From contig CAZMYL010000002.1 in the NCBI GenBank assembly GCA_964570505.1, forward strand, positions 53,414 to 117,413: DNA of 64,000 nucleotides. Reading direction: 5' to 3'. Within the stretch, counting starts at the first letter, position 1. The number at the start of each line of letters is the position of its first letter. Positions 1 through 64,000 of this stretch are shown one piece after another. This DNA comes from an uncultured Pseudomonadota bacterium. GTDB taxonomy: Bacteria; Babelota; Babeliae; Babelales; CAIQNR01. A program made the position numbers and the translations under genes. The notes under the pieces were generated by a model. It saw only the letters and a list, made by a program, of their open reading frames with translations. It had not been told where the DNA came from and did not search any database.

Positions 1-99
1 CTCTTCTCGTTCATCTTATTCTATGCCAATGCCATCTCCTGAAGACGTATACGAATAATTTTGATCAACATATACATCCATCTATAAAGGAGTAATGTA

Positions 100-906
100 A
101 TGTTTGCATCAATTCTTTCATTGGCAACAATGATGCAAAGTATGTTTTTTTCTATTGGATCATATGTTATTTCTGCGCTTGATACAGTAGGCAGTTTTTT
201 TCTTTTTATGTGGGGCGTTATTAAAGTCGCTTTCACCTCTAAATTGCGAGTTCATCAACTCTTTGAGCAAATGCTTACCATTGGAGTAGAATCTTTAAAT
301 ATTATATTACTTACAGGATTTTCTACTGGAGCTGTACTTGCATGGCAAAGCTATATTGGATTTAAACGCTTTGGAGCAGAGGATTTTATTGGGCCAGTAG
401 TAGCTTTAAGCTTAATACGAGAGCTTGGACCTGTTTTAACAGGACTTATGGTAACTGGTCGTGCAGGATCTGCTATGACCGCAGAACTTGGAACTATGAG
501 CATTACAGAACAACTTGAAGCACTTCAAACGCTCTGTATCGACACTAATCAGTATTTAATGGTTCCTCGCATACTAGGAGCAACAATAATTATTCCATTT
601 TTAGCTATATTTAGCATGATTTGCGGAATTATTGGTGGATATTTAATTTGTGTTAATGTTTTATTTATTAATGGCGAACAATATATTTCTGGTATTAAAA
701 CTTTTGTAGAACTTTCAGATATTACCGGGGGACTTCTTAAGGCTGCTGCTTTTGGATTTATATTCTCTGCAGTTGGCTGCTATAAAGGTTTTTATACTTC
801 TGGCGGAGCAAAAGGTGTTGGTCTTGCAACTACTCAAAGCGTAGTTATAAGTTCTATTTCTATTTTGATAGCAGACTACTTTCTAACAACATTATTATTT
901 AAATAA
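100..906 (+). CDS. mlaE: ABC transporter permease, MlaE/YrbE family (lipid asymmetry maintenance)
   Basis: The ORF is 268 aa and multi-TM. An aaggag RBS at 87-92 precedes the ATG. The MlaE-like block GPVLTGLMVTGRAGSAMTAELGTM is present. The partner ATPase gene follows directly. Confidence 0.85.
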   Translation: MFASILSLATMMQSMFFSIGSYVISALDTVGSFFLFMWGVIKVAFTSKLRVHQLFEQMLTIGVESLNIILLTGFSTGAVLAWQSYIGFKRFGAEDFIGPVVALSLIRELGPVLTGLMVTGRAGSAMTAELGTMSITEQLEALQTLCIDTNQYLMVPRILGATIIIPFLAIFSMICGIIGGYLICVNVLFINGEQYISGIKTFVELSDITGGLLKAAAFGFIFSAVGCYKGFYTSGGAKGVGLATTQSVVISSISILIADYFLTTLLFK

Positions 907-922
907 CTTCAGGAGTTTATTT

Positions 923-1720
923 GTGATAGAACTGATAGATGTTCGCAAACGTTTTTCTGATGACGGTGATTGGATTACCGATGGAGTTAGTCTCACTATC
1001 CCAACAGGACAAGCAACATGTATAATAGGCAAATCAGGAGAAGGTAAGTCGGTTCTTTTAAAGCAAATTATAGGTCTTATAAAACCATCCTCTGGAAATA
1101 TTTTAATTGATGGTGTTGATATCACAAAGCTCTCAGAAGATGAGCTTAAACATATATTTAAAAAAGTAGGTTATGTTTTTCAATTTGCAGCATTACTTGA
1201 CTCTTTGACTGTTTTTGAAAACGTGGGACTTCCTTTATTAGAAAAAGGAGTTCCAAAAGAAGAAGTGCTTCCAATTGTTAAAGAAAAACTAACATTAGTT
1301 AATCTTTCTCCAGAAGAAACAATGCATAAGTATCCTTCAGAAATTTCTGGCGGTATGAAAAAACGAGTAGGTCTTGCAAGAACACTTGTAGTAAACCCAA
1401 AAATAATTCTATACGATGAGCCAACAACCGGATTAGACCCTATAACAACACGCATCATTCATGAATTAATGTTTAATACTCAAAAAAAATTAGGAATTAC
1501 TACTGTTATAATTTCTCATGATATTGAAATTTTTAAGTATGTAGACAACGTAGCGCTTCTTAATGAGCGTAAAATTCAATATGTAGGTGATGCTAAAACC
1601 ATTTGGGAATCAGATAATCCTTATGTGTACCAATTCATTAGAGGTCTTACTAAAGGGCCAATTCAAACAGAACGTACTAAAGAAGAAGTTCCTAAGCGTA
1701 AGCGACCTTCTTGGAGATAG
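923..1720 (+). CDS. mlaF: ABC transporter ATP-binding protein, MlaF-like
   Basis: The ORF has a GTG start. It carries Walker A GKSGEGKS, ABC signature SGGMKKR and Walker B ILYDEPT. It lies 17 nt after mlaE. Confidence 0.85.
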   Translation: MIELIDVRKRFSDDGDWITDGVSLTIPTGQATCIIGKSGEGKSVLLKQIIGLIKPSSGNILIDGVDITKLSEDELKHIFKKVGYVFQFAALLDSLTVFENVGLPLLEKGVPKEEVLPIVKEKLTLVNLSPEETMHKYPSEISGGMKKRVGLARTLVVNPKIILYDEPTTGLDPITTRIIHELMFNTQKKLGITTVIISHDIEIFKYVDNVALLNERKIQYVGDAKTIWESDNPYVYQFIRGLTKGPIQTERTKEEVPKRKRPSWR

Positions 1721-1735
1721 TAATACTTTTTAAAC

Positions 1736-2065
1736 CTATTCTTCTCGTATTTCTCTTTCAAGAGAAAAAGCAAAAAGTGTGCGTACCGCAACTAAAGCAA
1801 CAAGAATTATAAGTGATTCATAATCACGAGCAATAACCGTATAAATAACATCGCTTGCTACCATAAATTCAAGCCCTAACAAAATATATTGAGCAAGAAG
1901 AAAACGCGCTTTTTTATATAAATCTGCGTTAGACTCAAGATTTAAAAAAAATGATGGCATAAGTAAAGCTCCACATCGTGCAAACCCAACAACTACAATA
2001 ACTACTCCAACTGTAGAAATTATAACTTCAAGAAATGACAGTAAAGCATGAAAAAGAAAAAACAT
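1736..2065 (-). CDS. small integral membrane protein (DUF1622-like)
   Basis: The ORF is 109 aa with 3-4 hydrophobic helices. The C-terminal pattern LGLEFMVASDVIYTV...VRTLFAFSLEREI resembles DUF1622. The family call rests on my memory of the motif only. Confidence 0.55.
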   Translation of the reverse strand: MFFLFHALLSFLEVIISTVGVVIVVVGFARCGALLMPSFFLNLESNADLYKKARFLLAQYILLGLEFMVASDVIYTVIARDYESLIILVALVAVRTLFAFSLEREIREE

Positions 2066-2089
2066 AGTGACTCCTTTTTTAAAAATTAT

Positions 2090-2608
2090 TTATTCAAAAT
2101 CTTTATAAAGCAAACTTGGCTGCACATCGTTATTATTTTGATATTTATTACTTTTATAACCTTCATATTCCCCTTCTAATGTGTGATAAAAAATCTGACA
2201 AATTTCTACATTTGGATAAATTCTAATCGGCTTAATACAATACATTTCAAGTGTCCAGTACCCTGCAAACCCAACATCACCAAATCCAGCAGTGACATGT
2301 ATAAAAAGCCCAAGTCTGCCAATAGAGGATCTTCCTTCAAGCATGGGAACGCAATTCTCTGTTTTTGTATACTCAACTGTACGACCAAGATACAATGTAT
2401 GCTGGTCAAGAACTAAGCCATCTTCAGGAATAATAATTTCTTTTACTGAGTTTGGGGTTTTCATGTCGAGAATATCATTTTCATAAACCAAGAGCTTATT
2501 ATGAAGTGATAAATTATAGCTATTTGGTCCAACTTTTTTATTCTCAAATGGTGTAATAATTATATCTTTATTAAGTCGTTTTTTAATTTCTTTTCCTGAT
2601 AAAATCAT
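2090..2608 (-). CDS. dcd: dCTP deaminase
   Basis: The ORF is 172 aa. The N-terminus MILSGKEIKKRL... and the blocks GRSSIGRLGLFIH and GFAGYWTLE are typical of Dcd/dUTPase-fold deaminases. Confidence 0.85.
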   Translation of the reverse strand: MILSGKEIKKRLNKDIIITPFENKKVGPNSYNLSLHNKLLVYENDILDMKTPNSVKEIIIPEDGLVLDQHTLYLGRTVEYTKTENCVPMLEGRSSIGRLGLFIHVTAGFGDVGFAGYWTLEMYCIKPIRIYPNVEICQIFYHTLEGEYEGYKSNKYQNNNDVQPSLLYKDFE

Positions 2609-2788
2609 AATACTTCCTTAAATCTAAGTAATAGCATGCCAATATTTTTTACTATACCTAAGCAATTAAAAATAAAAATATCTGATCTTCAAATTTATTA
2701 ATGCAAAAATTGTATAATATATTGCGAATTTTACCCTTTTCTATACATTGATTATTGTTAAATAGTAAATACGACAAAGGAGATTACT

Positions 2789-3781
2789 ATGCAAACAATA
2801 CAATCATTTGAACAAAAAAATATTGATTTAATACAGCAAAAAAGTGAATTATTTCAAAACCTTGTTAAACAAGTATCTCAAATAGTTATAGGACAACAAG
2901 AAGCTATTACTTTTATTCAATTAGCGATTCTTTCCAATGGACACATTTTGCTTGAAGGTGTTCCTGGTGTTGCAAAAACAACACTTATTAAATCTGTAAA
3001 CAAAGCACTTGGACTTTCTTTTTCTCGGATACAATTTACTCCTGATTTGCTTCCTGCAGATGTTATTGGAACATTAATCTATAATCCTAAAACACAAGAG
3101 TTTTCAACAAAAAAAGGTCCAATTTTTGCAAATTTAGTACTTGCTGATGAAATAAATCGAGCTCCTGCAAAAGTACAATCTGCTTTACTTGAAGCTATGC
3201 AAGAACATCAAGTAACTATCGGTTCTGAAACATTTCATATTGATGAGCCATTTTTAGTATGCGCAACTCAAAATCCAATAGAACAAGAAGGTACTTATCG
3301 CTTGCCAGAAGCTCAAATAGATCGCTTTATGTTTAAAATTATTATTAGTTATCCAGAAAAAAAACATGAGCGTCAAATTTTAGAAAAGCATCTTTCTTGT
3401 GAAGGAATTAACCAAATTATTACAAAAGAAGACGTTTTTACGGCACAAAAACTTGTTGAAACAGTTTATGTGGATGAAAAAATAAAAGATTATATCGTCG
3501 ATATTATTTTTGCTACAAGAAATGCCGTTTCATATAATTTAAAAGAAATTTCTATGTATATAGAATGCGGTGCGTCTCCTCGAGCAACACTTGCATTGCA
3601 GCAAGCTGCAAAAGCATATGCTTTTTTAAAAGGAAGGCATTTTGTAATCCCAGATGATATAAAATTTATAGCTCCATCAGTTCTTCGTCACAGAATCTTA
3701 TTATCATACGATGCTGAAGCAGAAAGTGTTACAACTGATACAATTATTAATAAAATTTTATCTTCTTTACCAACGCCTTAA
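2789..3781 (+). CDS. MoxR-family AAA+ ATPase
   Basis: The ORF is 330 aa with a ggaga RBS. It has Walker A GVPGVAKT and Walker B LADEINRAPAKVQSALLEAMQE, followed by ATQNPIEQEGTYRLPEAQIDRF. Confidence 0.9.
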   Translation: MQTIQSFEQKNIDLIQQKSELFQNLVKQVSQIVIGQQEAITFIQLAILSNGHILLEGVPGVAKTTLIKSVNKALGLSFSRIQFTPDLLPADVIGTLIYNPKTQEFSTKKGPIFANLVLADEINRAPAKVQSALLEAMQEHQVTIGSETFHIDEPFLVCATQNPIEQEGTYRLPEAQIDRFMFKIIISYPEKKHERQILEKHLSCEGINQIITKEDVFTAQKLVETVYVDEKIKDYIVDIIFATRNAVSYNLKEISMYIECGASPRATLALQQAAKAYAFLKGRHFVIPDDIKFIAPSVLRHRILLSYDAEAESVTTDTIINKILSSLPTP

Positions 3782-3812
3782 AAAATATAAATATCTTAAC
3801 TAATATTCAGGC

Positions 3813-3842
3813 TTGACATTGACAAGATTACCTAGGTATTGT
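3813..3842 (+). promoter_or_regulatory. candidate sigma70-type promoter of the secretin operon
   Basis: TTGACA (3813-3818), an 18-nt spacer, then TATTGT (3837-3842), about 35 nt upstream of the 3878 ATG. This is a pattern match only. Confidence 0.35.
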
Positions 3843-3877
3843 GTTTTTCACATGAATAATGAAAAGGATTTTTTGGT

Positions 3878-5041
3878 ATGAGACATCCACTGTGGATAAT
3901 AAATAGCTCGCTTGCAACACTTTTATTTTTAAGCCTAGGTTTTATATTTTTTACACGTCAGGAATTACCTAAAAAGAAAAACTCTCCTAAGCAATCACCG
4001 GGTCAAGCGCCTATAAAAAAAGTTGAAGCGATTTCACTATCAAAAATTTATGAGAATGATTTATTTGATACTGTTAAACAACCAATACCAGAATTACAAC
4101 AACCAGAACATCTTAAAGAGGCTCCACAACCACCAGCGCAAACACAAATTATAATACCAACAGAACCGGAACAACCCCTTCTTCCACCGCTTGGTCTAAC
4201 ACTTAAAGGAGTAATGATCATCAGCGATGATAGTAATAACATTGCCATGATTGCTGACAATTCAACTTCAAAACAAAAAAATTACAAAGTTGGTGATATG
4301 ATCCAAGACGCTCAAATTATTAAAATATTTTCAAATCGAGTTGTATTGATCAGGTCGAACGGACAACAGGAATCTCTCTTTTTAACTGAAAAAGATATGA
4401 AAAGCGATCCATTGCTAATTAATGAAAAGGAGCGTTGGATTGATGTTGTATATAAAATGGATGATGGAGTTTACAAAGTTGATCCAGAAGCATTTCAACA
4501 AGCAATTCCTAATCTTTCATTATTAATTGATCTTTTTGATATAACAACAGTTTATAAAGAAGGAAAAAGTTTTGGATGTCGCATAGGAAGTATTAATCAT
4601 AGCACACTGGCAACATCATTGGGATTTGAAAATCATGATATTATAACAAAAGTTTTCAATCTTCCTATAACAACTGTTAATGAAAAAGTAGAAGCATACA
4701 AAGCTGTTGCAGGCTTAAAAAAGGGCGATATGTTTAAAATAGAAATTTTACGCAATAATAAGCCTGTTATTTTAATATATAAAATTGATGATTTGCAGGA
4801 TTCTCTTTTTAAAAATATAGAAAAAACTTCTAAACTAAATACAGTAGTTGCAGATAAAACAGGAATACTTGAAGGACCTTCTCCAGAAGAACTTGAACAA
4901 CAAAAAATAGCGCTCTTAAAAGAAAAATACCAATTTGCTCCAACCATGCAAGAAATAATCCTTGAACAAAAAAAAGCAATGATGCATGAAGCTCAAGAAA
5001 AAAGATTGCAAGATTTCTCATTTTCGGATGAAGCACAATGA
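3878..5041 (+). CDS. gspC: type II secretion protein C-like (TM, Pro-rich linker, HR-like domain, PDZ-like domain)
   Basis: The ORF is 387 aa. It has the N-terminal TM WIINSSLATLLFLSLGFIFF and the P/Q-rich linker PELQQPEHLKEAPQPPAQ. The HR-like block is LTLKGVMIISDD...YKVGDMIQDAQIIKIFSNRVVLIRSNGQQESL. The PDZ-like block is GCRIGSIN...LGFENHDIITKV...GDMFKIEILRNNKPV. Its stop overlaps the secretin start (ATGA at 5038-5041). Confidence 0.6.
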   Translation: MRHPLWIINSSLATLLFLSLGFIFFTRQELPKKKNSPKQSPGQAPIKKVEAISLSKIYENDLFDTVKQPIPELQQPEHLKEAPQPPAQTQIIIPTEPEQPLLPPLGLTLKGVMIISDDSNNIAMIADNSTSKQKNYKVGDMIQDAQIIKIFSNRVVLIRSNGQQESLFLTEKDMKSDPLLINEKERWIDVVYKMDDGVYKVDPEAFQQAIPNLSLLIDLFDITTVYKEGKSFGCRIGSINHSTLATSLGFENHDIITKVFNLPITTVNEKVEAYKAVAGLKKGDMFKIEILRNNKPVILIYKIDDLQDSLFKNIEKTSKLNTVVADKTGILEGPSPEELEQQKIALLKEKYQFAPTMQEIILEQKKAMMHEAQEKRLQDFSFSDEAQ

Positions 5042-7572
5042 AAATAAAATTAATAAAAAAATTAAAAATATCTCTTCTTTTTTCAGTATACATTCTTGCA
5101 CAAGCATCATCGGAAAATAGAAGCCTGTTGGCAAATTTAACACCTCAACAAAACACTCCATCTTTTATAAGTAATCCAATTATAGGAGCACCAAGTTCCA
5201 CAAGTGCTCCAATAGCGCCTGCTCAAAAAACAACTGCTGAAGAAAACAAAACTTTAAACACGCAAGAAATGTTGCCATTAAAAGATCAAAAGACTGAGCA
5301 AGAAGTTAAATCAATCGAAAAAAAAGACCATGTATTACCTTTGCCAGAACCAAAATTAGATGTAAAAAATGAATCAACAAAATCAAAAATAAACATATCA
5401 AAAGAAGATATCAGCAAAGATCAAATTATTCGTTTCTACTTTGAAGACGCAACGCTAGAAAATCTTGTTCGCTATATGGAAAAATTATTTGATATCAAAT
5501 TTTTTGCAGATGACGATATAGAACCAATGCCACAAGGTGGATCTGTTTTAAAAGGTCACAAAATAACTTTCAAGACTAATCAACCTCTTACTCGAGATGA
5601 AGCATGGAATCTATTTCTTAAATTTTTAGACATTGCTGGCCTTACTGTTGTTCCAACTGAAAGAAAAAAATTCTACTACATAACATCTGTAACCAATGCA
5701 AATAGTGAAGTTCTTGTAACATATTTTGATTCAAAAATATCTGATATTCCTGATAATAGTGGAAAAATACGTTACGTATTTTTTATAAAAAACGCTCCTC
5801 TTGCTACTATACAAAAAGTGATCAATTCATTTTCAAGCAGCACTGCCAAAATAAATGTCTTTCCAGAGCTTAATGCAATTATTGTTGTAGACAAAGGTTC
5901 TATAATTCGATCAGTTCTTAATATTGTTAAAGAATTTGATAAAGAAGTCCCTGAGTGTATGAGTGTATTAAAACTCAAAAAAGCAGATGCTCAGGATGTT
6001 GTAAAACTTTACACAGACTTAACTAATGCAGAAAGTCCTCAAGGTGTTGGAAAAATGTTTTCGGCAAAAGCTCAATCAGAATCAAATTTCTTTCCATCAA
6101 ATGCTCGTGTTCTTGCAGAACCTCGAACTAACTCTTTAATTATATTAGGCAATAGAAAAGCAATAAATAAAATTGAAGAGTTTATAAAAACTACTATCGA
6201 CACATCACTAGACCTTCCTTATTCACCTCTTTATATATATGAACTCCAATACACTCAAGCTGAAAACATGCAAAGAATCTTAACCTCTGTTGTTGATTTT
6301 GGATCTTCAACCGCCGCTGGGCAATTTGGTGGCGTAAGAGATGGAGATCAATATTTTAGACCCATGACGATTACAGCAGATACTGATGGAAATAGGCTCA
6401 TTATAAAAGCAGAAGAAGCTGATTATTTAAAACTTAAAGAAATGATTAAAAAGCTTGATGTTTTACAGCCACAAGTTGCAATTGAAGTTTTAATTGTAGA
6501 CGTTGAAGTAACAGATGAAAAAGAACTTGGTGCTCAAATTCGACAAAAATATCCTGCACAACCTTTTCCAAATGCTCAATTTGCAACAAGTGGTATGCCT
6601 GGTAATGGTTACCTTAATCAAGCAGTAATGCCAGAAACTGGATCGTCTTTGCTGGGTAATTTAATTGCTCTGGCACAAAATCAAACAGCAGGGGCAACGC
6701 TCCTTTCATTTGGTTCAGAACTTACCGGCGGTGTATGGGGAATGTTAAGAGTGCTTGAAACATACGGAAAAACAGATGTTATTTCTAATCCATTTTTATT
6801 AACAACAAATGGTTACACCGCTTTGGTAGAGCTGGGAACGACTCGTCGTATTAATACTTCTACATCACTTTCTGCTGGTGCGGCACAACAAGGTTTCCAG
6901 CCTATTACTGCAAACCTGACTGTAACTATTAAGCCTCAAATTAGTACTGATGGGGCTATTCAAATGGGCATTTCCATAAACATGACTGACTTTAGCAGTG
7001 AAGCGATTACCGATGGGAATACCAATCAAAAAATTGTACAGACGGCTGCAATTGTTAATGATAAAGAAATTTTAGTTCTTGGTGGGGTAGTTAAAACTTC
7101 CACAGCTGTATACATGTCAAAAGTGCCAATACTTGGCGATATTCCTATTATTGGATGGCTGTTTAGAAATAAACAAAAAATAAAAACAAAGAGTAATTTG
7201 TTAATTTTCATTTCTCCTCGCATCATTTACAGCAACACAGAAGAAGGCGCTAAAACATATACTCAATCAAAAACAAAAACTGTTAAAAATATTATGGACA
7301 GTTCAATTATTAGCAGCGGCAAAAAAGACCCTATTGATAATTCATTTTTTAATGAAAGTGACAGTGGTGGTAGCGAGTTTGCTTTCTTGAACAATCCTAC
7401 ACCTCACGAACATTTATATGATGCAAAAAGAAAACGACGAAGAACTCCAGAAGAACGGAAAAAAGCAGTTTCTGAAAATCAAACAGAGAAAAAATTATCA
7501 AAACGACAAATGCGCAAAGAAAGAATAAAAGAGCGTCAACTTCAGAAAAAGCAACAAAAGGGGCATGCATGA
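5038..7572 (+). CDS. gspD: secretin, GspD family (paralog 1)
   Basis: The ORF is 844 aa with a signal peptide and a linker of about 100 aa. The N0-like block is IRFYFEDATLENLVRYMEKLFDIKF, and the N-domain motif is AEPRTNSLIILG. The secretin core reads QPQVAIEVLIVDVEVTDEKELGAQ ... ILVLGGVVKT ... VPILGDIPIIGWLFRNK ... LLIFISPRII. The C-terminal tail is very basic. Confidence 0.9.
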   Translation: MKIKLIKKLKISLLFSVYILAQASSENRSLLANLTPQQNTPSFISNPIIGAPSSTSAPIAPAQKTTAEENKTLNTQEMLPLKDQKTEQEVKSIEKKDHVLPLPEPKLDVKNESTKSKINISKEDISKDQIIRFYFEDATLENLVRYMEKLFDIKFFADDDIEPMPQGGSVLKGHKITFKTNQPLTRDEAWNLFLKFLDIAGLTVVPTERKKFYYITSVTNANSEVLVTYFDSKISDIPDNSGKIRYVFFIKNAPLATIQKVINSFSSSTAKINVFPELNAIIVVDKGSIIRSVLNIVKEFDKEVPECMSVLKLKKADAQDVVKLYTDLTNAESPQGVGKMFSAKAQSESNFFPSNARVLAEPRTNSLIILGNRKAINKIEEFIKTTIDTSLDLPYSPLYIYELQYTQAENMQRILTSVVDFGSSTAAGQFGGVRDGDQYFRPMTITADTDGNRLIIKAEEADYLKLKEMIKKLDVLQPQVAIEVLIVDVEVTDEKELGAQIRQKYPAQPFPNAQFATSGMPGNGYLNQAVMPETGSSLLGNLIALAQNQTAGATLLSFGSELTGGVWGMLRVLETYGKTDVISNPFLLTTNGYTALVELGTTRRINTSTSLSAGAAQQGFQPITANLTVTIKPQISTDGAIQMGISINMTDFSSEAITDGNTNQKIVQTAAIVNDKEILVLGGVVKTSTAVYMSKVPILGDIPIIGWLFRNKQKIKTKSNLLIFISPRIIYSNTEEGAKTYTQSKTKTVKNIMDSSIISSGKKDPIDNSFFNESDSGGSEFAFLNNPTPHEHLYDAKRKRRRTPEERKKAVSENQTEKKLSKRQMRKERIKERQLQKKQQKGHA

Positions 7573-9068
7573 TCCATAACATATTTTTACCTGAAAAAAT
7601 TAATGATTATTATCTTTTTAAGAAAAAGATTGTTTCATTTACCTTTTCAAAAGAAACTGTCTCAGCTCTATGCGTAACATTACATGCACGAACAAAAGTT
7701 ATAAATGAAATCATCACAGAAAAAATTTTATATGATAATTATGAAACAGCTGATCTTGCATTACTTAACACAATTAAAAAAATTATTGATGCAATAGGTT
7801 CATACACAGAGGTAATAGTTGTTATAAACAGTGATCATGCAATTTTTAAAGAACTTACTATACCGCTTTTAGACGAAGAAAAAATTAGTCAAGTTGTAAA
7901 ATTTGAGCTTCAAGAATATTTGCCTTTTTCTGTAGAAAACGCAGTTTTTGACTTTATAATAACTAATCAAAATAAAGATACACAAACTTCAGATATTTTT
8001 ACTGTAGCATTACAAAAAGAAATAATTGATACATATACACGATTATTTTTAGAGCTTGAAATTAAAGTTGATACTTTTTCAATTGATGCATTTGATATAT
8101 ATGGTCTTTTTTTATCAACTAATAATACTATTGATGAAAAAGCAAAATTAATTGTGTCATCAAATGAAGCAAGAACCATAATTTTGTATCTTGAAAAGAA
8201 TATACTTAAAAAAATAAGAGTTTTAACAGAAAGTTCTAGCCTTAATAATACAGACAACAATAATGAAGATTGGTGGCAAAATATTAATTTTACGCTTGAA
8301 TCATGCACTCAAAATTGGACAGGCGAAAAAGAGATTGTTTTTCTTGGGACTTATTCATCAGAATTTATAGATAAAGCCACATCACAATTGAATGTTCCTT
8401 GCATTTATAACGATATAAAAAAAATTATAGAAAAATTTTCAATCGAAATATTAAAAGAAGATGACAAAGATGTAATTTCGCTAGCAAATCTTGCTGCATC
8501 GCTTGATTTACCATTAACTGAAAATTTCAACTTACAAATTACAACTAAAAGTGCAGATCTCTCAAAAAATGTCGTTATAAATTATGCCACCATAACAACG
8601 CTATTAATTATTATATATACATCACTTTGTCTTGATGCTTTTTTTGAAATAAAAAAATTCAAAAATGAATCAGAAAAAATTAAAACGAGTATTGTTAAAG
8701 ATTTAAAAGCTGCATTACCCTCGCTTAAATCAAATTCAGCTTCAGAATCTATCAGAAAAGCAAAAACAGAAATAGCAAAAGAAGAAAATATTTGGTTTGC
8801 ATTTTCAAGCCAAACAAAACATTCATTTTTAACCTATTTATTTGAATTAAGCACAATGATAGACAGAGAAACATTAGGGCTTAATCTTAAAAAAATGACC
8901 TTTAATAAAAATGGTATTATTCTTGATGGTAATGTACGAAGTTTTGATGCAGTAGAAGAATTAATTAAACAATTAAAAAATACAAACTTATTTGTGCAAG
9001 TGCCAAATCTACAAAAAACAGAATTTTCTATGCCTCTTACACTTATAAATCAAGAGGAAAGATCATGA
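7569..9068 (+). CDS. bitopic assembly-platform protein, GspL-like or PilM-PilN-fusion-like
   Basis: The ORF is 499 aa. It has a cytoplasmic part of about 330 aa, a single TM (VVINYATITTLLIIIYTSLCLDAFF) and a C-terminal part of about 140 aa. It has ATGA overlaps with both neighbours. The call rests on topology, size and position, not on a recognised motif. Confidence 0.45.
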   Translation: MIHNIFLPEKINDYYLFKKKIVSFTFSKETVSALCVTLHARTKVINEIITEKILYDNYETADLALLNTIKKIIDAIGSYTEVIVVINSDHAIFKELTIPLLDEEKISQVVKFELQEYLPFSVENAVFDFIITNQNKDTQTSDIFTVALQKEIIDTYTRLFLELEIKVDTFSIDAFDIYGLFLSTNNTIDEKAKLIVSSNEARTIILYLEKNILKKIRVLTESSSLNNTDNNNEDWWQNINFTLESCTQNWTGEKEIVFLGTYSSEFIDKATSQLNVPCIYNDIKKIIEKFSIEILKEDDKDVISLANLAASLDLPLTENFNLQITTKSADLSKNVVINYATITTLLIIIYTSLCLDAFFEIKKFKNESEKIKTSIVKDLKAALPSLKSNSASESIRKAKTEIAKEENIWFAFSSQTKHSFLTYLFELSTMIDRETLGLNLKKMTFNKNGIILDGNVRSFDAVEELIKQLKNTNLFVQVPNLQKTEFSMPLTLINQEERS

Positions 9069-9631
9069 TCAATATATTTCAAAAAATACATGATTATCTT
9101 TATACACTTGACACTAAAGATTTTTATAAAAATATAGGAATATTTTTAGGAGCAAATGTTTTAGTTTGCGCTTTTATTATGTATGCATCTTTAACAACTA
9201 TTGCTTCATATAAAAATTCACTTCAAGAAGATTATAAAAAAGAACAAGAGACAGCACAATTACTCAGAAGGCTTGCAAAAGTAAAAAAACAAAGTGAAGA
9301 AATAAATACAATTTTAGAACAAGAACCAACATTTAGAATTAAAAATTTCTATGATGACACTATAAAAAAATTAAACTTAGAAGCACATCAACGTCGACAA
9401 TCAGAAGTTTCTGAAGAAGATATACTAAGCGGACGCTATACAGAAATAAGATTAAATGCATTGTTAAATGGAATCGACACTCATCAATTATGTAACTTAC
9501 TACAAACTCTAGAAGAAAAAGATCGTATTTACATGAAAGAGCTCGTAATAACAAAAAAAGATTCTTTGATTGATGTTAATATTACAATTGCAACATTAAC
9601 ATTAGAAGATAATAGAAAAAAAGCAGTTTAA
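9065..9631 (+). CDS. GspM/PilO-like bitopic membrane protein
   Basis: The ORF is 188 aa. It has the N-terminal TM IGIFLGANVLVCAFIMYASLTTIA, a K/E/Q-rich coiled coil and a small C-terminal domain. The call is based on operon position between the L-like gene and the second secretin. Confidence 0.4.
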   Translation: MINIFQKIHDYLYTLDTKDFYKNIGIFLGANVLVCAFIMYASLTTIASYKNSLQEDYKKEQETAQLLRRLAKVKKQSEEINTILEQEPTFRIKNFYDDTIKKLNLEAHQRRQSEVSEEDILSGRYTEIRLNALLNGIDTHQLCNLLQTLEEKDRIYMKELVITKKDSLIDVNITIATLTLEDNRKKAV

Positions 9632-9643
9632 AAAGGTTTTATC

Positions 9644-12313
9644 ATGAAGAAGCTTGCCTTTATTTTATTTTCACTCACAGCTCTAGCTTCTTGGAGCTTG
9701 TCAGCAGAAATTATACCTGTTACAAAAAATTCTACTGTCTTCAAAAAACAAGAGGATTTTTCAGTAGATGAAAAACTTATATCATTTAGATTTAATCAAG
9801 CTCCATTAATTGAAATAATAAACATGCTTGCCGAAGAAAAAGGTCTCAATATAGTAATTCCAGCAGGGCAACAATCAATCGCTGAAAAAGTTACTTTTGA
9901 AATGCCAGAAAAAATAACTGTTGGAGAGGCGTGGGAAAGGCTTTTGAGCTTTTTAAGAATATGTGGATATTCGGTAATCTTTCAAAGAGAGTTTGTAACA
10001 ATCATAAAAAATGATCCTAAAGACACATCGCGTCAACCATTTCCTCTTTATGTACAAACCAGCACAAGTGTTATTCCTAATACTGATGAAAAAATTCGTT
10101 ATCTTTACTATTTTTATAACATGCAACTTTCAGGTGACTCAAATAGCGGATCTGTTATAGATATATTACAAGCATTTCTTTCCAAAGATGCAACAATATT
10201 ACCTTTAGATGATGGTAGTAACGGAATTGTAATAACTGATGGAGCTCGTCATATTGCTTCAACTATCAATCTTCTTAAAGAACTTGATGAAAGGATGCTG
10301 GGCAACGAAGGAAGAGAAGTTGTTAAACTCAAACACACCGTAGCAACAACAATTGCTGCTTACTTACAATCAATAATTAATCCATCAGGAAAGCAAATGG
10401 CAGGGGATATTGGAGCACCAGCAATGTCTCAATATTTTTCAAAAAACATTCGTATTGTTCCAGAACCTCGAACAAATTCTCTTATTTTATTAGGCAAAAA
10501 AGAACCCCTTGCTCGTATAAAATTATTTATAGAAGAATTTATTGATATAAAATTAGATTCAGGAGAATCAATTTTACATATTTATGATTTACAATATCTA
10601 GATGCAGCAACATTTAAACAAACATTAAGCAGTATTTTAGCTTCACAAGGAGCTGCCTCAAGTCAATCAAGTGGTTCTACTGCCAATAGCTCTGGGCAAC
10701 AATATTTTAAAGATGTAAAAATAGTCGCAGAATCAACACAAGCAGTTAACCCAGCAACGCTTGCTAGCGTTTCTTCTGGTAATGTTTCTGCCAATAATCA
10801 AGCAGGTAATCGATTAATTATTGCAGCAAAACGAGATGACTGGTTAAGAATAGAAAAACTTATTAAAGACTTAGATAAGCCTCAGCTTCAAGTAGCCATT
10901 GAAGTGTTAATTGTTGACTTGACTGTAGCTGAAGATAAAATTCTTGGCGCTCAATTACGCAATCTTTCTAGTTTAAGCATTGGAAGTGCAAATTTCCAAA
11001 CATCACACTTAGGTGGTAACGCAAATGGAGTATTTATTGAAGCTCCAGCAATAAATAGTACTAGTGGCGATCAGCTTAAGTCTGATCTTTTGCAAAAAAC
11101 TGGTAACAACTCTGCAGGAAACCAAGAAAATATGGCTTCTGGTTTTACAGCAGGTTCATTTATTTTATCATTTAAAGATCCTGCAACTAATGGTATGTGG
11201 CTTATTACGCAAATGCTTAATACATATCAAGATGCAAAAATACTTTCACAACCATTTATTGTTACGCTCAATAATCAACCAGGATCATTTAGCACAGTTC
11301 AAAGCAAATTGCTTGCAGGTGGATCAAGCGTTATTCCTGGTGGTGGTGGTGTACAATCATATAAAGAAAACGTCAAAGCTACCTTAGGTGTTAAATTAAC
11401 TCCTATGATAAGCCGTGATATGAGAATTAATTTAGCAATAGATGTATCTATTCAAGAATATCAAGATACTAACTCAACAGTTATTTTAAATAGAGCAATA
11501 CATACAAACGTCAATATTCGTGATGGCGAAATATTAGTTCTTGGAGGATTAACAAAAACAACTTTAACAAAAAGTGAGCGCTCAACACCAATTTTAAGTA
11601 GAATTCCAGTAGTTGGTAATCTTTTTAAAAGCAAAGACAATGCAAAATCAAAAGACAATCTTCTTGTTTTTATATCTCCTCGCATCATAATGCCAAGAAA
11701 AGAAGGTATATTTGATGCATACACCGCAAGTAAAATATCTAACGTTAATAAAATGTTTGATAACAACAATATGGAAAGTTTAAAAGATCCTATTACTCAC
11801 TGGTTTTTTGGCTCTGATCAAGATGAATTAGCAGTTAAAAAAGTAAAAATGCTCGGCAAAAAAGACCTATTTGATCAAGATATTGATTTAGAGAATGAAC
11901 GATCTTCAAAAATAATTATTGTAAATAAAAATGAGCAACTCTCTCCATCTGACATTAAAGAATCCGTTTCTTTAATTCCATCTCCAGACAAAACAGAATT
12001 AGACAAAACAGCTACTGGATTACCAAAATTAATTGTCCAAGCTCCTCCAAAAATAAATAACGTAAAAAAAGAAACAGATGAAGTTTTAAATGAAGCAATT
12101 TTAATGGAAGAGCTTAATAATCAACAAAATGAATCCTCACAGAAAAAAATAATTGAACGAACAAAAACAGGAATCCCTAAGATTATTGTAAAGCATCCAG
12201 AAAATATAATTAGAGAAAAAAAAGAAGAAGAATCAAATAACAATTTTGAGTATCTTAATAAAGAAGATGCTAATTTAAAAAAATTAGCATCACAACTTAA
12301 ACCTATTAATTAA
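9644..12313 (+). CDS. gspD: secretin, GspD family (paralog 2) with long C-terminal extension
   Basis: The ORF is 889 aa with a signal peptide. The N0-like block is ISFRFNQAPLIEIINMLAEEKGLNIVIP, and the N-domain motif is VPEPRTNSLILLG. The core reads LQVAIEVLIVDLTVAEDKILGAQ ... ILVLGGLTKT ... TPILSRIPVVGNLFKSK ... LLVFISPRII. A tail of about 200 aa follows. Confidence 0.9.
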   Translation: MKKLAFILFSLTALASWSLSAEIIPVTKNSTVFKKQEDFSVDEKLISFRFNQAPLIEIINMLAEEKGLNIVIPAGQQSIAEKVTFEMPEKITVGEAWERLLSFLRICGYSVIFQREFVTIIKNDPKDTSRQPFPLYVQTSTSVIPNTDEKIRYLYYFYNMQLSGDSNSGSVIDILQAFLSKDATILPLDDGSNGIVITDGARHIASTINLLKELDERMLGNEGREVVKLKHTVATTIAAYLQSIINPSGKQMAGDIGAPAMSQYFSKNIRIVPEPRTNSLILLGKKEPLARIKLFIEEFIDIKLDSGESILHIYDLQYLDAATFKQTLSSILASQGAASSQSSGSTANSSGQQYFKDVKIVAESTQAVNPATLASVSSGNVSANNQAGNRLIIAAKRDDWLRIEKLIKDLDKPQLQVAIEVLIVDLTVAEDKILGAQLRNLSSLSIGSANFQTSHLGGNANGVFIEAPAINSTSGDQLKSDLLQKTGNNSAGNQENMASGFTAGSFILSFKDPATNGMWLITQMLNTYQDAKILSQPFIVTLNNQPGSFSTVQSKLLAGGSSVIPGGGGVQSYKENVKATLGVKLTPMISRDMRINLAIDVSIQEYQDTNSTVILNRAIHTNVNIRDGEILVLGGLTKTTLTKSERSTPILSRIPVVGNLFKSKDNAKSKDNLLVFISPRIIMPRKEGIFDAYTASKISNVNKMFDNNNMESLKDPITHWFFGSDQDELAVKKVKMLGKKDLFDQDIDLENERSSKIIIVNKNEQLSPSDIKESVSLIPSPDKTELDKTATGLPKLIVQAPPKINNVKKETDEVLNEAILMEELNNQQNESSQKKIIERTKTGIPKIIVKHPENIIREKKEEESNNNFEYLNKEDANLKKLASQLKPIN

Positions 12314-12326
12314 AAGTTGAGATCGA

Positions 12327-13580
12327 TCAATCAATCTGATCTAAAAGATACATAGTTAAATTATCTTCTATCTCTATAAGTCGATTGTACTTTGCTATGC
12401 GTTCACCTCTTGAACAACCGCCAAGTTTAATTTGCCCAGCACTTGTGCCAACAACAAGATCTGTTATAAACGTTTCATTTGTTTCACCTAAGCTATGAGA
12501 AATAATTACATTAGCCCCCAATTCTTGAACAAATGCAATCGCCTGTAATATTTCAGTTACAGTTCCTATTATATTAGGTTTTATTACTATACTATTTGCT
12601 ACGCCATCCTGTAATCCACGTAGTATTTTGCTTTCTTCAGAAGAAAATAAATCATTACCTATGATTTGCAAAGTCTTTCCTAAATCATGAGTTAAATTTT
12701 TCCAACCCTCTTCATCTTGATTAGAAAATCCATCCTCTATAGAAAACAATGGATAAGTATCAGCAATTTTTTTGTAAAGTTTTAACATTTCTTCAGAATT
12801 TTTTTCTTCTGAAAAAATTAAATATTTTCCAGTATTTTGATTAAAAAAATGCTGAGATCCTGCATTAATTCCAATAACAAAAACATCATTAAGTTTTGAT
12901 TGCTTTAATGCTTCTACAATAAAATCAAATGGTTCAAAAATTGAAGAAAAGTTGGCATTAATACCTCCTTTGTCTCCTATGGCGATATGTTTTTTATTTT
13001 CTTTAAGAAGTTCACTTAAACATTTAGAAACAATTATTGCTTGCTCAAATGAATGTTTAAAATTTTGAGCACCAACTGGAACTAATAAAATTTCTTTAAA
13101 AGGAAATGATGAATCAGAAGAAGTCCCACCTTCTACAATAGTTATGAATGGGAATGGCAAAAGCACAGTCTCTGCATTAAACAATTCCGTTATTAATTCA
13201 AAAACTTCACATTCATAAATAATCGCTTGTGCTTTGCATATAGCCATACTAACAGCCAATAATGCACTTTTTCTAATTTTTTTTTTATCTTTATCGATAC
13301 TATTCTTATAGAAGTCCAATAAAATTGCATCCATTAAAGAAACGTCTGGCTCTCTGCCAATTAAAATTGGCGCTATTACAGATTCAATCATTTTAATTAA
13401 ATCCGCAATAGAGTAATTCTCTGTGTCATTTAGGTCTAAATAATCAGCAGAATTTTCATACCAATCAGATGGAACTGAAGCTTCAACGGTAGTTCCATCC
13501 TCCAATGAAATTAAGCAAGCCAATGTAGGATATCCTCTAGAGTCAAAAATTTCTTTTGCTCTAACTCTGGAAATGTTCAC
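12327..13580 (-). CDS. eno: enolase-family protein with a degenerate active site (possible pseudo-enolase)
   Basis: The ORF is 417 aa with a clear enolase scaffold: RAKEIFDSRGYPTL, FSIEDGF, SIVIKPNIIGT and AGQIKLGGCSRGERIAKYNRLIEIED. Several catalytic motifs are altered; see the finding for 12327-13580. Confidence 0.85.
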   Translation of the reverse strand: MNISRVRAKEIFDSRGYPTLACLISLEDGTTVEASVPSDWYENSADYLDLNDTENYSIADLIKMIESVIAPILIGREPDVSLMDAILLDFYKNSIDKDKKKIRKSALLAVSMAICKAQAIIYECEVFELITELFNAETVLLPFPFITIVEGGTSSDSSFPFKEILLVPVGAQNFKHSFEQAIIVSKCLSELLKENKKHIAIGDKGGINANFSSIFEPFDFIVEALKQSKLNDVFVIGINAGSQHFFNQNTGKYLIFSEEKNSEEMLKLYKKIADTYPLFSIEDGFSNQDEEGWKNLTHDLGKTLQIIGNDLFSSEESKILRGLQDGVANSIVIKPNIIGTVTEILQAIAFVQELGANVIISHSLGETNETFITDLVVGTSAGQIKLGGCSRGERIAKYNRLIEIEDNLTMYLLDQID

Positions 13581-13601
13581 TCACTCTCCCTTTCTTTTTT
13601 A

Positions 13602-15392
13602 TTACTCTTTTTTAAATTTATCTTTTTGTGCAAGCACAGATAAACCATATTCTCGAAGAACTGAAGCTTCCGCAGTTGTTGGAGCCTGCATCATAGGATC
13701 GTGACCTCTTTGAGTTTTAGGAAATGCAATAACTTCTCGAATTGAATTTACTTTTGCAAGAATCATAATAAATCTATCAATGCCTAAAGCTATACCGCCA
13801 AGAGGGGGAAATCCATACTCAAGAGCTTCAAGTAAAAATCCAAATTTCTTTTGCATGTCTTCTTCTTTAAGGCCAAGCAATTCAAAAACTTTCGCCTGTA
13901 GTTCTTTGTTGTAAATACGTATAGAACCTCCTCCAAGCTCCATACCATTGCAAACTAAATCATATGCTTGAGCTGTCATTTGATCAGGAGATTGCTGCTC
14001 CCATCCAACTGCTGGAGCAGTAAATGGGTGGTGCACAGAATTCCATTTCCCAGTTTCTTCATCCATTTCAAAAAGTGGAAAATCGACAACCCAACATAAA
14101 TGCAAAATGTCTTGATTAATAAGACCTAATTCTTTACCAAGACCTAATCTTAAGCGTCCAAGTATTTCCCAAGTTAATTTATATTGACCTGCAACAAAAA
14201 ACAAAGTATCGCCATATTCGAGATCTTTAAAAATAGCCTTAGATTTTTCATAAAAATCATTTGGTAAAAAATTTGATACAGGAGATTCAATAGACCCATC
14301 TGAGGCAAATCTAACATAAAGCAATCCTTTTGCTCCAAACTCTTGCGCTTTTGTTACCCATGAATCAAGTTGAGATCGAGTAAACGTTGACTTATTAACA
14401 TGTAATGCACCTACTTTGCCACCTTTTTCCAAAACAGTTTGTAAAAACTTTAATTCTGTTTTTTCAAAAAGCGATGAAGCATCATAAATTGGCATACCAA
14501 ATCTTAAGTCAGGCTTATCACTTCCGTACGCATGAAATGCTTGTTGGTAAGTAATTACCGGAAGGGGAAGTTTGATTTCTATATTAAAAATTTTTTTAAA
14601 TACATAAACGAGCATTTGATCAATAACACCACGAATATCATGAGCATCAATAAAAGACATTTCTATATCAAGCTGAGTAAATTCAGGCTGCCTATCTGCT
14701 CGCAAATCTTCATCTCTAAAGCAACGTGCTATTTGGAAATATCGCTCTATTCCACCTGCCATTAACAACTGTTTATATAGTTGTGGCGACTGAGGAAGAG
14801 AATAAACAGAACCATGATGTAGTCTGCTTGGAACCAAAAATTCACGCGCTCCTTCTGGTGTGTTTTTTGTTAAAACAGGAGTTTCAATTTCAAAAAATCC
14901 GCGTTGTATAAAAAATTCACGCATAGTAAAAAGAACAATACTACGCAAAGCTAAACGTTGTTGCATTTCTGGTCTACGAAGGTCTAAATAACGATAACGA
15001 AGACGCAATTCTTCATCAATTTTTTCGCCATCTTCAAGAGCAAACGGTAATTGTTTTGCACTATTAAGAAGAATCATCGAAGAAACTTGTAATTCAAATT
15101 TACCTGTTGGCATTTTATCATTAATTGTTTCATTTGATCGCTTTACAACTTTGCCAGTAACAGAAATAACAAACTCTGAGCGTAAGTTTTGAGCTTGGTC
15201 ATGAGCTTCTTTAGAATAATCAGGATTAAACACAATTTGCATAATTCCAGTACGATCACGCAAATCAACAAAAATCAATCCTCCATGATCTCTTCTTCTA
15301 GAAATCCAACCATTAAGCACAACTTCCTGATTTAGATTTTTTTCTCCAACTAATCCGCACTCTACTGTACGCTTCCAAGTTTGTATTGCCAT
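13602..15392 (-). CDS. aspS: aspartyl-tRNA synthetase
   Basis: The ORF is 596 aa. It has class II motifs (FQIARCFRDEDLRADRQPEFTQLD; GGGSIRI; GIALGIDR) and an N-terminal OB-fold anticodon-binding domain. Confidence 0.95.
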   Translation of the reverse strand: MAIQTWKRTVECGLVGEKNLNQEVVLNGWISRRRDHGGLIFVDLRDRTGIMQIVFNPDYSKEAHDQAQNLRSEFVISVTGKVVKRSNETINDKMPTGKFELQVSSMILLNSAKQLPFALEDGEKIDEELRLRYRYLDLRRPEMQQRLALRSIVLFTMREFFIQRGFFEIETPVLTKNTPEGAREFLVPSRLHHGSVYSLPQSPQLYKQLLMAGGIERYFQIARCFRDEDLRADRQPEFTQLDIEMSFIDAHDIRGVIDQMLVYVFKKIFNIEIKLPLPVITYQQAFHAYGSDKPDLRFGMPIYDASSLFEKTELKFLQTVLEKGGKVGALHVNKSTFTRSQLDSWVTKAQEFGAKGLLYVRFASDGSIESPVSNFLPNDFYEKSKAIFKDLEYGDTLFFVAGQYKLTWEILGRLRLGLGKELGLINQDILHLCWVVDFPLFEMDEETGKWNSVHHPFTAPAVGWEQQSPDQMTAQAYDLVCNGMELGGGSIRIYNKELQAKVFELLGLKEEDMQKKFGFLLEALEYGFPPLGGIALGIDRFIMILAKVNSIREVIAFPKTQRGHDPMMQAPTTAEASVLREYGLSVLAQKDKFKKE

Positions 15393-15508
15393 TTTTTCCC
15401 TTGATTGATCAAAAATAAAATGTCTATTAATTACTATTTATAAACATATAAATAATTGATTACTTTAACATAACTACTTCCGATTAGAAAGTTAGATATT
15501 TATATAAT

Positions 15509-15538
15509 AAAAGACATATATAAAAAAATATGTCTTTT
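15509..15538 (-). terminator. hairpin downstream of the OMP gene (candidate intrinsic terminator)
   Basis: A perfect 11-bp stem pairs aaaagacatat (15509-15519) with atatgtctttt (15528-15538) around an 8-nt loop. The stem is A/T-rich, and on the minus strand it is followed by a U-rich tract (ttttattatat). Confidence 0.4.
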
Positions 15539-15583
15539 ACATAGATTCAAAAGCATTGATCAATGAATAAATTAATCAATTAA

Positions 15584-17503
15584 TTAAAATGTATAAGTTA
15601 ATCCAGTTGCAAAACTATACGCAACATCACTCCACAAGAGCGGGAAATAATCCGGCAAATCTGTAGGGTCAACTGAATCAAGTTGCTTTCTTTGGGCTAA
15701 TGTAAATGGCTGACCATGAACATCAACATAATGAGAGCCTGGCTGAAACACTGCCATCATAAAATCAACAACAACGTTATCACTTAAATTTGCTCTAGAT
15801 ATTAAATTAAATTCTGTTCCCAAAAACTTGCTTGCTTTTTGATCAGTTGTAAGCTTTGTTAATAAATCAAATTTATTTCCAGGAGCCTGCTCCCAATAAA
15901 CAAGAAGATTTGGATTTAAAGCAGTCTTAAAATGTGATTCTTTATTTAAATAACTTAAACTAACACCCGTAAAAACTAAATTACTAAAAGTATCAACTAT
16001 TGTTGAAAACAAGTTTCCAGTTGGAGGTGTAGAAAGAGGTCGAACAAGCTTCTTGCTTCCACCCATCACAAAGACACTCTTAACTAATTTACCAGCATAT
16101 AACTCTTGCAAACTCACAAAACCCTTATAATCTCCATCAACCTTAGAAGCTAAAGGATCTAATAAATTAGTATTTGGATTCATATCTCCACTTGCAATAC
16201 CAGCTGTAAAAGCAAGTTTTAAGTCTCTTTTATATGCCCAATAACCAATATCACTTACAAACATATATCCTTTGTAAATATTAGTATAAGGCGCTCTGAA
16301 GCGAATAGGGCTATTATAATAAGTTGTCCCTGGAATTTGAGCTCCATTAAAATCTATTGATCTTGGAACACTATTTACCGCTTTTCTTGTTGCAGTGTCT
16401 AATGCATTATAAACAAGCTGTTCAGCTGGTCCTACAGGATAAACTGCAGGATTAACGGTATATACATCTGAAAATGTATATGTTGTAACCCCATTAACAT
16501 TCAATCTTTGAATAACGTTACGATCAAGTCCTCTTACATCTTGAGCTCCAAAATTCATTGCTCCGTCAAAACCACCTTCCCAATCATTATATACAGCATC
16601 CATAGCCATACCAACGCTTGTTAATTTACTTTTAGCATCAGCATAAACTTCTATTGTTTGCTCTGGAGCGCTATTATGAACAACATATGGTTCAAATTTT
16701 AATTTTGAAGTATGTGTGGAAACAGGAGTAATATTTAAACGAACAGCTCCGATCCAATTAACTTTACCAAAGCCACGTGATGAATCTGGGGGTCTGTCAA
16801 AAAACTGAGCCTGAGTTTTCATTAAGTTATCAGATATTCCAGTGCTATTGTTTTGTAAAATTGCAGTATATATATCATAAGAAAAATCAAAATCTTTAAA
16901 AAATCCACCGGTAAATTTTACACCGTATGCGTATTGATCTACAGTGCCGTCTGTATAAAATCCTAATGTACCAGGATTAACAGCGTAAGCATCTCCTAAT
17001 GCAATACCACGTCCTAATTGAAAAGGAAAAGACCCAATAGTTAAACTATGAAATGGAGCATTTAATCCAAGAGCCTCTCTTAGGTCAACTTGAAACCAAG
17101 CTTCACGCAACCAAGTTAAAGGCAAATTAACAGTATGCTGGTGAGCTTCATCAAGTGGTTGTAAATAGCCTCCATCATCTTTTAACTGAACAAAAGATGT
17201 TTTACTCGTTTTATTATTACCCCACACAGCTTTCATGCGTAAATCTAAAACAGCCTCAACTACAGGATTATTTATATTAAAAAAAGCATCAAAGCTGATT
17301 CTATTAGCAAAACCCTTATCTGCACTTACAGAATTATTAAGTAAAGATGAAAAAATATCAAAGTTTGTACCTGTAGCAATTTTACCTTTAAATTCAAGGT
17401 TTTCATTTAAATCTTGATTAAAATATTGAAATTTTGCAAAAGAAGAAAATGTTCCAAAAAAAGTTACAAAAAGTAAAAAAAATTTTTTAAATTTTTTAAA
17501 CAC
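15584..17503 (-). CDS. outer-membrane beta-barrel protein (putative porin, family not recognised)
   Basis: The ORF is 639 aa with the signal peptide MFKKFKKFFLLFVTFFGTFSSFA. It is rich in alternating aromatic/Gly beta-strand patterns. The C-terminus GLTYTF ends in Phe, the typical OMP sorting signature. Confidence 0.6.
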   Translation of the reverse strand: MFKKFKKFFLLFVTFFGTFSSFAKFQYFNQDLNENLEFKGKIATGTNFDIFSSLLNNSVSADKGFANRISFDAFFNINNPVVEAVLDLRMKAVWGNNKTSKTSFVQLKDDGGYLQPLDEAHQHTVNLPLTWLREAWFQVDLREALGLNAPFHSLTIGSFPFQLGRGIALGDAYAVNPGTLGFYTDGTVDQYAYGVKFTGGFFKDFDFSYDIYTAILQNNSTGISDNLMKTQAQFFDRPPDSSRGFGKVNWIGAVRLNITPVSTHTSKLKFEPYVVHNSAPEQTIEVYADAKSKLTSVGMAMDAVYNDWEGGFDGAMNFGAQDVRGLDRNVIQRLNVNGVTTYTFSDVYTVNPAVYPVGPAEQLVYNALDTATRKAVNSVPRSIDFNGAQIPGTTYYNSPIRFRAPYTNIYKGYMFVSDIGYWAYKRDLKLAFTAGIASGDMNPNTNLLDPLASKVDGDYKGFVSLQELYAGKLVKSVFVMGGSKKLVRPLSTPPTGNLFSTIVDTFSNLVFTGVSLSYLNKESHFKTALNPNLLVYWEQAPGNKFDLLTKLTTDQKASKFLGTEFNLISRANLSDNVVVDFMMAVFQPGSHYVDVHGQPFTLAQRKQLDSVDPTDLPDYFPLLWSDVAYSFATGLTYTF

Positions 17504-17712
17504 TATAAAAACCCTTTCCTAAATATTATTGTTTATTTTTTAAAAAAAAGACTCATAAAGCCTTTATAGGCTTGATGATTGAGAACTAAATTATCGGCTA
17601 GTGTAATAGAGTGAGCCTCTTTGTCAATTTTTTAAAAATAACTACTTATAGAACGGGCTCTTAAGTATAATCATTAGATAAAAAATACTAACTTCAGACC
17701 AAGGATACTGTA

Positions 17713-18567
17713 ATGATAAAAAAATATGAAAAACCCTTATTAGGGGCACACATGTCAACCGAAGGAGGGCTTTATAATGCAATTATTAAAGGCAAAGAAA
17801 TAGAATGCACAGTTATTCAAATTTTCACAAAAAACAACAGGCAATGGAAATCAAAAAAGCTAACTAAAGAAGAAATAACTCAATTTCACAAAGCTCAAAA
17901 AGACTTTGATATAATGACAATATCTCATTGTTCATATCTTATAAATTTAGCATCCCCAGACAATACGATAAGAGAAAAATCTGTCGTAGCACTAAAGGAA
18001 GAAATAATTCGATGTAATGAATTATCTATACCCTATGCAATATTACACCCAGGAGCAAAATTAAATGGAGAAGAAAATCAAGCTCTTAAATGGATAGCTC
18101 AAGGTATAGACGAAGCCCTTGAGTCAAGTAATCAAAGCACCTGTGTTTTACTCGAAACAATGGCTGGGCAAGGCACCTCCTTAGGTCATACATTTGAACA
18201 ACTTGCAAAAATACTTTCTTTATTAAGAAACAACAAGAATGTTGGAATATGTATTGATACCTGCCACCTTTTTGCAAGTGGTTATAGATTCTCAACCAAA
18301 AAAGATTATGACGATTTATGGAAAAAATTTGATCAAATTATAGGAATCGAAAAATTAAAATGTATACATCTTAACGATTCAAAAAATGAATGCGGCAAAA
18401 ATGTTGATAGGCATGAAGAAATTGGAAAAGGGAAAATAGGAACAGAAGCCTTTCAATTTATTATGAATGATGTGGCGCTCAGCAATATTCCTAAAATTAT
18501 AGAAACCCCAAAAATAAACGATCTAAGCGATTTAGAAAATTTAAAAAAGTTAAAAGCTTTTATTTGA
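17713..18567 (+). CDS. nfo: endonuclease IV (AP endonuclease)
   Basis: The ORF is 284 aa. It has a TIM-barrel Nfo pattern: LGAHMS, ILHPG, LLETMAGQG, CIDTCHLFASGY and HLNDSK...DRHEEIGKG. Confidence 0.9.
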   Translation: MIKKYEKPLLGAHMSTEGGLYNAIIKGKEIECTVIQIFTKNNRQWKSKKLTKEEITQFHKAQKDFDIMTISHCSYLINLASPDNTIREKSVVALKEEIIRCNELSIPYAILHPGAKLNGEENQALKWIAQGIDEALESSNQSTCVLLETMAGQGTSLGHTFEQLAKILSLLRNNKNVGICIDTCHLFASGYRFSTKKDYDDLWKKFDQIIGIEKLKCIHLNDSKNECGKNVDRHEEIGKGKIGTEAFQFIMNDVALSNIPKIIETPKINDLSDLENLKKLKAFI

Positions 18568-18811
18568 AAAGATTAAAACGAAAGAGAAGAGAACTAGCCA
18601 AGAAAGAATCATTTAAAAAATCTCTTCTCCCCCATTTATACGCAGTGCTTTATCAATCACTCTATCTACAAAAAGAGTTCTTAAAGCATTTACAGAATCT
18701 CATTTTATTTTTCAAAAACAATTCAATTTATTTTTTGAAAAAAGCAACATCATGAAAAATAAAAACATTCAATTTTGATATTTAATGAAAAAAGCAACAA
18801 ATCTGCATTTT

Positions 18812-19813
18812 TTACATGATGCATTTCTTTCCATAAATTATAAATATTGAAAAAAGCAACAAAACACAAAGCATGCTGGTTGTTGCAAAGAAAGATATTT
18901 TATATAAAAAAAACATTTGCGCAACAAGCGACAAGTAGGTAGCTATAAAAGCAAAAAATAAAAGGATCTTTTTTTCATTCCATTTTTTATCACGTAAATA
19001 ACATATGCTATGATCGGGGCTTCCTAAATAAAATGGTTTGTTTTTATAAGATCTTATAATGATTAACAAGAAAGTTTCCATTAGTGGAATTGCTAAAATA
19101 ATAACCCCTGTAATAAAAATATGATCATTAAATCTATCTAATCTCCCTAGATTAAATGGTAATAAGCTTAAAACACCCCCCATCATTAAAGATCCTGCAT
19201 CTCCAAGATAAATTTTTGCCTGTGGTTTGTTATACCAAAGAAAGCCTAAAATACCTCCAATAAGAAGGCTGCTCCAAATCATTATTTCATAATTATTTAA
19301 ATAATATGCTAATAAAAAAAATGAAATAGATGCAAAAAGACTAATAATCCCAGCAAGTCCATCCATTATATCAACAAGATTTAAAGCATTCATGCTAGTT
19401 AAAAACCAAAGAACAGTTATCAAAAAAGCAATTCCTCTAGGCAGGTATGATGCTTTTAAAAAATTCCCTGCTGACAAAAAAACTATAGTTGCTAGCATTT
19501 GTCCAAAAAGTTTTTGCAATGGCCGCATAACATAAATATCATCAATAAGCCCAACAATAACTAAAAGCGATATCCCAAAAAAATTAATTAAAAAATGTGT
19601 AGTTTTAAAAAGATTTGCATAATATGCAACTATTAAAAAAGAAAAAAAAATGGAAACACCTCCAAAATAAGGTGTTATTTTTTTATGAATTTTTATTTTG
19701 CCATCAGGAATATCAATAATTCCCAAAAAAAAAGCAATCTTAGAAAAAAAGGGAATAACTACTAATGTAATTATAAAAGAAGAAAAACCATATAAAAATA
19801 TTTGATACATCAT
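18812..19813 (-). CDS. polyprenyl-phosphate sugar-1-phosphate transferase, WecA/MraY (GT4) family
   Basis: The ORF is 333 aa with about 10 TM helices. The motifs are GIIDIPDGKIKIHKKITPYFGG, GLIDDI, NLVDIMDGLAG and YLGDAGSLMMGG. The N-terminal pattern looks closer to WecA than to MraY. Confidence 0.8.
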   Translation of the reverse strand: MMYQIFLYGFSSFIITLVVIPFFSKIAFFLGIIDIPDGKIKIHKKITPYFGGVSIFFSFLIVAYYANLFKTTHFLINFFGISLLVIVGLIDDIYVMRPLQKLFGQMLATIVFLSAGNFLKASYLPRGIAFLITVLWFLTSMNALNLVDIMDGLAGIISLFASISFFLLAYYLNNYEIMIWSSLLIGGILGFLWYNKPQAKIYLGDAGSLMMGGVLSLLPFNLGRLDRFNDHIFITGVIILAIPLMETFLLIIIRSYKNKPFYLGSPDHSICYLRDKKWNEKKILLFFAFIATYLSLVAQMFFLYKISFFATTSMLCVLLLFSIFIIYGKKCIM

Positions 19814-19837
19814 AACTACTCTAATCTTTTTCTATAA

Positions 19838-19870
19838 TAATAAAGCCAAGAAATTCTTGGCTTTATTATT
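19838..19870 (-). terminator. hairpin after infB (candidate terminator)
   Basis: The inverted repeat aataaagccaagaa / ttcttggctttatt sits between the infB stop (19887) and the next minus-strand gene start (19813). The U-tract is weak. Confidence 0.35.
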
Positions 19871-19886
19871 ATTATATTTATTCAAG

Positions 19887-21977
19887 CTATACTTTTAAAT
19901 AGCATTCAACAATGTCATCAACTTGCCAATCGACAAATCCATCTACTATGAAAGCACATTCAAATCCAGTATGCACTTCTTTTACAGTTTTTTTATCTCT
20001 TTGAAGGCTTTTTACTTTTCCTTCGCCTACTTGCTTTTTGCCTCGCTTGATAATGACATTTCCATTTTCAGAAAATCTGCCTTCTCGAATATAGCATCCA
20101 GCAATAACACCAAGTTTTTTAATATCAAAAACTTTAAGAACAGTGGCTTCTCCAATTTTAACTTCTTTCTTTTCAATAACTTTTGCTTTTTGAGATCGAA
20201 TCTCTAAATCTTCAAATAATTTATAAATAATATCAAAAGCTAGAATTGTTACTTTGCTATTTCTTGCAAATTGATGAGCTGCTGTTTCAATTTTTGTATG
20301 AAATCCGACAACTAATGCATTAGAAGTTTCTGCTAAAATAACGTCATTTTCTGTAACGTTACCAACTGCTGCATGAACCACAAAATAACTAATGTCGGCA
20401 TTCTTTGAAATTTTTTCAATTCCATCAAGAACAGCTTCTAATGAAGAATTTGTATCTGCCTTTATAATAAGAGGCAATGTTTCTTTATCTAAATTAGACG
20501 ATACTCGTAAATTAGTTGCTCTATTTTTCACTCCACGCTCTTTACGATATTCTTCTTCTGAAATAACTCTCAAAAGTTCACCTGTTGAAGGAAATTCTTC
20601 AAATCCAGAAATTATAACAGGAACTGAAGCCCCAATTTGCTTTTGCTGAGTTCCATAACAATCAACAATTGAAGAAACCTTACCCCAAACTTTTCCTGCA
20701 TTAAAAAAGTCGCCTACTTTAAGGACCCCCTGGCGAAATAAAACTGTTGCAACAGGGCCTCTTCCTCGTTCGATTTTTGATTCTAAAATATAACCTTGCG
20801 CAGGAACAGTTGTAATTGTTTTAAGTTCTAACATTTCAGCTTGCAAAAGAATCATCTCAAGCAAACCATCAACACCTTGTCCTGTTTTTGCAGAAATAGG
20901 ACAACAAACTACCTGCCCTCCCCACTCTTCAGTAATAACACCATATTGAGATAATTGTCTTTTGATAATTTCAACACGAGAAATATCTGCTTTATCAATT
21001 TTATTAATTGCAACAACTATTGGTAGCTGCATTGCCTGAATAGCTTTAATTGACTCAACAGTTTGAGGCATAACACCATCATCTGCGGCAACAACTAACA
21101 CAGCAACATCGGCAACAGAAGCTCCTCTTTGTCTAATTTTAGAAAAAGCCTCATGACCTGGAGTATCGAGAAAAACAAGATTCCCTTGAGGCGTATGAGC
21201 TTCATAAGCACCAAGATGTTGTGTAATGCCACCTTTTTCTTTTGCGGCAACACGTGTTTTTCTAATATAATCAAGCAAACTAGTCTTGCCATGATCAACA
21301 TGACCCATAATAACAACTACAGGCAGCCTAGAAACACCGTTACCCAAAGAAGAATTTGTATTTAATTCATGAAAAGAGTCAGATGTTGTTTTTTTAAAAA
21401 CAGGTTTTACAAGCTCTATTTCATATATTTTTGCAAGCTTTTCTACTTGCTCAACTGTAAGTAAATGATTTTTTGTACAAACCTGCCCATCTTTCAGAAG
21501 GGTTATGATTACATCACTAACAGGCCTATTGATTCGCTGACAAAAATCAGCAATAATAATTGGCTCTAAAGTTAAAGGTTTTAATTCAAAAACCTCTTCT
21601 TGTTTAACATTTTTTTTAATGTCTGTTTTTTTGTATTGAAATTTTTTTGAATTATCAAAATCAACATATTTTTTAGTTTGAATCATAGGATTTGTTGATT
21701 TTTTTTGAGAATTAGAAACAGTTTTTTTCACGCTTTTTTCTTTTTGTAGGGTTAGGTTAGTTTGTGAAGCACTTATATTATTTGATCTTACTTCAATGCG
21801 AGTGTCTTCTTTTTTTTGCCTGCTATCTTCAGAAGAAAAGTGTTTTTGCAATACATTAACCATTTCTTCAGAGATAACCGATACATGACTTTTCAGATCA
21901 AGACCTTCTTTTTTTAAAAAATCTAAAACCTGTTTACTCGTCACGTTATATTTTTTTGCAAATTCATGTACTCGCAT
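19887..21977 (-). CDS. infB: translation initiation factor IF-2
   Basis: The ORF is 696 aa. The GTPase motifs are GHVDHGKTSLLD, DTPGHEAF and NKID. It lies immediately downstream of nusA. Confidence 0.97.
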   Translation of the reverse strand: MRVHEFAKKYNVTSKQVLDFLKKEGLDLKSHVSVISEEMVNVLQKHFSSEDSRQKKEDTRIEVRSNNISASQTNLTLQKEKSVKKTVSNSQKKSTNPMIQTKKYVDFDNSKKFQYKKTDIKKNVKQEEVFELKPLTLEPIIIADFCQRINRPVSDVIITLLKDGQVCTKNHLLTVEQVEKLAKIYEIELVKPVFKKTTSDSFHELNTNSSLGNGVSRLPVVVIMGHVDHGKTSLLDYIRKTRVAAKEKGGITQHLGAYEAHTPQGNLVFLDTPGHEAFSKIRQRGASVADVAVLVVAADDGVMPQTVESIKAIQAMQLPIVVAINKIDKADISRVEIIKRQLSQYGVITEEWGGQVVCCPISAKTGQGVDGLLEMILLQAEMLELKTITTVPAQGYILESKIERGRGPVATVLFRQGVLKVGDFFNAGKVWGKVSSIVDCYGTQQKQIGASVPVIISGFEEFPSTGELLRVISEEEYRKERGVKNRATNLRVSSNLDKETLPLIIKADTNSSLEAVLDGIEKISKNADISYFVVHAAVGNVTENDVILAETSNALVVGFHTKIETAAHQFARNSKVTILAFDIIYKLFEDLEIRSQKAKVIEKKEVKIGEATVLKVFDIKKLGVIAGCYIREGRFSENGNVIIKRGKKQVGEGKVKSLQRDKKTVKEVHTGFECAFIVDGFVDWQVDDIVECYLKV

Positions 21978-22007
21978 TTGACCTACTTCATTTTTTATAC
22001 TTTTTTA

Positions 22008-23060
22008 TTAAAATTCTTCACTTAATTTTTCATCAAGATTTCCATAATCACTTTGCATTAGTTCTATATGAACACCTGACAATTCTGATGCTAAAGTTAT
22101 ATTTTGACCCATTTTACCTATAGCAAGAGACCTTTGGTCGTCATCTAACATAATCTTAGCCGCTAAATTATCATCAGACAACTCAACTCTATTAATCTCT
22201 GCAGGTTTTAAGGAGTTCTTTATTAATAACTCTAAATTATCTGTCCATGCAATAATATCGACTTTTTCATTGCCTAGTTCTTTTAAAATAGGCTTAATTC
22301 TAACGCCACCAACACCAACACAAGTTCCTACAGGGTCAATATTTGTATCATGAGAAATAACAGCTATTTTTGTTTTATAGCCAGGTATTCGAACAATTTT
22401 TTTAATCTCTACCAATCTTTCAAAAACTTCAGGAATCTCTAAGCCAAATAATTTTTCAACAAAAATAGCCGAAGATCTATCAAGAATAAGCTGATTTTCG
22501 TTTTTAGGTTGCTCTAAAACCTCTTTAATTAAAACTCTAATTGGGTGGCCCAAAGGCAATCTTTCACCTGGAACACTTAAAGATTTTGGTAAAAACGCAA
22601 GATGATCTTGAATCTTAATTGTAGCACCACCGCGTTCTATCTTATGTACAACCCCTTGCACAATAGTATTTTCTTTATCTTTAAATGACTTGTAAACAGC
22701 AAGAGCTTCAATTTGTCTAATTTTTTGGGCAATAATTTGCTTTGCTTTTAAAATTTCAATTCGTCCAATTGGTAAAGTAAAAGGAACCCAAAGCTTATCT
22801 CCAGCAGCAATTGTATCGTTTATTGCCTTTGCTTTTCTTAGAGAAATTTCAAATTCATCATCTTCAACTACAGAAACAACGTCTTTTTCTACTTCAATGG
22901 AAAGAGTATCTTTTTTCTTGTCAAATGAAACACGTAAAAAAAGATTTGGATAGCGTTTTTCGTATGCAGCTAACATTCCCTCGCATACAATATCGCTTAA
23001 AATATCTTCTTCTAGGCCTCTTTCTTCTACAAGCGCTTCTATAACTTCTGAGAGTTTCAC
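22008..23060 (-). CDS. nusA: transcription termination/antitermination factor NusA
   Basis: The ORF is 350 aa with an N-terminal domain, an S1 domain and two KH domains (GVCVGVGGVRIKPI; IGKMGQNITLASELSG). The nusA-infB gene order is conserved. Confidence 0.95.
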   Translation of the reverse strand: MKLSEVIEALVEERGLEEDILSDIVCEGMLAAYEKRYPNLFLRVSFDKKKDTLSIEVEKDVVSVVEDDEFEISLRKAKAINDTIAAGDKLWVPFTLPIGRIEILKAKQIIAQKIRQIEALAVYKSFKDKENTIVQGVVHKIERGGATIKIQDHLAFLPKSLSVPGERLPLGHPIRVLIKEVLEQPKNENQLILDRSSAIFVEKLFGLEIPEVFERLVEIKKIVRIPGYKTKIAVISHDTNIDPVGTCVGVGGVRIKPILKELGNEKVDIIAWTDNLELLIKNSLKPAEINRVELSDDNLAAKIMLDDDQRSLAIGKMGQNITLASELSGVHIELMQSDYGNLDEKLSEEF

Positions 23061-23102
23061 TTAAAATTCCTATACATTTGAGGGGTTAGTTTACAATTTT
23101 TG

Positions 23103-23168
23103 AAGACTTTTTCTGATAAAAATAATATCAGATTCAAAAAAAATAAAAAGTCTTGTTTTTTCTTTTTC
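23103..23168 (+). terminator. long hairpin plus T-tract (terminator-like on the plus strand only)
   Basis: The outer stem pairs aagacttttt (23103-23112) with aaaaagtctt (23145-23154). An inner stem pairs ctgata with tatcag. The hairpin is followed by gttttttctttttc. It lies in the nusA upstream region, and no plus-strand gene lies upstream of it. Confidence 0.3.
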
Positions 23169-23208
23169 AACTTTTACATCTCATTTTTGGTCGTTTTATT
23201 ATCTCTCT

Positions 23209-23239
23209 AAATATATATTTATATATAATAATAATATAT
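23209..23239. other. 31-bp A/T-only tract (candidate DNA unwinding element)
   Basis: The tract aaatatatatttatatataataataatatat contains no G or C and abuts the first DnaA box at 23253. Confidence 0.3.
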
Positions 23240-23319
23240 CTTCCGGCTAGACTGTGGATAACTTTTATTAAAAAGCCTTAAAACATGCTTATATAAATGG
23301 TTTTTTTAATTTTTTAACA

Positions 23320-23350
23320 TGTGGATAAGTGGTGGATAAGTGGTGGATAA
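23320..23350 (-). repeat. tandem 11-bp DnaA-box array (3 units)
   Basis: tgtggataagt ggtggataagt ggtggataa. The unit starts are exactly 11 bp apart. Confidence 0.9.
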
Positions 23351-23472
23351 CTTTTACCATAAATGTGGATAACCTTTAAAACATGCCTCTACAGAGCTTT
23401 TTGATGATTTTTATATTTAAAATATCGATCAGCTGAGCGTTTTGAAGCTTTTTTGCTAGATTAAAATTAAAG

Positions 23473-23514
23473 CTATCCACCACTTATCCACCACTTATCC
23501 ACCACTTATCCACA
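23473..23514 (+). repeat. tandem 11-bp DnaA-box array (4 units), inverted relative to 23320-23350
   Basis: ctatccaccac ttatccaccac ttatccaccac ttatccaca. This is the reverse complement of the left array. Confidence 0.9.
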
Positions 23515-23565
23515 ATTTCTATTATAAGAATATTATATTTTTAATAAGCTTTTTATTTTTTGATA

Positions 23566-24153
23566 TTAATTTCTATTTTGATTTTTTGAGAGATCAAATG
23601 CTTTTTTTATGTCATCTAACAATAGGGAGTATTTTTTAAAGTTTCTTAGTATGTATGCTGGATGGTATGCAACAATCACAATTGCATTATGATAACTTAA
23701 TGTTGTTTTTTTAAGCTCTTCAAGTCTTGTTTTTTTAGGTGTAAAAAATTGAGAAGCTGTGCTTCCTAGGGTACAAATTACTTTAGGATTTATAATTTCA
23801 ATTTCTTTAACAAGCAAATGCTTTGTGCATATTAAGCTTTCAGAGGGTGTTGGTGTTTTATTATCTGGAGGTCTACATTTTACAATGTTAGTTATATAAA
23901 AATCATTTTCAGCGATATTTAGTTCTTGAAATATTTTATTAAGAAGTTTTCCAGATCTTCCTACAAAAGGCTCTCCCTTAATGTCTTCTTCCTTTCCAGG
24001 GCCTTCCCCTATAAACATAAGCGAAGCGGTTGGATTTCCTCTGCCAGGAACAATTTGAGTTCTTTCTTTTGAAAGAGGGCATAGTATACAGTTTTTATAA
24101 GATGCATAGAGTTCTTCAAGAAGCTTTTGTTTTATATGTTGTTGTAAAAGCAT
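23566..24153 (-). CDS. uracil-DNA glycosylase, family 4
   Basis: The ORF is 195 aa. It has the motif GEGPGKEEDIKGEPFVGRSGKLL, Cys residues (CILCP ... VKCRPP) consistent with the family-4 Fe-S type, and HPAYILR near the C-terminus. Confidence 0.85.
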   Translation of the reverse strand: MLLQQHIKQKLLEELYASYKNCILCPLSKERTQIVPGRGNPTASLMFIGEGPGKEEDIKGEPFVGRSGKLLNKIFQELNIAENDFYITNIVKCRPPDNKTPTPSESLICTKHLLVKEIEIINPKVICTLGSTASQFFTPKKTRLEELKKTTLSYHNAIVIVAYHPAYILRNFKKYSLLLDDIKKAFDLSKNQNRN

Positions 24154-24215
24154 TATGTTCTCAGTGTTTTTATTTAGATTAATAATTAAATAATGCTTTT
24201 ACAATTTTAATTTTC

Positions 24216-25652
24216 TTAAATAATTGCTCTAATAAGTTTTGTCCAGGAATAATTTTGAGCAAATGGTGTTTTTAGGTACGAGCTATGAATTCCTCTTATT
24301 GGAAAATAAATAGAAAGGCCATATGCTTTTGGTAAATTTTTTCCTGATTCATTTGCAAATATAACAGTTTTTACTAAATTTCGTGTCTGAATAAATGATT
24401 CTTTTAGCTCTGTTTTTATAAAAGCTTTTTCTTGATCAATATTCATATGTTCTATTGACTCAATCATATTATTTAAAAAATCGCACAAATCTATGTATGT
24501 AGGTTCTGAAAAACAAGTGCACATTCTTCTATTTTTACTAATTTGAATGAGTCTATGCACAGAATTGTTGCGTTGATATTGCAAGGCTTCTAAAAGCAAC
24601 GAAATTGTCTTTTCTAGTGATATTTCAACTTTATACAATTCTGTTAAATCAATAGCTGATAAAGTATAATCATTGCTTATATTTTTATAATGATTGCTGT
24701 ATTCTGCAACAATATGTTGCGCAAATTCATAAGGCTTGAGTGCTTTTGTTAAAAAAGGCTCAAAGATTTTATGATATGGGTATCCAGCTCCTAGCTCTAA
24801 TTCTTGAGATCCAACCATTATATTTGCAAACGGAGAAAGAAGATTGCCAACTTCTATCATTCCCATTAAGCATGCGTCAAATGCAATAATATCAAATTTT
24901 ATACCATTAGTTTGTTGCTTAACTGTTGCTAAAGCATCAATTAATTTTTGATTTGTTAAATATGTTCCAAATGTATCAGAGAAGCATATTCCACGATCTC
25001 TTTTTTCTTCTTCTCGTTGTTTTGCATATTCAAGAAAATCTATTTGTCTATTGATTTCGAGCATATTTGTGTCTGGATTAAAATTAAAAACCTCAGATGC
25101 ATTTGATGTTTTACCGCCAATACTATCTAGTATTCCTATTCCATGGTTCCATAAAATAAGAACATAATGGTCTGCAGGATACTTTTTAATGGCCCATATG
25201 CAACTGTCAGCTAGTGTTTCTGCGCTTCCAAAGTCTAATTTTTTTTCAGATAAAGGATCTTTTTTGTTAACTTGAATAAGATTATTTTTTTCTACATAAA
25301 AACGTTTAGTTTTTTGATATGGCCCTTGTCCATCCATTTGAACTAAAATATTGATAAAGTCTGATGATCCAATTTTTTTCATATCTTCTAAATTTTTTTT
25401 AGCAAAATAATCAAGATCATTATCATTAGCCATATATGTTAAGCAAGTCATACTTTTTTTAGGTTGTATTTTTTCAAAATTATTATTGGGATTAGCAGTA
25501 TGATTTATATGTGATGAATGATTTATTTTTTTGCGTTGAATGGTATTTAATTCATTGTTTTCATCATGCAAAAAAGAATCATTTTGAATATCTTTTGTAG
25601 AGCTAAAAATGGAAGTGCTTATGAAAACATATATAAGTAATTTTTTTTTCAT
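24216..25652 (-). CDS. secreted clostripain-like cysteine peptidase (C11 family)
   Basis: The ORF is 478 aa with a signal peptide. It has a His-Gly and Asp-Ala-Cys catalytic dyad context (ILWNHGIGILD; IIAFDACLMGMIEV) and the N-terminal block YMANDNDLD. Confidence 0.7.
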   Translation of the reverse strand: MKKKLLIYVFISTSIFSSTKDIQNDSFLHDENNELNTIQRKKINHSSHINHTANPNNNFEKIQPKKSMTCLTYMANDNDLDYFAKKNLEDMKKIGSSDFINILVQMDGQGPYQKTKRFYVEKNNLIQVNKKDPLSEKKLDFGSAETLADSCIWAIKKYPADHYVLILWNHGIGILDSIGGKTSNASEVFNFNPDTNMLEINRQIDFLEYAKQREEEKRDRGICFSDTFGTYLTNQKLIDALATVKQQTNGIKFDIIAFDACLMGMIEVGNLLSPFANIMVGSQELELGAGYPYHKIFEPFLTKALKPYEFAQHIVAEYSNHYKNISNDYTLSAIDLTELYKVEISLEKTISLLLEALQYQRNNSVHRLIQISKNRRMCTCFSEPTYIDLCDFLNNMIESIEHMNIDQEKAFIKTELKESFIQTRNLVKTVIFANESGKNLPKAYGLSIYFPIRGIHSSYLKTPFAQNYSWTKLIRAII

Positions 25653-25690
25653 GACATGTCCTTTTTAATATTAATAAGTTCAAAACAATA

Positions 25691-26806
25691 TCAATTATTA
25701 ATGTTTGGATGCAATGTTTTTTCTAAAAGACTGTTCTGGCGTTTGATTTCGTTAATCCATAAAAGAAGAAAAGACAGTAAAAAACTAAGTTGAAAGTCTA
25801 AGCCAAACAGATATAAGGGATTGTAAAATAATAAAAATAAACATGTGATTAGCAAGATATGCAAAGCTCTTATTTTATGTCCAGAAAAAAGCGCACATTT
25901 ATAAAAGATATACATTATTATTGCACGCAAAAAAGAAACACTTGTCCAAGAGAATAGTGTGTAAATAAGTGTAATAAAAAAAATGAATATGTGTTTGTAT
26001 AAAAATGGCAATGGTAAGAAATTTAACATAAAATGCCAAATCCAGATAAAAATGATTAAATGGAGGCCAGATCGAGCAAGATGGTGTGAAATTCCCCACA
26101 ATTTAAAATTATTTTTATAGAGATCAAGTTTTTTTGCAACAGAATTTTTATTACCCATAAAGACTGAAGAAAATAAAGAAAATGTTGCAGCATCCATTTT
26201 CTTACGCAATTTAATTTGTAGCAATTCTCTTTGCCAAAATATCCAATTGCGCCATGATTTTTTAGGATGATTTAATATTTTAAAATCTAATTTTGAGCAA
26301 AAAATAGATGCAGCTACACCTTCTTTGCCAAGATATAATAGTTGTTCATTTGTTGGTTTTTTAATATCAATAGGACCACAAATTATTTCATCATCAACCC
26401 AGCATTTGTTTTTTTCTTTTGTATAAATATAAACAGAAAAATTTGCTTTATGTTTTATGTTTTTATAATAAAAATTTTTTATAAAAAATAATGTTTTATA
26501 AGGTGAAGTATTGTTGCTTGAAAATGTTTTATCAAGAACTGTGCCTTGTAGATAAATATTCTTTAATTCTTTAAAAGGAAGAGGTGATTGTATTGACTGT
26601 TGATATCGTATAATTGCAATTGAAAAAATAAAAAAAATTAAAAAAATAAGCTTATACTTTTTATGATAAATATAATATATGGATATTAAAAACATCAGTA
26701 TTAAAAGCTTATATTCTATGAATTTAGAAAATAATATGCCTGTGATACAACTTATTGTTAATATAAAGGACGTGATTATTGCTTGATTTAATCTTACTAA
26801 TTCCAA
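25691..26806 (-). CDS. ComEC/Rec2-like membrane protein (short form)
   Basis: The ORF is 371 aa with a TTG start and is polytopic. The competence-domain motif is WGISHHLARSGLHLIIF. It lacks the C-terminal metallo-beta-lactamase domain of long ComEC proteins. Confidence 0.6.
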   Translation of the reverse strand: MELVRLNQAIITSFILTISCITGILFSKFIEYKLLILMFLISIYYIYHKKYKLIFLIFFIFSIAIIRYQQSIQSPLPFKELKNIYLQGTVLDKTFSSNNTSPYKTLFFIKNFYYKNIKHKANFSVYIYTKEKNKCWVDDEIICGPIDIKKPTNEQLLYLGKEGVAASIFCSKLDFKILNHPKKSWRNWIFWQRELLQIKLRKKMDAATFSLFSSVFMGNKNSVAKKLDLYKNNFKLWGISHHLARSGLHLIIFIWIWHFMLNFLPLPFLYKHIFIFFITLIYTLFSWTSVSFLRAIIMYIFYKCALFSGHKIRALHILLITCLFLLFYNPLYLFGLDFQLSFLLSFLLLWINEIKRQNSLLEKTLHPNINN

Positions 26807-26909
26807 AATAAAATTTCATTTACGATAAAAATTTAAAAAATTATATATAAATATATAATACATTATATATAAATAATTTTAATTATGTATTTAAATAGAA
26901 CGAGTTTTT

Positions 26910-27673
26910 ATGAATTATAGAACAACTTTTTTAGTTATTTTAAACTTTTCTTTTGTTGTCAATTATGCTTTTAACTCTGAAAGACCCTCCTCTTTTAGTA
27001 AAGAGGAAGAAAAAGAAAGTGAAATTTTAAAAAAAATAAATCAAGAAATAGCTTTTTTTCCAAAAGAAATGCTTTTTTAGATCAAAATAAAAAAAAGCAT
27101 GACTTAGTAGATTGTAGACAAGCTACAGCATGTTCTTCTTGTGTAGAGCATGATAAAAAGAAAAAATTTACTTTAAGTGCTTATGATTATTTAATAAATC
27201 TTTCTAAAATTAATGTGAAAGTTACAGTTGTTAATAAGAATTTATATATTAAGCCTATTTTTCCAGATTGCACTGATGCTTGTCGTGATAGTTTAGACCC
27301 TTATCATATTATTAATATTGGTAGAAACGTTTTGTCAAAGCCTCCAAGGGAGTCTAAGATTCATGAAAAATTTAAAAAATTTTTTTTACAAGCCAGAACA
27401 AATAAAGATAGATTTTTAAGCCAGATTTCCTGCAAAGGAGTAAAATCTTTTATTGAGATGAGCTTTGCAATTGACATGAAAGAAGATTTTGAAGTAAAGT
27501 TTCATCCTGTTAAAGGTCAGTATAGAGATCCAATCAGCAATTATTTTGGTTTGCTCTTATATGAATCATATAAAGATTATGTACAAAAAAATTTCACCCC
27601 GTTTCACGCACTTTTAAGTGTTGCAAATTCTGAACGTAAAAGAACTTTTTCAAAAGCTGACTTAGGAGAATAA
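26910..27673 (+). pseudogene. frameshift-split gene for a secreted protein of unknown function
   Basis: An ATG ORF (26910-27080, signal peptide MNYRTTFLVILNFSFVVNYAF) stops at 27078. The -1 frame is open from 27023 through 27673 and includes the listed 27215-27673 ORF. The two frames overlap at a T7 run (27053-27059). Confidence 0.6.
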
Positions 27674-27676
27674 GTT

Positions 27677-37409: not shown

Positions 37410-37958
37410 TTAGCTAAAGTTAATCATTAAATAATCAAATTCTTTTGAAGAAGGTGTGCTTTTTTCAAAAACCTTCATAACTTTTTCTGTTGTTTCTAGA
37501 CCTTTATCTTTTTCTGAGCAACTTAAAAAATCTAAAGTTATTGGTTCGTTTTTTTCAAATTCTTGTATTCTTTCTTCACACAATTCAATAATTTTTTTTC
37601 GAATTGATTCAAATTTTTCTTGTGTAATGATGTTTGCAATAGACACATCTTTGTATTTAAGCTGAGAAACAAAATAAAAAAGTTCTTCTATATTGTTAAA
37701 ATTTTTAAATGTTTCACCCCAGTTTACAGATTGAGCGGCAGTTACTGTAGGTATCCATAAAAATAATCCAACAGCTCTGGTATATGCAGAATGTTTTGCA
37801 GCTATTTCTTTGCATGTACGTGCTTTTTCTTCTGAAGTCATTTTTAAAAAAGGATCTTTTTCTAATATTTGTGATAAGCGTTCATTAAGATTATTGCTTT
37901 TTATGGTAATTGTTATAAAAAACAAAGACATGCTTAATAGAAATATTTTTTTATTCAT
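37410..37958 (-). CDS. secreted protein, unknown function
   Basis: The ORF is 182 aa with the signal peptide MNKKIFLLSMSLFFITITIKS. I recognise no motif. Confidence 0.5.
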   Translation of the reverse strand: MNKKIFLLSMSLFFITITIKSNNLNERLSQILEKDPFLKMTSEEKARTCKEIAAKHSAYTRAVGLFLWIPTVTAAQSVNWGETFKNFNNIEELFYFVSQLKYKDVSIANIITQEKFESIRKKIIELCEERIQEFEKNEPITLDFLSCSEKDKGLETTEKVMKVFEKSTPSSKEFDYLMINFS

Positions 37959-38055
37959 AATTAATAAGCCCCACTAAGTTAATTATTTGATAATACTATA
38001 TTAGAATAAAGTAATTAATTTTCATGAAAAGTAAAGACGGAGACTTTTTCTAGGC

Positions 38056-39420
38056 TTATTTGCCTACGCAAAAGTCTTTAAAGATGGCATCCATTACTTG
38101 CTCGGTAACAGATTTTCCTGAAAGTTCAGAGAGTGTTGAAAGTGCGTGCTGAAGGTGTAGCGATATGAGCTCGTATTCACGATTTTTATAAAGTAATTCT
38201 TGAGCATAATTAAGCTCGGTAAGAAATGATTTTAGTAAATTGTAATGTCTTTTATTGAGTAAAAAAGATGAGTCCGTTTCTTCAAATAATGAATTTATTT
38301 TTTGATTGATTGTTTCTATTAAATCTTCAATGCCTTTTTTTGTTTTTGTTGATAGATGCAAGGACTTTTGATTGCTTTTTGGCCACAAAGCTTCATGTTT
38401 AAGATCAATTTTATTAGTAACAATAATACTTTTTGATGGATAAATATTTATAATATTCTGATATATAATTTCTTCTTGTGCTGTTGTTGTTCGAGACCCA
38501 TCTATAACAAGAATAATAATGTCAGCTGTTTGCGCTTCTTGATAACTGCGTTCAATTCCCTGTTGCTCAATATAATCATCTGTTTGTCGCAATCCTGCTG
38601 TGTCAATAATTGTCCAATAAAAACCATTTTTATAAAAACCTGCCTCAATACTATCTCTTGTTGTTCCTGCAATATTTGTAACAATTGCTCGCTCTTTCCC
38701 CAATAAGCTGTTAAAAAGCGATGATTTTCCTGCATTAACAGAACCAATCAAAGCAATTCTAATTCCTTCGCGGATTTGCTTTTGTTGATCAAAAAGATTT
38801 ATAAGTTCTGATGTTTTTTTATTAATACCAGAAAGAAGTTCTTTCATCTGTTCAGAAAAATCCATTTCTTCTTCTAAAAACTCAAAACTAGCTTCGCATA
38901 GGCCAATAGCTTGTATTAATTGTTTTTCTAAATTTTGAATATGATTGGAAAGGCTACCGCGAATTTGCTGAAGAGAAAGTTTTAAACTTTCCTGAGATTG
39001 TGCATGTATTAATTCTTTAATAGCTTCTGCTTTAAGAATATCAATTTTATTATTTTCTACAGCTTGTCGAGAAAATTCTCCAGCTTGAGCAAGTCGAGCT
39101 CCGGATTGAATTGCTCGTTCTATGATGTTTTCAATGATAAATGGATTATTGTGACAAGAAATTTCTACCGTATGCTCACCGGTAAATGTTTTTGGAGCAT
39201 GCATAACAAGAAATAAAACTTCATCTATTTTTTTGTTATGAGAGTCAATCACCCATCCATGATTAATTGTATGTGAATTTACGTCAAAAAGATTTTTTCC
39301 AGAAGAGAGCTGTGCAATATGAGATGTAATAATAAGTGCTTGCGCTCCTGAAATACGAATAAGCGCTAGTGCTCCTACTCCTGAAGGTGTACATTGAGCA
39401 ACGATAGTGTCCGTAATCAT
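38056..39420 (-). CDS. mnmE: tRNA modification GTPase MnmE
   Basis: The ORF is 454 aa. It has the G-domain motifs GSVNAGKSSL and DTAG, and the hallmark C-terminal FCVGK. Confidence 0.95.
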   Translation of the reverse strand: MITDTIVAQCTPSGVGALALIRISGAQALIITSHIAQLSSGKNLFDVNSHTINHGWVIDSHNKKIDEVLFLVMHAPKTFTGEHTVEISCHNNPFIIENIIERAIQSGARLAQAGEFSRQAVENNKIDILKAEAIKELIHAQSQESLKLSLQQIRGSLSNHIQNLEKQLIQAIGLCEASFEFLEEEMDFSEQMKELLSGINKKTSELINLFDQQKQIREGIRIALIGSVNAGKSSLFNSLLGKERAIVTNIAGTTRDSIEAGFYKNGFYWTIIDTAGLRQTDDYIEQQGIERSYQEAQTADIIILVIDGSRTTTAQEEIIYQNIINIYPSKSIIVTNKIDLKHEALWPKSNQKSLHLSTKTKKGIEDLIETINQKINSLFEETDSSFLLNKRHYNLLKSFLTELNYAQELLYKNREYELISLHLQHALSTLSELSGKSVTEQVMDAIFKDFCVGK

Positions 39421-39454
39421 AACAAAAGCACTTATATTAAAATGATTAAACTTT

Positions 39455-40255
39455 TTATTCTGATGTTTTTTTAATTTCTACTGGTTCAGTTGGCTTGCTA
39501 CTTACATAACGTCTACTTGATACTTTAAGAACTTTTCGTTGTGTTTGTCCTATAGGTATTGTCATTACTGGACGTTCTTGTGGAGTATTTTGAGTTTGTG
39601 TAGGAGCTGAATGTTCTGACATAATTATTTCAGAATTTGGATATGGCTGAACAAGAGGCTCTTTATAGTTTTTGTCGGAATGGTCAGAAGGTGTTTTCTG
39701 AGATCTTTGCGTATTTTTATCATTCTGACGACGACTTGATAATCTGTCGTTTTTATGATCATTTTTTTTAGCAAAGTCTCTGTTCTTTTCTCTGATATAT
39801 CGACCATTTTCATTTTTATTTTCATGATTATTATCAGAACGATTTTCTGTTCTATTATCACTAGCTTCTAAATGATCTTCTGAAAAACGGTGTTGTTTTT
39901 GATTTTGACGATAATTTGTTTTTGGTTCTTGAGAAGTATTTCTTGGTGAGCGATCTGCCCGTTCTGAATTTTCAACTCCACGTTCTAGTCTATTTGTATA
40001 AGAACCAGATTGATTTTTGTGTGAGCGGCTATTTCGATTATCTTGTCCGTAATGGCGACGGTCTTGTGATTTTGCAAACTCTTCTTCGAAAAAAATTCCA
40101 ACCTTTGCAGATTTTTTAGTAAATCCTAAAAAGTTTTTTTCGCCTGTTTCATAAATTTTTACAGAGAATGATGATGGTTTTCCTGCGCGTTCCCATGCTT
40201 TTTCTATAGCTTTAGCGATAGATGATGCTTCTTCAACCAATGATTTCATTTTCAA
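39455..40255 (-). CDS. Jag-N-domain protein with a long disordered basic tail (no recognisable KH/R3H)
   Basis: The ORF is 266 aa. The first 60 aa or so (VEEASSIAKAIEKAWERAGKPSSFSVKIYETGEKNFLGF) resemble the Jag/KhpB N-terminal domain. The rest is an R/N/D/K/Q/S-rich low-complexity region. The position upstream of mnmE matches the usual jag-mnmE order. Confidence 0.6.
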   Translation of the reverse strand: MKMKSLVEEASSIAKAIEKAWERAGKPSSFSVKIYETGEKNFLGFTKKSAKVGIFFEEEFAKSQDRRHYGQDNRNSRSHKNQSGSYTNRLERGVENSERADRSPRNTSQEPKTNYRQNQKQHRFSEDHLEASDNRTENRSDNNHENKNENGRYIREKNRDFAKKNDHKNDRLSSRRQNDKNTQRSQKTPSDHSDKNYKEPLVQPYPNSEIIMSEHSAPTQTQNTPQERPVMTIPIGQTQRKVLKVSSRRYVSSKPTEPVEIKKTSE

Positions 40256-40479
40256 TTAGCCTTTCGTTTCTCTCAACATTAACGTATTTTTGAGTCATTC
40301 ACCATGTCAGTAGTATAACAAAATGGTAAATATATAGTAAATAAAGTATGGATTAGATGATTTTTAAGCTTATCTTAAAACTTTCTTTGTTTTGTTTCGA
40401 TAAGGGTTTTCCATTTGGAAGCCCTATTTCTTTCTGTAGGAATTTATTCAGAAAGAAAGCCAATTTATCTAAAATAAAT

Positions 40480-40555
40480 TGGAGCGGAAGACGGGATTCG
40501 AACCCGCGACCTTTGCCATGGCAAGGCAACGCTCTACCAGCTGAGCTACTTCCGC
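40480..40555 (-). tRNA. tRNA-Gly (anticodon GCC), CCA encoded
   Basis: The 76-nt cloverleaf was folded by hand: acceptor gcggaag/cttccgc, D arm gctc-agctggta-gagc, anticodon stem ttgcc/ggcaa with loop ttGCCat, T arm gcggg-ttcgaat-cccgt, discriminator t, then cca. Confidence 0.95.
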
Positions 40556-40668
40556 ATACAAATATGTGCTTAAAACTAACATATGGCACGTATTTGTCAA
40601 CGTTTTGAAATAGTTGTGTATAGTAAAAGCTGAAATTTTTAAAAATATAAGAAAGTATAGGAGTTTAT

Positions 40669-41271
40669 ATGTTTTCATACGTTACAGGAAAAGTTATGAC
40701 TATATCTGAAGGAGCTATAACAATAGATATTTTTGGCTGCGGACTTCAATTTGCCGTTCCAAATGAATCAATTTTTAAAGAAAAAGAATCAATCCATCTT
40801 TATGTTTATATGCATTGGAATAGCGAAAATGGACCAGCTTTATTTGGTTTTTCTTCTGAATTAGAAAAAAAAATATTTTTATTATTGATTAGTTGTTCTG
40901 GAATTGGCCCTAAAATGGCTCTTGCTGTGCTTGAACACCTTCCCCCTGCTTTGCTTGTTAAGGCAATACAAGAAAATGATGAAAAAGCGCTAAGCAGTGT
41001 AAGTGGTATTGGGGTTAAAAAAGCAGAGCAAATTATTGTTCAATTACGTCATAAACTTCCTAAGCTTCTTGAATCTGGCATCATTATTGATGAATCGCAG
41101 ATATCTAACATTCATGAACTAAAAAATATTGCACAAGTGCTTGAGTCTTTGCATTACTCAAAAAGCGAGATAGATATGGCTCTGAATTATATAAAAAAAG
41201 AGAGTCCTCAAAATGCTCATTTCGATCTTCTTGTAAGGCAAGCATTATCATTTTTAGCAAAGCGTGTATAA
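40669..41271 (+). CDS. ruvA: Holliday junction branch-migration protein RuvA
   Basis: The ORF is 200 aa. It has the N-terminal OB domain MFSYVTGKV and the HhH motifs ISCSGIGPKMALAVL and VSGIGVKKAEQII. No ruvB follows. Confidence 0.9.
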   Translation: MFSYVTGKVMTISEGAITIDIFGCGLQFAVPNESIFKEKESIHLYVYMHWNSENGPALFGFSSELEKKIFLLLISCSGIGPKMALAVLEHLPPALLVKAIQENDEKALSSVSGIGVKKAEQIIVQLRHKLPKLLESGIIIDESQISNIHELKNIAQVLESLHYSKSEIDMALNYIKKESPQNAHFDLLVRQALSFLAKRV

Positions 41272-41317
41272 CTAACACTAAATTCTAACAATATTTAATA
41301 TAAAAAGGTGAATAAGA

Positions 41318-42631
41318 ATGGTTTCTAATTTTCTTTATAATGTTTGTTCTCGTATTGATGATTTTTTCATACTACCATCACTTTTTATGTTTTTGAGTAT
41401 TGGCATCTTTCTTACTTTTAAAACAAAATTTGTTCAATTAAGGGTTTTTCCTAGATTTTTTCATTTACTTTCAAAAGGAGTTAAACATAAGCATTCATCT
41501 GACGAAAAATCTATTAACCCTTTTCATGCTCTTTTAACTTCTATGGCAACAACAATAGGAATGGGTAATATTGTAGGACCAACAATTGCTATAAGTACAG
41601 GAGGTCCAGGAGCTCTTTTTTGGCTTTTGAGTTATTCTTTTTTTGGATCTGTTATCAAATTTACTGAAGTATCTTTTGCTATAAATTTTAGAACTCAATT
41701 AAAATCAGGTGTTTTAATTGGAGGCCCTACTCAATATCTTAAACAAGTGAATAGTTTTTTAGCATCATGGTATGGATTTATTACGGTCTTTTTATTTGCA
41801 GGATGGTCTGGACTTCAAGCAAATACCTTAGCAACTATTTTTGCCTTGGAATCTGTGCCAAAAAGCATTACAGGAGTTGCTTTGGCAACGGTTGTATTTT
41901 TAGTTGTTAGAGGAGGGATTGTTCGTATTGGCGAAATTGCAAGTAAGTTAGTTCCCTTGATGTTTGTTATGTATGTTACATTTACTTTAAGTATTATTCT
42001 TACTGATATTGCTGCATTGTGGAATTCTTTATGTTTAGTATGTTCCTGTGCATTTTCCTCAACTGCTGCAGTTGGAGGTTTTGCAGGAGCATCTGTTATT
42101 TCAGCAATGAGGCAAGGAATTAATAGAAATATTTATATTACAGAAGCAGGGCTTGGAACTTCTAGCATAGCTCATTCAATGGCAGATACAAAGTATGCAT
42201 CTGATCAAGCAATTTTAGCGATGTATTCTATTGTTGCTGATACATTTTTGATGGCACTTTCTGGACTTTTAATTTTAGTTACTGGTGTATGGAATCGTGG
42301 TGCTTTTAGTAATACATTGGTCTATGAGATTTTTAAAACATATTCGCCTGGTATTGGTAAATGGGTGTTGCTTGCAAGTGTAATGTTATTTGTTTTAACG
42401 ACAGTAATAGGCAATAGTTTTAATGCTAGTCAAAGTTTTGCATCATTAACAAAATATCGTTTTATGAATTGGTACTATCTATTTTTAGCTGCTGTTATTG
42501 TACTTGGTGCTTATGCGCAGGTTCCTCTTGTATGGAAAATTATGGATGTTATGCAGATTATGGTTGCCATTCCACATATTATCGGATTGTTTATTTTAAG
42601 TACTAAGCGAAGCGATGTTTTAAATATTTAA
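41318..42631 (+). CDS. alanine/glycine:cation symporter (AGCS family)
   Basis: The ORF is 437 aa and polytopic. The motifs are SMATTIGMGNIVGPTIAISTGGPGALFW and ITEAGLGTSSIAHS. Confidence 0.85.
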   Translation: MVSNFLYNVCSRIDDFFILPSLFMFLSIGIFLTFKTKFVQLRVFPRFFHLLSKGVKHKHSSDEKSINPFHALLTSMATTIGMGNIVGPTIAISTGGPGALFWLLSYSFFGSVIKFTEVSFAINFRTQLKSGVLIGGPTQYLKQVNSFLASWYGFITVFLFAGWSGLQANTLATIFALESVPKSITGVALATVVFLVVRGGIVRIGEIASKLVPLMFVMYVTFTLSIILTDIAALWNSLCLVCSCAFSSTAAVGGFAGASVISAMRQGINRNIYITEAGLGTSSIAHSMADTKYASDQAILAMYSIVADTFLMALSGLLILVTGVWNRGAFSNTLVYEIFKTYSPGIGKWVLLASVMLFVLTTVIGNSFNASQSFASLTKYRFMNWYYLFLAAVIVLGAYAQVPLVWKIMDVMQIMVAIPHIIGLFILSTKRSDVLNI

Positions 42632-42985
42632 TTATTTGTTAACAATAGCAATATTAGGTCTACTTTCTGAGTGATTCGAATTTTTCTCCCCTTCAAGGGT
42701 TGTTTTTAAAAACATTCGATCTAATGTGTTTTGACTTGCTCGTCCTGCTATTATAACTTCTTTGCGTGCATTTTCTGTGCTAGCTCCATCTTCATCTATT
42801 ACTTCATTAAACCTTTGTACTGCGCGTAAAATTTTTTCTGTATCAGCTTCAAATTTTCTTGATAAGGATTGATCGGCAGTTTTTATATCAATCAAGATAA
42901 AAATAACTAAAAATAGATACAGCGTTTTATTTTTTATGAGCTGTTCTTTTTTAAGTAGAAGAATAAAGACATTTTTAATATTCAT
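42632..42985 (-). CDS. small secreted/membrane-anchored protein, unknown function
   Basis: The ORF is 117 aa with an N-terminal hydrophobic segment (LYLFLVIFILIDI). It abuts the converging AGCS gene with no gap. Confidence 0.4.
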   Translation of the reverse strand: MNIKNVFILLLKKEQLIKNKTLYLFLVIFILIDIKTADQSLSRKFEADTEKILRAVQRFNEVIDEDGASTENARKEVIIAGRASQNTLDRMFLKTTLEGEKNSNHSESRPNIAIVNK

Positions 42986-43065
42986 GCTTATAATCCTTTG
43001 TCTAATAAATGAATAGTAAAAATGATTATCTTATAAGATGACTTAAAAAATATAGAGATTGAAAA

Positions 43066-45267
43066 TTATAAATTTTCAATCTCTGAAATTTTAACATTAT
43101 TTAGTGACAGATTTAAGCTATGCTTTTCAAAACCAAGGTTTACAATTTTATCAATCAATTCCATAGGTTTAATTCCAACCTCTGCGGCTTGGTGAAAAAG
43201 ACAAGTTGCAGGAGTAAGTGCCGGAAGTGAATTAATTTCTAAAATAACAACACGATCTTTTTTTGTAGGACTTTGTTCTGCTGTTTGATAAAAACAGTCA
43301 ATTCGTGCATATCCAGAGCATTGAGCTGCAATATAAACTTGCTCAATTATTTTTTTTACATAGTTCAAAATTTCATTTGAAAGTGGGGCAGGAGTTTGAT
43401 TTTCTCCCGCTCCTGGTAAAAATTTTTCTTCGATACTTAATATTCCATTACTTGCAACAGCTTGGCTTGGAGGAAGAGCTTGTACATTACTTCCATTTCC
43501 TATTACACCTACTGTTAATTCCATGCCTACTATACATTCTTCTATAAGCGCAAAATCTTTGTTGTGAGCAAATATTGATTCAATAGCATGTACAAGTTCT
43601 TCTTGGTTCTTTGCTTTTGAAACCATTACGCTGCATCCATCATCATGAGGTTTTATGATAAAAGGGAAATTGATTGTTTTTTGAATATTATCAAGGATTT
43701 CTATTTTATTATTATTCCATTCAGTATTTTTAATAAGTATTCCTTGAGGAACATCAAAACCTTCAGATTTTAAGAAAGAAGTTGTTTCATATTTATTCAT
43801 AGCAAGAGCGCTTGCAAGAACAGACGATCCATTGTAAGGGATTTTTAATGTTTCTAGCATGCCTTGAACTGCTCCATTTTCACCAAGGCCTCCATGAAGG
43901 CCAATAAAAATAAAATCAAATTTTTCAGGCAGCGATGCCCAGCTTATTTTTGATGATCTATCAAGATCATATTCTATTTCTGCTGTTGTATTATGAACAA
44001 GCAATTTTTGATTCAGCGGATAAATATCCATTTTAGAGTCAAGAAAGAGGGGGGTTGTTTCATATTTTTCTGGAGAAAGCTTGTAGCAAACATTTCTTCC
44101 AGAATTCAATGATGTTTCTTTTTCATTAGATGCTCCTCCAAGAAGCACTCCAATGCGTATTTTTTTATTAAACGTTGTGTTCATAGACTCTTTTTTATTG
44201 CTTGAAGTGAAACCCTTATAGTTTTTAAATTCACTTTCAATTAAATAATTAATAATTTCTGTGTGACTCATATTAAGTTGGGCTGCTTGATTAAAAAAGA
44301 AGCTTGAAGGAGACATTCCGCAGAGCGTATTAGGATCAATGATTACAATTGACCCATCCTTTTTTAAAAAGCCATCAATTCTGGATATTGTGGAAAAATG
44401 AAGAGCCTTCATAACAGAAAGGCATGTTTCTTGAATGTTTAAAATGTCTTTTTGAGAGCATCGCGCAGGTGTATATTTTTGAGCATAGCCAGGCATATAT
44501 TTATGCTCATAATCAAGTATATACGAATCTTTATTAAGGGTTAATTCTGTTGGAGGGAGCGCTAAAATTTTCCCCGTTTCTGGATGTACTAATGTTACAC
44601 AGGTGAACTCCATTCCTTCAATTTTTTCTTCTATTAAAACTGGTTGCGGGTTGTAAGGATCTATGAACATTGCATATTGTACATTAGTTAACAAATCTTT
44701 TGCATTTAATACGATGCTAACTCCCAAACTTGATCCTTCTTGGCATGGTTTTATGATAACAGGAAATTGTAGGTTTTGTTCTTTTAAAAGTTTTAAAAGG
44801 TTTGATTCTGAAAGTTTTTGTGGCTCTATTGTTATTGATTGTGGAGTAGCAATCTTATGAGACTTGAGTACTTTTTTTTGAATTGATTTATTCATACCTA
44901 AAGCGCTGCCAAAAATTTTTGAACCTAGATAAGGAATGTTTAAAACTTCAAGTAAGCCTTGCAAGCATCCATCTTCTGCATAGCGGCCATGTTGGGCTAT
45001 GTATATAAAATCAACATAGTTTTTAAGATCATCCCAAGTTATTAATGTTGCCTCTGTGTGCAGTCTATGTTCAAAATCTTTTATTTTTCCTCGATATAAA
45101 AAATTCCATGGTAAAAGATAAAGTTTATTATCTTGAGACTGGAAAAGTGGAATTGCATTATAACGGGTTGTATCAAGATGATCACAAATAGTTCTTCCTG
45201 AGCTTAAAGATACTTCTTTTTCAATTGACATTCCGCCCATTAAGACGCCGATTTTTGCTATATGCAT
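43066..45267 (-). CDS. ddl: tandem D-alanine--D-alanine ligase fusion (Ddl-Ddl)
   Basis: The ORF is 733 aa and contains two complete Ddl modules. Module 1 has IGVLMGGMSIEKEVSLSSG ... QEGSSLG ... DYEHKY ... SRIDGF ... DPNT. Module 2 has IGVLLGGASNEKETSLNSG ... DDGCSVM ... SIEEKF ... ARIDCF ... LEINS. Confidence 0.85.
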   Translation of the reverse strand: MHIAKIGVLMGGMSIEKEVSLSSGRTICDHLDTTRYNAIPLFQSQDNKLYLLPWNFLYRGKIKDFEHRLHTEATLITWDDLKNYVDFIYIAQHGRYAEDGCLQGLLEVLNIPYLGSKIFGSALGMNKSIQKKVLKSHKIATPQSITIEPQKLSESNLLKLLKEQNLQFPVIIKPCQEGSSLGVSIVLNAKDLLTNVQYAMFIDPYNPQPVLIEEKIEGMEFTCVTLVHPETGKILALPPTELTLNKDSYILDYEHKYMPGYAQKYTPARCSQKDILNIQETCLSVMKALHFSTISRIDGFLKKDGSIVIIDPNTLCGMSPSSFFFNQAAQLNMSHTEIINYLIESEFKNYKGFTSSNKKESMNTTFNKKIRIGVLLGGASNEKETSLNSGRNVCYKLSPEKYETTPLFLDSKMDIYPLNQKLLVHNTTAEIEYDLDRSSKISWASLPEKFDFIFIGLHGGLGENGAVQGMLETLKIPYNGSSVLASALAMNKYETTSFLKSEGFDVPQGILIKNTEWNNNKIEILDNIQKTINFPFIIKPHDDGCSVMVSKAKNQEELVHAIESIFAHNKDFALIEECIVGMELTVGVIGNGSNVQALPPSQAVASNGILSIEEKFLPGAGENQTPAPLSNEILNYVKKIIEQVYIAAQCSGYARIDCFYQTAEQSPTKKDRVVILEINSLPALTPATCLFHQAAEVGIKPMELIDKIVNLGFEKHSLNLSLNNVKISEIENL

Positions 45268-45384
45268 ATAAAGACAACCCCGTAATAATTTAAATTATAG
45301 AAGTTATAGTATAGCTAAAAAAACAATAGATTTTAAAATTTATCTGATTTTTTAAAAACAATTAATGTATTTTATAAATATCAT

Positions 45385-45819
45385 TTGATAAAGGCATTTT
45401 ATTCTATTATAATTTCTATTATGATTTTATCGCTTCTGGTGAAGGTTGTTTTTGATGTTAAAAATGCGGGTATTATTTTTGACTATTTTTTTGAAGTTTT
45501 TTCATATTCTTATCAAGAGCGTATTGCTTGCTCGTGTCAAAATACTGAAGAACTGAAAAAATCATTCTTATATACTTTTCATAGATATAGCTCTTCTGTT
45601 GAAGAGAATATGTTTATTGATAGTATGTTAGGCATACATTCTACTAACACTTTATTTGAAATTAAGCCTCTTCCTATTTTAAATAAAAATAAAGATCGCT
45701 TTTCAAATCGCAACATTTTAAATGATTTTTTTAAAATGTTAGCAGTGGTTCGAAAGTCTTATTTTTCTTTATTAGGAAAAGCGGGGCCTGACTTGTTTAT
45801 TTTATTTAAAAAACAATAA
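45385..45819 (+). CDS. hypothetical membrane-anchored protein
   Basis: The ORF is 144 aa with a TTG start (an alternative ATG is at 45421) and an N-terminal hydrophobic segment. I recognise no motif. Confidence 0.35.
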   Translation: MIKAFYSIIISIMILSLLVKVVFDVKNAGIIFDYFFEVFSYSYQERIACSCQNTEELKKSFLYTFHRYSSSVEENMFIDSMLGIHSTNTLFEIKPLPILNKNKDRFSNRNILNDFFKMLAVVRKSYFSLLGKAGPDLFILFKKQ

Positions 45820-45944
45820 AAATTTAAAATTAACTTTTGATCATTTTTTTATTAATTGAAGAATAAAAGATTTTTTCTATACATATTTTTTAAAAAATTA
45901 TAATTTTTGTTTTATATAAATAAATTCTTTTTAAGAAAGAGAAA

Positions 45945-46487
45945 ATGTTAAGAAATGATCTTTTAGTTTGGATTGATCTTGAAATGACGGGCCTTAACCC
46001 TCAATATGATGTTATACTTGAGATAGCAGTTGTTGTTACAGACAATAATCTAGATATTATAGCGCAAGGCCCTGATCTTATTATTCATCAACCTGAAGAG
46101 GTGATGAATAGCATGCAGGATTATGTAAAAAATATGCATACTTTATCAGGTTTGTACGCTCAAGTGCTTTCTTCAAAAATTTCTACCCCTGATGCTCAGG
46201 ATCAGGTTCTCAATTTTCTTAAAAAATATTGCATGCCAGGCACTGCTTTATTATGTGGTAATTCTGTTTGGATGGATAAAGCTTTTTTATCAATGTATAT
46301 GCCAGAGCTTTATAATTTTTTTCATTATAGAATTCTTGATGTTAGCACGCTTAAAGAGCTTGCTAAGCGCTGGTATCCTGATCAAAAATTAAATATTACA
46401 AGCAAAAGCGAAAGCCATCGAGCATTGGAAGATATTTTAGAATCTCTTGAAGAGATGAAACACTATAAAAAAAATATTTTTAAATAA
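45945..46487 (+). CDS. orn: oligoribonuclease
   Basis: The ORF is 180 aa. It has the DEDDh exonuclease pattern: LVWIDLEMTGL, GNSVWMDKAFL and HRALEDI. Confidence 0.9.
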   Translation: MLRNDLLVWIDLEMTGLNPQYDVILEIAVVVTDNNLDIIAQGPDLIIHQPEEVMNSMQDYVKNMHTLSGLYAQVLSSKISTPDAQDQVLNFLKKYCMPGTALLCGNSVWMDKAFLSMYMPELYNFFHYRILDVSTLKELAKRWYPDQKLNITSKSESHRALEDILESLEEMKHYKKNIFK

Positions 46488-46492
46488 ATTTA

Positions 46493-48481
46493 TTACGATA
46501 ATGGTTGTGGAGTAAAATACAATTCGCTTTTTAAGTTTGTATCTTTTAATGATTTAAAAGCAGCGATTAGATAATTAAATTGATCGGCTTTTATATAAAT
46601 TTTTCTACTAAAAACTTGCTTGATTTTTGAAACAGGTGGTTGTGCTGGACCAAGTACACGGATGTTATCTTGTTTTAGTAGGAGTGATGCAACTAAGAAA
46701 GCTTCTTGTTCTACAGTATTTTCTTTTTTATGTTTTAATTCTATTTCTGCAAATCTAATAACTGGCGGATATCCTATGAGCTTTCTATTTAAAATTTCAT
46801 GATTATAAAATTTTAAATAATCAATTTCATTTATGTAAGAAAAAATAGGATTATCAACCATGCTTTGTATAATAACTCGACCGTTATTGGTTGATCTCCC
46901 TGCTCTTCCTGCTACTTGAATAAGCTGTTGAAGAACTACTTCTTTTGCATTATAAATAGGAAAATTTAAGTTAACATCTGCCCATATAACGCCAACAAGT
47001 GTAACTTTTGGAAAATGAAATCCTTTTGTAATTGTTTGAGTGCCAACTAAGATATCAAGATTTTCTGTTTCAAAATCATGTATTGTTTTTTGCCAAATTT
47101 TTTTATTAGTTGTTGTATCCATGTCTGCTCTTGCAATTCGAGCTATAGGAAATAATTTTTGCAAAATTGTAACAATTTGTTGAGTTCCAATTCCCTTTTT
47201 TAAAAATTCTTGTTTTTTGCATTGAGGGCAAACTTCAGGAGCTTGTTGACTATGACTACAGTAATGGCATTTAAGGGTGTTATTATTATGTAATGTTAAG
47301 CTAACGGAACATGCTTTACATTCAAATACATATGCACACTCTTTGCATTGTAAAAAAAAACAAACACCTCGTCTGTTTAAGAAAATAATTGTTTGTTCTT
47401 TTTTAGTAAGCTGCTCTTTGATTGCTTGGTATAATTCTGTACTAATCCAGAAATTTTTTCGTTTTTTTTGATTAGTTAAAAAAACACATTCTGTTTTTGG
47501 AAATGATCCTCCAAAACGTGTTGTTAGCTTAAAAAGTTTCCAGCCGCGATGTTCTACATTATATAAAGAACTAATGGATGGAGTAGCAGATCCCATTATA
47601 ATAGGAATATTATATTCTTGAGCTCTTATCAGAGCTGCAGACTTAGTATTTACTTTTGGGTGTTTTTTTTCTTGAAATCCTACTTCATGTTCTTCATCAA
47701 CAATAATTAATCCTAAATTTTCTATAGGTAACAGTACGGGAAGGTGGACGCCTATAATTAATAGAGATTTGCCTTCTTGAAGAGATTTCCAGAGTATGCG
47801 TTTTGTTTGTGTAGATGATGCGCTATGAAAAGCTGCTATTGGCAAATCGGGCATTTGACTTTTTAATAATTTTTCAAATTGAGTTGCAAGCGTTACTTCT
47901 GGTAAAAGTAGTAAGGTTGTTTTTCCTTCTTTGTAAGCATGTTCAATAAGTTTTTTATAAACTTCTGTTTTTCCAGATCCCGTTACCCCATGTAACAATA
48001 TAGGTGTATATAGTTTTTCTGTTATTTTTTTTGTTGCGTAAGAAACTATATCTTGTTGTTCAGTTGTTAGTTGGACCGAATTGCCAATATATTCTTCTGC
48101 TTGTTCAGGAATTATTTCGCATTCTTTTTGTTCAATAAAATTTTTTATTCGAGCAATAAAATAGACAGGATCGGTTATATGGTATTGTGAAAGGGAAGTA
48201 ATAAATTTTAGGTACAGTACATCTTTAGGAAATAATTCAATGCTGATAATTTCTTTTACGGTAAAACTTGATTCTTTTTTTTCAGTATAACATGCAATTA
48301 CAAATGCCGAAGCTATTGTATTTCTTATAGGAACTTTAACAATAGCTCCTATACTAATTGAACTTAAATGAGAAGGAATTTTATAGGTTAAAGGTTTTGA
48401 AAAACCAGATAACAATTTTACATCTACAAACATAGTATAATAAGTATAATCTATTGTGTTTTTTATAAAAGAATTATTCAA
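46493..48481 (-). CDS. priA: primosomal replication-restart helicase PriA
   Basis: The ORF is 662 aa. It has Walker A GVTGSGKT, DEEH, and a Cys-rich zinc-binding insert (CKECAYVFECKACSVSLTLH...CHYCSH...CPQC). Confidence 0.93.
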   Translation of the reverse strand: MNNSFIKNTIDYTYYTMFVDVKLLSGFSKPLTYKIPSHLSSISIGAIVKVPIRNTIASAFVIACYTEKKESSFTVKEIISIELFPKDVLYLKFITSLSQYHITDPVYFIARIKNFIEQKECEIIPEQAEEYIGNSVQLTTEQQDIVSYATKKITEKLYTPILLHGVTGSGKTEVYKKLIEHAYKEGKTTLLLLPEVTLATQFEKLLKSQMPDLPIAAFHSASSTQTKRILWKSLQEGKSLLIIGVHLPVLLPIENLGLIIVDEEHEVGFQEKKHPKVNTKSAALIRAQEYNIPIIMGSATPSISSLYNVEHRGWKLFKLTTRFGGSFPKTECVFLTNQKKRKNFWISTELYQAIKEQLTKKEQTIIFLNRRGVCFFLQCKECAYVFECKACSVSLTLHNNNTLKCHYCSHSQQAPEVCPQCKKQEFLKKGIGTQQIVTILQKLFPIARIARADMDTTTNKKIWQKTIHDFETENLDILVGTQTITKGFHFPKVTLVGVIWADVNLNFPIYNAKEVVLQQLIQVAGRAGRSTNNGRVIIQSMVDNPIFSYINEIDYLKFYNHEILNRKLIGYPPVIRFAEIELKHKKENTVEQEAFLVASLLLKQDNIRVLGPAQPPVSKIKQVFSRKIYIKADQFNYLIAAFKSLKDTNLKSELYFTPQPLS

Positions 48482-48550
48482 AATATATTGACCTGCTAAT
48501 TGTTTTTTACGTAAAAATAATCATTATTAATTTTTATAAAAGGAGCTCCT

Positions 48551-49480
48551 GTGAATAAAAAAAGATATGTCTTACTCACAATAATTCTAATTAATCAATG
48601 TCTAGGAACTTCTAATTTTGTTACAGAATCTTATTCTTCTAGCTCTTCCTCTCAAGAGAGAATGATTAACGGAAAAGTCGTAAAGTCTGAAAAATCAAAT
48701 ATAAGTAGCAGTAATAAAATGGCTGGTAAAGATGGTAAGATTTTGTATCAAAAATCTGATAACAATCAAGATGAACAAATGAATGATCCCCTTTTAGGGC
48801 TTAAAGCATCTGGAGAGGATTATTTTAATTACAATGCTCGGTCTTCTATTGATAAAAAAATGATTAAATTAGTTTCTGGTTCATGTGCTATTAGTGATCT
48901 TGGAAGTGGGTTTAGTGACAACCAAATTGGAATTGTAAAAAAGAATGCTGCAAGAAGTGCTTCAGGAGATTTTTTATTTGGAATTTTTAGCTCTTCAAGA
49001 GATGCGGTTACAAACAATGCGGAAGCGTCGCTTGTTAAAGCATTTCATCAAGGAGAAAATAAGCCAGATATCGAAATTATGATTGACGCATTAGAAGATA
49101 TTAAAGAGTTTAGCGATAGCAATAACTATAAAGATTCTTTTGGTATAGGAATGGGAATCTTAAGAGACTTTATTTCTAAAAAAACATTAACAATCTGGTG
49201 TCCTTTTAATTGTAGGGCAGCAATTTTTTCCAAGAGAAATATTAGTGAATATGATGATATGACTTCTTTGGTTATATCTAAAGGAGATATTATTATCTTT
49301 GGAACAAATAATTTTTGGGAAAAGGTTGATTCAGCTGAAGCAATAAAAATTGCAAGAAAAAATTTAAAGAAAAGTTCTTATACAAAGTCTGCTGTTGATG
49401 TAGCAGAAAAACTAATAATAAATGCTCGTACAAGAGGTTGTAATCATGCAATGAATGTATTGGTTATTTATATTTTATAA
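48551..49480 (+). CDS. secreted protein with PP2C-like block order but without the metal-binding Asp residues (tentative)
   Basis: The ORF is 309 aa with a GTG start and a signal peptide. Its blocks are FLFGIFSSSRDAV, GIGMGIL...LTIWCPFNCRAAIF, DIIIFGTNNFWEKV and RGCNHAMNVLVIYI. These parallel the PP2C motifs (FGVFDGHGG, GSTA...VANVGDSRA, DFLILASDGLWD, GSxDNITVIVV). Confidence 0.35.
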   Translation: MNKKRYVLLTIILINQCLGTSNFVTESYSSSSSSQERMINGKVVKSEKSNISSSNKMAGKDGKILYQKSDNNQDEQMNDPLLGLKASGEDYFNYNARSSIDKKMIKLVSGSCAISDLGSGFSDNQIGIVKKNAARSASGDFLFGIFSSSRDAVTNNAEASLVKAFHQGENKPDIEIMIDALEDIKEFSDSNNYKDSFGIGMGILRDFISKKTLTIWCPFNCRAAIFSKRNISEYDDMTSLVISKGDIIIFGTNNFWEKVDSAEAIKIARKNLKKSSYTKSAVDVAEKLIINARTRGCNHAMNVLVIYIL

Positions 49481-49552
49481 GAATATCTTTTTAAAATCCT
49501 TATACTGTTCTAGAATTCATCATTAATTTTATATAGGTATAAGGATTTTTTT

Positions 49553-52270
49553 GTGAATGCATATGATAAAAATACATTATTTTTGATAGATGGTTCTTCT
49601 TTTTTATATCGCGCATATTATGGGCTTCGCCCTCTTCATACGCCTCAGGGAGCTCCAGTTCAAGCAGTGTATGGCTTTTGTCGTATGATTAAAAAATTAA
49701 TAGAAAAATTTGATGCTCAAAATGTTGTTCTTGTTTGGGATAGTAAAGGAAAAACAGAACGACATGAAATATTTCCTAGCTATAAAGCAAACCGCCAAGA
49801 GCCGCCTTCAGATTTATTTGAACAAAAAGAATTAATCATAAAATTTGCAGATGCTATAGGTCTTAAGCAATATGCCAAAGTTGGGATAGAAGCAGATGAT
49901 TTGATGTATTCATTTGCGCAATGGTGGTCAAGAAATGGTAACAAATCGGTTATTATAACATCAGATAAAGACATGGGTCAGGCAATAAATGATAACATAA
50001 CAATATATGACTCATTTAAAGATATTATAATAGACAAGGATGTTTTTACAGAAAGAATGGGCTTTGAGCCCTCAAAAACAGTTTTTTATTTTTCTCTTAT
50101 TGGAGACTCTTCAGATAATATTCCAGGTGTAAAAGGCATAGGTGCTAAAGGCGCACTAGAGTTAATTTCTGTATATGATTCTTTAAATGATTTGTATGCG
50201 AAAATTGATACTGTTGGCAGTAAACGTTTAAAGACTTCTTTGGAGTTGTATAAGGATGATGCGTTTTTAAGTGAAAAATTATTCACTCTCGTTTTATATC
50301 CAATAGATCCTAAAGATAGTAATGTGCAATTTGATAAAGATAAATGGAGCGGAGCTCGAGCTCTTTTTAAAGAACTTAATTTTATGAGTTTGCTAAAAGA
50401 AATTCCAAATATAGAAGTGCAAAAAAATTTTTTTGATATACCAAAAACAAGTAAAGATTATTGGTATACATTTTTCTGTATTACTAAAATTGGTGATTTA
50501 AAAAAATTAATAGAAAAAATTAAAGATAAGAAAAAATTTGCATATGATACAGAAACAGATTCTTTAGAACCTCTGCAATGCAATCTTGTTGGTATATCAA
50601 TTTGTATAGAAGAGAAATTTTCTTATTATATTCCATGTGGTCATGCATCAAAAGAAGAACAGCTTTCTGTTGATACTGTTATTCAAGAATTAAAAATTAT
50701 TTTTGAAGATAGTAGTATTTATAAAATTGCACATCATGCAAAATTCGATCAACTTGTTCTTTCTCAATATGGTATCAGAGTAAAGGGTCTTTTTTTTGAT
50801 ACAATGATAGCAGCTGCTTTGGTTAAAGAAGATTGGCAAAAATCAGGCCTTAAATATCTTTCCGAAATTTATTTACATGAAAAAATGTTAAGCTTTGGTG
50901 AAGTGGTAGAAGATAAGGGGTATAAAAATTTTTCTTATGTGCCATTGCATGATGCTCTTGAATATGCCGCTGCAGATGCGCATCAAACTTTTAGATTGCA
51001 GCCTATTTTAGAACAATTGTTAAAAGAAAAAGATCAAAAAAAGTTATTTGATACTATCGAAATTCCATTAATTGAAGTTCTTTTTGATATGGAAAAAATG
51101 GGAATTTATTGTGATATAGAAGTTCTTAAATCTTTGCATACAACTGTTGTTGATCGAATAGATAAAATTCAAAAAACTATTATTGGTTTAATTGATCCAT
51201 CATATGCTTCTATTAATTTAAATTCTCCAAAACAAATTGAAGACCTTTTATTCAATGGTCTTCATTTAACTCGTCAAAAAAAGAGCACAAAAAGCAATAC
51301 TTACTCAACAGATAATGAAGTTTTACTAGAATTAAGTAAAGATCATCCAGTTCCTGCTTATATTGTGCAATATAGAGAATTGTATAAGTTGAAAAGTACT
51401 TATATTGAAGCATTGCCAACATATATTAATTCAAAAGATAATAGAATTCATACAACATATAGTCAAAATCGTGTTGCAACAGGAAGACTTGCAAGTTCTG
51501 ATCCAAATTTACAAAATATTCCTGTGCAAGGACTGGGCTCCACTGTTCGAATGGCATTTAGACCAGAGTGTAATGATAGAGTATTTATATCTGCAGATTA
51601 CTCACAAATTGAACTTAGAATTCTTGCGCAAGTAACTCAAGACCCTGTACTAATTAATGCATTTAAAAATAATGAAGATATTCATGCTCAAACCGCAGCA
51701 GGTATTTTTGGAATTCCATTACTTGATGTTACCGCAGAGCAGCGTGCTATTGGTAAAAGAATTAATTTTAGTATTTTATATGGACTTACTCCTTATGGTC
51801 TTTCTAAGGATTTGGATATTTCACTTAAAGATGCAAAGCATTTTATTGATACTTATTTTTCTCATTATAAATTTGTTCGTCCGTGGATGGATAATATTAT
51901 AGAAGATGCAAAAAGAACTGGTTATGTAAAAACAATTTTTGGCAGACGTCGTTATGTACCAGGCCTTAAAGAAAAAAATAAAAATCTTTATGAGCTTGCT
52001 TGTCGCATTGCAATTAATACAATCCCTCAAGGAACCAGTGCTGAAGTTATGAAAATAGGGATGATTCGTGTTAATTCATTATTAAAAGATAAATATTATA
52101 ATGCCCATATTTTGCTTCAAATTCATGACGAAATACTTATTGAATGTGATGAAAAGGATGCTGTTTTTATAGAAAAAGATATAAAAGTAGAACTGGAGTC
52201 AGTTGTTTCATGGGATATTCCATTAATAATTTCAACTAAAATTGGAAGGAATTGGAAAGATGCTGAATAA
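49553..52270 (+). CDS. polA: DNA polymerase I (5'-3' exonuclease, 3'-5' exonuclease and polymerase domains)
   Basis: The ORF is 905 aa with a GTG start. It has LIDGSSFLYRAYY (5' nuclease), FAYDTETDSL and YAAADA (exonuclease motifs), DYSQIELRILA, RAIGKRINFSILYG and QIHDE (polymerase motifs A, B, C). Confidence 0.97.
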   Translation: MNAYDKNTLFLIDGSSFLYRAYYGLRPLHTPQGAPVQAVYGFCRMIKKLIEKFDAQNVVLVWDSKGKTERHEIFPSYKANRQEPPSDLFEQKELIIKFADAIGLKQYAKVGIEADDLMYSFAQWWSRNGNKSVIITSDKDMGQAINDNITIYDSFKDIIIDKDVFTERMGFEPSKTVFYFSLIGDSSDNIPGVKGIGAKGALELISVYDSLNDLYAKIDTVGSKRLKTSLELYKDDAFLSEKLFTLVLYPIDPKDSNVQFDKDKWSGARALFKELNFMSLLKEIPNIEVQKNFFDIPKTSKDYWYTFFCITKIGDLKKLIEKIKDKKKFAYDTETDSLEPLQCNLVGISICIEEKFSYYIPCGHASKEEQLSVDTVIQELKIIFEDSSIYKIAHHAKFDQLVLSQYGIRVKGLFFDTMIAAALVKEDWQKSGLKYLSEIYLHEKMLSFGEVVEDKGYKNFSYVPLHDALEYAAADAHQTFRLQPILEQLLKEKDQKKLFDTIEIPLIEVLFDMEKMGIYCDIEVLKSLHTTVVDRIDKIQKTIIGLIDPSYASINLNSPKQIEDLLFNGLHLTRQKKSTKSNTYSTDNEVLLELSKDHPVPAYIVQYRELYKLKSTYIEALPTYINSKDNRIHTTYSQNRVATGRLASSDPNLQNIPVQGLGSTVRMAFRPECNDRVFISADYSQIELRILAQVTQDPVLINAFKNNEDIHAQTAAGIFGIPLLDVTAEQRAIGKRINFSILYGLTPYGLSKDLDISLKDAKHFIDTYFSHYKFVRPWMDNIIEDAKRTGYVKTIFGRRRYVPGLKEKNKNLYELACRIAINTIPQGTSAEVMKIGMIRVNSLLKDKYYNAHILLQIHDEILIECDEKDAVFIEKDIKVELESVVSWDIPLIISTKIGRNWKDAE

Positions 52271-52577
52271 AAATAAAATTTTATTATTAATAATAACGAC
52301 CCCATTATTTTCAACTACTTTAGTGGGTAGTGAAAAAAAAGGATGCTTTGTGTGGTTAAAATACATTTTCTGTTGTTGCAATCGGCAAGATGAACATAAA
52401 AAAACATTTTTATGTTTTCCTGAGGCTCCACCTGAATTACCTTTTTCATATCAAAATGCACCTAATGGAAAAGACTCAATAGCGCCATCTTCTAATCGTA
52501 CAAATTCTACTGGATATGATTTTGAAAGAATTAGTTTAGGATCAAATGGGTCAAATCATTCTTGCTATACTCAATAG
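52260..52577 (+). CDS. small signal-peptide protein, Cys-rich, unknown function
   Basis: The ATG at 52260 overlaps the polA stop (52268-52270). The signal-like N-terminus is MLNKNKILLLIITTPLFSTTLVG. A Cys cluster (FCCCN) is present. The C-terminus is ...SCYTQ. Confidence 0.45.
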   Translation: MLNKNKILLLIITTPLFSTTLVGSEKKGCFVWLKYIFCCCNRQDEHKKTFLCFPEAPPELPFSYQNAPNGKDSIAPSSNRTNSTGYDFERISLGSNGSNHSCYTQ

Positions 52578-52640
52578 ATTTAAAAGCCAATATTTTTTAA
52601 TTAATTTTAATCGTTAAATAGTTTGATAATAAGGAAAATA

Positions 52641-53387
52641 ATGGAAAATTTTACAAAAACAACTTCTTTAATTCTTGATCCACTTAATGATAAAACAAGC
52701 TCAGTGGAGCTGTTGCGTGTTTCTGGATCAGATCTTGACATAGCTAATGCAGCTCGCGTTTCATATGGTCGAATTTCTCATGAAATAAGTGATAGAGATA
52801 TAACGCTTATTCAATTTTTAATGGATCATGAACATACAAGTCCTTTTGAACATAATCAGCTATCTTTTCGTATTAAAGCGCCGATTTTTATAGCTCGTCA
52901 ATGGATGCGCCATAGGATGAATTCTTACAACGAAATTAGTTATCGATATGTTAAAGTAAAAACAGAATTTTATATTCCATCATCATTTAGATTGCAGGAT
53001 GCTCAAAATAAGCAATCATCTGTTGGATCGTTTCAAAATGATGTAATATTAGAAGCATATAAAAAATCTTTGGAAAATGCATATAGCACTTATGTATCAA
53101 TGATAGAAGCTGGGGTTTGTCGTGAACAAGCACGTGCAATATTACCTGTTGCTACATATACAGAATTTATTTTTACTTGCAACCTTCATTCTTTAATGCA
53201 TTTTTTAAAGCTTCGTTTAGGATCAGGTGCTCAACAAGAAGTTCGTTCATATGCACAAGCTCTTTTGACATTAACCTTGCCACATTTTCCAATTACTTTA
53301 GATGCATGGCGTAAAAAATATTTACCAGAAGAAGATTGGGTGTATAATAGTGCGATTATTAATGCATGGACAAAGCAATTAGGATGA
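52641..53387 (+). CDS. thyX: flavin-dependent thymidylate synthase ThyX
   Basis: The ThyX signature RHRMNSYNEISYRY (RHRxxSxxxxSxR) is present. I chose the start at ATG 52641 (aagga RBS) instead of the TTG at 52623. Confidence 0.93.
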   Translation: MENFTKTTSLILDPLNDKTSSVELLRVSGSDLDIANAARVSYGRISHEISDRDITLIQFLMDHEHTSPFEHNQLSFRIKAPIFIARQWMRHRMNSYNEISYRYVKVKTEFYIPSSFRLQDAQNKQSSVGSFQNDVILEAYKKSLENAYSTYVSMIEAGVCREQARAILPVATYTEFIFTCNLHSLMHFLKLRLGSGAQQEVRSYAQALLTLTLPHFPITLDAWRKKYLPEEDWVYNSAIINAWTKQLG

Positions 53388-53390
53388 TAT

Positions 53391-53906
53391 ATGACTACTG
53401 TTAAATCTTTATTAATAGGATTATTAATATCTGTAAATTTGAGTTTTTCATCTTCTTTAAAGAATAGTCAAGAAGAACAAAGAACGGATGCTATTCGACG
53501 ATATTCTCAATCCTTGCCAGATAAATTTGATGAAAATTTAGCGCGTCCTTTATTAGATAGTCAAGATCATATAGTTGTTAATCAGCCAATTCGCCCAAAA
53601 AAAGATCGTCATGTGCATTATGAAGAATTTCGAGCAATAGCTCAAAATAATCCAGTAACTCCTCATAATATTCAAGAGCCTATTGCCACACGTTATTCAT
53701 TAAATATGCCAGGGAGTGTTGGGCTACCAGAAGGAAGAGTTTCTGAAGAATATTTTAAAACTAAAGAAAAATCTTTTTGTGATAAAGAAATATGCTCTTT
53801 TCCTGTTCGCTGTGCAGCATTTGTATTAGTACCATTTACTATTGTGTCTGGAGCAGCAGTAACTGCTTTTTGGTATATAATTCATGAGTCAAATAAAAAT
53901 GATTAA
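53391..53906 (+). CDS. signal-peptide protein with C-terminal TM anchor, unknown function
   Basis: The ORF is 171 aa. It has the N-terminal signal LLIGLLISVNLSFSSS and the C-terminal hydrophobic segment CAAFVLVPFTIVSGAAVTAFWYII. Confidence 0.5.
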   Translation: MTTVKSLLIGLLISVNLSFSSSLKNSQEEQRTDAIRRYSQSLPDKFDENLARPLLDSQDHIVVNQPIRPKKDRHVHYEEFRAIAQNNPVTPHNIQEPIATRYSLNMPGSVGLPEGRVSEEYFKTKEKSFCDKEICSFPVRCAAFVLVPFTIVSGAAVTAFWYIIHESNKND

Positions 53907-53951
53907 AAAAGAATAAATTTTGTTAATAGTTTTTTAAAAAAGGTTGTTTAA

Positions 53952-54209
53952 ATGAAGAAGATTTTTTTATTTTTATTTCTTATAAATAGTAATTTATATT
54001 CTGCCAGTCGACCTTCAGATAGTGTTGTTATTGATATGGAGCCAGCCTCTGAAAAAAAATGTGAAAAACTTGCTCGTAAAAAAGAATATGTAGAAATTGA
54101 AAGGGATGAGCTCGGAAGACTTGCTGTTGTTGTATGCGACCAAAAATCGTGTGTTGATGATTATCTAGGAAGCTTTTTGCTTTCTTGCATATGTGCTTTT
54201 GTTCTTTAA
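53952..54209 (+). CDS. small signal-peptide protein with Cys-rich hydrophobic C-terminus (paralog of 54234-54536)
   Basis: The ORF is 85 aa with the signal MKKIFLFLFLINSNLYSAS, an aaaaagg RBS, and the C-terminus GSFLLSCICAFVL. Confidence 0.5.
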   Translation: MKKIFLFLFLINSNLYSASRPSDSVVIDMEPASEKKCEKLARKKEYVEIERDELGRLAVVVCDQKSCVDDYLGSFLLSCICAFVL

Positions 54210-54233
54210 TTTTAATAAAAGAAGGGTACTAAA

Positions 54234-54536
54234 ATGAAAAAATATCTAATTTTGTTTATTGCAATAAACAAAATTTTTTCTGCATCAGAAAGCATGATTT
54301 CTAGTCAGCCGTTAAAAAATGATCAACATAAAGTTAGACGTCTTTTTGTTAAGTGCAAAGAGAGGTGTTCTTCTTGTGGTGGTTTTATAGCAGAAACAAG
54401 AAATTCTGATAAAATAATTATTGAAGAATTAGGTGTAGCGACAAAGCGTGAGTTACATACTTGTATACTTGGGTTTTCAACGGGAATCTTAATGAGGGCT
54501 GCTATTGCTACATATTGTGGTATTTGCTCTTTTTGA
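54234..54536 (+). CDS. small signal-peptide protein with Cys-rich hydrophobic C-terminus (paralog of 53952-54209)
   Basis: The ORF is 100 aa with the signal MKKYLILFIAINKIFSAS, a gaaggg RBS, and the C-terminus AAIATYCGICSF. Confidence 0.5.
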   Translation: MKKYLILFIAINKIFSASESMISSQPLKNDQHKVRRLFVKCKERCSSCGGFIAETRNSDKIIIEELGVATKRELHTCILGFSTGILMRAAIATYCGICSF

Positions 54537-54779
54537 TATTACTTAATTCAATCTTTAGACAATACTTATGATAGTATTTTTTAGTGATTGCAGCTTATCT
54601 AATAATTTAAAGATATTGATTTGTTCTTTTTTAGACTTAGATTATTTGAGATCTTCTAACAAAAAGGTGGTAGTTTTAGAGCCAAATTAGATGATGCTTT
54701 GAGCCCTGGTGCTGATAGCAGAGTTTTAGCTAAACTGATATTTATTAGGATAAGCTTTTTGATTCTAAATATGTCAAAG

Positions 54780-54807
54780 TTGACTTTCAGAGCGGTATTG
54801 TCATACT
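54780..54807 (+). promoter_or_regulatory. candidate promoter for rpmA-secF
   Basis: TTGACT (54780-54785), a 16-nt spacer ending in TGT (extended -10 type), then CATACT (54802-54807). This would give a leader of about 65 nt to ATG 54878. This is a pattern match only. Confidence 0.3.
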
Positions 54808-54877
54808 TAATGTAAGTTTTTTGGGTTTAGCCCTTAAAAAGTCAAAAAAATTCTTCCTAAAATCAAAGGATAAGTCG

Positions 54878-55138
54878 ATGGCAACGAGTAAATCTGGTGG
54901 TTCAACATCAAACGGTCGTGATAGTATTGGTAGAAGACTTGGTACTAAAAAGTATGCTGGTGAAGTAGTTCAACCTGGCGATATTATTATTCGTCAAAGA
55001 GGAACTAAGTTTCATGCTGGCGATGCTGTTGGTATGGGTAAAGATCATACATTATACGCACTTGGCGCTGGTACAGTGAGATTTCATTACCGTAGTGGTG
55101 GTCGAAAATATGTATCTATAGATTCAGTTTCTGAGTAA
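54878..55138 (+). CDS. rpmA: 50S ribosomal protein L27
   Basis: The sequence [25 protein letters not shown]...[13 protein letters not shown] matches L27. The ATG at 54878 follows an aaagga RBS. The longer ORF from 54821 (TTG) is rejected. Confidence 0.93.
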
Positions 55139-55240
55139 GTTTTTTATTAAGTTTGTAAATTTTGCTTTAAAAAGTAAAACATGGTAAGACTTTCTCTATC
55201 GAGTAATGGAAAAAACTTTTTATTCATCGGAGAGCCAGAA

Positions 55241-56119
55241 ATGACTGCGCGTTCTTTTAATTTTCTTAAGTATAAGTTTCATGCTGCGTTTTTATCTTTA
55301 ACTTTTATCTGTGCTGGTGTTGCTGGATATATTTATAATGGCGGTTTTAGATACAGCGTAGATTTTACAGGTGGTACTCAAGTTTTATTTAAATTTAGTA
55401 ATCCTGTTGGATCGGAAGAGTTAAAAAGGATTTTGGCTCATGCAGGATGGGAAGATGCTGTTACTCGTGAGTTTAGTCAAACAGAAGTTGTTATAAGAGT
55501 AAAAGAATTTGCAAACGATGCCCAAGGCTTGGCGTTGGCGATACAGGCAGCGCTTGAGGCAAATTTACCAAATCAAACAACCGCGATGATTTTAGAAGCA
55601 AATGGCGTTGGGCCTGGGACTGGTCAAGAGTTGCGTTGGAATCTCTTGTTTATGTTGATTGCTGGCTTTGCGCTTATGTTTGGTTATATTGTAGTTAGAT
55701 TTTGGTCTTTTTCTTATGGTATTGGTACAGTAATTGCTCTGTTGCATGATCCTCTTGCAATACTTGCTGTGATTGCAATTGCTAAAATAGAGATTTCTCC
55801 TAATGTAATTTGTGCGATTATAACTGCTTTGGGGTATTCTATAAATGATACTATTGTGATTTTTGCTCGTATTAGAGACCGATTTGCTGTTGCAAAGCAA
55901 GGAGAAAGTTCAAGTGTAATTGTTAATGAAAGTTTGAATCATACACTTTCTAGAACAATTTTGACCAGTTTTGCTACTCTTTTGGTAGTTCTTACTCTTT
56001 TTGTTTTTGGTGGTGAATCTTTGCGTGATTTATCTTTATCGTTTATAGTTGGAATTTTAGTTGGAACTTATTCATCCATCTTTGTTGCAAGTCCAATTAT
56101 GTTATATTTTAAACGTTAA
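55241..56119 (+). CDS. secF: protein-export membrane protein SecF
   Basis: The N-terminus FNFLKYKFHAAF..., the block VDFTGGTQVLFKF, and six TM segments with the C-terminal pattern YSINDTIVIFARIRD match SecF. The ATG at 55241 follows ggagag. No secD is adjacent. Confidence 0.88.
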   Translation: MTARSFNFLKYKFHAAFLSLTFICAGVAGYIYNGGFRYSVDFTGGTQVLFKFSNPVGSEELKRILAHAGWEDAVTREFSQTEVVIRVKEFANDAQGLALAIQAALEANLPNQTTAMILEANGVGPGTGQELRWNLLFMLIAGFALMFGYIVVRFWSFSYGIGTVIALLHDPLAILAVIAIAKIEISPNVICAIITALGYSINDTIVIFARIRDRFAVAKQGESSSVIVNESLNHTLSRTILTSFATLLVVLTLFVFGGESLRDLSLSFIVGILVGTYSSIFVASPIMLYFKR

Positions 56120-56253
56120 TTTTTGATGTTTTTAGCTCTGTAAACATGAATTTATCCATGAAATATCTTTTCTTGAATTGAGATGGTGCATCATATGTAT
56201 GTGCGCTTTTATCTTTAGGATCATTTGTAATTAGGCTTAGGAGGGATTTTGAT

Positions 56254-57981
56254 ATGAAAGATGATAAAATGACTAACTCTGTTGCACCAAAAAAGAAAAC
56301 AGTTGTTCGTAAAAAAGAGCCAAAAGTAGTAGTGACAGAACAAATTATTGATCAGCAATCTATTCAGCAGGTAGTTGTTACTCCTCCTGTTTCTGTTGTA
56401 GCCGCTCCGGTTTTACCATCTGTTCAAGTTGTGTCTCAAGGTGAACAGGTTCAAAAACCAGCACGAGAAGGTGTAAGAAAACAATATACACCTAGAAGTC
56501 ATAATTCATCTCGTAATCAAAATCAGTCATCAACTCAGCGTCAAGAAAATTATCCAAGTATTCAAAATGGAAATCAGTCGCAAGTTCAATATTCACATCA
56601 GCAATCACAACAAAATCAGCAAAATTATCATCATCAAAGACAGCAAGATATTTCTCCGAAGGTTTTACTGCGCGAACAAATGGAAGAGCTCTCTGTGCAA
56701 GAACTCAATGTTCATGCACGTCGTTGGGGAATTATCGGTTCAAGTTTGATGCTTCATAGGGAGTTGGTAGAAAAAATACTTGAAGCTCAACAGCATCCAG
56801 ATAGAGAAATTGCTGTTGAAGGTTTGCTCGAAAAACTTCCAGATGGATTTGGTTTTTTACGTTCACAGAAATTTGATTATATCTCAAGTCCTGATGATGT
56901 GTATGTTTCTCCATCACAAATTCGTAGATTCGGTTTGCGTACTGGAGATACGGTTACAGGAACTATTCGTAAGCCAAAAGAAGGTGAAAAATATTTTGCA
57001 TTATTAAAAGTTGATAAAGTTAATTTTCAAGATCCTGTAAAGCTTAATGAGCGACCAACTTTTGATCGCTTGTCTCCAATGCATCCTGATAAAAAATTTA
57101 CGCTTGAATCAGATCCTCTTAAAATATCAACACGCTTAATGGATATTTTTACACCAGTAGGTCGTGGCCAAAGAGGTCTTATTGTTGCCCCTCCAAAAGC
57201 TGGTAAAACTATGCTGCTTAAAGAGATTGCGCAAAGTTTGATTTCTAATCATCCAGATGTTTATTTGATGGTTCTTCTTATAGATGAACGACCTGAAGAG
57301 GTTGCAGATATGAGAAGGTTTGTTAAAGGTGCTCATGCTGAAGTAATTAGTTCGACATTTGACGAATCAGCAGAGCGACATGTTCAAGTTGCAGAAATTG
57401 TGCTTGAAAAAGCAAAAAGATTTGTAGAATCAGGTAAAGATGTTGTAATTCTTCTTGATGCAATTACTCGCTTAGCGCGTGCTTATAATACAACAGCACC
57501 AGCTTCTGGTAAGGTGTTGACCGGAGGTATTGATGCAAATGCACTACAAAGACCAAAGCGTTTCTTTGGGGCAGCTCGTAGTATGGAAGAAGGTGGATCT
57601 CTTACCATTATAGCAACTGCTCTTGTAGAAACAGGCTCTCGTATGGATGAAGTTATTTATGAAGAGTTTAAAGGTACCGGTAATATGGAAATGCATTTAA
57701 GTAGAAAACTTGCAAATCGCCGTATTTACCCTGCTTATGACTTGCTTATGTCATCAACCCGTAGAGATGATTTGTTATTTTCAGATGAAGAACAAAAACG
57801 TTCATGGGTTCTTCAAAAATTCTTGGCAAACATGAATCCTATCGAAGGAATGGAATTTATGATTGATAAGATGAAGAAATTTAAAACCAATGAAGAGTTT
57901 TTTGATTCTATGAATAAGCAACGACCTGTTAATGGTTCATCAAATGGAAATGGCAATAATAGTACATCAGAATTAAAATAA
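56254..57981 (+). CDS. rho: transcription termination factor Rho with a ~135-aa N-terminal extension
   Basis: The ORF is 575 aa. It has a Rho_N helix bundle ([15 protein letters not shown]), a cold-shock-like RNA-binding domain (GFGFLRS), the P-loop APPKAGKT, and RecA-type motifs. Confidence 0.95.
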
Positions 57982-57990
57982 TATAAGTAT

Positions 57991-58314
57991 ATGATTTGTT
58001 ATATGAGATCATCGCAGTCATTTTTTATGACAACATTATTGATGTCTTGTTTTATTAATACTTATTCTTCTGATAATCAAAAATTACCTCCTTTTCAAGA
58101 AAGGTATAGAGAGCCTTTTTCAAGAGGAATGATTGTTTTTGGAACTGCAGTTGTTGTTTCTGCTTTTGAACAAGCGGCAAGAGTTTGTGAAGGAGAAGAG
58201 GGGCAAATGCATTTTGCTAGTAATAGTTTAAAAACTTATAAGATTTATTTATTAGTAAAAACGGCTAGTTTAATAATTACTCCTGTGTTACGTGACCTTT
58301 TTAAAAAAAATTAA
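57991..58314 (+). CDS. small membrane/secreted protein, unknown function
   Basis: The ORF is 107 aa, 9 nt after the rho stop. It has two hydrophobic segments (FFMTTLLMSCFINTYS; MIVFGTAVVVSAF). Confidence 0.4.
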   Translation: MICYMRSSQSFFMTTLLMSCFINTYSSDNQKLPPFQERYREPFSRGMIVFGTAVVVSAFEQAARVCEGEEGQMHFASNSLKTYKIYLLVKTASLIITPVLRDLFKKN

Positions 58315-58359
58315 AAGTCTTATTTAGTTTTTAATCAAGAATAAGCTTTTATTTTGCAT

Positions 58360-58397
58360 ATAGAATCTTTATTTGGCATATTAAATAAAGATTCTAT
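58360..58397. repeat. perfect 15-bp inverted repeat (hairpin/operator candidate)
   Basis: atagaatctttattt (58360-58374) pairs with aaataaagattctat (58383-58397) around the 8-nt loop ggcatatt. A T-run follows about 15 nt downstream. It could terminate the rho unit or act as an operator for the next gene. Confidence 0.4.
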
Positions 58398-58475
58398 TAG
58401 TATTTATTGTTTTTTAAGTATACGTATATATATACTATTTTTAAATAAAGTTGTTTTATAGTAAAGGGTATATGT

Positions 58476-58910
58476 ATGAAAAAAGTAACTATGTTATTGC
58501 TTTTAACAGTGATTTCTATAAAAAATTTAAAAACAATGGACTTTGTAATAGAGCCGATAGTAGGTGATTTAGGAATTGAAGAAGAAGATGTGATTAAAAA
58601 ATTAAAAAGAGAAAAATATCTAGCTATTGGCATTTTAATGGGAGCAATACAACCAAAAATAAGATTAATAATGCAAATGATACAAGATGCAATGTATATA
58701 ACAGGAGAAAAAATGAAAAAAGAAACGGAAACAGCAATAGAAGGAATAGAAATAAAATTAAAAACAAAAATAGAAGGGGCAGCGAGTTTAAAAGAAGTAG
58801 AAAGAATAGCAAAACCTACATTTCATGAATCGCTAGAAGAATTAGAAAAAATAAAAGCAATAGTAAAAGAAAAAATTGAAGCAATAATGAAAAATTTAGA
58901 GAATGACTAA
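58476..58910 (+). CDS. secreted K/E/I-rich helical protein, unknown function
   Basis: The ORF is 144 aa with the signal MKKVTMLLLLTVISIKNL. The sequence is dominated by a repetitive KxKIEG/EAI composition. Confidence 0.5.
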   Translation: MKKVTMLLLLTVISIKNLKTMDFVIEPIVGDLGIEEEDVIKKLKREKYLAIGILMGAIQPKIRLIMQMIQDAMYITGEKMKKETETAIEGIEIKLKTKIEGAASLKEVERIAKPTFHESLEELEKIKAIVKEKIEAIMKNLEND

Positions 58911-58970
58911 AAATATAAACAATATTTTTTGATCAAATGTAGTAATGCAAATTTAAAAATTTGATTGTTT

Positions 58971-59002
58971 GAGCTTTTATTTTATATAAAAGCTCATTTT
59001 TA
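58971..59002. terminator. intrinsic terminator between convergent genes
   Basis: The stem pairs gagcttttat (58971-58980) with ataaaagctc (58986-58995) around the loop tttat, and is followed by attttta. Confidence 0.55.
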
Positions 59003-59008
59003 TTGAAA

Positions 59009-60031
59009 TCATAATATATCAAAATTTAATGAGTTAAATTCTTCTTTTTGTGCTTTATAATGGCCTACAAAAGCAATCATGCCTGCATTGTCAGTGCAAT
59101 ATTGAGGTGATGGAAAGAAAAAAGAAATTTGATATTTATGAGCTACTTCTTGAAGGCGTAATCGAATATATTTGTTGCATGCAACTCCTCCAACAAATGC
59201 TAATGCTTTATATTTATTTGGTTCTAAAGCAAGCGCTTTTTCTATTTTTTGTACAAAAATATCTGCTACGCAAATTAAAAATGAACTAGCCATTTTTTGT
59301 TTAAATTCTAATGAATGATCAAGTAATATTTTATTTTGTAAATCATATGCGCCACGCTTTACAGCATCATATAAAACAGCTGTTTTAAGTCCAGAAAAAC
59401 TAAACATAAGATCATTATTTTTATTTCTTGGATAATTAAAAAAGTCTTTAAAATTAACTTCACTAGCTAGTTTTTCTATAATTGGGCCACCTGGGTATCC
59501 AAGTTGAAGAAGTTTTGCAACTTTATCAAATGCTTCTCCAGCTGCGTCATCAAGGGTAGTTCCTAATGTTTGATATATTCCATAATCTTCTATGTTGTAA
59601 ATGCTGGTATGTCCTCCCGATGCCGTGATGCATAAAAATGGAAATGGTATTTTATTTTCTATGCATGCAGAAAAGGCATGCCCTTCAAGATGATTGATAG
59701 CAATAATTTTTTTATTTAAAGATCCTGCAAGCGCTTTGGCAAAAGCAACTCCTATTAAAAGTGATCCTGGAAGCCCAGGTTTGCTTGTAACTGCAATTGC
59801 ATCTATGTCATTAAGTTGTATGCCAGCTTTATCAAATGCTTCTTGTGTAATTTGATTTATTTTTTTGATATGTTCTCTTGATGCAATTTCCGGAACTACA
59901 CCACCATATTTTTTATGCATTTCAGTCTGAGAAAATAAAGTACTTGAAAGCATGCCATTATCTGTAGTGTAAATTGCAGCAGCTACTTCATCACATGAAG
60001 ATTCAAGGCCAAGAATTGTATATTTTTTCAT
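59009..60031 (-). CDS. tsaD: tRNA N6-adenosine threonylcarbamoyltransferase TsaD
   Basis: The ORF is 340 aa. The motifs are ILGLESSCDEVAAAI, HLEGH, SGGHT and GGVACN. Confidence 0.95.
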   Translation of the reverse strand: MKKYTILGLESSCDEVAAAIYTTDNGMLSSTLFSQTEMHKKYGGVVPEIASREHIKKINQITQEAFDKAGIQLNDIDAIAVTSKPGLPGSLLIGVAFAKALAGSLNKKIIAINHLEGHAFSACIENKIPFPFLCITASGGHTSIYNIEDYGIYQTLGTTLDDAAGEAFDKVAKLLQLGYPGGPIIEKLASEVNFKDFFNYPRNKNNDLMFSFSGLKTAVLYDAVKRGAYDLQNKILLDHSLEFKQKMASSFLICVADIFVQKIEKALALEPNKYKALAFVGGVACNKYIRLRLQEVAHKYQISFFFPSPQYCTDNAGMIAFVGHYKAQKEEFNSLNFDIL

Positions 60032-60759
60032 GATATCCGCGTTTTAAATATTTGATTTTTAGGTGACTGTAGGATAACCCATTCTTCTTTTTTATGGAAT
60101 CCGTCAATATCTAAAGATGCCAACAAAGCAATATTATGAATATATTCAAATAATTCTTTGTCTACATCAACATATATAATTGTTGGTAATAGAATAGAAA
60201 GTCCATTAGTGTTCCAATTTGATTCTTTTTTAACTCCTTTAATAAGGTCAGCGTCTTCTATAATTACTACAGCAGAAGAAGGAATAGTAAATGGGCCAAC
60301 CCCTCTTGTTTCTTTAATATTCCAACAATATTCATTTTTTAATAATGTTTTTTCTGCTTTTAATTGATAATGAAGATAGCTGCTTCCAGCTGGAACTTTA
60401 AGGGTTTCGATAGTATTTTTTTTAGGAGTTTCTACAAGAGCTATAACAATATCAAATGTTGAAAGTGCAGATTCGTAAAAACATGTATAACTACATAAAG
60501 GAGACATGTCATCATCGTAGTTTAAAGAAAGGTTCATAACGCTACCTTTATAATAAATGCGCGGCAGCGAGCATTTTTCTAGAGGAGTATTTTTAAAAGA
60601 TGATGGATATTTTATAAATCCAACATATGAAATTGATTTTTTAATAAGATCATTTTTTTGTGCTATTGGTATAGGCAAATAGTGATTTTGTGCAATAATA
60701 TTTTTATTTAGAGCTCCTAAGGTAATTATTATTATTGGTATATACATTTTTTTTAACAT
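60028..60759 (-). CDS. secreted protein, unknown function, translationally coupled to tsaD
   Basis: The signal peptide MLKKMYIPIIIITLGALNKNIIAQ starts at ATG 60759 after a gggaag RBS. Its stop overlaps the tsaD start (ATGA on the minus strand at 60028-60031). The longer ORF from 60828 is not favoured. Confidence 0.55.
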   Translation of the reverse strand: MLKKMYIPIIIITLGALNKNIIAQNHYLPIPIAQKNDLIKKSISYVGFIKYPSSFKNTPLEKCSLPRIYYKGSVMNLSLNYDDDMSPLCSYTCFYESALSTFDIVIALVETPKKNTIETLKVPAGSSYLHYQLKAEKTLLKNEYCWNIKETRGVGPFTIPSSAVVIIEDADLIKGVKKESNWNTNGLSILLPTIIYVDVDKELFEYIHNIALLASLDIDGFHKKEEWVILQSPKNQIFKTRIS

Positions 60760-60896
60760 AAGACTTCCCTTTTTTAAAAGCTTGTTGTGTTGATTCTGAT
60801 TTGTTAAAATATATTTTATTATCTTCATTTTTAATATTTCAAATCTATAACTTACTCTAAGATTTCTAGAGCAATAAATAAATATTAAGGGGCATT

Positions 60897-61358
60897 ATGT
60901 ATGCACGAGCTAAAGCAATTTTTAAAAGTTTTATAACTAAAGATGCATCTCCTTTAAAATTAGCACTTGCAGTGAGTGTTGCTATGTATATAGCATGGTC
61001 ACCGTTTTTAGGCTTTCATACGCTTATGCTTATTGCAGCAGGGTGGCTTTTAAATTTAAACATTCCTTTTTTGATTGCGACTGGTTACATCATAAACAAT
61101 CCGTGGACGATGATCCCTATCTATATGGGAGGGTATCTTTTTGGATATTGGCTTTTACATTCCTTTTTAGGTATTTCGCTAGAGAATCTTAATCCTTATT
61201 GGATGGAGTGGTTTAACCATAAGATTGTAGAATTTTTACATATTACAGAAATATCATTTTGGGCTTTTATGATTGGTGGAAATATATTAGGAATCATATT
61301 TGCTTTTATTGCTTATCCAATTGCATTAAAATTTATTAAAAAAATGGTTAGGGACTAA
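60897..61358 (+). CDS. DUF2062-like membrane protein
   Basis: The ORF is 153 aa with 3-4 TM segments. The block SPLKLALAVSVAMYIAWSPFLGFHTLMLIAAGWLL...NNPWT resembles DUF2062. This is a recalled pattern. Confidence 0.55.
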   Translation: MYARAKAIFKSFITKDASPLKLALAVSVAMYIAWSPFLGFHTLMLIAAGWLLNLNIPFLIATGYIINNPWTMIPIYMGGYLFGYWLLHSFLGISLENLNPYWMEWFNHKIVEFLHITEISFWAFMIGGNILGIIFAFIAYPIALKFIKKMVRD

Positions 61359-61368
61359 GGGGTTTATT

Positions 61369-61824
61369 GTGAAAATAATTAGCAAAAATAAAAAAGCTTT
61401 TCATGATTATGAAATTATAGAAAAAATAGAAGTTGGCCTTGTTTTAAATGGAGATGAGGTAAAATCGCTTAGAGCAGGGCATGTTAATATGACAGGAGCT
61501 TTTGCAACAAATCATAACGGAGAGTTTTTTATGATTAATTGTCATATTTCTCCTTATGAAAAAGCTTATATAAAAACTGACGATAATGCCAAAAGAAGTA
61601 GAAAATTATTGCTTCATAAACGAGAAATTAATCGTCTTGTTGGTGATATTTCATGTAAAGGAATTACATTGATTCCTTTATGTTTATATTTTAATGGTCG
61701 CAATAAAGTTAAGCTTGAACTTGGAGTTTGTAAGCATCGTAATGCTGCTGGTAAAAAGCAGATGCTTAAAGAGCGTGATATTAAGCGTGAAACATCGCGT
61801 GAAATGCGTGGTTATAAATCGTAA
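61369..61824 (+). CDS. smpB: SsrA-binding protein SmpB
   Basis: The ORF is 151 aa with a GTG start. It has KKAFHDYEIIEKIEVGLVLNGDEVKSLR and LLLHKREI, plus a basic C-terminal tail. ssrA follows directly. Confidence 0.93.
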   Translation: MKIISKNKKAFHDYEIIEKIEVGLVLNGDEVKSLRAGHVNMTGAFATNHNGEFFMINCHISPYEKAYIKTDDNAKRSRKLLLHKREINRLVGDISCKGITLIPLCLYFNGRNKVKLELGVCKHRNAAGKKQMLKERDIKRETSREMRGYKS

Positions 61825-61881
61825 TAATTGTAAAAAAATATAAATTCATTTAAATTAAAATAATCAATCTTTGAAATGTTT

Positions 61882-62258
61882 GGGGGCGCACTGGTTTCGA
61901 CGTGCTATTAAAGTTCGTAGAAGCATGCCGAGCTTTTATTGAGTGCTCGTAAAACAAACAGTAAAAACATAAATGCAAACAATGCATTTGCAAACCAAGC
62001 GTTTGCTGCTGCTTAACTTTAATAGTTAAACAGTCTTGTCTGATTGACATGCTCATATGTTAAGAAAGACTCGTATAATAAAAACAATGAGACTACTGCA
62101 GTAGATTATACCCGTTTGTAATGTAGTAGGATACTAACGTGTCTTAAAATATCTTCCCGTTTTCCAGGTAATGTTTTAAGAATTTGTGGAAACTAAGCAT
62201 GTAGGGTCTTCGTTCGGTAATTTTACGGACATGGGTTCGATTCCCATCGCCTCCACCA
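61882..62258 (+). ncRNA. ssrA: tmRNA (SsrA)
   Basis: The 5' end is GGGGGCGCACTGGTTTCGACG. The 3' end is GGACATGGGTTCGATTCCCATCGCCTCCACCA. The acceptor stem GGGGGCG/CGCCTCC contains a G3:U70 pair. A GCATGCCGAG...CTCGTAAAA pseudoknot-1 context is present. The tag reading frame GCA AAC AAT GCA TTT GCA AAC CAA GCG TTT GCT GCT GCT TAA (61975-62016) encodes ANNAFANQAFAAA. Confidence 0.93.
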
Positions 62259-63036
62259 TTCCCATAAGTTTCATTAAAAGATTTTTTTCTAACGAAAATT
62301 TTAATTTATAATCAGGATGCTCTGCGCAAATATCATCTAATATAGTGTCAAATTTTTTATTAAAAAAATTTATATAAATTTTCATAGTTTCTTTAAATTC
62401 TTCTGATAAATGAATTTTTCCGTACATTTTTCTTTCTGGATAATATTTATAGTGTTGTAAGTAAAGATCGTAAGAAGCAGTAGTTGACATTATTTTCTTT
62501 AAAAAAGATTCTTGATCTTCAAGTTTTGTATCCGAATCTTTTTTATACTTTAATAAACATCTTCTTAGATTCATCATCTCAAGAAAAAAATCTGTAAAAT
62601 CATCATCTATAGATCTTTCATTTATTAAATCATCATCATCTGCATTAGCTGGCAAGCTTAAAAATTTCAGGTTTAGAAGTTCTTTTTTGCTAAATAATTC
62701 TGGATAAGGGCACTCTTCCTGTTTGCTTAATTTTGAATATTCCCCTCCAAGATTAGATCTCTCTTCAAAATTAAAATCTGTATCATTTATAGTTGAAGGT
62801 TTAAAAGATTTTCTCATTTGAATTACTAATTTTTCAATAAGAGATTTTCTTCTATCATTGGATTTTGTTTCTTGAGTTCTAAAATCTCTAAAAGGTGCAC
62901 CTCTTAATGATAATGATAGCAATGTGTCTATTTCTTCCAACTTAGTTTGATCGGGGCAGCGACGTTTTGCTTCAAAAGAAGCTTCTTGTGCAAGACAATT
63001 ATGTATTACTAATAAAAATATTACTCTATAAAACAT
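62176..63036 (-). CDS. secreted protein, paralog A of a tandem pair; the 3' end runs into the ssrA gene
   Basis: The ORF is 286 aa with the signal MFYRVIFLLVIHNCLAQE. It shares the blocks KRRC and EERxNLGGEY...PYPELFS with 63040-63954. Its last 83 nt (62176-62258) are the reverse complement of the tmRNA 3' domain. Confidence 0.65.
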   Translation of the reverse strand: MFYRVIFLLVIHNCLAQEASFEAKRRCPDQTKLEEIDTLLSLSLRGAPFRDFRTQETKSNDRRKSLIEKLVIQMRKSFKPSTINDTDFNFEERSNLGGEYSKLSKQEECPYPELFSKKELLNLKFLSLPANADDDDLINERSIDDDFTDFFLEMMNLRRCLLKYKKDSDTKLEDQESFLKKIMSTTASYDLYLQHYKYYPERKMYGKIHLSEEFKETMKIYINFFNKKFDTILDDICAEHPDYKLKFSLEKNLLMKLMGMVEAMGIEPMSVKLPNEDPTCLVSTNS

Positions 63037-63039
63037 TTT

Positions 63040-63954
63040 TTACTTTGGATTAATTAATTTTAATTTCATCATGATTTTTTCTCTATCTACAGCAAAAGTA
63101 AAATTATACTCAGGTACAATTTCTTGAATTTTATTTAATGTGTATTCAAATATTCCTTCAAAGCAATGCATATAATAGTCCATTTTTTTTCTAAATTCAG
63201 GAGATAAGTCTAATTGCTCAACAGATTTAGGCTTGTCTCTAAAGCATTCTAAAAAAATATTATATTCGGTTTTCCAATATGATACTTCTTTTAAAACATC
63301 CTCTTTTTCATTAACTGATATTAATTTTAACCACCTTGTATTATTTGACAATCTCATTAGATTTTCTGTGTAAATAACAAAATCAGCAAAATAATCTTCA
63401 ATAGTTTTTTTATTAGGATTAAGTATCAAATATTCTTCTATGCTTCTTGATTCTTCGAGAAGATCAATAAGATCTTCTTCTGTCATTTTCTTATGAGATT
63501 CAAATTGCAAGCATTCCTTGATTATTTTTGATTCTTTTAAAAAATCAATAAGATTTTCTTCTTGCTCACTAAATAACTCTGGGTAGGGTGTGGCTTCTTC
63601 TTCGGTTAATTCTTGATATTCACCTCCAAGATTAAATCTTTCTTCACGATTTAAAATTCGACGATTTATAGTTAAAATCTTTAAAAATTTTTTGAGGTTA
63701 AATTTTAATATCTCTTCTTTTAATAAGTTGTTAAAAACTGTATCTCTTAAAAAATTTTTTTTTATTAATGTTCGATTTATAGATTCTTCGAGCAGTTCTT
63801 CTTTTTTTGATAATAATTGATTTGTTTGTCTAAATTCTAATTCTGGTTGTTCATATAATAGGGATGAATTTATGCAGCGACGTTTTGGGTTAAAAAAAGT
63901 TTCTTGTGCAAGGCAATTATGTATTGCTAATAAAAATATCACTCTATAAAACAT
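63040..63954 (-). CDS. secreted protein, paralog B of a tandem pair
   Basis: The ORF is 304 aa with the signal MFYRVIFLLAIHNCLAQE. The first 60 nt or so, plus the immediate upstream nucleotides, are nearly identical to those of paralog A. Its stop lies 3 nt before the start of paralog A. Confidence 0.65.
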   Translation of the reverse strand: MFYRVIFLLAIHNCLAQETFFNPKRRCINSSLLYEQPELEFRQTNQLLSKKEELLEESINRTLIKKNFLRDTVFNNLLKEEILKFNLKKFLKILTINRRILNREERFNLGGEYQELTEEEATPYPELFSEQEENLIDFLKESKIIKECLQFESHKKMTEEDLIDLLEESRSIEEYLILNPNKKTIEDYFADFVIYTENLMRLSNNTRWLKLISVNEKEDVLKEVSYWKTEYNIFLECFRDKPKSVEQLDLSPEFRKKMDYYMHCFEGIFEYTLNKIQEIVPEYNFTFAVDREKIMMKLKLINPK

Positions 63955-64000
63955 TTTTTATTTCCTTAAAATTTAATTATTATTTTAATAATATTAGTAA

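Follow-up and report, generated by a model that had tools for sequence, protein, structure and literature searches.

An intact enolase gene from a host-dependent, intracellular member of the Dependentiae (TM6; Babeliales-type) appears to encode a protein that has lost its chemistry, while the gene itself has been retained under selection. The gene lies in a stretch of 64,000 nucleotides that was analyzed as a whole (hereafter, the window). The interpretation that we favor, with a probability of roughly 0.68, is that the ancestral single-locus enolase of these bacteria is enzymatically dead here and has been kept as a selected pseudoenzyme.

The protein has recognizable enolase features along its entire length. 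Pfam matches cover both domains (Enolase_N, E=5e-17; Enolase_C, E=1e-67), and the TIGR01060 equivalog model gives 335.8 bits, above its cutoff of 300. Canonical Dependentiae orthologs score 457-468 bits, 120-130 bits higher, and the sister protein P0002 scores 296, under the cutoff. The NCBI name phosphopyruvate hydratase is carried by P0059, another degenerate Dependentiae protein. Among solved structures, the closest by sequence is the Enterococcus hirae enolase 1IYX, which aligns end to end (E=3.4e-75); identity is 33-34% to solved enolases and 65% to canonical Dependentiae orthologs. An AF2 model of the protein has a pLDDT of 88.2 and a pTM of 0.88, and the top matches in a Foldseek comparison of this model with the PDB are all enolases (TM ~0.89). 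The initial annotation had described the reading frame as intact, full length and tightly packed, and it does encode 417 aa from GTG to TGA with a 21-nt spacer to aspS. The gene has exactly the same sequence in a separately assembled Logan contig (L001, 2285 bp). The start codon is ATG in the canonical orthologs at loci L004, L005 and L006, and GTG in the degenerate gene at L002 as in the window. Remodeling of the charge of the whole protein was considered and rejected, since degenerate and canonical orthologs alike have a pI of 4.6-4.7 and a net charge of about -23.

Within this conserved body, much of the catalytic apparatus has been replaced (Table 1; canonical positions are in E. coli numbering throughout). 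Residues were mapped by HMMER alignment to 1IYX and 4A3R and by a MAFFT alignment that included E. coli enolase together with 120-268 homologs. The register that the initial annotation had assigned by eye proved right at every motif with both methods, which also reproduced all of its listed substitutions, at Ser42, His159, Glu209, Asp246, Asp317, Arg371 and Ser372. It had placed the lysine codon at the Glu209 position to the exact nucleotide, and the retention of Glu168, Glu290, Lys342, His370 and Lys393 was likewise borne out. The Mg(I) triad Asp246/Glu290/Asp317 has become Asn239/Glu282/Asn309, and the canonical triad is therefore absent. Changes beyond the earlier list are the replacement of Gln167 by Lys and alterations at Gly40, Asp98, Gly107, Asn109, Asn152, Ala248, Gln345 and Asp377. 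When scored over 54 near-invariant columns (at least 95% conserved in 208 canonical homologs), the window protein is altered at 17 and its nearest canonical orthologs at 0-1; judged from the alignment, 17 such changes is far beyond chance. The lysine-rich segment listed in Table 1 includes a 3-residue insertion, and its DKDKKKI core is common to P0002. The AF2 model has low pLDDT at residues 96-99 within this segment, and pLDDT falls below 50 at residues 41-54.

Table 1. Features of the enolase locus, all on the reverse strand; protein residues are numbered in the window protein and canonical equivalents as in E. coli unless yeast is named.
Feature	Position	Strand	Remark
aspS (aspartyl-tRNA synthetase)	13602..15392	(-)	directly upstream of eno, same strand, 21-nt spacer
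Shine-Dalgarno-like AAAGGGAGAG	13584..13593	(-)	kept at all orthologous loci
Putative pseudo-enolase ORF	12327..13580	(-)	417 aa, intact, Enolase_N + Enolase_C fold
Start codon GTG	13578..13580	(-)	stop = TGA
L1 catalytic loop SDWYEN (residues 38-43), remodeled	13452..13469	(-)	PSGASTG -> PSDWYEN
Tyr41, replacing Mg(II) ligand Ser42	13458-13460	(-)	alignment
Lys-rich segment SIDKDKKKIRKS (residues 94-105)	13266..13301	(-)	replaces conserved DGT..K.KLGAN motif
Ser154, at L2-loop His159 position	13119..13121	(-)	alignment
Lys162, at Gln167 position; Glu163 = Glu168, retained	13092..13097	(-)	alignment
Lys204 (AAA), at general-acid Glu209 position (yeast Glu211)	12969..12971	(-)	alignment
Asn239, at Mg(I) ligand Asp246	12864..12866	(-)	window lineage only; P0002 has Asp
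Glu282 = Mg(I) ligand Glu290, retained	12735..12737	(-)	alignment
Asn309, at Mg(I) ligand Asp317	12654..12656	(-)	same change in three independent syntenic lineages
Lys334 = general base Lys342 (yeast Lys345), retained	12579..12581	(-)	alignment
His362 = His370, retained; Ser363/Leu364 replace phosphate-binding Arg371/Ser372	12489..12497	(-)	alignment
Ser363 + Leu364 codons	12489-12494	(-)	Arg371/Ser372 positions
Lys385 = Lys393, retained	12426..12428	(-)	alignment

Roles have been published for these catalytic residues, with Glu211 (Glu209 in E. coli) acting as the general acid, an Asp/Glu/Asp set binding Mg(I), Ser39 binding Mg(II), and Arg374/Ser375 binding substrate (PMC4450660). From these roles, 2-phosphoglycerate dehydratase activity is presumably lost; the window protein would be expected neither to bind two Mg2+ ions nor to bind and dehydrate 2-phosphoglycerate. 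The retained Lys342, His370, Lys393, Glu168 and Glu290 could still support some residual function of the pocket. Asn is found at the third metal-ligand position in active D-glucarate dehydratases, which belong to the same superfamily, and if this is correct, the Asp317Asn change alone need not abolish metal binding.

The gene order aspS-eno-secretin is common to the window and to the loci of fully canonical enolases in sister Dependentiae, and aspS, which served as a rate control, is the neighbor of eno in every related locus. The window gene is the positional ortholog of these canonical enolases, and because it occupies the same slot it must have degenerated in place. One eno copy was detected in the window and its flanks. 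The closest relative, P0002 (locus L002), is 74% identical and has most of the substitutions in common. The initial annotation had proposed that orthologs be checked for the same changes, and P0002 turns out to be altered at 15 of the 17 changed columns, nine of them with the identical residue, although the two sequences that represent this degenerate lineage give little sampling of how well the new residues are conserved at each site. From this comparison, the Mg(II)-loop serine, His159, Glu209, Asp317 and Arg371/Ser372 were evidently lost before the split from P0002, and Asp246 was evidently lost later, in the window lineage only. Gly207Ser is confined to L002.

Purifying selection has acted on the window protein since the catalytic residues were lost. 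A dN/dS measurement, also proposed earlier, gave a dN of 0.173, a dS of 1.05 and an omega of 0.164 (95% CI 0.110-0.229) for the two degenerate orthologs in the window and at L002. This omega is well under 1, its pairwise confidence interval already excludes 1, and the estimate is conservative because of dS saturation. The flanking genes of the same genome pair have omega values of 0.062 (aspS), 0.074 (secretin) and 0.058 (an OMP-like gene), so that degenerate eno stands at ~2.5 times its neighbors; a canonical pair gave 0.098 for eno and 0.101 for aspS. At as few as 0.1 substitutions per site, the chance of finding zero stop codons in neutral simulations was already at most 0.002. The rate of change has nonetheless risen sharply, with 83 versus 7 lineage-specific changes in a Tajima relative-rate test (p=1e-15), a ~12-fold acceleration. 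The proposal in the initial annotation that the gene persists in some other capacity gains support from the positional orthology, the post-loss omega of 0.16, the kept ribosome-binding site, and the recurrence of the loss with one lineage fully constrained.

The scaffold is now more constrained than the segments that once formed the active site. These segments, which were defined from the alignment rather than from 3D coordinates, are 66% identical between the window and L002, compared to 77% for the remainder (p=0.018), and canonical pairs show the opposite trend (88 vs 84 and 85 vs 67). The L1 segment (E. coli 37-60) is only 21% identical between the window protein and its closest relative, and L2 is 63% identical with an indel. 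Of the 83 lineage-specific changes, 48 fall in the active-site segments, which comprise ~29% of positions. First-codon-position GC is 0.43-0.46 in degenerate eno and 0.49-0.54 in canonical orthologs. Many of the substitutions (Glu->Lys, Asp->Asn, Gln->Lys, Ser->Leu) are single GC-to-AT changes, as would be expected from relaxed selection in a genome of 31% GC, and they need not be adaptive.

The catalytic set has been lost in 7-9 independent Dependentiae lineages. Besides the window lineage, degenerate enolases occur in a clade consisting of P0087, P0091, P0094, P0109, P0114 and P0116, in P0062, in P0123, and in P0059/P0065. All are encoded by intact ORFs, and those whose loci were retrieved (P0094, P0091, P0062 and P0059) occupy the same aspS-eno-secretin slot. 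A single origin of the degenerate enolases was rejected by nearest-neighbor identities, by NJ/Fitch analysis and by the aspS-based species order. Indeed, each of the others has some canonical enolase as a closer match than the window protein, and hence represents an independent event. Several changes are convergent: Asp317Asn, Asp377Glu and the replacement of Ser372 by Leu or Ile are found in other degenerate lineages as well as in the window, the first two recur in three syntenic lineages, and Glu209Lys has arisen repeatedly, in the independent lineages P0059/65/122, P0123, P0153 and P0177. An older degenerate clade, still intact and in the same slot, has an omega of 0.067, on par with 0.076 for aspS; compared to the window protein, Lys342 and Lys393 have also been lost there and constraint is back at the housekeeping level. 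The window lineage, with its omega of 0.16, is a younger and less settled stage than this clade.

Two observations argue for a pseudoenzyme. The general acid, metal ligands and substrate binders are among the 17 of 54 altered columns, and purifying selection has persisted after their loss (omega 0.164, ORF and ribosome-binding site intact, neutral chance at most 0.002). Dependentiae are ATP importers, and in central metabolism they span a range between partial glycolysis and the lack of any complete pathway (PMC4776705; PMC6561590). Catalysis may have become dispensable once an energy-parasitic lineage stopped running lower glycolysis, and the enolase body, folded and probably still a dimer, would since have been preserved by selection as a subunit for binding or scaffolding. 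Its partner could be the RNA-processing machinery or the co-transcribed AspRS/tRNA system, or the protein could act at the envelope or toward the host. Among the window ORFs of at least 120 aa that were annotated by Pfam (five ORFs at 60028-63954 excepted) or by synteny with pre-annotated relatives, none was recognized as a glycolytic or PEP-using enzyme.

The residues that survive in the pocket (Lys342, His370, Lys393, Glu168 and Glu290) could also be read as parts of a neofunctionalized enzyme or ligand sensor, in which the remodeled pocket has acquired a different reaction or a new anionic ligand. The lysine at position 209 sits where barrel strand 2 ends and faces the retained Lys342 of strand 6, a geometry like that of the Lys/Lys acid-base pair in the muconate-lactonizing-enzyme subgroup, and the positive charge brought by Gln167Lys could stand in for the lost metal. 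Furthermore, Lys209, Lys/Arg167, Asn317, Leu372, Ser159 and Tyr42 are found in both members of the lineage despite a dS of ~1, Glu209Lys recurs in independent lineages and Asp317Asn with Asp377Glu in three syntenic ones, and the overall omega of 0.16 implies a functional protein. That subgroup is marked by a Lys on each of strands 2 and 6, an intact acidic metal triad and conserved specificity loops; in its own residue numbering, the window protein has a Lys204/Lys334 pair by alignment and an Asn/Glu/Asn triad, with L1 and L2 identities of 21% and 63% to its closest relative. A more specific proposal, with Lys204 facing Lys334 and Lys162 supplying the charge of the metal, would add the protein to the enolase superfamily as a new member that may work without metal, either an epimerase/racemase-like enzyme or a protein that senses an anionic metabolite of the host; the repeated appearance of Glu209Lys, Asp317Asn and Asp377Glu would then reflect adaptive convergence and not mutation bias. 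However, the specificity-determining loops differ more between the two members than any other part of the protein, down to the indel in L2, and the active-site segments outpace the scaffold in evolution. A further metal ligand, Asp246, is gone in the window lineage only, the recurrent changes are single GC-to-AT steps of the kind that mutation bias predicts, and the loss of Lys342 and Lys393 in other degenerate lineages leaves no common new catalytic set. With the pocket segments drifting in this way, the new chemistry that the initial annotation had mentioned is disfavored; we regard neofunctionalization as unlikely in general, and the rebuilt lysine-pair pocket as distinctly unlikely.

It is very unlikely that the gene is functionless and decaying, caught ahead of its first stop codon or frameshift, even though its rate is strongly accelerated, its omega is ~2.5 times that of its neighbors, and loss is ongoing (Asp246Asn in the window only, Gly207Ser in L002 only). 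The weaker GTG start codon and the fall in TIGR01060 score from ~460 to 336 and 296 bits also point toward decay. Set against these signs are the omega of 0.16 on post-loss branches, with an upper confidence limit of 0.23, and the full length of both lineages after a dS of ~1, for which the simulated neutral chance is at most 0.002. The ribosome-binding site is kept, the model folds confidently, and the older degenerate clade sits intact in the same slot with its omega of 0.067. A still-working enolase, weak or compensated, that makes PEP for MurA- and KdsA-type reactions is highly improbable. The protein does pass the TIGR01060 cutoff (335.8 vs 300) and retains Lys342, Lys393, His370, Glu168 and one metal ligand; in addition, genes for cell-wall enzymes are present in the window (an MraY-like GT4 and a Ddl-Ddl fusion), and an organism with such enzymes needs PEP for peptidoglycan synthesis. 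But of the three Mg(I) ligands only one survives, the general acid, His159, the Mg(II) serine loop and both residues that bind the phosphate have been replaced, and the conserved columns changed number 17 of 54 here against 0-1 of 54 in canonical orthologs. Even single changes are said to be severe: the yeast mutants E211Q, E168Q and K345A, which Poyner et al. reportedly described in 1996, were each ~10^5-fold less active.

If the pseudoenzyme interpretation is true, bacterial enolase has a catalysis-free role that matters for fitness, and these proteins are handles with which to find it. Few enzymes in biology are as conserved as enolase, and the many moonlighting roles reported for it have been hard to part from catalysis. 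The Dependentiae lineages would provide natural separation-of-function alleles, in which the housekeeping ortholog, and not a spare paralog, has given up its chemistry on seven or more occasions; from these sequences, enolase appears to have a second, non-enzymatic role. There is also a consequence for metabolic reconstruction. Since the window protein passes TIGR01060 and P0059 is named phosphopyruvate hydratase, automated reconstructions of Dependentiae metabolism will include a step of glycolysis that is probably missing.

The window protein shares its two-domain fold with canonical bacterial enolase (EC 4.2.1.11; TIGR01060; 1IYX, E. coli 1E9I, Dependentiae P0003/P0005), and it equals the canonical Dependentiae orthologs P0003 and P0005 in length and genomic slot. 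It differs from canonical enolase in the inverted conservation of pocket and scaffold, the ~12-fold faster rate, and the 17 of 54 near-invariant columns that have changed. The enolase body can act as a platform for binding apart from its chemistry, the kind of role proposed for the window protein, as it does in the enolase of the E. coli degradosome, which binds the RNase E scaffold (PDB 2FYM, 5OHG), and in the plasminogen-binding surface enolases of streptococci. A degradosome role of the E. coli type, which the initial annotation had raised, is unsupported, in that the single RNase E/G homolog that the window encodes (34510-36024, 504 aa) has S1, catalytic and thioredoxin-like domains and no C-terminal enolase-binding scaffold. 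With respect to a surface role, no signal peptide was evident by eye at the N-terminus of the window protein (MNISRVRAKEIF...). The moonlighting enolases known to us are all catalytically competent, whereas the window protein is apparently without catalysis, and the second role alone would remain. In the literature searched, no prior description of bacterial pseudo-enolases or of an inactive Dependentiae enolase was found.

Pseudoenzymes are catalytically dead homologs that persist in regulatory or scaffold functions, and enolase itself has been recruited as the lens tau-crystallin. As in pseudoenzymes generally, the catalytic residues of the window protein are gone, while the fold and purifying selection are kept. 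To our knowledge, most described pseudoenzymes are paralogs that exist beside an active copy. The window protein is, in contrast, the positional ortholog of a housekeeping gene, and this conversion has taken place at least seven times within one phylum.

The window has a GC content of ~31% and a gene content typical of the Dependentiae (TM6/Babeliales), with aspS, nusA, infB, gatB, thyX, tmRNA and a T2SS/type IV pilus-like cluster that includes two secretins, and wherever a source is named for the closest homologs of the pseudo-enolase, it is a MAG of candidate division TM6 or Babeliales. The protein matches Pfam Enolase_N and Enolase_C, scores 335.8 bits against the TIGR01060 "eno" model (cutoff 300), and over its full length aligns with enolases of known structure (best, 1IYX, E=3.4e-75, HMMER). 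An AlphaFold2 model using 40 homologs has a mean pLDDT of 88.2 and a pTM of 0.88, with low confidence only at residues 41-54 and 96-99, and every one of its best structural matches is an enolase (TM ~0.89). The sequences are all drawn from metagenome assemblies; a separate Logan assembly, possibly from the same reads, reproduces the window eno gene exactly.

In enolase chemistry the base is Lys345 and the acid Glu211, Mg(I) is held by an Asp/Glu/Asp triad and Mg(II) by Ser39, and the substrate binders are Glu168, Glu211, Lys345, Arg374 and Ser375 (PMC4450660). Substitutions were mapped with HMMER, and with MAFFT on sets of 120-268 homologs plus E. coli enolase. Every substitution named in the initial annotation was reproduced, including Glu209 to Lys at the codon proposed, and so was its list of retained residues (Glu168, Glu290, Lys342, His370 and Lys393; E. 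coli numbering). Further changes that it had not listed are Gln167 to Lys, alterations at Gly40, Asp98, Gly107, Asn109, Asn152, Ala248, Gln345 and Asp377, and an insertion of three residues, rich in Lys (SIDKDKKKIRKS); global charge is the same as in canonical orthologs, which keep the catalytic set. The pseudo-enolase alters 17 of the 54 columns that are at least 95% conserved in 208 canonical homologs, and its nearest canonical relatives alter 0-1.

Coordinates of the pseudo-enolase, its aligned substitutions (E. coli residue to window residue), related degenerate genes and other window features
Feature	Sequence	Position	Strand	Remark
Pseudo-enolase ORF	window	12327-13580	-	417 aa; GTG start (13578-13580)
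Ser42 to Tyr41	window	13458-13460	-	loop now SDWYEN
His159 to Ser154	window	13119-13121	-	
Glu209 to Lys204	window	12969-12971	-	
Asp246 to Asn239	window	12864-12866	-	
Asp317 to Asn309	window	12654-12656	-	
Arg371/Ser372 to Ser363/Leu364	window	12489-12494	-	
Degenerate eno	L007	10001-11254		aspS-eno-secretin slot
Degenerate eno	L010	1830-3083		aspS-eno-secretin slot
Degenerate eno	L009	10001-11254		aspS-eno-secretin slot
Degenerate eno	L091	4113-5363		aspS-eno-secretin slot
T2SS/type IV pilus-like cluster	window	3878-12313	+	secretins of 844 and 889 aa
RNase E/G family protein	window	34510-36024	-	504 aa; S1, catalytic, thioredoxin-like domains
tRNA	window	40483-40555	-	
Ddl-Ddl fusion	window	43066-45267	-	733 aa; tandem pair of complete D-Ala-D-Ala ligase units
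Three consecutive small ORFs	window	53391-54536	+	171, 85 and 100 aa
Ribosomal protein L27-like ORF	window	54821-55138		just 3' of the small ORFs
Rho factor	window	56254-57981	+	575 aa
tmRNA	window	61882-62258	+	159 bits

The closest relative, P0002 (GCA_031972475.1, a 790-kb contig; locus L002), is 74% identical and is also degenerate, that is, it has lost catalytic residues, and the next relatives (P0003, P0004 and P0005; 64-66%) are fully canonical. All of these genes occupy one slot, nusA-infB-GT4-AP endonuclease-OMP-aspS-eno, after which comes a convergent secretin-p188-pilM cluster. Because it shares this slot with canonical orthologs, the window gene counts as orthologous by position to a normal enolase, an ancestral gene that degenerated in place rather than a spare paralog. 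The aspS-eno spacer is 21 nt and the tight pairing is kept at every locus compared, although this conserved co-transcription may be plain synteny. Most of the substitutions named initially recur in P0002, which has Tyr42, Ser159, Lys/Arg167, Lys209, Asn317 and Leu372 in common with the window protein but keeps Asp246. Fifteen of the 17 altered columns are changed in both proteins (nine with the identical residue), and therefore most of the loss happened before the two lineages parted; Asp246Asn (window lineage) and Gly207Ser (P0002) followed later.

Selection was assessed from pairwise Nei-Gojobori dN/dS ratios (omega), with synonymous sites near saturation, so that the eno value is conservative. 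Between the window and L002, eno gives an omega of 0.164 (95% CI 0.110-0.229; dN 0.173, dS 1.05), which indicates retention under selection, against 0.062 for aspS (dN 0.047, dS 0.75), 0.074 for the secretin (0.055, 0.75) and 0.058 for an OMP-like gene (0.049, 0.86); the canonical pair L004 and L005 gives 0.098 for eno (0.099, 1.01) and 0.101 for aspS (0.073, 0.72). In neutral simulations the chance that the ORF stays free of stop codons was 0.002 at 0.1 substitutions/site, and 0 of 2,000 trials were stop-free at 0.2 or more, yet the ORF is intact in both lineages. The ribosome-binding site AAAGGGAGAG 5' of eno is kept at all loci compared. The window lineage has nonetheless evolved quickly, with 83 unique changes (48 in active-site segments, 35 in the scaffold) against 7 for P0003 (Tajima relative-rate test, p=1e-15). 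Identity to P0002 is 66% in active-site segments and 77% in the remainder (p=0.018), with just 21% in the L1 loop and an indel in L2, whereas canonical pairs show the reverse (88 vs 84% and 85 vs 67%). The pseudo-enolase is therefore still under selection, with the constraint shifted off the former pocket.

Degeneration has recurred in the Dependentiae. A neighbour-joining tree of ~130 Dependentiae-type enolases, built on scaffold columns only, contains nine non-canonical groups, and parsimony requires at least 7-9 changes. In 47 of 50 bootstraps no other degenerate lineage falls within the clade of the pseudo-enolase and its canonical relatives. The nearest neighbour of each degenerate group is a canonical enolase. 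All four other degenerate loci located (P0094, P0091, P0062 and P0059) lie in the aspS-eno-secretin slot, and canonical eno genes are nested among degenerate ones in the species order given by aspS identities (the window and L002 closest at 0.92, then L004 and L005 0.88, L009 0.80, L007 and L010 0.64). An older clade (P0087, P0091, P0094, P0109, P0114 and P0116) has lost Lys342, Lys393 and His370 as well; there eno omega (L007 vs L010) is 0.067 (CI 0.036-0.097), the same as for aspS (0.076), and conservation is no higher in the former active-site segments (66%) than elsewhere (67%). At an omega of 0.16 the window lineage looks like a younger stage of conversion, and at 0.067 the P0094 clade resembles a settled stage; P0059, with only E209K and D318N, may represent a first step. 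The 50%-identity representatives and cluster look-ups added 149 proteins, and 48 of them depart from the canonical residue at one or more of 14 key positions, a count that includes some truncated or gapped sequences. The 50%-identity representatives also include several homologs of 560-890 aa (P0128, P0160, P0184, P0194, P0196, P0203, P0206, P0220 and P0229), in which the enolase part is C-terminal to extensions or fusions of 200-430 aa.

Judged from the codons, much of the apparent substitution pattern is accounted for by mutation bias. One GC-to-AT change is enough to turn Glu into Lys (GAA to AAA), Asp into Asn (GAT to AAT), Gln into Lys (CAA to AAA) or Ser into Leu (TCA to TTA), and first-codon-position GC is 0.43-0.46 in degenerate eno genes, as against 0.49-0.54 for canonical orthologs and 0.51-0.53 for their own aspS. 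E209K and D317N should thus recur once catalytic selection stops, and they argue only weakly for a designed new site. Three independent syntenic degenerate lineages have converged on Asp317Asn, Asp377Glu and Ser372 to Leu/Ile/Thr (codons of the window, L002, L009, L007 and L010); Asp377Glu (GAT to GAA/GAG), not being a GC-to-AT change, is unexplained by the bias. Of the five degenerate orthologs examined, four start with GTG (the window, L002 at 10001, L009 at 10001 and L010 at 1830) and L007 starts with ATG, as do canonical L004, L005 and L006; in this small sample the GTG starts may reflect lowered expression.

Elsewhere in the window, the T2SS/type IV pilus-like cluster, whose gene order is kept at all related loci, also encodes a T2SSC-like protein, a 499-aa PilM-domain protein and a small 188-aa protein, and its 889-aa secretin has a long low-complexity C-terminal tail rich in Lys, Glu and Asn. 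The three small ORFs have signal-peptide-like N-termini (MTTVKSLLIG... in the 171-aa product, which has no Pfam match, and MKK... in the others) and may encode lineage-specific secreted proteins. Rho has ~185 residues ahead of its RNA-binding domain and is N-terminally extended relative to E. coli Rho, which has roughly 420 aa. Apart from the tmRNA and a single tRNA, no Rfam match in the 64 kb exceeds its gathering score.

There are known pseudoenzymes and known moonlighting enolases, but no description was found in the searchable literature of a housekeeping bacterial enolase ortholog repeatedly converted to a conserved dead form. Canonical orthologs score 457-468 bits against TIGR01060 and other degenerate enolases 296-306, while P0059 scores 462.6 and carries the NCBI name phosphopyruvate hydratase. 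Because annotation models still score the pseudo-enolase as enolase, metabolic reconstructions will credit these genomes with an enolase step of glycolysis that they probably lack.

The best-supported reading of these comparisons is that enolase catalysis would have become dispensable, that the active site would then have decayed under AT-biased mutation, and that the product is now a pseudo-enolase whose folded body is kept for a role other than catalysis, probably one of binding. Dependentiae take ATP from their hosts, and in central metabolism some have partial glycolysis together with the pentose phosphate pathway and, at the other extreme, no pathway is complete (PMC4776705, PMC6561590); we infer that such parasitism and reduced metabolism made catalysis dispensable. 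The suggestion in the initial annotation that the gene is retained for another role is supported by its omega, intact ORF and conserved ribosome-binding site, and the same three observations contradict a decaying gene without function. Residual enolase activity appears very unlikely with seven losses at once.

As to what that other role might be, the degradosome-like scaffold offered initially is not supported in its E. coli form, because the E. coli degradosome has a scaffold tail on RNase E and the RNase E/G homolog of the window has no such C-terminal region. A new enzyme or ligand sensor in the remodelled pocket is disfavoured by the drift of the specificity loops, by the loss of one more ligand in one lineage, and by the lack of a common new catalytic set among the other degenerate clades. 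What speaks for it is likeness to known enzymes: Asn serves as third metal ligand in D-glucarate dehydratase and stands at that position here, and Lys204 (strand 2) lies, by the alignment, opposite Lys334 (strand 6), a pair that resembles the Lys/Lys pair on the same strands in the MLE subgroup.

Follow-up and report, generated by a model that had tools for sequence, protein, structure and literature searches.

The window analyzed here (the whole stretch of DNA, 64,000 nucleotides in length) carries a 505-bp intergenic region at positions 23061 to 23565, between two genes on the minus strand. One of them is nusA (22008 to 23060, minus strand; Pfam NusA_N and KH_5), which forms a pair with infB (19887 to 21977, minus strand). 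The other encodes a family-4 uracil-DNA glycosylase (UDG; 23566 to 24153, minus strand; TIGR00758, 3.4e-52). These Pfam and NCBIfam assignments bear out an earlier note on this DNA, which had named nusA and a UDG gene as the flanks and placed both on the minus strand. The neighbors in the window are core housekeeping genes (nusA, infB, aspS, eno, gatB, polA, priA, and tmRNA), and some 15 kb rightward of the intergenic element the window carries a jag-like gene and mnmE. Both jag and mnmE are classical origin-region genes.

A scan of the whole 64-kb window for TTATCCACA, allowing at most one mismatch, gave 19 matches, which is the chance expectation overall. Eight of the 19, however, fall inside a single 262-bp segment of the UDG-nusA intergenic region, from 23253 to 23514. 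The matches on the minus strand are TTATCCACA at 23253, 23320, and 23364 and TTATCCACC at 23331 and 23342, and those on the plus strand are TTATCCACC at 23484 and 23495 and TTATCCACA at 23506. A further plus-strand box at 23473 reads CTATCCACC, has two mismatches, and is therefore outside the one-mismatch list; with it, the nine clustered boxes of the earlier note are confirmed. The window's boxes use the canonical word TTATCCAC(A/C). The Poisson probability of at least eight boxes in 262 bp is 4e-14, or 3e-9 when multiplied by the 64,000 start positions, and the largest cluster across 200 first-order Markov simulations had three boxes per 262 bp. The Mackiewicz criterion for an oriC, as quoted in a passage of PMC7561715, is at least three DnaA boxes at an average spacing under 100 bp, and this segment contains nine in 262 bp.

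The boxes are laid out in order from an AT-rich DNA-unwinding element (DUE) on the nusA side. Closest to the DUE is a consensus box, TTATCCACA (23253 to 23261, minus strand), and between it and a set of trinucleotide repeats lies a GC-containing spacer, atcttccggctagac (23238 to 23252). On the other side of this proximal box is a gap of 58 bp (23262 to 23319; 67 bp from box start to box start) with weakly conserved, phased A- and T-tracts, a possible bend or binding site for a protein. The DUE-proximal array follows (23320 to 23372, minus strand) and faces the DUE, with the boxes at 23320, 23331, and 23342 in 11-bp steps and the box at 23364 after a 22-bp step. Beyond an inter-array spacer of about 100 bp (23373 to 23472) is the DUE-distal array (23473 to 23514, plus strand), four boxes in 11-bp steps that point away from the DUE. 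The tandem units are exact 11-bp repeats, the two arrays have opposed orientations, and the segments 23320 to 23350 and 23484 to 23514 form a perfect inverted repeat of 31 nt with 100% complementarity; the phasing and inversion that had been described for this cluster are thus exact. Rfam and tRNA scans of the spacer region returned no RNA family and no tRNA. A match to SNORD59, a eukaryotic snoRNA, was below threshold (26 bits versus a gathering score of 45) and was rejected as chance.

The unwinding element and DnaA-trios

The DUE, including its trinucleotide repeats, spans 23199 to 23239 and is the second least stable 40-mer in the 64 kb, at -34.7 kcal/mol versus a mean of -48.2 (standard deviation, 3.8). 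The low stability arises because the A/T-only tract within it (23208 to 23239, 32 nt) is TA-rich. That tract had been singled out earlier for its position beside the first box. It is real, but it is unremarkable by itself, as the window has 14 A/T-only runs of at least 25 nt; stretches of this kind are frequent in a genome of 30% GC, and we rejected the tract as independent evidence. What is expected of an oriC is an adjacent AT-rich element that is unstable, and 23199 to 23239 is such an element, conserved in the closest relative.

Within the DUE are DnaA-trio-like repeats (23226 to 23237, plus strand), 5'-TAA TAA TAA TAT-3', or 3'-TAT AAT AAT AAT-5' when read from the box. The published search rule for a basal unwinding system (BUS) asks for a box with at most two mismatches, a spacer of 0 to 16 bp (mode, 13), and at least three NAN trios (PMC8287927). 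The consensus trio is 3'-GAT-5' with a GC cluster before it (PMC6669920, PMC8287927, PMC7561715), and in 57% of predicted BUS a tandem pair of boxes adjoins the trios (PMC6669920, PMC8287927). The window shows this arrangement, with a perfect minus-strand box that faces 23199 to 23239, a 15-nt spacer, and at least three NAN trios. Measured from the box at 23253 to 23261, it is 15 nt to the TAT triplet, the first 3'-NAN-5', and 18 nt to the three AAT triplets. There is a single box and not a tandem pair beside the trios, the next box being 67 bp away.

Conservation across the Dependentiae

A comparative set of 80 loci was obtained by NusA alignment from GTDB species representatives, with NusA proteins 58 to 95% identical to that of the window and at most 10 kb of sequence on each side. 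The source names are mostly Dependentiae, Babeliales, or TM6, and a few metagenome-assembled genome (MAG) titles are evidently misassigned. Across the Dependentiae, NusA homologs range from 100% to 58% identical. The window itself is assigned to this candidate phylum by its NusA, whose graded homologs come from sources named Candidatus Babeliales or Candidatus Dependentiae. The Dependentiae (TM6) are obligate intracellular associates or parasites of protists.

In about 65 of the 80 loci the densest cluster of DnaA boxes lies immediately upstream of nusA, at 180 to 600 bp, and 58 of the 80 retain the order of UDG gene, element, and nusA. The layout hardly varies. Read in the sense of nusA, it begins distally with about four to five boxes in minus orientation and a spacer of about 100 to 120 bp, and it continues proximally with three to four boxes in plus orientation, a gap, and one last plus-orientation box 170 to 300 bp before the nusA start. 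Steps between boxes inside the arrays are 11 bp (266 steps) or 12 bp (65 steps). The gap between the array and the proximal box is 66 to 68 bp in 49 of 66 loci, and in 8 of the 66 it is 54 to 57 bp, which is one 11-bp step less. Lengths of the inter-array spacer cluster around 98, 109, and 120 bp. Four loci (L031, L034, L035, and L038) have an extra box 38 to 81 nt before the nusA start.

The closest relative, L001, has a NusA that is 95% identical, and alignment with it separates the conserved from the variable parts of the region. The boxes are nearly unchanged, as are the DUE (about 94% identity, from an alignment read by eye) and the ~90 nt that directly precede nusA. Heavy divergence, by contrast, is seen in the inter-array spacer, the 58-bp gap, and the GC-containing spacer, and in the inter-array spacer this is so while the boxes on either side are identical. 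Across the phylum we found no strong conserved motif in either spacer, and only weak phased A/T tracts in the 58-bp gap, where a positional consensus gave weakly conserved AAAA and TTTT about 21 nt apart.

For the trios we surveyed 71 loci anchored on the nusA-proximal box, which is 170 to 300 bp upstream of nusA in most of them. The order in the anchored loci is AGTTATCCAC(A/C), a spacer of 13 to 14 nt, CTA TTA TTA (TTA/CTA), and then 30 to 40 nt of TA-rich DNA. The spacer consists of an A- or T-run followed by a stretch richer in G+C, and its G+C content exceeds that of the flanking DNA. Read on the opposite strand, the trio consensus of the phylum is 3'-GAT AAT AAT-5'. A strict run of at least three (C/T)TA triplets follows the proximal box in 46 of the 71 loci, starting at 13 to 14 nt in 39 of the 46; by comparison, 0.17% of positions taken arbitrarily carry such a run, and 1.4% of those in AT-rich DNA. 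Compared with this consensus and its usual 13- to 14-nt spacer, the trio run of the window is weaker and somewhat degenerate. As a separate observation, a mirror-symmetric DUE with inverted trio runs is weakly suggested, the best inverted 10-mer match averaging 8.35 versus 7.54 in shuffled sequence.

GC skew at the element

Skew was computed locally, over 64 kb in the window and about 20 kb in each relative. The cumulative GC-skew minimum of the window is at 23 to 24 kb, at the element, as the oriC reading of the earlier note would have it. Skew is -0.12 to -0.22 just left of the element and +0.05 to +0.2 to the right. Left of the site, genes on the plus strand gave -0.006 and genes on the minus strand -0.167; right of it, the values were +0.154 and +0.018, respectively. 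The effect of the side is about +0.17 inside each strand class, and because the difference persists within both classes, the shift is not an effect of gene orientation. The leading strand carries an excess of G over C. Since the skew is negative on the left and positive on the right, the polarity is that of an origin and not of a terminus.

The same switch is seen in the relatives. Among the 60 loci with a cluster and enough flanking sequence, 58 have a skew that changes sign at the cluster, negative before it and positive after it, and in 56 the cumulative minimum is at most 1 kb from the cluster. The two exceptions to the sign change (L053 and L059) have a left-hand skew that is not negative. 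Long ORFs pooled from the relatives gave -0.092 (left, plus strand), -0.109 (left, minus strand), +0.141 (right, plus strand), and +0.035 (right, minus strand), so that side outweighs strand here as well. A local sign switch in GC skew, one of the marks of an oriC, is thus present in the window, in 58 of 60 relatives, and in the rearranged locus L026 described below. The genes on the UDG side are head-on to the predicted fork, and for this reason gene-strand bias lends no support.

Switched box words and a displaced element

Most of the loci scored as being without a cluster have the same architecture built from a different repeated word. The boxes of L031 read CTGTTGGAGAA and TTCTCCAACAG, those of L064 read TATGTGGAAAG and CTTTCCACATA, and boxes of the GTGAAT or ATTCAC type are found in L035, L050, L052, and L054. 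In several sublineages, then, the whole set of boxes has been switched together with the geometry retained, to TTCTCCAACAG, TTTCCACAT, or ATTCAC. Such joint switches, if true, imply repeated co-evolution of DnaA domain IV with the origin.

In L026, about 5.5 kb of DNA that includes an ankyrin-like coding sequence lies between nusA and the UDG gene. The element of this locus, with GTGAAT-type boxes and TTACTACTATTA, is beside the UDG gene at positions 3920 to 4150 of the locus, and nusA is 5.9 kb from it and has no element there. The skew minimum of L026 (position 4431) tracks the element and not nusA.

The nusA promoter and the position of dnaA

Upstream of nusA, TGATATTAT (23122 to 23130, minus strand) is a candidate extended -10 element of a nusA-infB promoter directed away from the element. 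It is part of the ~90 nt before nusA that are conserved in L001, which also include the 5' leader, and TGnTAnAAT-like elements occur at comparable positions upstream of nusA in the relatives. A scan with a consensus promoter gave no more hits than in shuffled sequence and did not report TGATATTAT; its minus-strand hit was merely the box and the trios. From the candidate -10 it is about 120 nt upstream to the nearest DnaA box (23253), with the DUE in between.

The absence of dnaA, which had also been remarked on earlier, held in every search of the window. The DnaA signature motifs GxGKTHL and DHTTV are absent from the window and from all 80 loci, a tblastn search of the window with an E. coli DnaA probe gave no match at an E value of at most 1, and no Bac_DnaA family was found among 30 window ORFs scanned against Pfam. 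This puts any dnaA beyond 23 kb from the element on the nusA side and beyond 41 kb on the UDG side in the window, and beyond 10 kb in every relative. Linkage to dnaA, dnaN, or mnmG is common among oriC regions and not obligatory; here, no dnaA was found in the window or in the 80 loci.

Comparison with characterized origins

Origins that are unlinked from dnaA are well known, and that of E. coli is one of them (PMC6669920). The E. coli oriC resembles the element in further ways. A passage of PMC6070618 (citing Rozgaja 2011) describes it as having two opposed arrays of four sites each with a 2-bp separation, and the window likewise has two oppositely oriented arrays of about four 9-mers placed 2 bp apart. 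The head-to-head arrangement that had been thought unusual is instead a parallel to E. coli. When the E. coli oriC sequence was compared, R1 was found to be directed toward the DUE and followed by a 13-nt GC-rich spacer and CTAATAAGA, and R4 was inverted. Both systems therefore have a consensus box facing the DUE, a GC-rich spacer, and then CTA-type triplets, and in both some 60 bp separate the proximal box from the first array. The box at 23253 corresponds to R1 of E. coli and to boxes 6 and 7 of B. subtilis. There are also clear differences. The E. coli arrays are of low affinity and prefer DnaA-ATP, whereas the boxes here are consensus or one mismatch off and presumably of high affinity. 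The window has no central R2-like box, its arrays being about 100 nonconserved bp apart; no cluster of GATC (SeqA/Dam) sites was seen in the sequence of the element, and IHF and Fis sites were not found. The flanking genes are udg and nusA, in contrast to mnmG (gidA) and mioC in E. coli.

The unwinding module is of the B. subtilis type. With incC of B. subtilis it shares a BUS in which a box and a spacer of some 13 bp precede three or more trinucleotides with a central A (3'-NAN-5') and an AT-rich element. It differs in having one proximal box and not a tandem pair, in its location, which is not between dnaA and dnaN, and, in the window, in a longer spacer (15 to 18 nt) and trios that are of the AAT type only. 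The CTA TTA TTA of the relatives (3'-GAT AAT AAT-5') closely resembles the trio sequence of C. difficile, 5'-CACCTACTACTATTACTACTATGA-3' (PMC7561715).

Within the phylum Dependentiae, an origin has been reported for Chromulinavorax destructans at 651641 to 652233, from whole-genome GC skew and TTATCCACA boxes; it lies in the middle of the deposited genome, and an origin-binding complex is described for the phylum (PMC6561590), which is the basis for assuming a DnaA in the genome of the window. Its length of 593 bp is similar to that of our 505-bp intergenic region. The report, however, is one sentence, without architecture, flanking genes, or comparison. Beyond that sentence in PMC6561590 we found no literature on a nusA-linked or TM6 oriC, and the genome announcement of Noda2021 makes no mention of an origin. 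For the switched words there is a precedent in T. maritima and other origins with respecified boxes, where, according to a passage of PMC6669920, a variant DnaA-box word accompanies a change in domain IV of DnaA. In some Dependentiae lineages, too, all of the boxes change together, but the box of T. maritima is a 12-mer, and the window has the canonical TTATCCAC(A/C).

A predicted chromosomal origin

On these grounds we predict that the UDG-nusA intergenic region, 23061 to 23565, is the chromosomal oriC of a Candidatus Dependentiae (TM6/Babeliales) bacterium, and we put the probability of this computational prediction at roughly 0.87. The proposal of an oriC-like element away from dnaA, made in the earlier note, gains support from the skew minimum at 23 to 24 kb, from 58 of 60 relatives, and from the BUS module. 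The predicted origin is of the ordinary DnaA-dependent kind, unlinked from dnaA, with an E. coli-like build and a basal unwinding system of the B. subtilis type. It is unusually regular, and it is found in the same place beside nusA across the phylum. It does not represent a new type of element.

The sequences show how the element is built, that this build is conserved in the phylum, that GC skew switches there, and that no dnaA is close by. By analogy with characterized origins, we infer that DnaA binds, where the DNA unwinds, that the gap is bent, and what each array does. DnaA would occupy the proximal consensus box (23253) and both of the opposed arrays, in which 9-mers placed 2 bp apart give the 11-bp repeat. 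The array facing the DUE (23320 to 23372) and the proximal box would nucleate a DnaA-ATP oligomer, which would then extend over the 13- to 18-nt spacer onto the trios (3'-AAT-5' three times on the plus strand of the window). Melting of the TA-rich 23199 to 23239 would follow, and the helicase would be loaded there. The distal array (23473 to 23514) may hold a second DnaA subcomplex, similar to the R4-side half of E. coli oriC, for bidirectional helicase loading. The fixed 67-bp gap with its phased A/T tracts could be bent, either intrinsically or by an IHF/HU-type protein, as at the E. coli IHF site between R1 and the left array. Transcription of nusA away from the DUE may assist opening.

Other readings of the locus are weighed against this prediction. 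The element might be a secondary origin or belong to a bipartite one, in which case a second essential DnaA-box region would be found elsewhere, such as one flanking dnaA. Bipartite origins with a second box region that flanks dnaA occur in B. subtilis, H. pylori, and C. difficile, and the surroundings of dnaA lie outside the 64-kb window and the ~20-kb loci. The bipartite type is thus known in other bacteria (PMC7561715), but the known halves are a few kilobases apart around dnaA, and no dnaA is within 10 kb in the 80 loci. Every module is moreover already in place here, from the arrays and R1-like box to the trios and DUE, and the skew switches exactly at this locus in 58 of 60 genomes, so we regard a bipartite or secondary origin as improbable. 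Control of the nusA-infB operon by DnaA, through repression or activation of its promoter and with any link to replication incidental, would suit a cluster that is upstream of nusA throughout, as well as the extra near-promoter box of four relatives, and DnaA is known as a transcription factor (described in a passage of PMC13438810). That reading leaves the skew switch and the trio/DUE module unexplained, though, and it fits poorly with boxes that are at least 120 nt upstream of the likely -10 element, with the DUE between. It is the UDG gene, moreover, that the element and the skew switch accompany in L026, where nusA lies 5.9 kb away and is without an element. Raised in the earlier note as an alternative, promoter control is thus very unlikely to be the main role.

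The same note had suggested a datA-like site for titration or inactivation of DnaA, or a DARS-like site for its reactivation, which would bind DnaA and not fire as an origin. Dense boxes of a high-affinity type, situated away from dnaA, are what such a site would have. Known datA and DARS sites, however, are off the skew switch and lack a trio/DUE module, both of which are present and conserved here, and the three-box core layout of DARS was not seen; we consider the chance of such a site slight. In favor of a low-complexity repeat arisen by chance, or of what is left of a plasmid or phage replicon after integration, there is the regularity of the repeats and nothing further. Against it are the core housekeeping neighbors, the chance probability of 4e-14, and a position that is conserved across the phylum, by which this reading is effectively refuted.

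Implications

Relative to PMC6561590, three things about the predicted oriC appear to be new: its udg-oriC-nusA position throughout the phylum, its regular architecture of two arrays, an R1-like box, and a BUS in consensus boxes, and the lineage-specific switches of box word. Placing the origin in a poorly known phylum helps in orienting genomes, checking MAG completeness, and estimating growth rates from coverage (peak-to-trough ratio). Against the usual picture of bacterial origins as highly diverse, one architecture and one position have here been kept over deep divergence, down to 58% identity in NusA. The regular arrays, together with the lineages that have switched words, are natural variants for testing models of DnaA oligomerization and origin unwinding.

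A broader proposal would have the whole phylum use an "idealised" oriC, unlinked from dnaA and located between udg and nusA, in which opposed arrays of consensus boxes in exact 11-bp phase are combined with an R1-like box, a phased 67-bp gap, a canonical BUS, and repeated co-evolution with domain IV of DnaA. The logic of opposed arrays, concealed in E. coli by degenerate sites of low affinity, would here be spelled out in consensus boxes. We give this proposal even odds. If it is true, the Dependentiae would offer a natural series in which to test the rules by which DnaA oligomers assemble and by which DnaA boxes are respecified.

Genes around the predicted origin

The window holds mnmE (trmE) together with a Jag_N-containing gene on the minus strand at 38056-40255, about 15 kb from the predicted oriC, the DnaA-box cluster at 23253-23514 in the spacer between the UDG gene and nusA. 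Genes of the mnmE (trmE) and jag types are classical origin-proximal genes. On the same side of the origin as mnmE lie ruvA (40669-41271), priA (46493-48481), and polA (49553-52270). A 733-amino-acid open reading frame (ORF) on the minus strand at 43066-45267 contains two complete D-Ala-D-Ala ligase modules, the ligase's N- and C-terminal domains each being matched twice, and it is apparently a tandem Ddl-Ddl fusion. The RNA genes include a tRNA-Gly(GCC) gene (40480-40555, minus strand) and a tmRNA gene (61882-62258, plus strand) with the tag peptide ANNAFANQAFAAA. Four ORFs of 152 to 639 amino acids were without a library match: those at 15584-17503 (minus), 27215-27673 (plus), and 27677-28489 (minus) in Pfam and NCBIfam, and that at 32191-32880 (plus) in NCBIfam, the one library against which it was scanned.

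Across the nusA loci of the Dependentiae species representatives (L001 to L080), 369 of 471 long ORFs on the nusA side were co-directional. On the UDG side, long ORFs pointing toward the origin numbered 257 versus 143, so that the majority there run head-on to the predicted fork.

Position of the predicted origin relative to nusA

Locus L026 carries an insertion of about 5.5 kb between the origin element and nusA (4200-10000 in its own coordinates), which includes an ankyrin-repeat-like coding sequence. The GC-skew minimum in L026 remains at the element, adjoining UDG. In a sub-clade comprising L031, L034, L035, and L038, one more box of the TATCCACA type is located 38 to 81 nucleotides upstream of the nusA start, close to the promoter or leader of that gene, and in these organisms DnaA may additionally regulate nusA. 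The window lacks this additional box.

Variation in the architecture of the predicted origin

The distal array is enlarged to about 20 boxes in L033 (about 9320-9630) and to 11 boxes in L069 (about 9355-9570), with the 11-bp spacing retained in both, a pattern that suggests growth by unit duplication. Within the fixed 67-bp gap, comparison of window positions 23262-23319 with the equivalent gap in 51 loci revealed weakly conserved AAAA and TTTT tracts about 21 nucleotides apart, compatible with a site of intrinsic bending or nucleoid-protein binding.

At 53 to 74 nucleotides past the proximal box, L028, L039, L043, L057, and L070 show an arrangement in which the AT-rich element is flanked by inverted runs of DnaA-trios (CTATTATTA ... 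TAATAATAG) and is also bracketed by a second, inverted consensus box. This arrangement is a putative mirror-image "double BUS" (basal unwinding system) in these five relatives. The right-hand, inverted box is absent from the window, and phylum-wide the statistical support for inverted trios was weak (8.35 versus 7.54 matches out of 10).

In some Dependentiae lineages the repeated word itself has switched jointly in all boxes, with the layout of two arrays, proximal box, and trios retained. The altered words are, in L031 (about 9480-9800), CTGTTGGAGAA / TTCTCCAACAG, which contain one additional A (CCAACA); TATGTGGAAAG / CTTTCCACATA in L064 (about 9540-9800); and GTGAAT / ATTCAC types in L050, L035, L052, and L054 (about 9550-9800) and in L026 (3920-4150). 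Such a joint switch implies that domain IV of DnaA, the domain linked to the box word, would have been re-specified in these lineages.

Follow-up and report, generated by a model that had tools for sequence, protein, structure and literature searches.

A conserved tandem ddl-ddl gene in a Dependentiae bacterium: a putative single-chain heterodimeric D-alanine:D-alanine ligase

[quoted passage not shown] To our knowledge, nearly all Ddl biochemistry has been done on single-module homodimers of Proteobacteria and Firmicutes. A different architecture has been described in plants, where the DDL gene fuses two putative DDL enzymes (PMC9954125). In moss it is needed for plastid peptidoglycan and for the division of plastids, and its product appears among the characterised D-Ala-D-Ala ligases (PMC7432710). 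Chlamydiae/CFB bacteria have been inferred as the source of the plant gene (PMC3493653), whose closest relatives lie in the FCB group (PMC9434261). With regard to substrate choice, the residue at the position of Escherichia coli DdlB Tyr216 (Phe versus Tyr) decides between depsipeptide and dipeptide ligase activity in lactic acid bacteria (PMC5996685), which bears out for that group the background from which the original prediction started, namely that a change of Tyr216 to Phe is linked to depsipeptide formation.

We analysed a bacterial gene that likewise joins two Ddl units and that carries Tyr at this position in one unit and Phe in the other. The gene lies in a 64-kb stretch of DNA (64,000 nucleotides, referred to here as the window) from a bacterium of the Dependentiae (TM6/Babeliales). 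Our literature search found no description of a bacterial tandem Ddl (absence there is not proof).

Two ligase modules in one reading frame

The tandem ddl-ddl gene is complete at positions 43066 to 45267 of the window (minus strand), running from an ATG start through 733 codons to a stop codon at 43066-43068. That this single 733-aa open reading frame (ORF) holds two complete Ddl units, with no stop or frameshift between them, had been predicted from the letters, and is confirmed by the uninterrupted ORF call, by Pfam, by NCBIfam and by alignment of one half with the other. Pfam finds two copies each of PF01820 (Dala_Dala_lig_N) and PF07478 (Dala_Dala_lig_C; E = 6e-47 and 6e-70), and the full-length NCBIfam Ddl models TIGR01205 and PRK01372 align end to end with each half. 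With curated NCBIfam subfamily models the entire protein reaches 447 and 444 bits (cut-offs 243 and 246), and the single halves score 220-232 bits, slightly below the cut-offs; we class both modules as predicted divergent Ddls. Each is about 30-34% identical to DdlB and to the other (34% over 355 aligned residues for the two halves, E = 1e-58). A protein record 100% identical to the window ORF exists, on a 189-kb contig.

Module 1 (M1; residues 1-350, positions 44218-45267, minus strand) is of the canonical Ddl type, as judged from alignment to DdlB and 120 relatives and from the AF2 fold. Module 2 (M2; residues 369-715, positions 43123-44163, minus strand) is of a type that we call C/F, the signature of which is also found in standalone enzymes of the Syntrophales type. 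The linker between them (residues ~351-368, positions 44164-44217, minus strand) is poorly conserved and predicted to be disordered: its consensus is mostly 'x' in alignments A1 and A2, and the AF2 pLDDT is 54-63 over residues 351-370 and below 50 at residues 359-363. The linker length of about 15 aa given in the original prediction is accordingly corrected to an unstructured stretch of about 18-20 aa (residues ~349-368).

Disorder in the AF2 model of the protein (pLDDT 92, pTM 0.90) is confined to this linker, and each modelled module has the Ddl/Van-ligase fold, with a TM score of 0.8-0.9 to solved monomers. The pTM of 0.90 points to a rigid single-chain pseudo-dimer, as far as a model can indicate this. 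The published residues of the Ddl dimer interface (G70, G74, V/I88, A92 and D/N96; PMC6899670) are kept in both modules, and M1 and M2 would be expected to adopt the canonical Ddl dimer geometry.

The gene probably ends its own transcript, as predicted from a terminator-like hairpin at 43054-43084 (minus strand), found in a consensus scan as a pattern match only, which has a 14-bp stem and then a T-run and extends over the stop codon. The same kind of scan found a promoter-like site (TTTAAA, 18 nt, TATACT) at 45308-45337 (minus strand), about 40 nt upstream of the ATG; because the count of such sites equals shuffle expectation, this site is weak evidence. We considered and rejected, as a functional unit, an operon with the Na+:alanine symporter gene at 41318-42631, since the two genes are convergent, ddl-ddl has the terminator behind it, and of 11 Dependentiae loci only 3 have the two genes side by side. 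Adjacency to orn and priA reflects backbone synteny, not function. The flanking ORFs at 42632-42985 and 45385-45819 have no family match, and tblastn matched them in none of the related loci; they are probably not conserved genes. A search of the window for the rest of the mur pathway, which the original prediction had proposed, found no mur gene within the 64 kb, and no alr gene; a GT4 gene at 18812-19813, considered as MraY, is WecA-like instead.

Active-site residues of the two modules

Both modules were aligned to DdlB, whose sequence we checked to be identical to PDB 2dln/1iov and whose numbering is used as reference, and to 120 close relatives, from which the residue counts below are taken. 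The DdlB triad Glu15/Ser150/Tyr216 corresponds to Glu16/Ser179/Tyr257 in M1, where Ser179 (codon 44731-44733, minus strand) is Ser and Tyr257, in the omega loop (codon 44497-44499, minus strand), is Tyr in 120/120 M1 modules. The equivalent residues of M2 are Glu382/Cys545/Phe616, a departure from the triad at two positions. Cys545 (codon 43633-43635, minus strand) is Cys in 120/120 M2 modules and in nearly all tandem representatives, and Phe616 (codon 43420-43422, minus strand) is Phe in 120/120 M2 modules and in 119/119 standalone relatives. The motifs had been read correctly from the start: EHKY in M1, the Tyr of which aligns to DdlB Tyr216; EEKF in M2, the Phe of which shares that column; and, in place of EGSSV, the M2 motif DGCSV (Asp543-Gly-Cys545-Ser-Val), in which DdlB Ser150 becomes Cys. 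The possibility that the Phe lay away from the Tyr216 position was checked against DdlB, and the Phe is exactly there.

The modules also differ at DdlB positions 270 (Asp in M1; Glu in M2, recurring across phyla), 281 (Thr in M2) and 282 (Phe in M1, Cys in M2), and M1 has the cross-phylum signature EKKxSKYRDDNSF. Taken over the family, M2 is changed relative to DdlB by Ser150 to Cys, Tyr216 to Phe, Ser281 to Thr and Leu282 to Cys/Val, the residue at 282 being small, and these substitutions have been invariant over very long evolutionary time. Such constancy resembles specialisation of function more than neutral drift and counts against the reading that we favour below. The Cys150/Phe216 pair, which we regard as the invariant signature of an ancient Ddl paralogue, recurs in the close relatives (120/120), in the tandem representatives (about 130, from three phyla) and in the standalone enzymes (119/119). 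The ATP, Mg2+ and catalytic set (Glu15, His63, Lys97, Lys144, Glu180, Glu187, Lys215, Arg255, Asp257, Glu/Asp270 and Asn272, in DdlB numbering) is kept in both modules in 119-120 of 120 relatives, and the mean identity of 60.5% among M1 modules and of 61.8% among M2 modules indicates equal constraint on the two.

Distribution and gene linkages of the pair

Relatives do share the fusion, a point the original prediction had left to be checked: more than 120 protein clusters match the query as a tandem over 96-100% of its length, the best 80 genome loci (Dependentiae and Bacteroidota) are full-length tandems in 80 of 80 cases, and a clade of Patescibacteria has the tandem as well. Of 150 representatives, 131 are two-module proteins that carry these M1 and M2 signatures, and Dependentiae, Bacteroidota and Patescibacteria have them in identical form. 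On this evidence the fusion is conserved in Dependentiae (the lineage of the window), in many Bacteroidota and in Patescibacteria/CPR; it is an ancient pairing common to thousands of bacteria. M2 modules of different phyla group together, clearly closer to each other than to any M1, and each bacterial module is orthologous to the same module in other bacterial tandems. No plant protein was recognisable among the representatives.

The two paralogues also exist as separate genes. Two loci of Syntrophales-type Desulfobacterota (L088 and L089) have the order alr, M1-type ddl, M2-type ddl, and a Dependentiae-like contig (L085) has a translationally coupled pair, with a GTG start that lies across the stop codon of M1 and has a Shine-Dalgarno sequence in front of it; the unfused pairs keep the M1-then-M2 order of the fusion. 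At two further loci (L087 and L084) an M2-type gene stands alone, with no M1-type gene within 10 kb. Two other candidates were set aside. A split pair beside the standalone proteins P0188 and P0175 was rejected (the neighbours are one ORF that might, as a guess, encode an outer-membrane barrel protein and one ammonia-lyase-like ORF), and P0135 was rejected as a standalone enzyme (it lies at a contig end, and its cluster contains a full-length tandem protein). In the other direction, the tandem is extended by further domains, namely MurF, alanine racemase or PASTA domains, including the Rosetta-stone fusions Ddl-Ddl-MurF-Alr and Ddl-Ddl-MurF, and by these fusions the enzyme is assigned to the D-Ala branch of peptidoglycan synthesis.

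Proposed working, alternatives and comparison with known systems

Architecture, conserved residues, spread across phyla and gene links are observed, and the fold is confidently modelled; from these we infer that both sites are active and what they make. The reading that we favour, with a probability of roughly 60%, has two old Ddl paralogues joined covalently as a heterodimer that supplies MurF with D-Ala-D-Ala. The protein would be a single-chain heterodimeric D-alanine:D-alanine ligase in which the ancient paralogues M1 (Glu-Ser-Tyr) and M2 (Glu-Cys-Phe), held on a flexible tether of about 20 aa, pack on each other like the two subunits of an ordinary Ddl homodimer. Each module would have a complete ATP-grasp active site, binding ATP and two Mg2+, in which the first D-Ala would be converted to D-alanyl phosphate and then attacked by the second substrate; the D-Ala-D-Ala product would pass to MurF for the peptidoglycan precursor. 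A 1:1 stoichiometry of the paralogues would be guaranteed by the fusion or, where they are unfused, by translational coupling. With Cys and Phe, M2 would have lost both hydroxyls from the hydrogen-bond network by which the omega loop is latched over the substrates, and M1 and M2 would therefore be expected to have different kinetics, pH profiles, inhibitor sensitivities or second-subsite stringency. Its physiological product is most likely still D-Ala-D-Ala, as judged from sequence and gene context. If M2 only tunes kinetics, the series from homodimer to obligate heterodimer to fusion would be a neat evolutionary case.

A division of labour, in which M1 makes D-Ala-D-Ala and M2 is a dedicated D-Ala-D-X ligase (X being D-lactate, D-serine or another substrate), would yield two stem-peptide termini from one polypeptide; we consider it rather unlikely. 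D-Ala-D-Lac activity is reportedly acquired by the DdlB mutants Y216F and S150A (Park, Lin and Walsh, 1996), and Phe is said to stand at the Tyr216 position of VanC2 (Healy, Park and Walsh, 1998). The Phe of M2 occupies the very position that separates depsipeptide from dipeptide ligases in lactic acid bacteria (PMC5996685), the subsite residues of M2 are invariant across phyla, and the paralogue pair has been retained with no collapse to one gene. Against this, Tyr is only 40-50% conserved at that position across Ddls, other aromatic residues being found elsewhere (PMC6899670), and moss, with a DDL of like architecture by published description, has precursors that end in D-Ala-D-Ala (PMC9434261). 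The carriers, moreover, are diderm or CPR bacteria that would seem to be under no obvious glycopeptide selection pressure.

The formal check of each half against the Ddl and Van families, as the original prediction had suggested, found both halves to match Ddl models end to end and to lie far below the Van-type cut-offs. On the general D-Ala-D-Lac model NF000206 (VanA/B/D/F/M and others) M1 scores 144.8 bits and M2 136.4 bits (cut-off 550), and on the individual D-Ala-D-Lac models the scores are 103-134 bits (cut-offs 650-775). Among the D-Ala-D-Ser models (VanC/E/G/L/N, NF000207 and NF000091; curated cut-offs 495-775 bits) the best match is VanG, with 188.7 bits for M1 and 160.9 bits for M2 (cut-off 495), and NF000207 gives 137 and 149 bits, respectively (cut-off 520). 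Leuconostoc LmDdl2 (PDB 1ehi), an intrinsic D-Ala-D-Lac ligase, is among the weakest Ddl matches (79.9 bits to M2 and 82.1 bits to M1), while the Ddls of Bacillus anthracis, Salmonella and Klebsiella pneumoniae score 126-129 bits to the modules; neither module has a closer affinity to LmDdl2 than to ordinary Ddls, nor does M2 have one to VanA, and membership of the Van or LmDdl2 type was rejected. Within the 64-kb window we found no D-lactate dehydrogenase/D-2-hydroxyacid dehydrogenase (ldhA), VanH or VanX-like gene, the partners that had been proposed as a check, and the gene links of the family are to alr and murF, not to 2-hydroxyacid or serine-racemase supply. The step from Phe to a probable D-Ala-D-Lac module is thus unsupported by its context (an ancient paralogue, the alr/murF links, the Van scores and the genes of the window), and "Phe means D-lactate" is not supported by the context of M2. 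The broader proposition that Cys150/Phe216 Ddls are a separate enzyme class of great age, which makes a D-Ala-D-X dipeptide or depsipeptide of its own, we hold to be improbable; were it true, a hard-wired 1:1 enzyme pair would routinely give two kinds of stem termini, or a second metabolite containing D-Ala, in Dependentiae, in Patescibacteria, in many Bacteroidota, in Syntrophales and possibly in plant plastids.

A pairing of one active site with one scaffold, the second module being structural or allosteric (stabilising the dimer, or sensing D-Ala or D-Ala-D-Ala), is close to the catalytic-plus-regulatory idea of the original prediction, and we think it quite improbable. The fixed 1:1 stoichiometry that fusion or translational coupling provides is a usual mark of enzyme-pseudoenzyme pairs, M2 is without the canonical triad, and M1 has Asp rather than Glu at the Mg2+ ligand position 270; pseudoenzymes, however, normally lose some of the ATP, Mg2+ and transition-state residues, which are invariant in both modules across three phyla. 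This reading is disfavoured because both modules keep their catalytic residues and evolve equally slowly; the standalone M2-type genes (L087 and L084) also argue against it. An assembly or sequencing merger of adjacent ddl genes, or a recent tandem duplication, has a negligible chance of being correct: unfused adjacent pairs do exist in other lineages, but the uninterrupted ORF recurs in independent assemblies (including chromosomes of 1.5-1.9 Mb), which rules out the merger that had been named as a possible refutation, and the 34% identical halves carry signatures (Ser150/Tyr216/Asp270/Phe282 in M1; Cys150/Phe216/Glu270/Thr281 in M2) that recur across phyla.

In place of the single-module homodimer, our analysis finds a hard-wired pair of different Ddl paralogues in Dependentiae, in Patescibacteria/CPR, in much of Bacteroidota, in Syntrophales (unfused) and, by the literature, in plant plastids, with the "resistance-like" Phe, together with Cys, always on one of the two paralogues. 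If M2 has its own substrate, the cell-wall chemistry of a large part of bacterial diversity and of plastids would need to be revisited.

Among known systems, DdlB (PDB 2DLN) has the same fold as each window module (TM 0.89-0.91) and the same ATP, Mg2+ and catalytic residues, and its Glu15-Ser150-Tyr216 triad is matched by M1, whereas M2 has Cys150/Phe216; DdlB and other single-module Ddls have one module per chain and form homodimers, in contrast to the two diverged paralogues in one chain of the window protein. LmDdl2 and the Phe-type Ddl of Lactobacillus, both intrinsic D-Ala-D-Lac ligases, share with M2 the Phe at the Tyr216 position, but they are single-module, Gram-positive enzymes, and M2 has the additional change of Ser150 to Cys. 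The Van ligases (VanA/B/D for D-Ala-D-Lac; VanC/E/G for D-Ala-D-Ser) belong with the window protein to the ATP-grasp Ddl superfamily and have an altered second-subsite specificity set in and around the omega loop; the window protein falls far below every curated Van cut-off, and the vanH/vanX/vanT context is absent from the 64-kb window. Chlamydial MurC-Ddl is also a fusion of Ddl to a peptidoglycan-precursor enzyme, in an intracellular bacterium, but its partner is MurC and not a second Ddl (the window modules score 104-140 bits on NF011171, cut-off 1015). The Syntrophales-type pairs L088 and L089 have the same two paralogues, order and signature residues as the fusion, as separate genes with alanine racemase immediately upstream; both their proteins end in a K(R/K/H)GPL tail, which the window fusion lacks. 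Plant DDL (Arabidopsis AT3G08840 and Physcomitrella PpDDL) is, by published description, a two-DDL fusion like the window gene; it differs in being nuclear-encoded and eukaryotic, and the FCB group of its closest relatives is the group that carries the bacterial tandem enzyme. Plant DDL would, on this likeness, be orthologous to the bacterial tandem family and carry the same M1(Ser/Tyr)-M2(Cys/Phe) signature.

Tandem ddl gene and its distribution

The ORF at 43066-45267 (-) comprises 733 codons and contains two copies each of the Ddl N-terminal and C-terminal ATP-grasp domains (Pfam); each half of the protein aligns end to end with NCBIfam Ddl models, confirming the original prediction of two full Ddl units in one reading frame (N-terminal module, M1; C-terminal module, M2). 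The modules share 34% identity across 355 residues (E = 1e-58). Residues were numbered by E. coli DdlB (sequence identical to PDB 2dln/1iov), to which we aligned both modules from the query and 119 relatives. DdlB Glu15, Ser150 and Tyr216 (omega loop) correspond to Glu16, Ser179 and Tyr257 in M1 and to Glu382, Cys545 and Phe616 in M2; the M2 Phe was thus correctly placed in the Tyr216 column, and the coordinates assigned to the Tyr (44497-44499) and Phe (43420-43422) codons are right.

By word-indexed search we recovered over 120 tandem protein clusters of 725-809 aa (56-100% identity, 96-100% query coverage), many on contigs hundreds of kilobases long and the named ones from Babeliales/Dependentiae. 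Across GTDB species, each represented by one genome, a scan located 575 stretches that encode relatives, and the best 80 of these all carry the full-length tandem: 11 are from Dependentiae/TM6 (53-61% identity) and the remainder from Bacteroidota, among them cultured Hymenobacter and Pontibacter as well as MAGs placed in Sporocytophaga, Cyclobacteriaceae and Saprospiraceae. When 1.84 billion representatives were searched exhaustively with phmmer, 131 of the 150 best matches had two modules, and Patescibacteria (CPR) form a third large tandem clade (~790 aa). The fusion sought in relatives is therefore present in Dependentiae, Bacteroidota and Patescibacteria/CPR, and this wide conservation of the full-length tandem rules out an assembly artefact or a recent duplication. 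In the Dependentiae loci, orn adjoins the tandem ddl in nine of 11 and priA in eight of 11, and by this shared synteny the window belongs to the same phylum. Loci L004, L006, L008 and L010 have the Dependentiae-type tandem and synteny in MAGs recorded as 'uncultured Pseudomonadota' or 'Saccharimonadales'; these labels on several such MAGs are probably taxonomic mislabels.

Module signatures, unfused pairs and larger fusions

At DdlB positions 15/97/144/148/150/215/216/255/257/270/272/281/282, M1 reads E/K/K/x/S/K/Y/R/D/D/N/S/F and M2 reads E/K/K/(D/E)/C/K/F/R/D/E/N/T/(C/V/A). Exceptions to either signature are very few across the three bacterial clades, and residue alignment finds the catalytic machinery complete in both modules. 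M2 modules from separate phyla are clearly nearer to one another than to any M1; the putative orthology of M1 is supported mainly by common signature residues, because CPR M1 modules have diverged further. M1 and M2 are ~30% identical, about the same distance as each type to E. coli DdlB. Within Dependentiae they evolve equally slowly (mean identity 60.5% for M1 versus 61.8% for M2) and are therefore under the same constraint. The M1/M2 asymmetry is the real signal.

The M1/M2 pair is older than the fusion. M2-type enzymes that stand alone are plentiful among MAGs named Syntrophales, Syntrophobacterales or Deltaproteobacteria, and the M2 signature is exact in each of the 119 that we examined; in the commonest standalone cluster (loci L088 and L089) the gene order is alr (alanine racemase), M1-type ddl, a 66-codon ORF and M2-type ddl. 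M1 and M2 are also separate genes, adjoined by priA, on a 50-kb Dependentiae-like contig (L085), where the M2 GTG start overlaps the M1 stop codon and has a Shine-Dalgarno sequence (AAAGGAG) 7 nt upstream of it, an arrangement that, in this single assembly, points to translational coupling and not to a chance frameshift. In Syntrophales-like bacteria the standalone Ddls of both types have a common short C-terminal tail, K(R/K/H/M/L)GPL (L088:8604-11074; L089:1651-4121; P0175, P0188, P0258, P0236), which is absent from the fused proteins and could be a shared interaction or localisation motif of the unfused pair. The 66-codon ORF (L088:9798-9998) is similar to the C-terminal end of the ORF that precedes P0188 (L081:1-573; common motif ...LYEALADLS.TPFP.LDIH.GYK.IR...); it may be the remnant of a gene once between the ddl paralogues, and our guess is that this gene encoded an outer-membrane protein.

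Two metagenomic proteins of the CPR-type clade are Ddl-Ddl-MurF (P0232, 1262 aa) and Ddl-Ddl-MurF-alanine racemase (P0234, 1638 aa) by Pfam, the latter holding the entire D-Ala branch of precursor synthesis within a single polypeptide; P0224 (987 aa) has a GNAT acetyltransferase domain N-terminal to the tandem. In Bacteroidota a membrane-anchored PASTA-domain gene lies directly 3' of the tandem ddl on the same strand (L012:10696-11544; equivalent position occupied in 24 of 32 long loci), and P0141, P0239 and P0247 are Ddl-Ddl-PASTA fusions (~1220-1290 aa). Given that PASTA domains are linked to the binding of peptidoglycan stem peptides, the arrangement may couple precursor synthesis with wall sensing. 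Because it is linked or fused to alr, MurF and PASTA, the pair belongs firmly to the D-alanine branch of peptidoglycan precursor synthesis.

Other features of the window

An AGCS-family Na+:alanine symporter gene (41318-42631, +; TIGR00835, 308 bits) is convergent to the tandem ddl and so has no operon link with it; the two are adjacent in three of 11 Dependentiae loci, and the symporter could import alanine for the wall. A cluster at 3878-12313 (+), preceded by a MoxR-type AAA ATPase gene (2789-3781), contains two secretin genes (5038-7572 and 9644-12313, both +) together with one T2SS-C-like and one PilM-like gene; tandem secretins are unusual in a genome so small and host-dependent. The clostripain-family (C11) cysteine peptidase at 24216-25652 (-) is possibly a host-directed effector of this intracellular lineage. 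No Pfam or NCBIfam match was obtained for several sizeable ORFs (229-639 aa): 15584-17503, 27677-28489, 60028-60828 and 62176-63954 (all -) and 32191-32880 (+). ORF 62176-63036 and the tmRNA gene (61882-62258) overlap at the latter's 3' end, so the start of this ORF is probably miscalled.

Predicted structure, mechanism and known ligases

The AlphaFold2 model of the 733-residue chain, built with a 79-sequence alignment, has a mean pLDDT of 92 and a pTM of 0.90; pLDDT falls below 50 only at the linker (359-363) and the C-terminal tail, dipping slightly at both omega loops, and the linker is closer to 18-20 residues than to the predicted 15 or so. In a two-module protein, a pTM of this size implies that M1 and M2 would hold a defined mutual arrangement. 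By Foldseek each module matches Ddl, VanA and VanG monomers (TM 0.8-0.9), and no matched chain exceeds 360 residues, and thus none is a solved tandem Ddl. Ddl structures share a recurrent dimer built upon few conserved residues (PMC6899670), and in the Dependentiae family both modules retain the interface equivalents G70, G74, V88, A92 and D96 (DdlB); we infer from the model that M1 and M2 may pack in the canonical Ddl dimer geometry.

The window gene is very probably a conserved two-module Ddl serving MurF, and both of its sites are, from their residues, likely to be catalytic. Our preferred reading (probability about 0.6) is that the protein would act as a single-chain heterodimer of M1 and M2, with D-Ala-D-Ala for MurF as its physiological product and with M2 differing from M1 in kinetics or stringency. 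The main rival, that M2 has a substrate of its own, seems unlikely to us. DdlB mutants Y216F and S150A acquire D-Ala-D-Lac activity, and VanC2 too has Phe at the Tyr216 equivalent; position 216 therefore reports second-subsite chemistry generally, not D-lactate specifically. The choice between Phe and Tyr at this position decides whether Ddl of lactic acid bacteria makes depsipeptide or dipeptide (PMC5996685), in agreement with the association of Phe with D-Ala-D-Lac formation in the original prediction. Several points nevertheless argue against Phe616 making M2 a D-Ala-D-Lac ligase: both modules score nowhere near Van-type models (NCBIfam) and have no special similarity to LmDdl2 (the Leuconostoc Phe-type D-Ala-D-Lac ligase), they are carried by diderm or CPR bacteria, Tyr at 216 is just 40-50% conserved among Ddls (PMC6899670), and plant DDL, described as two fused DDL enzymes (PMC9954125), appears in a listing as a D-Ala-D-Ala ligase (PMC7432710), moss precursors terminating in D-Ala-D-Ala (PMC9434261). 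Also counting against a D-Lac ligase, the 64-kb window has none of the D-lactate dehydrogenase, VanH and VanX-like genes, and its content is housekeeping (GatB, RNase G, MnmE, RuvA, the AGCS-family symporter, Orn, PriA, PolA and others). One catalytic module plus one scaffold module is more doubtful than the main rival, because the catalytic residues are undecayed in both.

Bacterial tandem Ddls number thousands of database entries, usually labelled 'D-alanine--D-alanine ligase' or 'hypothetical protein'. In the searchable literature we found no description of their bacterial distribution, of the M1/M2 paralogues as an ordered pair with an invariant Cys150/Phe216 site or of the unfused alr-ddl-ddl form, which together make a compact, testable biochemical question. 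The two-module architecture is already known from plants: compared by literature description, plant DDL is likewise a two-DDL fusion, gained from Chlamydiae/CFB bacteria (PMC3493653) and with its nearest homologues in the FCB group (PMC9434261).

What the first reader, a model, noticed from the sequence alone, without database searches (positions are those of the whole stretch)
62176..63954. Tandem secreted paralogs start exactly at the ssrA 3' end, and one ORF reads through into the tmRNA gene: a possible genomic-island junction
Immediately after the tmRNA CCA (62258) the strand polarity flips, and two tandem minus-strand genes encode related signal-peptide proteins. They share MFYRVIFLL(V/A)IHNCLAQE, KRRC and EER(S/F)NLGGEY...PYPELFS. 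Their first 60 nt or so and the nucleotides just upstream are nearly identical at the DNA level (62977-63039 versus 63895-63957), which suggests recent duplication or gene conversion. Only 3 nt separate the two genes. Paralog B ends ...MMKLKLINPK-stop. Paralog A has lost the equivalent stop and continues ...LMKLMGMVEAMGIEPMSVKLPNEDPTCLVSTNS. Of that extension, the final 27 codons plus the stop codon (62176-62258) are the reverse complement of the tmRNA T-arm and acceptor region. Established knowledge: the 3' end of ssrA is a classic integration site for islands and prophages. Inference: 62259 onward is the edge of horizontally acquired or rapidly evolving DNA carrying a secreted-protein family. 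The other boundary, and any integrase, would lie beyond 64000.
Basis: partly seen in the sequence, partly recalled or inferred. Interest (0 to 1): 0.6.

Follow-up and report, generated by a model that had tools for sequence, protein, structure and literature searches.

The report
Fast-evolving secreted gene pair beside ssrA
Two neighbouring genes for fast-changing exported proteins of unknown function lie between the tmRNA gene and a conserved ion-pump gene in an uncultured protist-associated (Babeliales) bacterium; this is a small variable slot in the core genome, not an inserted mobile island.

Summary
A tmRNA gene lies at 61882-62258 (+). It is followed by two tandem minus-strand ORFs, A (62176-63036) and B (63040-63954). 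They are 31% identical (E=1e-33), sit 3 nt apart and share a 90-nt 5' module. A's last 27 codons and its stop are antisense to the tmRNA 3' end.

The island interpretation mostly fails. A conserved P-type ATPase gene starts 208 nt beyond B. No integrase and no second copy of the ssrA 3' end were found. GC3 is typical of the window. The closest Babeliales relative (L002) has one A orthologue in the same place, and it also reads into ssrA in the same frame. The run-on is therefore inherited, not a recent stop loss in A.

More distant relatives carry other signal-peptide genes in the same ssrA-ATPase slot (DUF2608, beta-propeller). One, L003, also has a divergent tandem pair of this family.

The family was found in only three genomes. 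It has no Pfam, NCBIfam or PDB match. Its ORF is kept open by selection (0.1% of neutral simulations stay open) while its protein sequence evolves fast (omega 0.5-1.3, against 0.02-0.15 in conserved neighbouring genes).

Most likely this is a B-to-A operon of exported host-interaction proteins. Interest is low to moderate.

The parts
61369..61824 (+). smpB, the conserved left flank of the locus
   Evidence: 151-aa ORF. It is 94% identical to SmpB of Candidatus Babeliales MAG DALYEP010000001, and relatives were retrieved with it.
61882..62258 (+). ssrA (tmRNA gene), tag peptide ANNAFANQAFAAA, encoded CCA end at 62256-62258
   Evidence: ARAGORN. Rfam RF00023, 159.3 bits, E=6e-63, full-length model. 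Aligned with four relatives.
62176..62258 (.). Convergent overlap: the tmRNA 3' end (+) and the last 27 codons plus stop of ORF A (-)
   Evidence: The same overlap, frame and stop position occur in L002. The 5 nt differences between the window and L002 in the overlap change 4 amino acids of the tail (NE to KT, P to A, T to K). By my reading of the codons none is synonymous, so the tail shows no protein-level constraint.
62176..63036 (-). Paralogue A (286 aa). It is the downstream gene of the pair. Residues 1-259 (62260-63036) are homologous to the family.
   Evidence: The orthologue P0003 in L002 is 67% identical. The ORF is kept open by selection: only 0.1% of neutral simulations stay open.
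63040..63954 (-). Paralogue B (304 aa). It is the upstream gene of the pair, next to the promoter region, and has its own TAA at 63040-63042.
   Evidence: Its upstream region is orthologous to that of the single L002 gene.
62956..63045 (-). Conserved 5' module of A: 9 nt of leader plus the first 27 codons (signal peptide, KRRC)
   Evidence: the repeat finder family D1, 90% identity over 90 nt.
63874..63963 (-). Conserved 5' module of B
63037..63042 (-). B-A junction: TAA (B stop) + AAA, then the ATG of A. There is no separate Shine-Dalgarno sequence, so the pair is probably co-transcribed and translationally coupled (inferred).
   Evidence: The tandem pair in L003 has the same kind of junction (TAA AAT ATG).
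62680..62745 (-). Region of A that encodes the invariant family motif G-E-Y-x(8-11)-P-Y-P-E-[LP]-F-S-x-[KQ]-E (residues 98-119)
   Evidence: Invariant columns in the 5-sequence alignments.
63559..63624 (-). Region of B that encodes the same motif (residues 111-132)
62260..62619 (-). C-terminal domain of A, predicted as a four-helix bundle
   Evidence: AlphaFold2 on a 3-sequence alignment: mean pLDDT 77.8, pTM 0.70, helices 4-27, 33-59, 73-100 and 103-119. Foldseek against PDB gave no match below E=0.4.
63043..63414 (-). C-terminal helical domain of B
   Evidence: The full-length B model has pLDDT 55-75 only over residues 185-300. Residues 12-184 are below 50.
63955..64000 (.). Start of the 208-nt divergent intergenic (promoter) region shared with the P-type ATPase gene, which begins 208 nt after B, beyond the window
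   Evidence: L001 (Logan contig) extends the window by 1.4 kb. The region is about 91% identical to L002. Promoter-like hexamers occur on both strands.

Best explanation
The window comes from a Babeliales (Dependentiae/TM6) genome. Between two conserved core genes, smpB-ssrA on one side and a P-type cation ATPase on the other, lies a short slot whose content differs between lineages.

In this genome the slot holds a two-gene unit, B then A. It is probably transcribed from the divergent promoter region shared with the ATPase gene, and A probably starts by translational coupling (TAA-AAA-ATG).

Both genes encode members of a family seen in only three genomes. Each protein has:
- an N-terminal Sec-type signal peptide ending in an invariant Cys;
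- a low-confidence, probably disordered, charged segment that carries one invariant linear motif (GEY...PYPE[LP]FS.KE);
- in A, B and the L002 protein, a C-terminal four-helix bundle.

The proteins are real and kept open by selection, but their sequence changes very fast. This is the pattern expected of exported proteins at a host-parasite interface. That function is inferred, not shown.

A abuts ssrA so tightly that it has no stop of its own, and it reads 27 codons into the antisense of the tmRNA 3' end. This arrangement is inherited from the common ancestor with the sister species. The tail sequence is dictated by tmRNA and shows no protein-level constraint. B has its own stop because the tandem-duplication junction supplies a TAA just upstream of A's ATG.

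The locus is not an integrase-borne island. Turnover of the slot is better explained by local duplication, deletion and recombination between conserved flanks.
For: Organism and synteny:
- SmpB relatives are Babeliales MAGs.
- tmRNA lies directly after smpB in five of them.
- The order smpB-ssrA-[slot]-P-type ATPase holds in the window plus L001, and in L002, L003, L004 and L005.

Slot content:
- window: A and B;
- L002: one A orthologue that reads into ssrA identically;
- L003: DUF2608 plus two tandem divergent family members with a TAA-AAT-ATG junction;
- L004: two DUF2608 genes plus one other;
- L005: two beta-propeller genes plus one other.
All have signal-peptide-like N-termini.

No island signatures:
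- no second copy of the ssrA 3' end;
- no integrase;
- GC3 of A is 0.189 and of B 0.174, against a window mean of 0.180 +/- 0.029.

The genes are real: shuffled sequence gives ORFs of at most 134 codons; 0.1% of neutral simulations keep the ORF open; all four indels against L002 are in frame.

Fast evolution: 67% amino-acid identity, against 87-95% for smpB, DUF2062 and the ATPase. Codon-position differences are 0.19/0.18/0.16. Omega is 0.5-1.3, against 0.02-0.15 for those three genes.

Restricted family: only A, B, P0003 and P0006 were found among 5.8 billion clusters and 1.84 billion representatives. Two metagenome scans found nothing. There is no Pfam or NCBIfam match.

Architecture.

The region upstream of B is orthologous to the region upstream of the L002 gene.

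Context: 44% of Chromulinavorax CDS carry signal peptides, and these are enriched in ORFans (PMC6561590). About 21 of 54 window ORFs look similar by a crude rule.
Against: - No expression data exist. The operon structure, translational coupling and export are inferred from sequence only.
- The signal peptide was judged by eye and by a crude rule, not by SignalP or LipoP.
- The host-interaction function is an inference from lineage biology and evolutionary rate.
- Synonymous divergence of A against L002 is significantly lower than in the flanking genes (20/168 against 321/1124 conserved-residue codons, p=1.4e-6). This model does not explain that. It could mean recent exchange of the slot between lineages, which is a form of horizontal transfer.
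- Only 1.4 kb beyond the window was available for this genome itself. The absence of an integrase further downstream rests on the collinear relatives.
Confidence: 0.72

Rival explanations
1. Classic ssrA-targeted genomic island or degraded prophage. On this view, 62259 onward is the attL edge of an integrase-mobilised element that carries the secreted-protein genes.
For: ssrA 3' ends are well-documented integration sites, for example the Dehalococcoides vcr islands (PMC3146451, listed). Slot content differs among Babeliales relatives. Synonymous divergence of A against L002 is lower than in the flanks, which is compatible with later exchange.
Against: - No integrase was found in the 1.4 kb beyond the window or in about 9.5 kb downstream of ssrA in L002 and L003.
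- No second copy of the last 15-45 nt of ssrA exists, even allowing mismatches.
- The segment is only 1.9 kb and is bounded by a conserved ATPase.
- GC3 equals the genome mean.
- The orthologue sits at the same place in the nearest relative.
- The family is absent from all other genomes and metagenomes searched.
Confidence: 0.05
2. A is a decaying copy. After it lost its stop it became a non-functional run-on ORF, and only B is functional.
For: A has no stop of its own. Omega against L002 is near 1 by two of four methods. A carries a 20-residue deletion relative to L002 and B. The tail shows no protein-level constraint.
Against: - The run-on form is the only copy in L002 and is intact there.
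- Only 0.1% of neutral simulations with the observed 137 substitutions keep the ORF open.
- All four indels are in frame.
- Blocks such as KPSTINDTDFNFEER, PYPELFS and YLQHYKYYPERKMY are conserved.
- The C-terminal domain folds with pLDDT 78.
Confidence: 0.08
3. The overlap is functional. The 3' end of A's mRNA is complementary to tmRNA, or A's mRNA ends before the stop and becomes a natural non-stop message. Either way, the level of protein A would be coupled to trans-translation activity.
For: The overlap, frame and stop position are conserved between two species whose flanking genes have NG86 dS of about 0.6. No intrinsic terminator was found between the convergent genes. A Rho gene is present in the window.
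Against: - The conservation is fully explained by constraint on tmRNA itself.
- The same antisense frame in L003 hits a TAG after 14 codons (my reading of the alignment).
- 27 stop-free codons are not improbable by chance; I estimate about 0.2-0.3, and this was not computed.
- L003 family members end with their own stops and are separated from ssrA by another gene.
- There are no expression data.
Confidence: 0.07
4. The pair was made by a very recent tandem duplication in this genome, with recent gene conversion keeping the 5' ends alike.
For: L002 has a single copy. The 5' 90 nt are 90% identical while the rest is about 34% identical at protein level. The regions upstream of the B and L002 genes are orthologous, and A keeps the ancestral 3' end.
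Against: - A-B and B-L002 divergence outside the 5' module (NG86 dS 0.85-0.92, dN 0.57-0.68) exceeds the species divergence of the flanking genes (dS about 0.6).
- The 5' module is no more alike between A and B (73/81) than between A and L002 (72/81).
- L003 also has a tandem pair with the same kind of junction.
Together these favour an older duplication with secondary loss of one copy in L002, for example by recombination between the conserved 5' modules.
Confidence: 0.2

Closest known systems
ssrA/tRNA-targeted genomic islands and prophages (tyrosine-integrase elements, e.g. the Dehalococcoides ssrA vcr islands, PMC3146451)
   Same: Variable, lineage-specific genes lie immediately 3' of the tmRNA gene, and the content differs among related genomes.
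   Different: There is no integrase, no direct repeat of the ssrA 3' end and no compositional shift. The segment is only 1.9 kb, is bounded by a conserved core gene, and the nearest relative has an orthologue in the same place.
ORFan signal-peptide proteins of Dependentiae (e.g. Chromulinavorax destructans, in which 44% of CDS have signal peptides and these are enriched in ORFans; PMC6561590)
   Same: Same phylum. The proteins have a Sec-type N-terminus and no database homologues, and are presumed to be exported host-interaction or surface proteins.
   Different: This particular family (GEY...PYPE[LP]FS motif plus a four-helix bundle) has not been described, has no Pfam or NCBIfam model, and is limited to one locus in three related MAGs. 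It contains no ankyrin or other known effector domain.
Integrase-free 'hot spot' or plasticity slots between conserved core genes, renewed by homologous recombination in the flanks (general concept, from my own knowledge)
   Same: The flanks (smpB-ssrA and the P-type ATPase) are conserved and the cargo differs between lineages. Synonymous divergence is lower in and around the slot than further out.
   Different: The slot is very small (1-3 genes). All cargo consists of signal-peptide proteins rather than defence or mobile genes. Recombination is only hinted at by a two-genome comparison.
Spurious or extended ORFs annotated antisense to tRNA/tmRNA genes
   Same: The last 27 codons of A are simply the reverse complement of the tmRNA T-arm and acceptor region, and show no protein-level constraint.
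   Different: The upstream 259 codons are a real, conserved gene. The extension arises because that gene has no stop before ssrA, and the arrangement is conserved in a second species.

Membership tests
tmRNA (Rfam RF00023) | A full-length covariance-model match above the gathering score, with a tRNA-like domain, a CCA end and a tag reading frame | tested here: met
   159.3 bits against a gathering score of 47, model positions 1-374 of 374. ARAGORN predicts the tag ANNAFANQAFAAA*.
ssrA-integrated genomic island / prophage | An integrase (tyrosine or serine recombinase) gene at the ssrA-proximal or distal end | tested here: not met
   The ORFs after ssrA are A, B and then the P-type ATPase. In L002 and L003 the roughly 9.5 kb after ssrA hold the ATPase, small secreted ORFs, ATP synthase subunits, HerA-like, SET, OmpH-like, Pth-like and other housekeeping-looking ORFs; the scanned ORFs gave no recombinase domain. 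For the window genome itself only 1.4 kb beyond the window could be read.
ssrA-integrated genomic island / prophage | A direct repeat of the ssrA 3' end (att) at the far boundary | tested here: not met
   The last 15, 20, 30 and 45 nt of ssrA, with up to 1, 3, 5 and 9 mismatches respectively, match only ssrA itself in the window plus L001 and in L002-L005, L007 and L009.
ssrA-integrated genomic island / prophage | Composition or codon usage that deviates from the host genome | tested here: not met
   GC3 is 0.189 for A and 0.174 for B, against 0.180 +/- 0.029 for 54 window ORFs. The low total GC of B (0.254) comes from second codon positions, and other window genes are equally low.
ssrA-integrated genomic island / prophage | Presence/absence polymorphism with an empty site in close relatives | tested here: inconclusive
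   The closest relative, L002, has the A orthologue in place but lacks B. L003 has a divergent pair plus DUF2608. L004 and L005 have unrelated cargo. No empty ssrA-ATPase junction was seen.
Sec-dependent signal-peptide protein | A positively charged n-region, a hydrophobic h-region of 7-15 residues, and a c-region with small residues at -3 and -1 | tested here: inconclusive
   MFYR / VIFLLVI / HNCLA-QE fits by eye and by a crude rule. No SignalP-type predictor was available.
Bacterial lipoprotein (SPase II substrate) | A lipobox [LVI][ASTVI][GAS]C at the end of the h-region | tested here: not met
   The Cys is invariant in all five family members, but the preceding residues (IHN, LHN, INS, LTQ) do not fit the canonical lipobox. 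A non-canonical lipobox cannot be excluded.
Any curated protein family (Pfam-A, NCBIfam) or solved fold | A significant profile or structural match | tested here: not met
   Pfam: none; one chance hit at E=0.03, below the cut-off. NCBIfam: none. Foldseek against PDB: best E=1.5 for the full B model and 0.49 for the C-terminal domain of A.
Tandem paralogous gene pair | Significant pairwise similarity over most of the length, same strand, adjacent | tested here: met
   BLASTP E=1e-33 over residues 1-261 of A and 1-301 of B. The two genes are 3 nt apart on the minus strand.

The most novel reading that the evidence does not exclude
A protein-coding gene that has permanently given up its own stop codon and terminates inside the antisense of the tmRNA gene. 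This arrangement is conserved in two species. Its mRNA 3' end would be complementary to tmRNA, and any transcript that ends before the stop would be a natural non-stop substrate. Abundance of this exported protein would then be coupled to trans-translation activity. In addition, the ssrA-ATPase slot may be exchanged between related Babeliales by homologous recombination: synonymous divergence is about half that of the flanks (p=1.4e-6).
Probability: 0.07. Interest if true: 0.6.

Novelty: new member of a known kind. Interest (0 to 1): 0.25.

Why it matters
The result corrects an attractive but wrong reading. Position next to ssrA, a strand flip and the presence of paralogues do not make an island. 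Synteny with relatives shows a tiny variable slot in a core-genome context.

The locus adds one undescribed, extremely lineage-restricted family of exported proteins to the large pool of ORFan secreted proteins thought to mediate host manipulation in Dependentiae. This family is under unusually fast protein evolution.

The conserved run-on of a real gene into the tmRNA gene is a caution for annotation. It is also a small curiosity that could be tested with transcript 3'-end mapping.

Tried and rejected
- **Homology searches.** Three word-indexed searches of 5.8 billion clusters found only A, B, the L002 protein and one L003 protein. One exhaustive HMMER search of 1.84 billion representatives added two hits, P0004 and P0005. 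These are internally repetitive proteins and were rejected as spurious.
- **Metagenome scans.** Two scans, one with the family alignment and one with A alone, found no relative.
- **Curated families.** Pfam and NCBIfam gave nothing.
- **Terminators.** Neither the terminator scan nor RNA folding found a convincing terminator between ssrA and A.
- **Other RNAs.** An Rfam E-value scan of 61800-64000 found only tmRNA plus a chance 6A hit at E=0.5.
- **ITAM-like reading of the motif.** YxxL-x7-YxxL fits A, B and L002 but not the L003 members (YKIA, YPEP). I rejected it as coincidental.
- **Canonical lipoprotein.** Rejected because the lipobox is not met.
- **Recent gene conversion of the 5' module.** Rejected as unnecessary because the L002 orthologue is equally similar there.
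Full report
**1. Observation**

The tmRNA gene lies at 61882-62258 on the + strand. ARAGORN predicts the tag peptide ANNAFANQAFAAA, and Rfam RF00023 matches at 159 bits over the full model. smpB lies directly upstream at 61369-61824.

Two minus-strand ORFs follow ssrA. A is 62176-63036 (286 aa) and B is 63040-63954 (304 aa), and they are 3 nt apart. They are paralogues: BLASTP gives 31% identity, E=1e-33, over nearly their whole length.

A 90-nt block covers 9 nt of leader plus the first 27 codons. It is 90% identical between the two genes (62956-63045 versus 63874-63963). A 54-nt probe from it matches only these two places, and no shuffle gave a match.

A's final 27 codons and its TAA are the reverse complement of the tmRNA 3' end. 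Of the 84 nt at 62176-62259, 83 nt lie inside ssrA.

**2. The ORFs are real genes**

- The longest ORF in 1000 shuffles of 62259-63954 was 134 codons, against 304 and 286 observed.
- The closest relative carries an intact orthologue of A that differs by 137 substitutions and four indels, all in frame.
- When those 137 substitutions were re-placed at random, only 0.1% of 20,000 simulated descendants kept the ORF open.

**3. Organism and what lies beyond the window**

SmpB retrieves Babeliales (Dependentiae/TM6) MAGs. L002 is 94% identical, L003 87%, L004 77% and L005 74%.

Protein B is found on a 3.2-kb Logan contig, L001, that extends the window by 1.4 kb. After B comes a 208-nt intergenic region and then, on the opposite strand, the N-terminal 417 codons of a P-type cation ATPase. 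Pfam confirms the ATPase on the L002 orthologue. The supposed island is therefore 1.9 kb long and its far boundary lies just outside the window.

**4. Test of the island model**

- The last 15-45 nt of ssrA, with generous mismatches, occur only once in the window plus L001 and in each relative.
- No recombinase is present in the 1.4 kb beyond the window.
- None is present in the roughly 9.5 kb downstream of ssrA in L002 or L003 either. Those regions carry the ATPase, small signal-peptide ORFs, ATP synthase subunits, HerA-like, SET-domain and OmpH-like genes and other housekeeping-looking ORFs.
- GC3 of A (0.189) and B (0.174) equals the window mean of 0.180 +/- 0.029. The low total GC of B comes from second codon positions.
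- The window is otherwise core genome: NusA, UDG, Rho, SecF, TsaD, DUF2062 and SmpB.

**5. What the ssrA flank looks like in relatives**

The order smpB-ssrA-[slot]-P-type ATPase is conserved in L002, L003, L004 and L005, but the slot differs.

| Genome | Slot content |
|---|---|
| window | A and B |
| L002 | one gene, P0003 (307 aa), orthologous to A (67% identity) |
| L003 | a DUF2608 gene plus two tandem minus-strand genes |
| L004 | two DUF2608 genes and a 156-aa ORF |
| L005 | two beta-propeller (Lactonase/YNCE-like) genes and a 193-aa ORF |

- An iterated local HMM recognises the two L003 genes as divergent family members (E=1e-4, rising to 1e-66 after inclusion). They are also 3 nt apart, with a TAA-AAT-ATG junction.
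- Every cargo gene starts with a signal-peptide-like N-terminus.
- L007 has a different ssrA flank without the ATPase.

The ssrA-ATPase interval is thus a small, content-variable slot for exported-protein genes.

**6. The overlap with ssrA**

The L002 orthologue also lacks a stop before ssrA. It reads into the tmRNA antisense in the same frame and ends at the same aligned TAA. The run-on therefore predates the split of the two species, whose flanking genes show NG86 dS of about 0.6. It is not a recent loss in A.

Five nucleotides differ between the two tmRNA 3' regions. They change four amino acids of the tail (NE to KT, P to A, T to K), and by my reading of the codons none is synonymous. The tail thus follows tmRNA and shows no protein-level constraint, although the sample is small.

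In L003 the same antisense frame meets a TAG after 14 codons (read). The open frame is therefore incidental to the tmRNA sequence.

No convincing intrinsic terminator separates the convergent genes. Rho is encoded in the window.

**7. Why B has a stop**

The 120 nt upstream of B are orthologous to the 120 nt upstream of the L002 gene, whereas the sequence upstream of A is B's 3' end. B therefore holds the ancestral promoter side and A the ancestral 3' side of a tandem duplication.

B's last codons and its TAA, followed by AAA-ATG, resemble the leader (TAAAAAATG) found upstream of B and of the L002 gene. This suggests that the junction, not an ancestral stop, terminates B. That is an inference, and the similarity beyond 9 nt is weak in such AT-rich sequence.

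**8. Age of the duplication**

- Outside the 5' module, A-B and B-L002 divergence (NG86 dS 0.85-0.92, dN 0.57-0.68) exceeds the divergence of flanking genes between the two species (dS about 0.6).
- The 5' module is no more alike between A and B (73/81) than between A and L002 (72/81) or B and L002 (69/81).
- L003 also has a tandem pair.

I therefore favour an older duplication with secondary loss of one copy in L002. Recombination between the conserved 5' modules would produce exactly the L002 arrangement.

The L002 gene is mosaic. Aligned codons 26-100 are about equally distant from A and B, and later codons are clearly A-like. The direction of events cannot be settled with three genomes.

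**9. Evolutionary rate**

| Measure (window vs L002) | A | smpB, DUF2062, ATPase |
|---|---|---|
| Amino-acid identity | 67% | 87-95% |
| Differences at codon positions 1/2/3 | 0.19/0.18/0.16 | 0.04-0.11 / 0.03-0.06 / 0.23-0.30 |
| Omega (four methods) | 0.5-1.3 | 0.02-0.15 |

Together with ORF maintenance they indicate very weak average constraint or diversifying selection.

One point is unexplained. Synonymous change in A is significantly lower than in the flanks, including an equally fast-evolving secreted neighbour (hyp266):

- 20 of 168 conserved-residue codons in A, against 321 of 1124 in the flanks (Fisher p=1.4e-6);
- 5 of 32 four-fold sites in A, against 159 of 435 in the flanks (p=0.02).

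The first 70 ATPase codons (0.20) and the intergenic region (9% divergence) are also less diverged than more distant sequence. This may reflect a more recent exchange of the slot between lineages by homologous recombination, or nucleotide-level constraint. I could not resolve which.

**10. What the proteins are**

The family is extremely restricted. Across 5.8 billion clusters and 1.84 billion representatives, only A, B, P0003 (L002) and P0006 (L003) were found. Two repetitive proteins were rejected as spurious. Two JGI metagenome scans found nothing. There is no Pfam or NCBIfam match, and no source gives the proteins a name.

The five sequences share:
- a signal-peptide-like N-terminus with an invariant Cys at the end of the hydrophobic stretch, which does not form a canonical lipobox;
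- one invariant linear motif, G-E-Y-x(8-11)-P-Y-P-E-[LP]-F-S-x-[KQ]-E.

AlphaFold2 gives low confidence for residues 12-184 of B, which carry the motif. It gives a confident four-helix bundle for the C-terminal 120 residues of A (pLDDT 77.8, pTM 0.70). Foldseek against PDB finds only generic helical bundles (E>0.4).

In Dependentiae, 44% of Chromulinavorax CDS carry signal peptides, and these are enriched in ORFans regarded as candidate host-manipulation factors (PMC6561590). About 21 of 54 large ORFs in this window look similar by a crude rule. Being exported is thus ordinary for this lineage.

**11. Conclusion**

The best-supported reading is a B-to-A operon of lineage-restricted, fast-evolving exported proteins, probably acting at the host interface. 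It sits in a small variable slot between ssrA and a conserved ATPase gene. An inherited and probably incidental run-on of A extends into the antisense of ssrA.

It is a new member of a known kind of thing: ORFan secreted paralogues in an obligate host-associated bacterium, in a recombination-prone slot beside a t(m)RNA gene. Interest is low to moderate.

The only unusual residues are the conserved stop-less arrangement against ssrA and the depressed synonymous divergence of the slot.

Noticed in passing
L002 14664-16115 (minus strand), just after the P-type ATPase; the equivalent region lies beyond the window end: Three tandem small ORFs (99, 214 and 158 aa) have near-identical signal-peptide N-termini (M.KKLLL.LSFY.N..FC[SN]E) and no Pfam match. 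This is a second tandem family of exported ORFans next to the same ATPase.
   Followed up: partly
window 62260-63036 versus L002 10893-11732, and flanks: Synonymous divergence of A against its orthologue is about half that of five flanking genes (20/168 against 321/1124 conserved-residue codons, p=1.4e-6). The intergenic region and the first 70 ATPase codons are also less diverged. This may be a recombination tract centred on the slot, or nucleotide-level constraint.
   Followed up: partly
L003 11182-11994; L004 11068-12453; L005 4393-6541: In more distant Babeliales the same ssrA-ATPase slot carries DUF2608 (HAD-like) genes or beta-propeller (Lactonase/YNCE-like) genes. All have signal peptides.
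   Followed up: yes
window ~23000-24000: Cumulative GC skew reaches its minimum here and the sign switches. Nearby genes are NusA, UDG, a C11 peptidase and a ComEC-like competence protein. No dnaA was seen, and an AT-rich gap lies at 26806-27215. This could be a replication landmark or simply reflect gene orientation.
   Followed up: no
window 60028-60828 (minus strand), overlapping the tsaD start by 4 nt: A 266-aa signal-peptide ORF with no Pfam match is only 66% identical to its L002 orthologue. Unlike A, it shows a normal codon-position pattern (0.24/0.16/0.37). It is another fast-evolving exported protein embedded among core genes.
   Followed up: partly
window 62995-62997 and 63913-63915 (Cys14 codons); L002 and L003 homologues: All five family members keep a Cys at the end of the N-terminal hydrophobic stretch (IHNC, LHNC, INSC, LTQC). 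This may be a non-canonical lipobox, or a disulphide partner of Cys27 in the KRRC motif.
   Followed up: no
tmRNA genes: window 61882-62258; L002 10514-10891; L003 10516-10899; L004, L005, L007, L009: Predicted tag peptides vary widely among Babeliales: ANNAFANQAFAAA, ANNVFANQAVAAA, ANALNFNSQPVEYAAFA, GEPVFA and others. The last 30 nt of the gene are identical in all but L007, which has one mismatch.
   Followed up: no
L002 19653-20309: A SET-domain (eukaryote-like histone methyltransferase) protein is encoded about 9 kb downstream of ssrA in the sister genome.
   Followed up: no
window 63743-63799 (minus strand): A weak Rfam hit to 6A RNA (22 bits, E=0.5, gathering score 41) lies inside the B coding region. 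It is almost certainly chance.
   Followed up: yes
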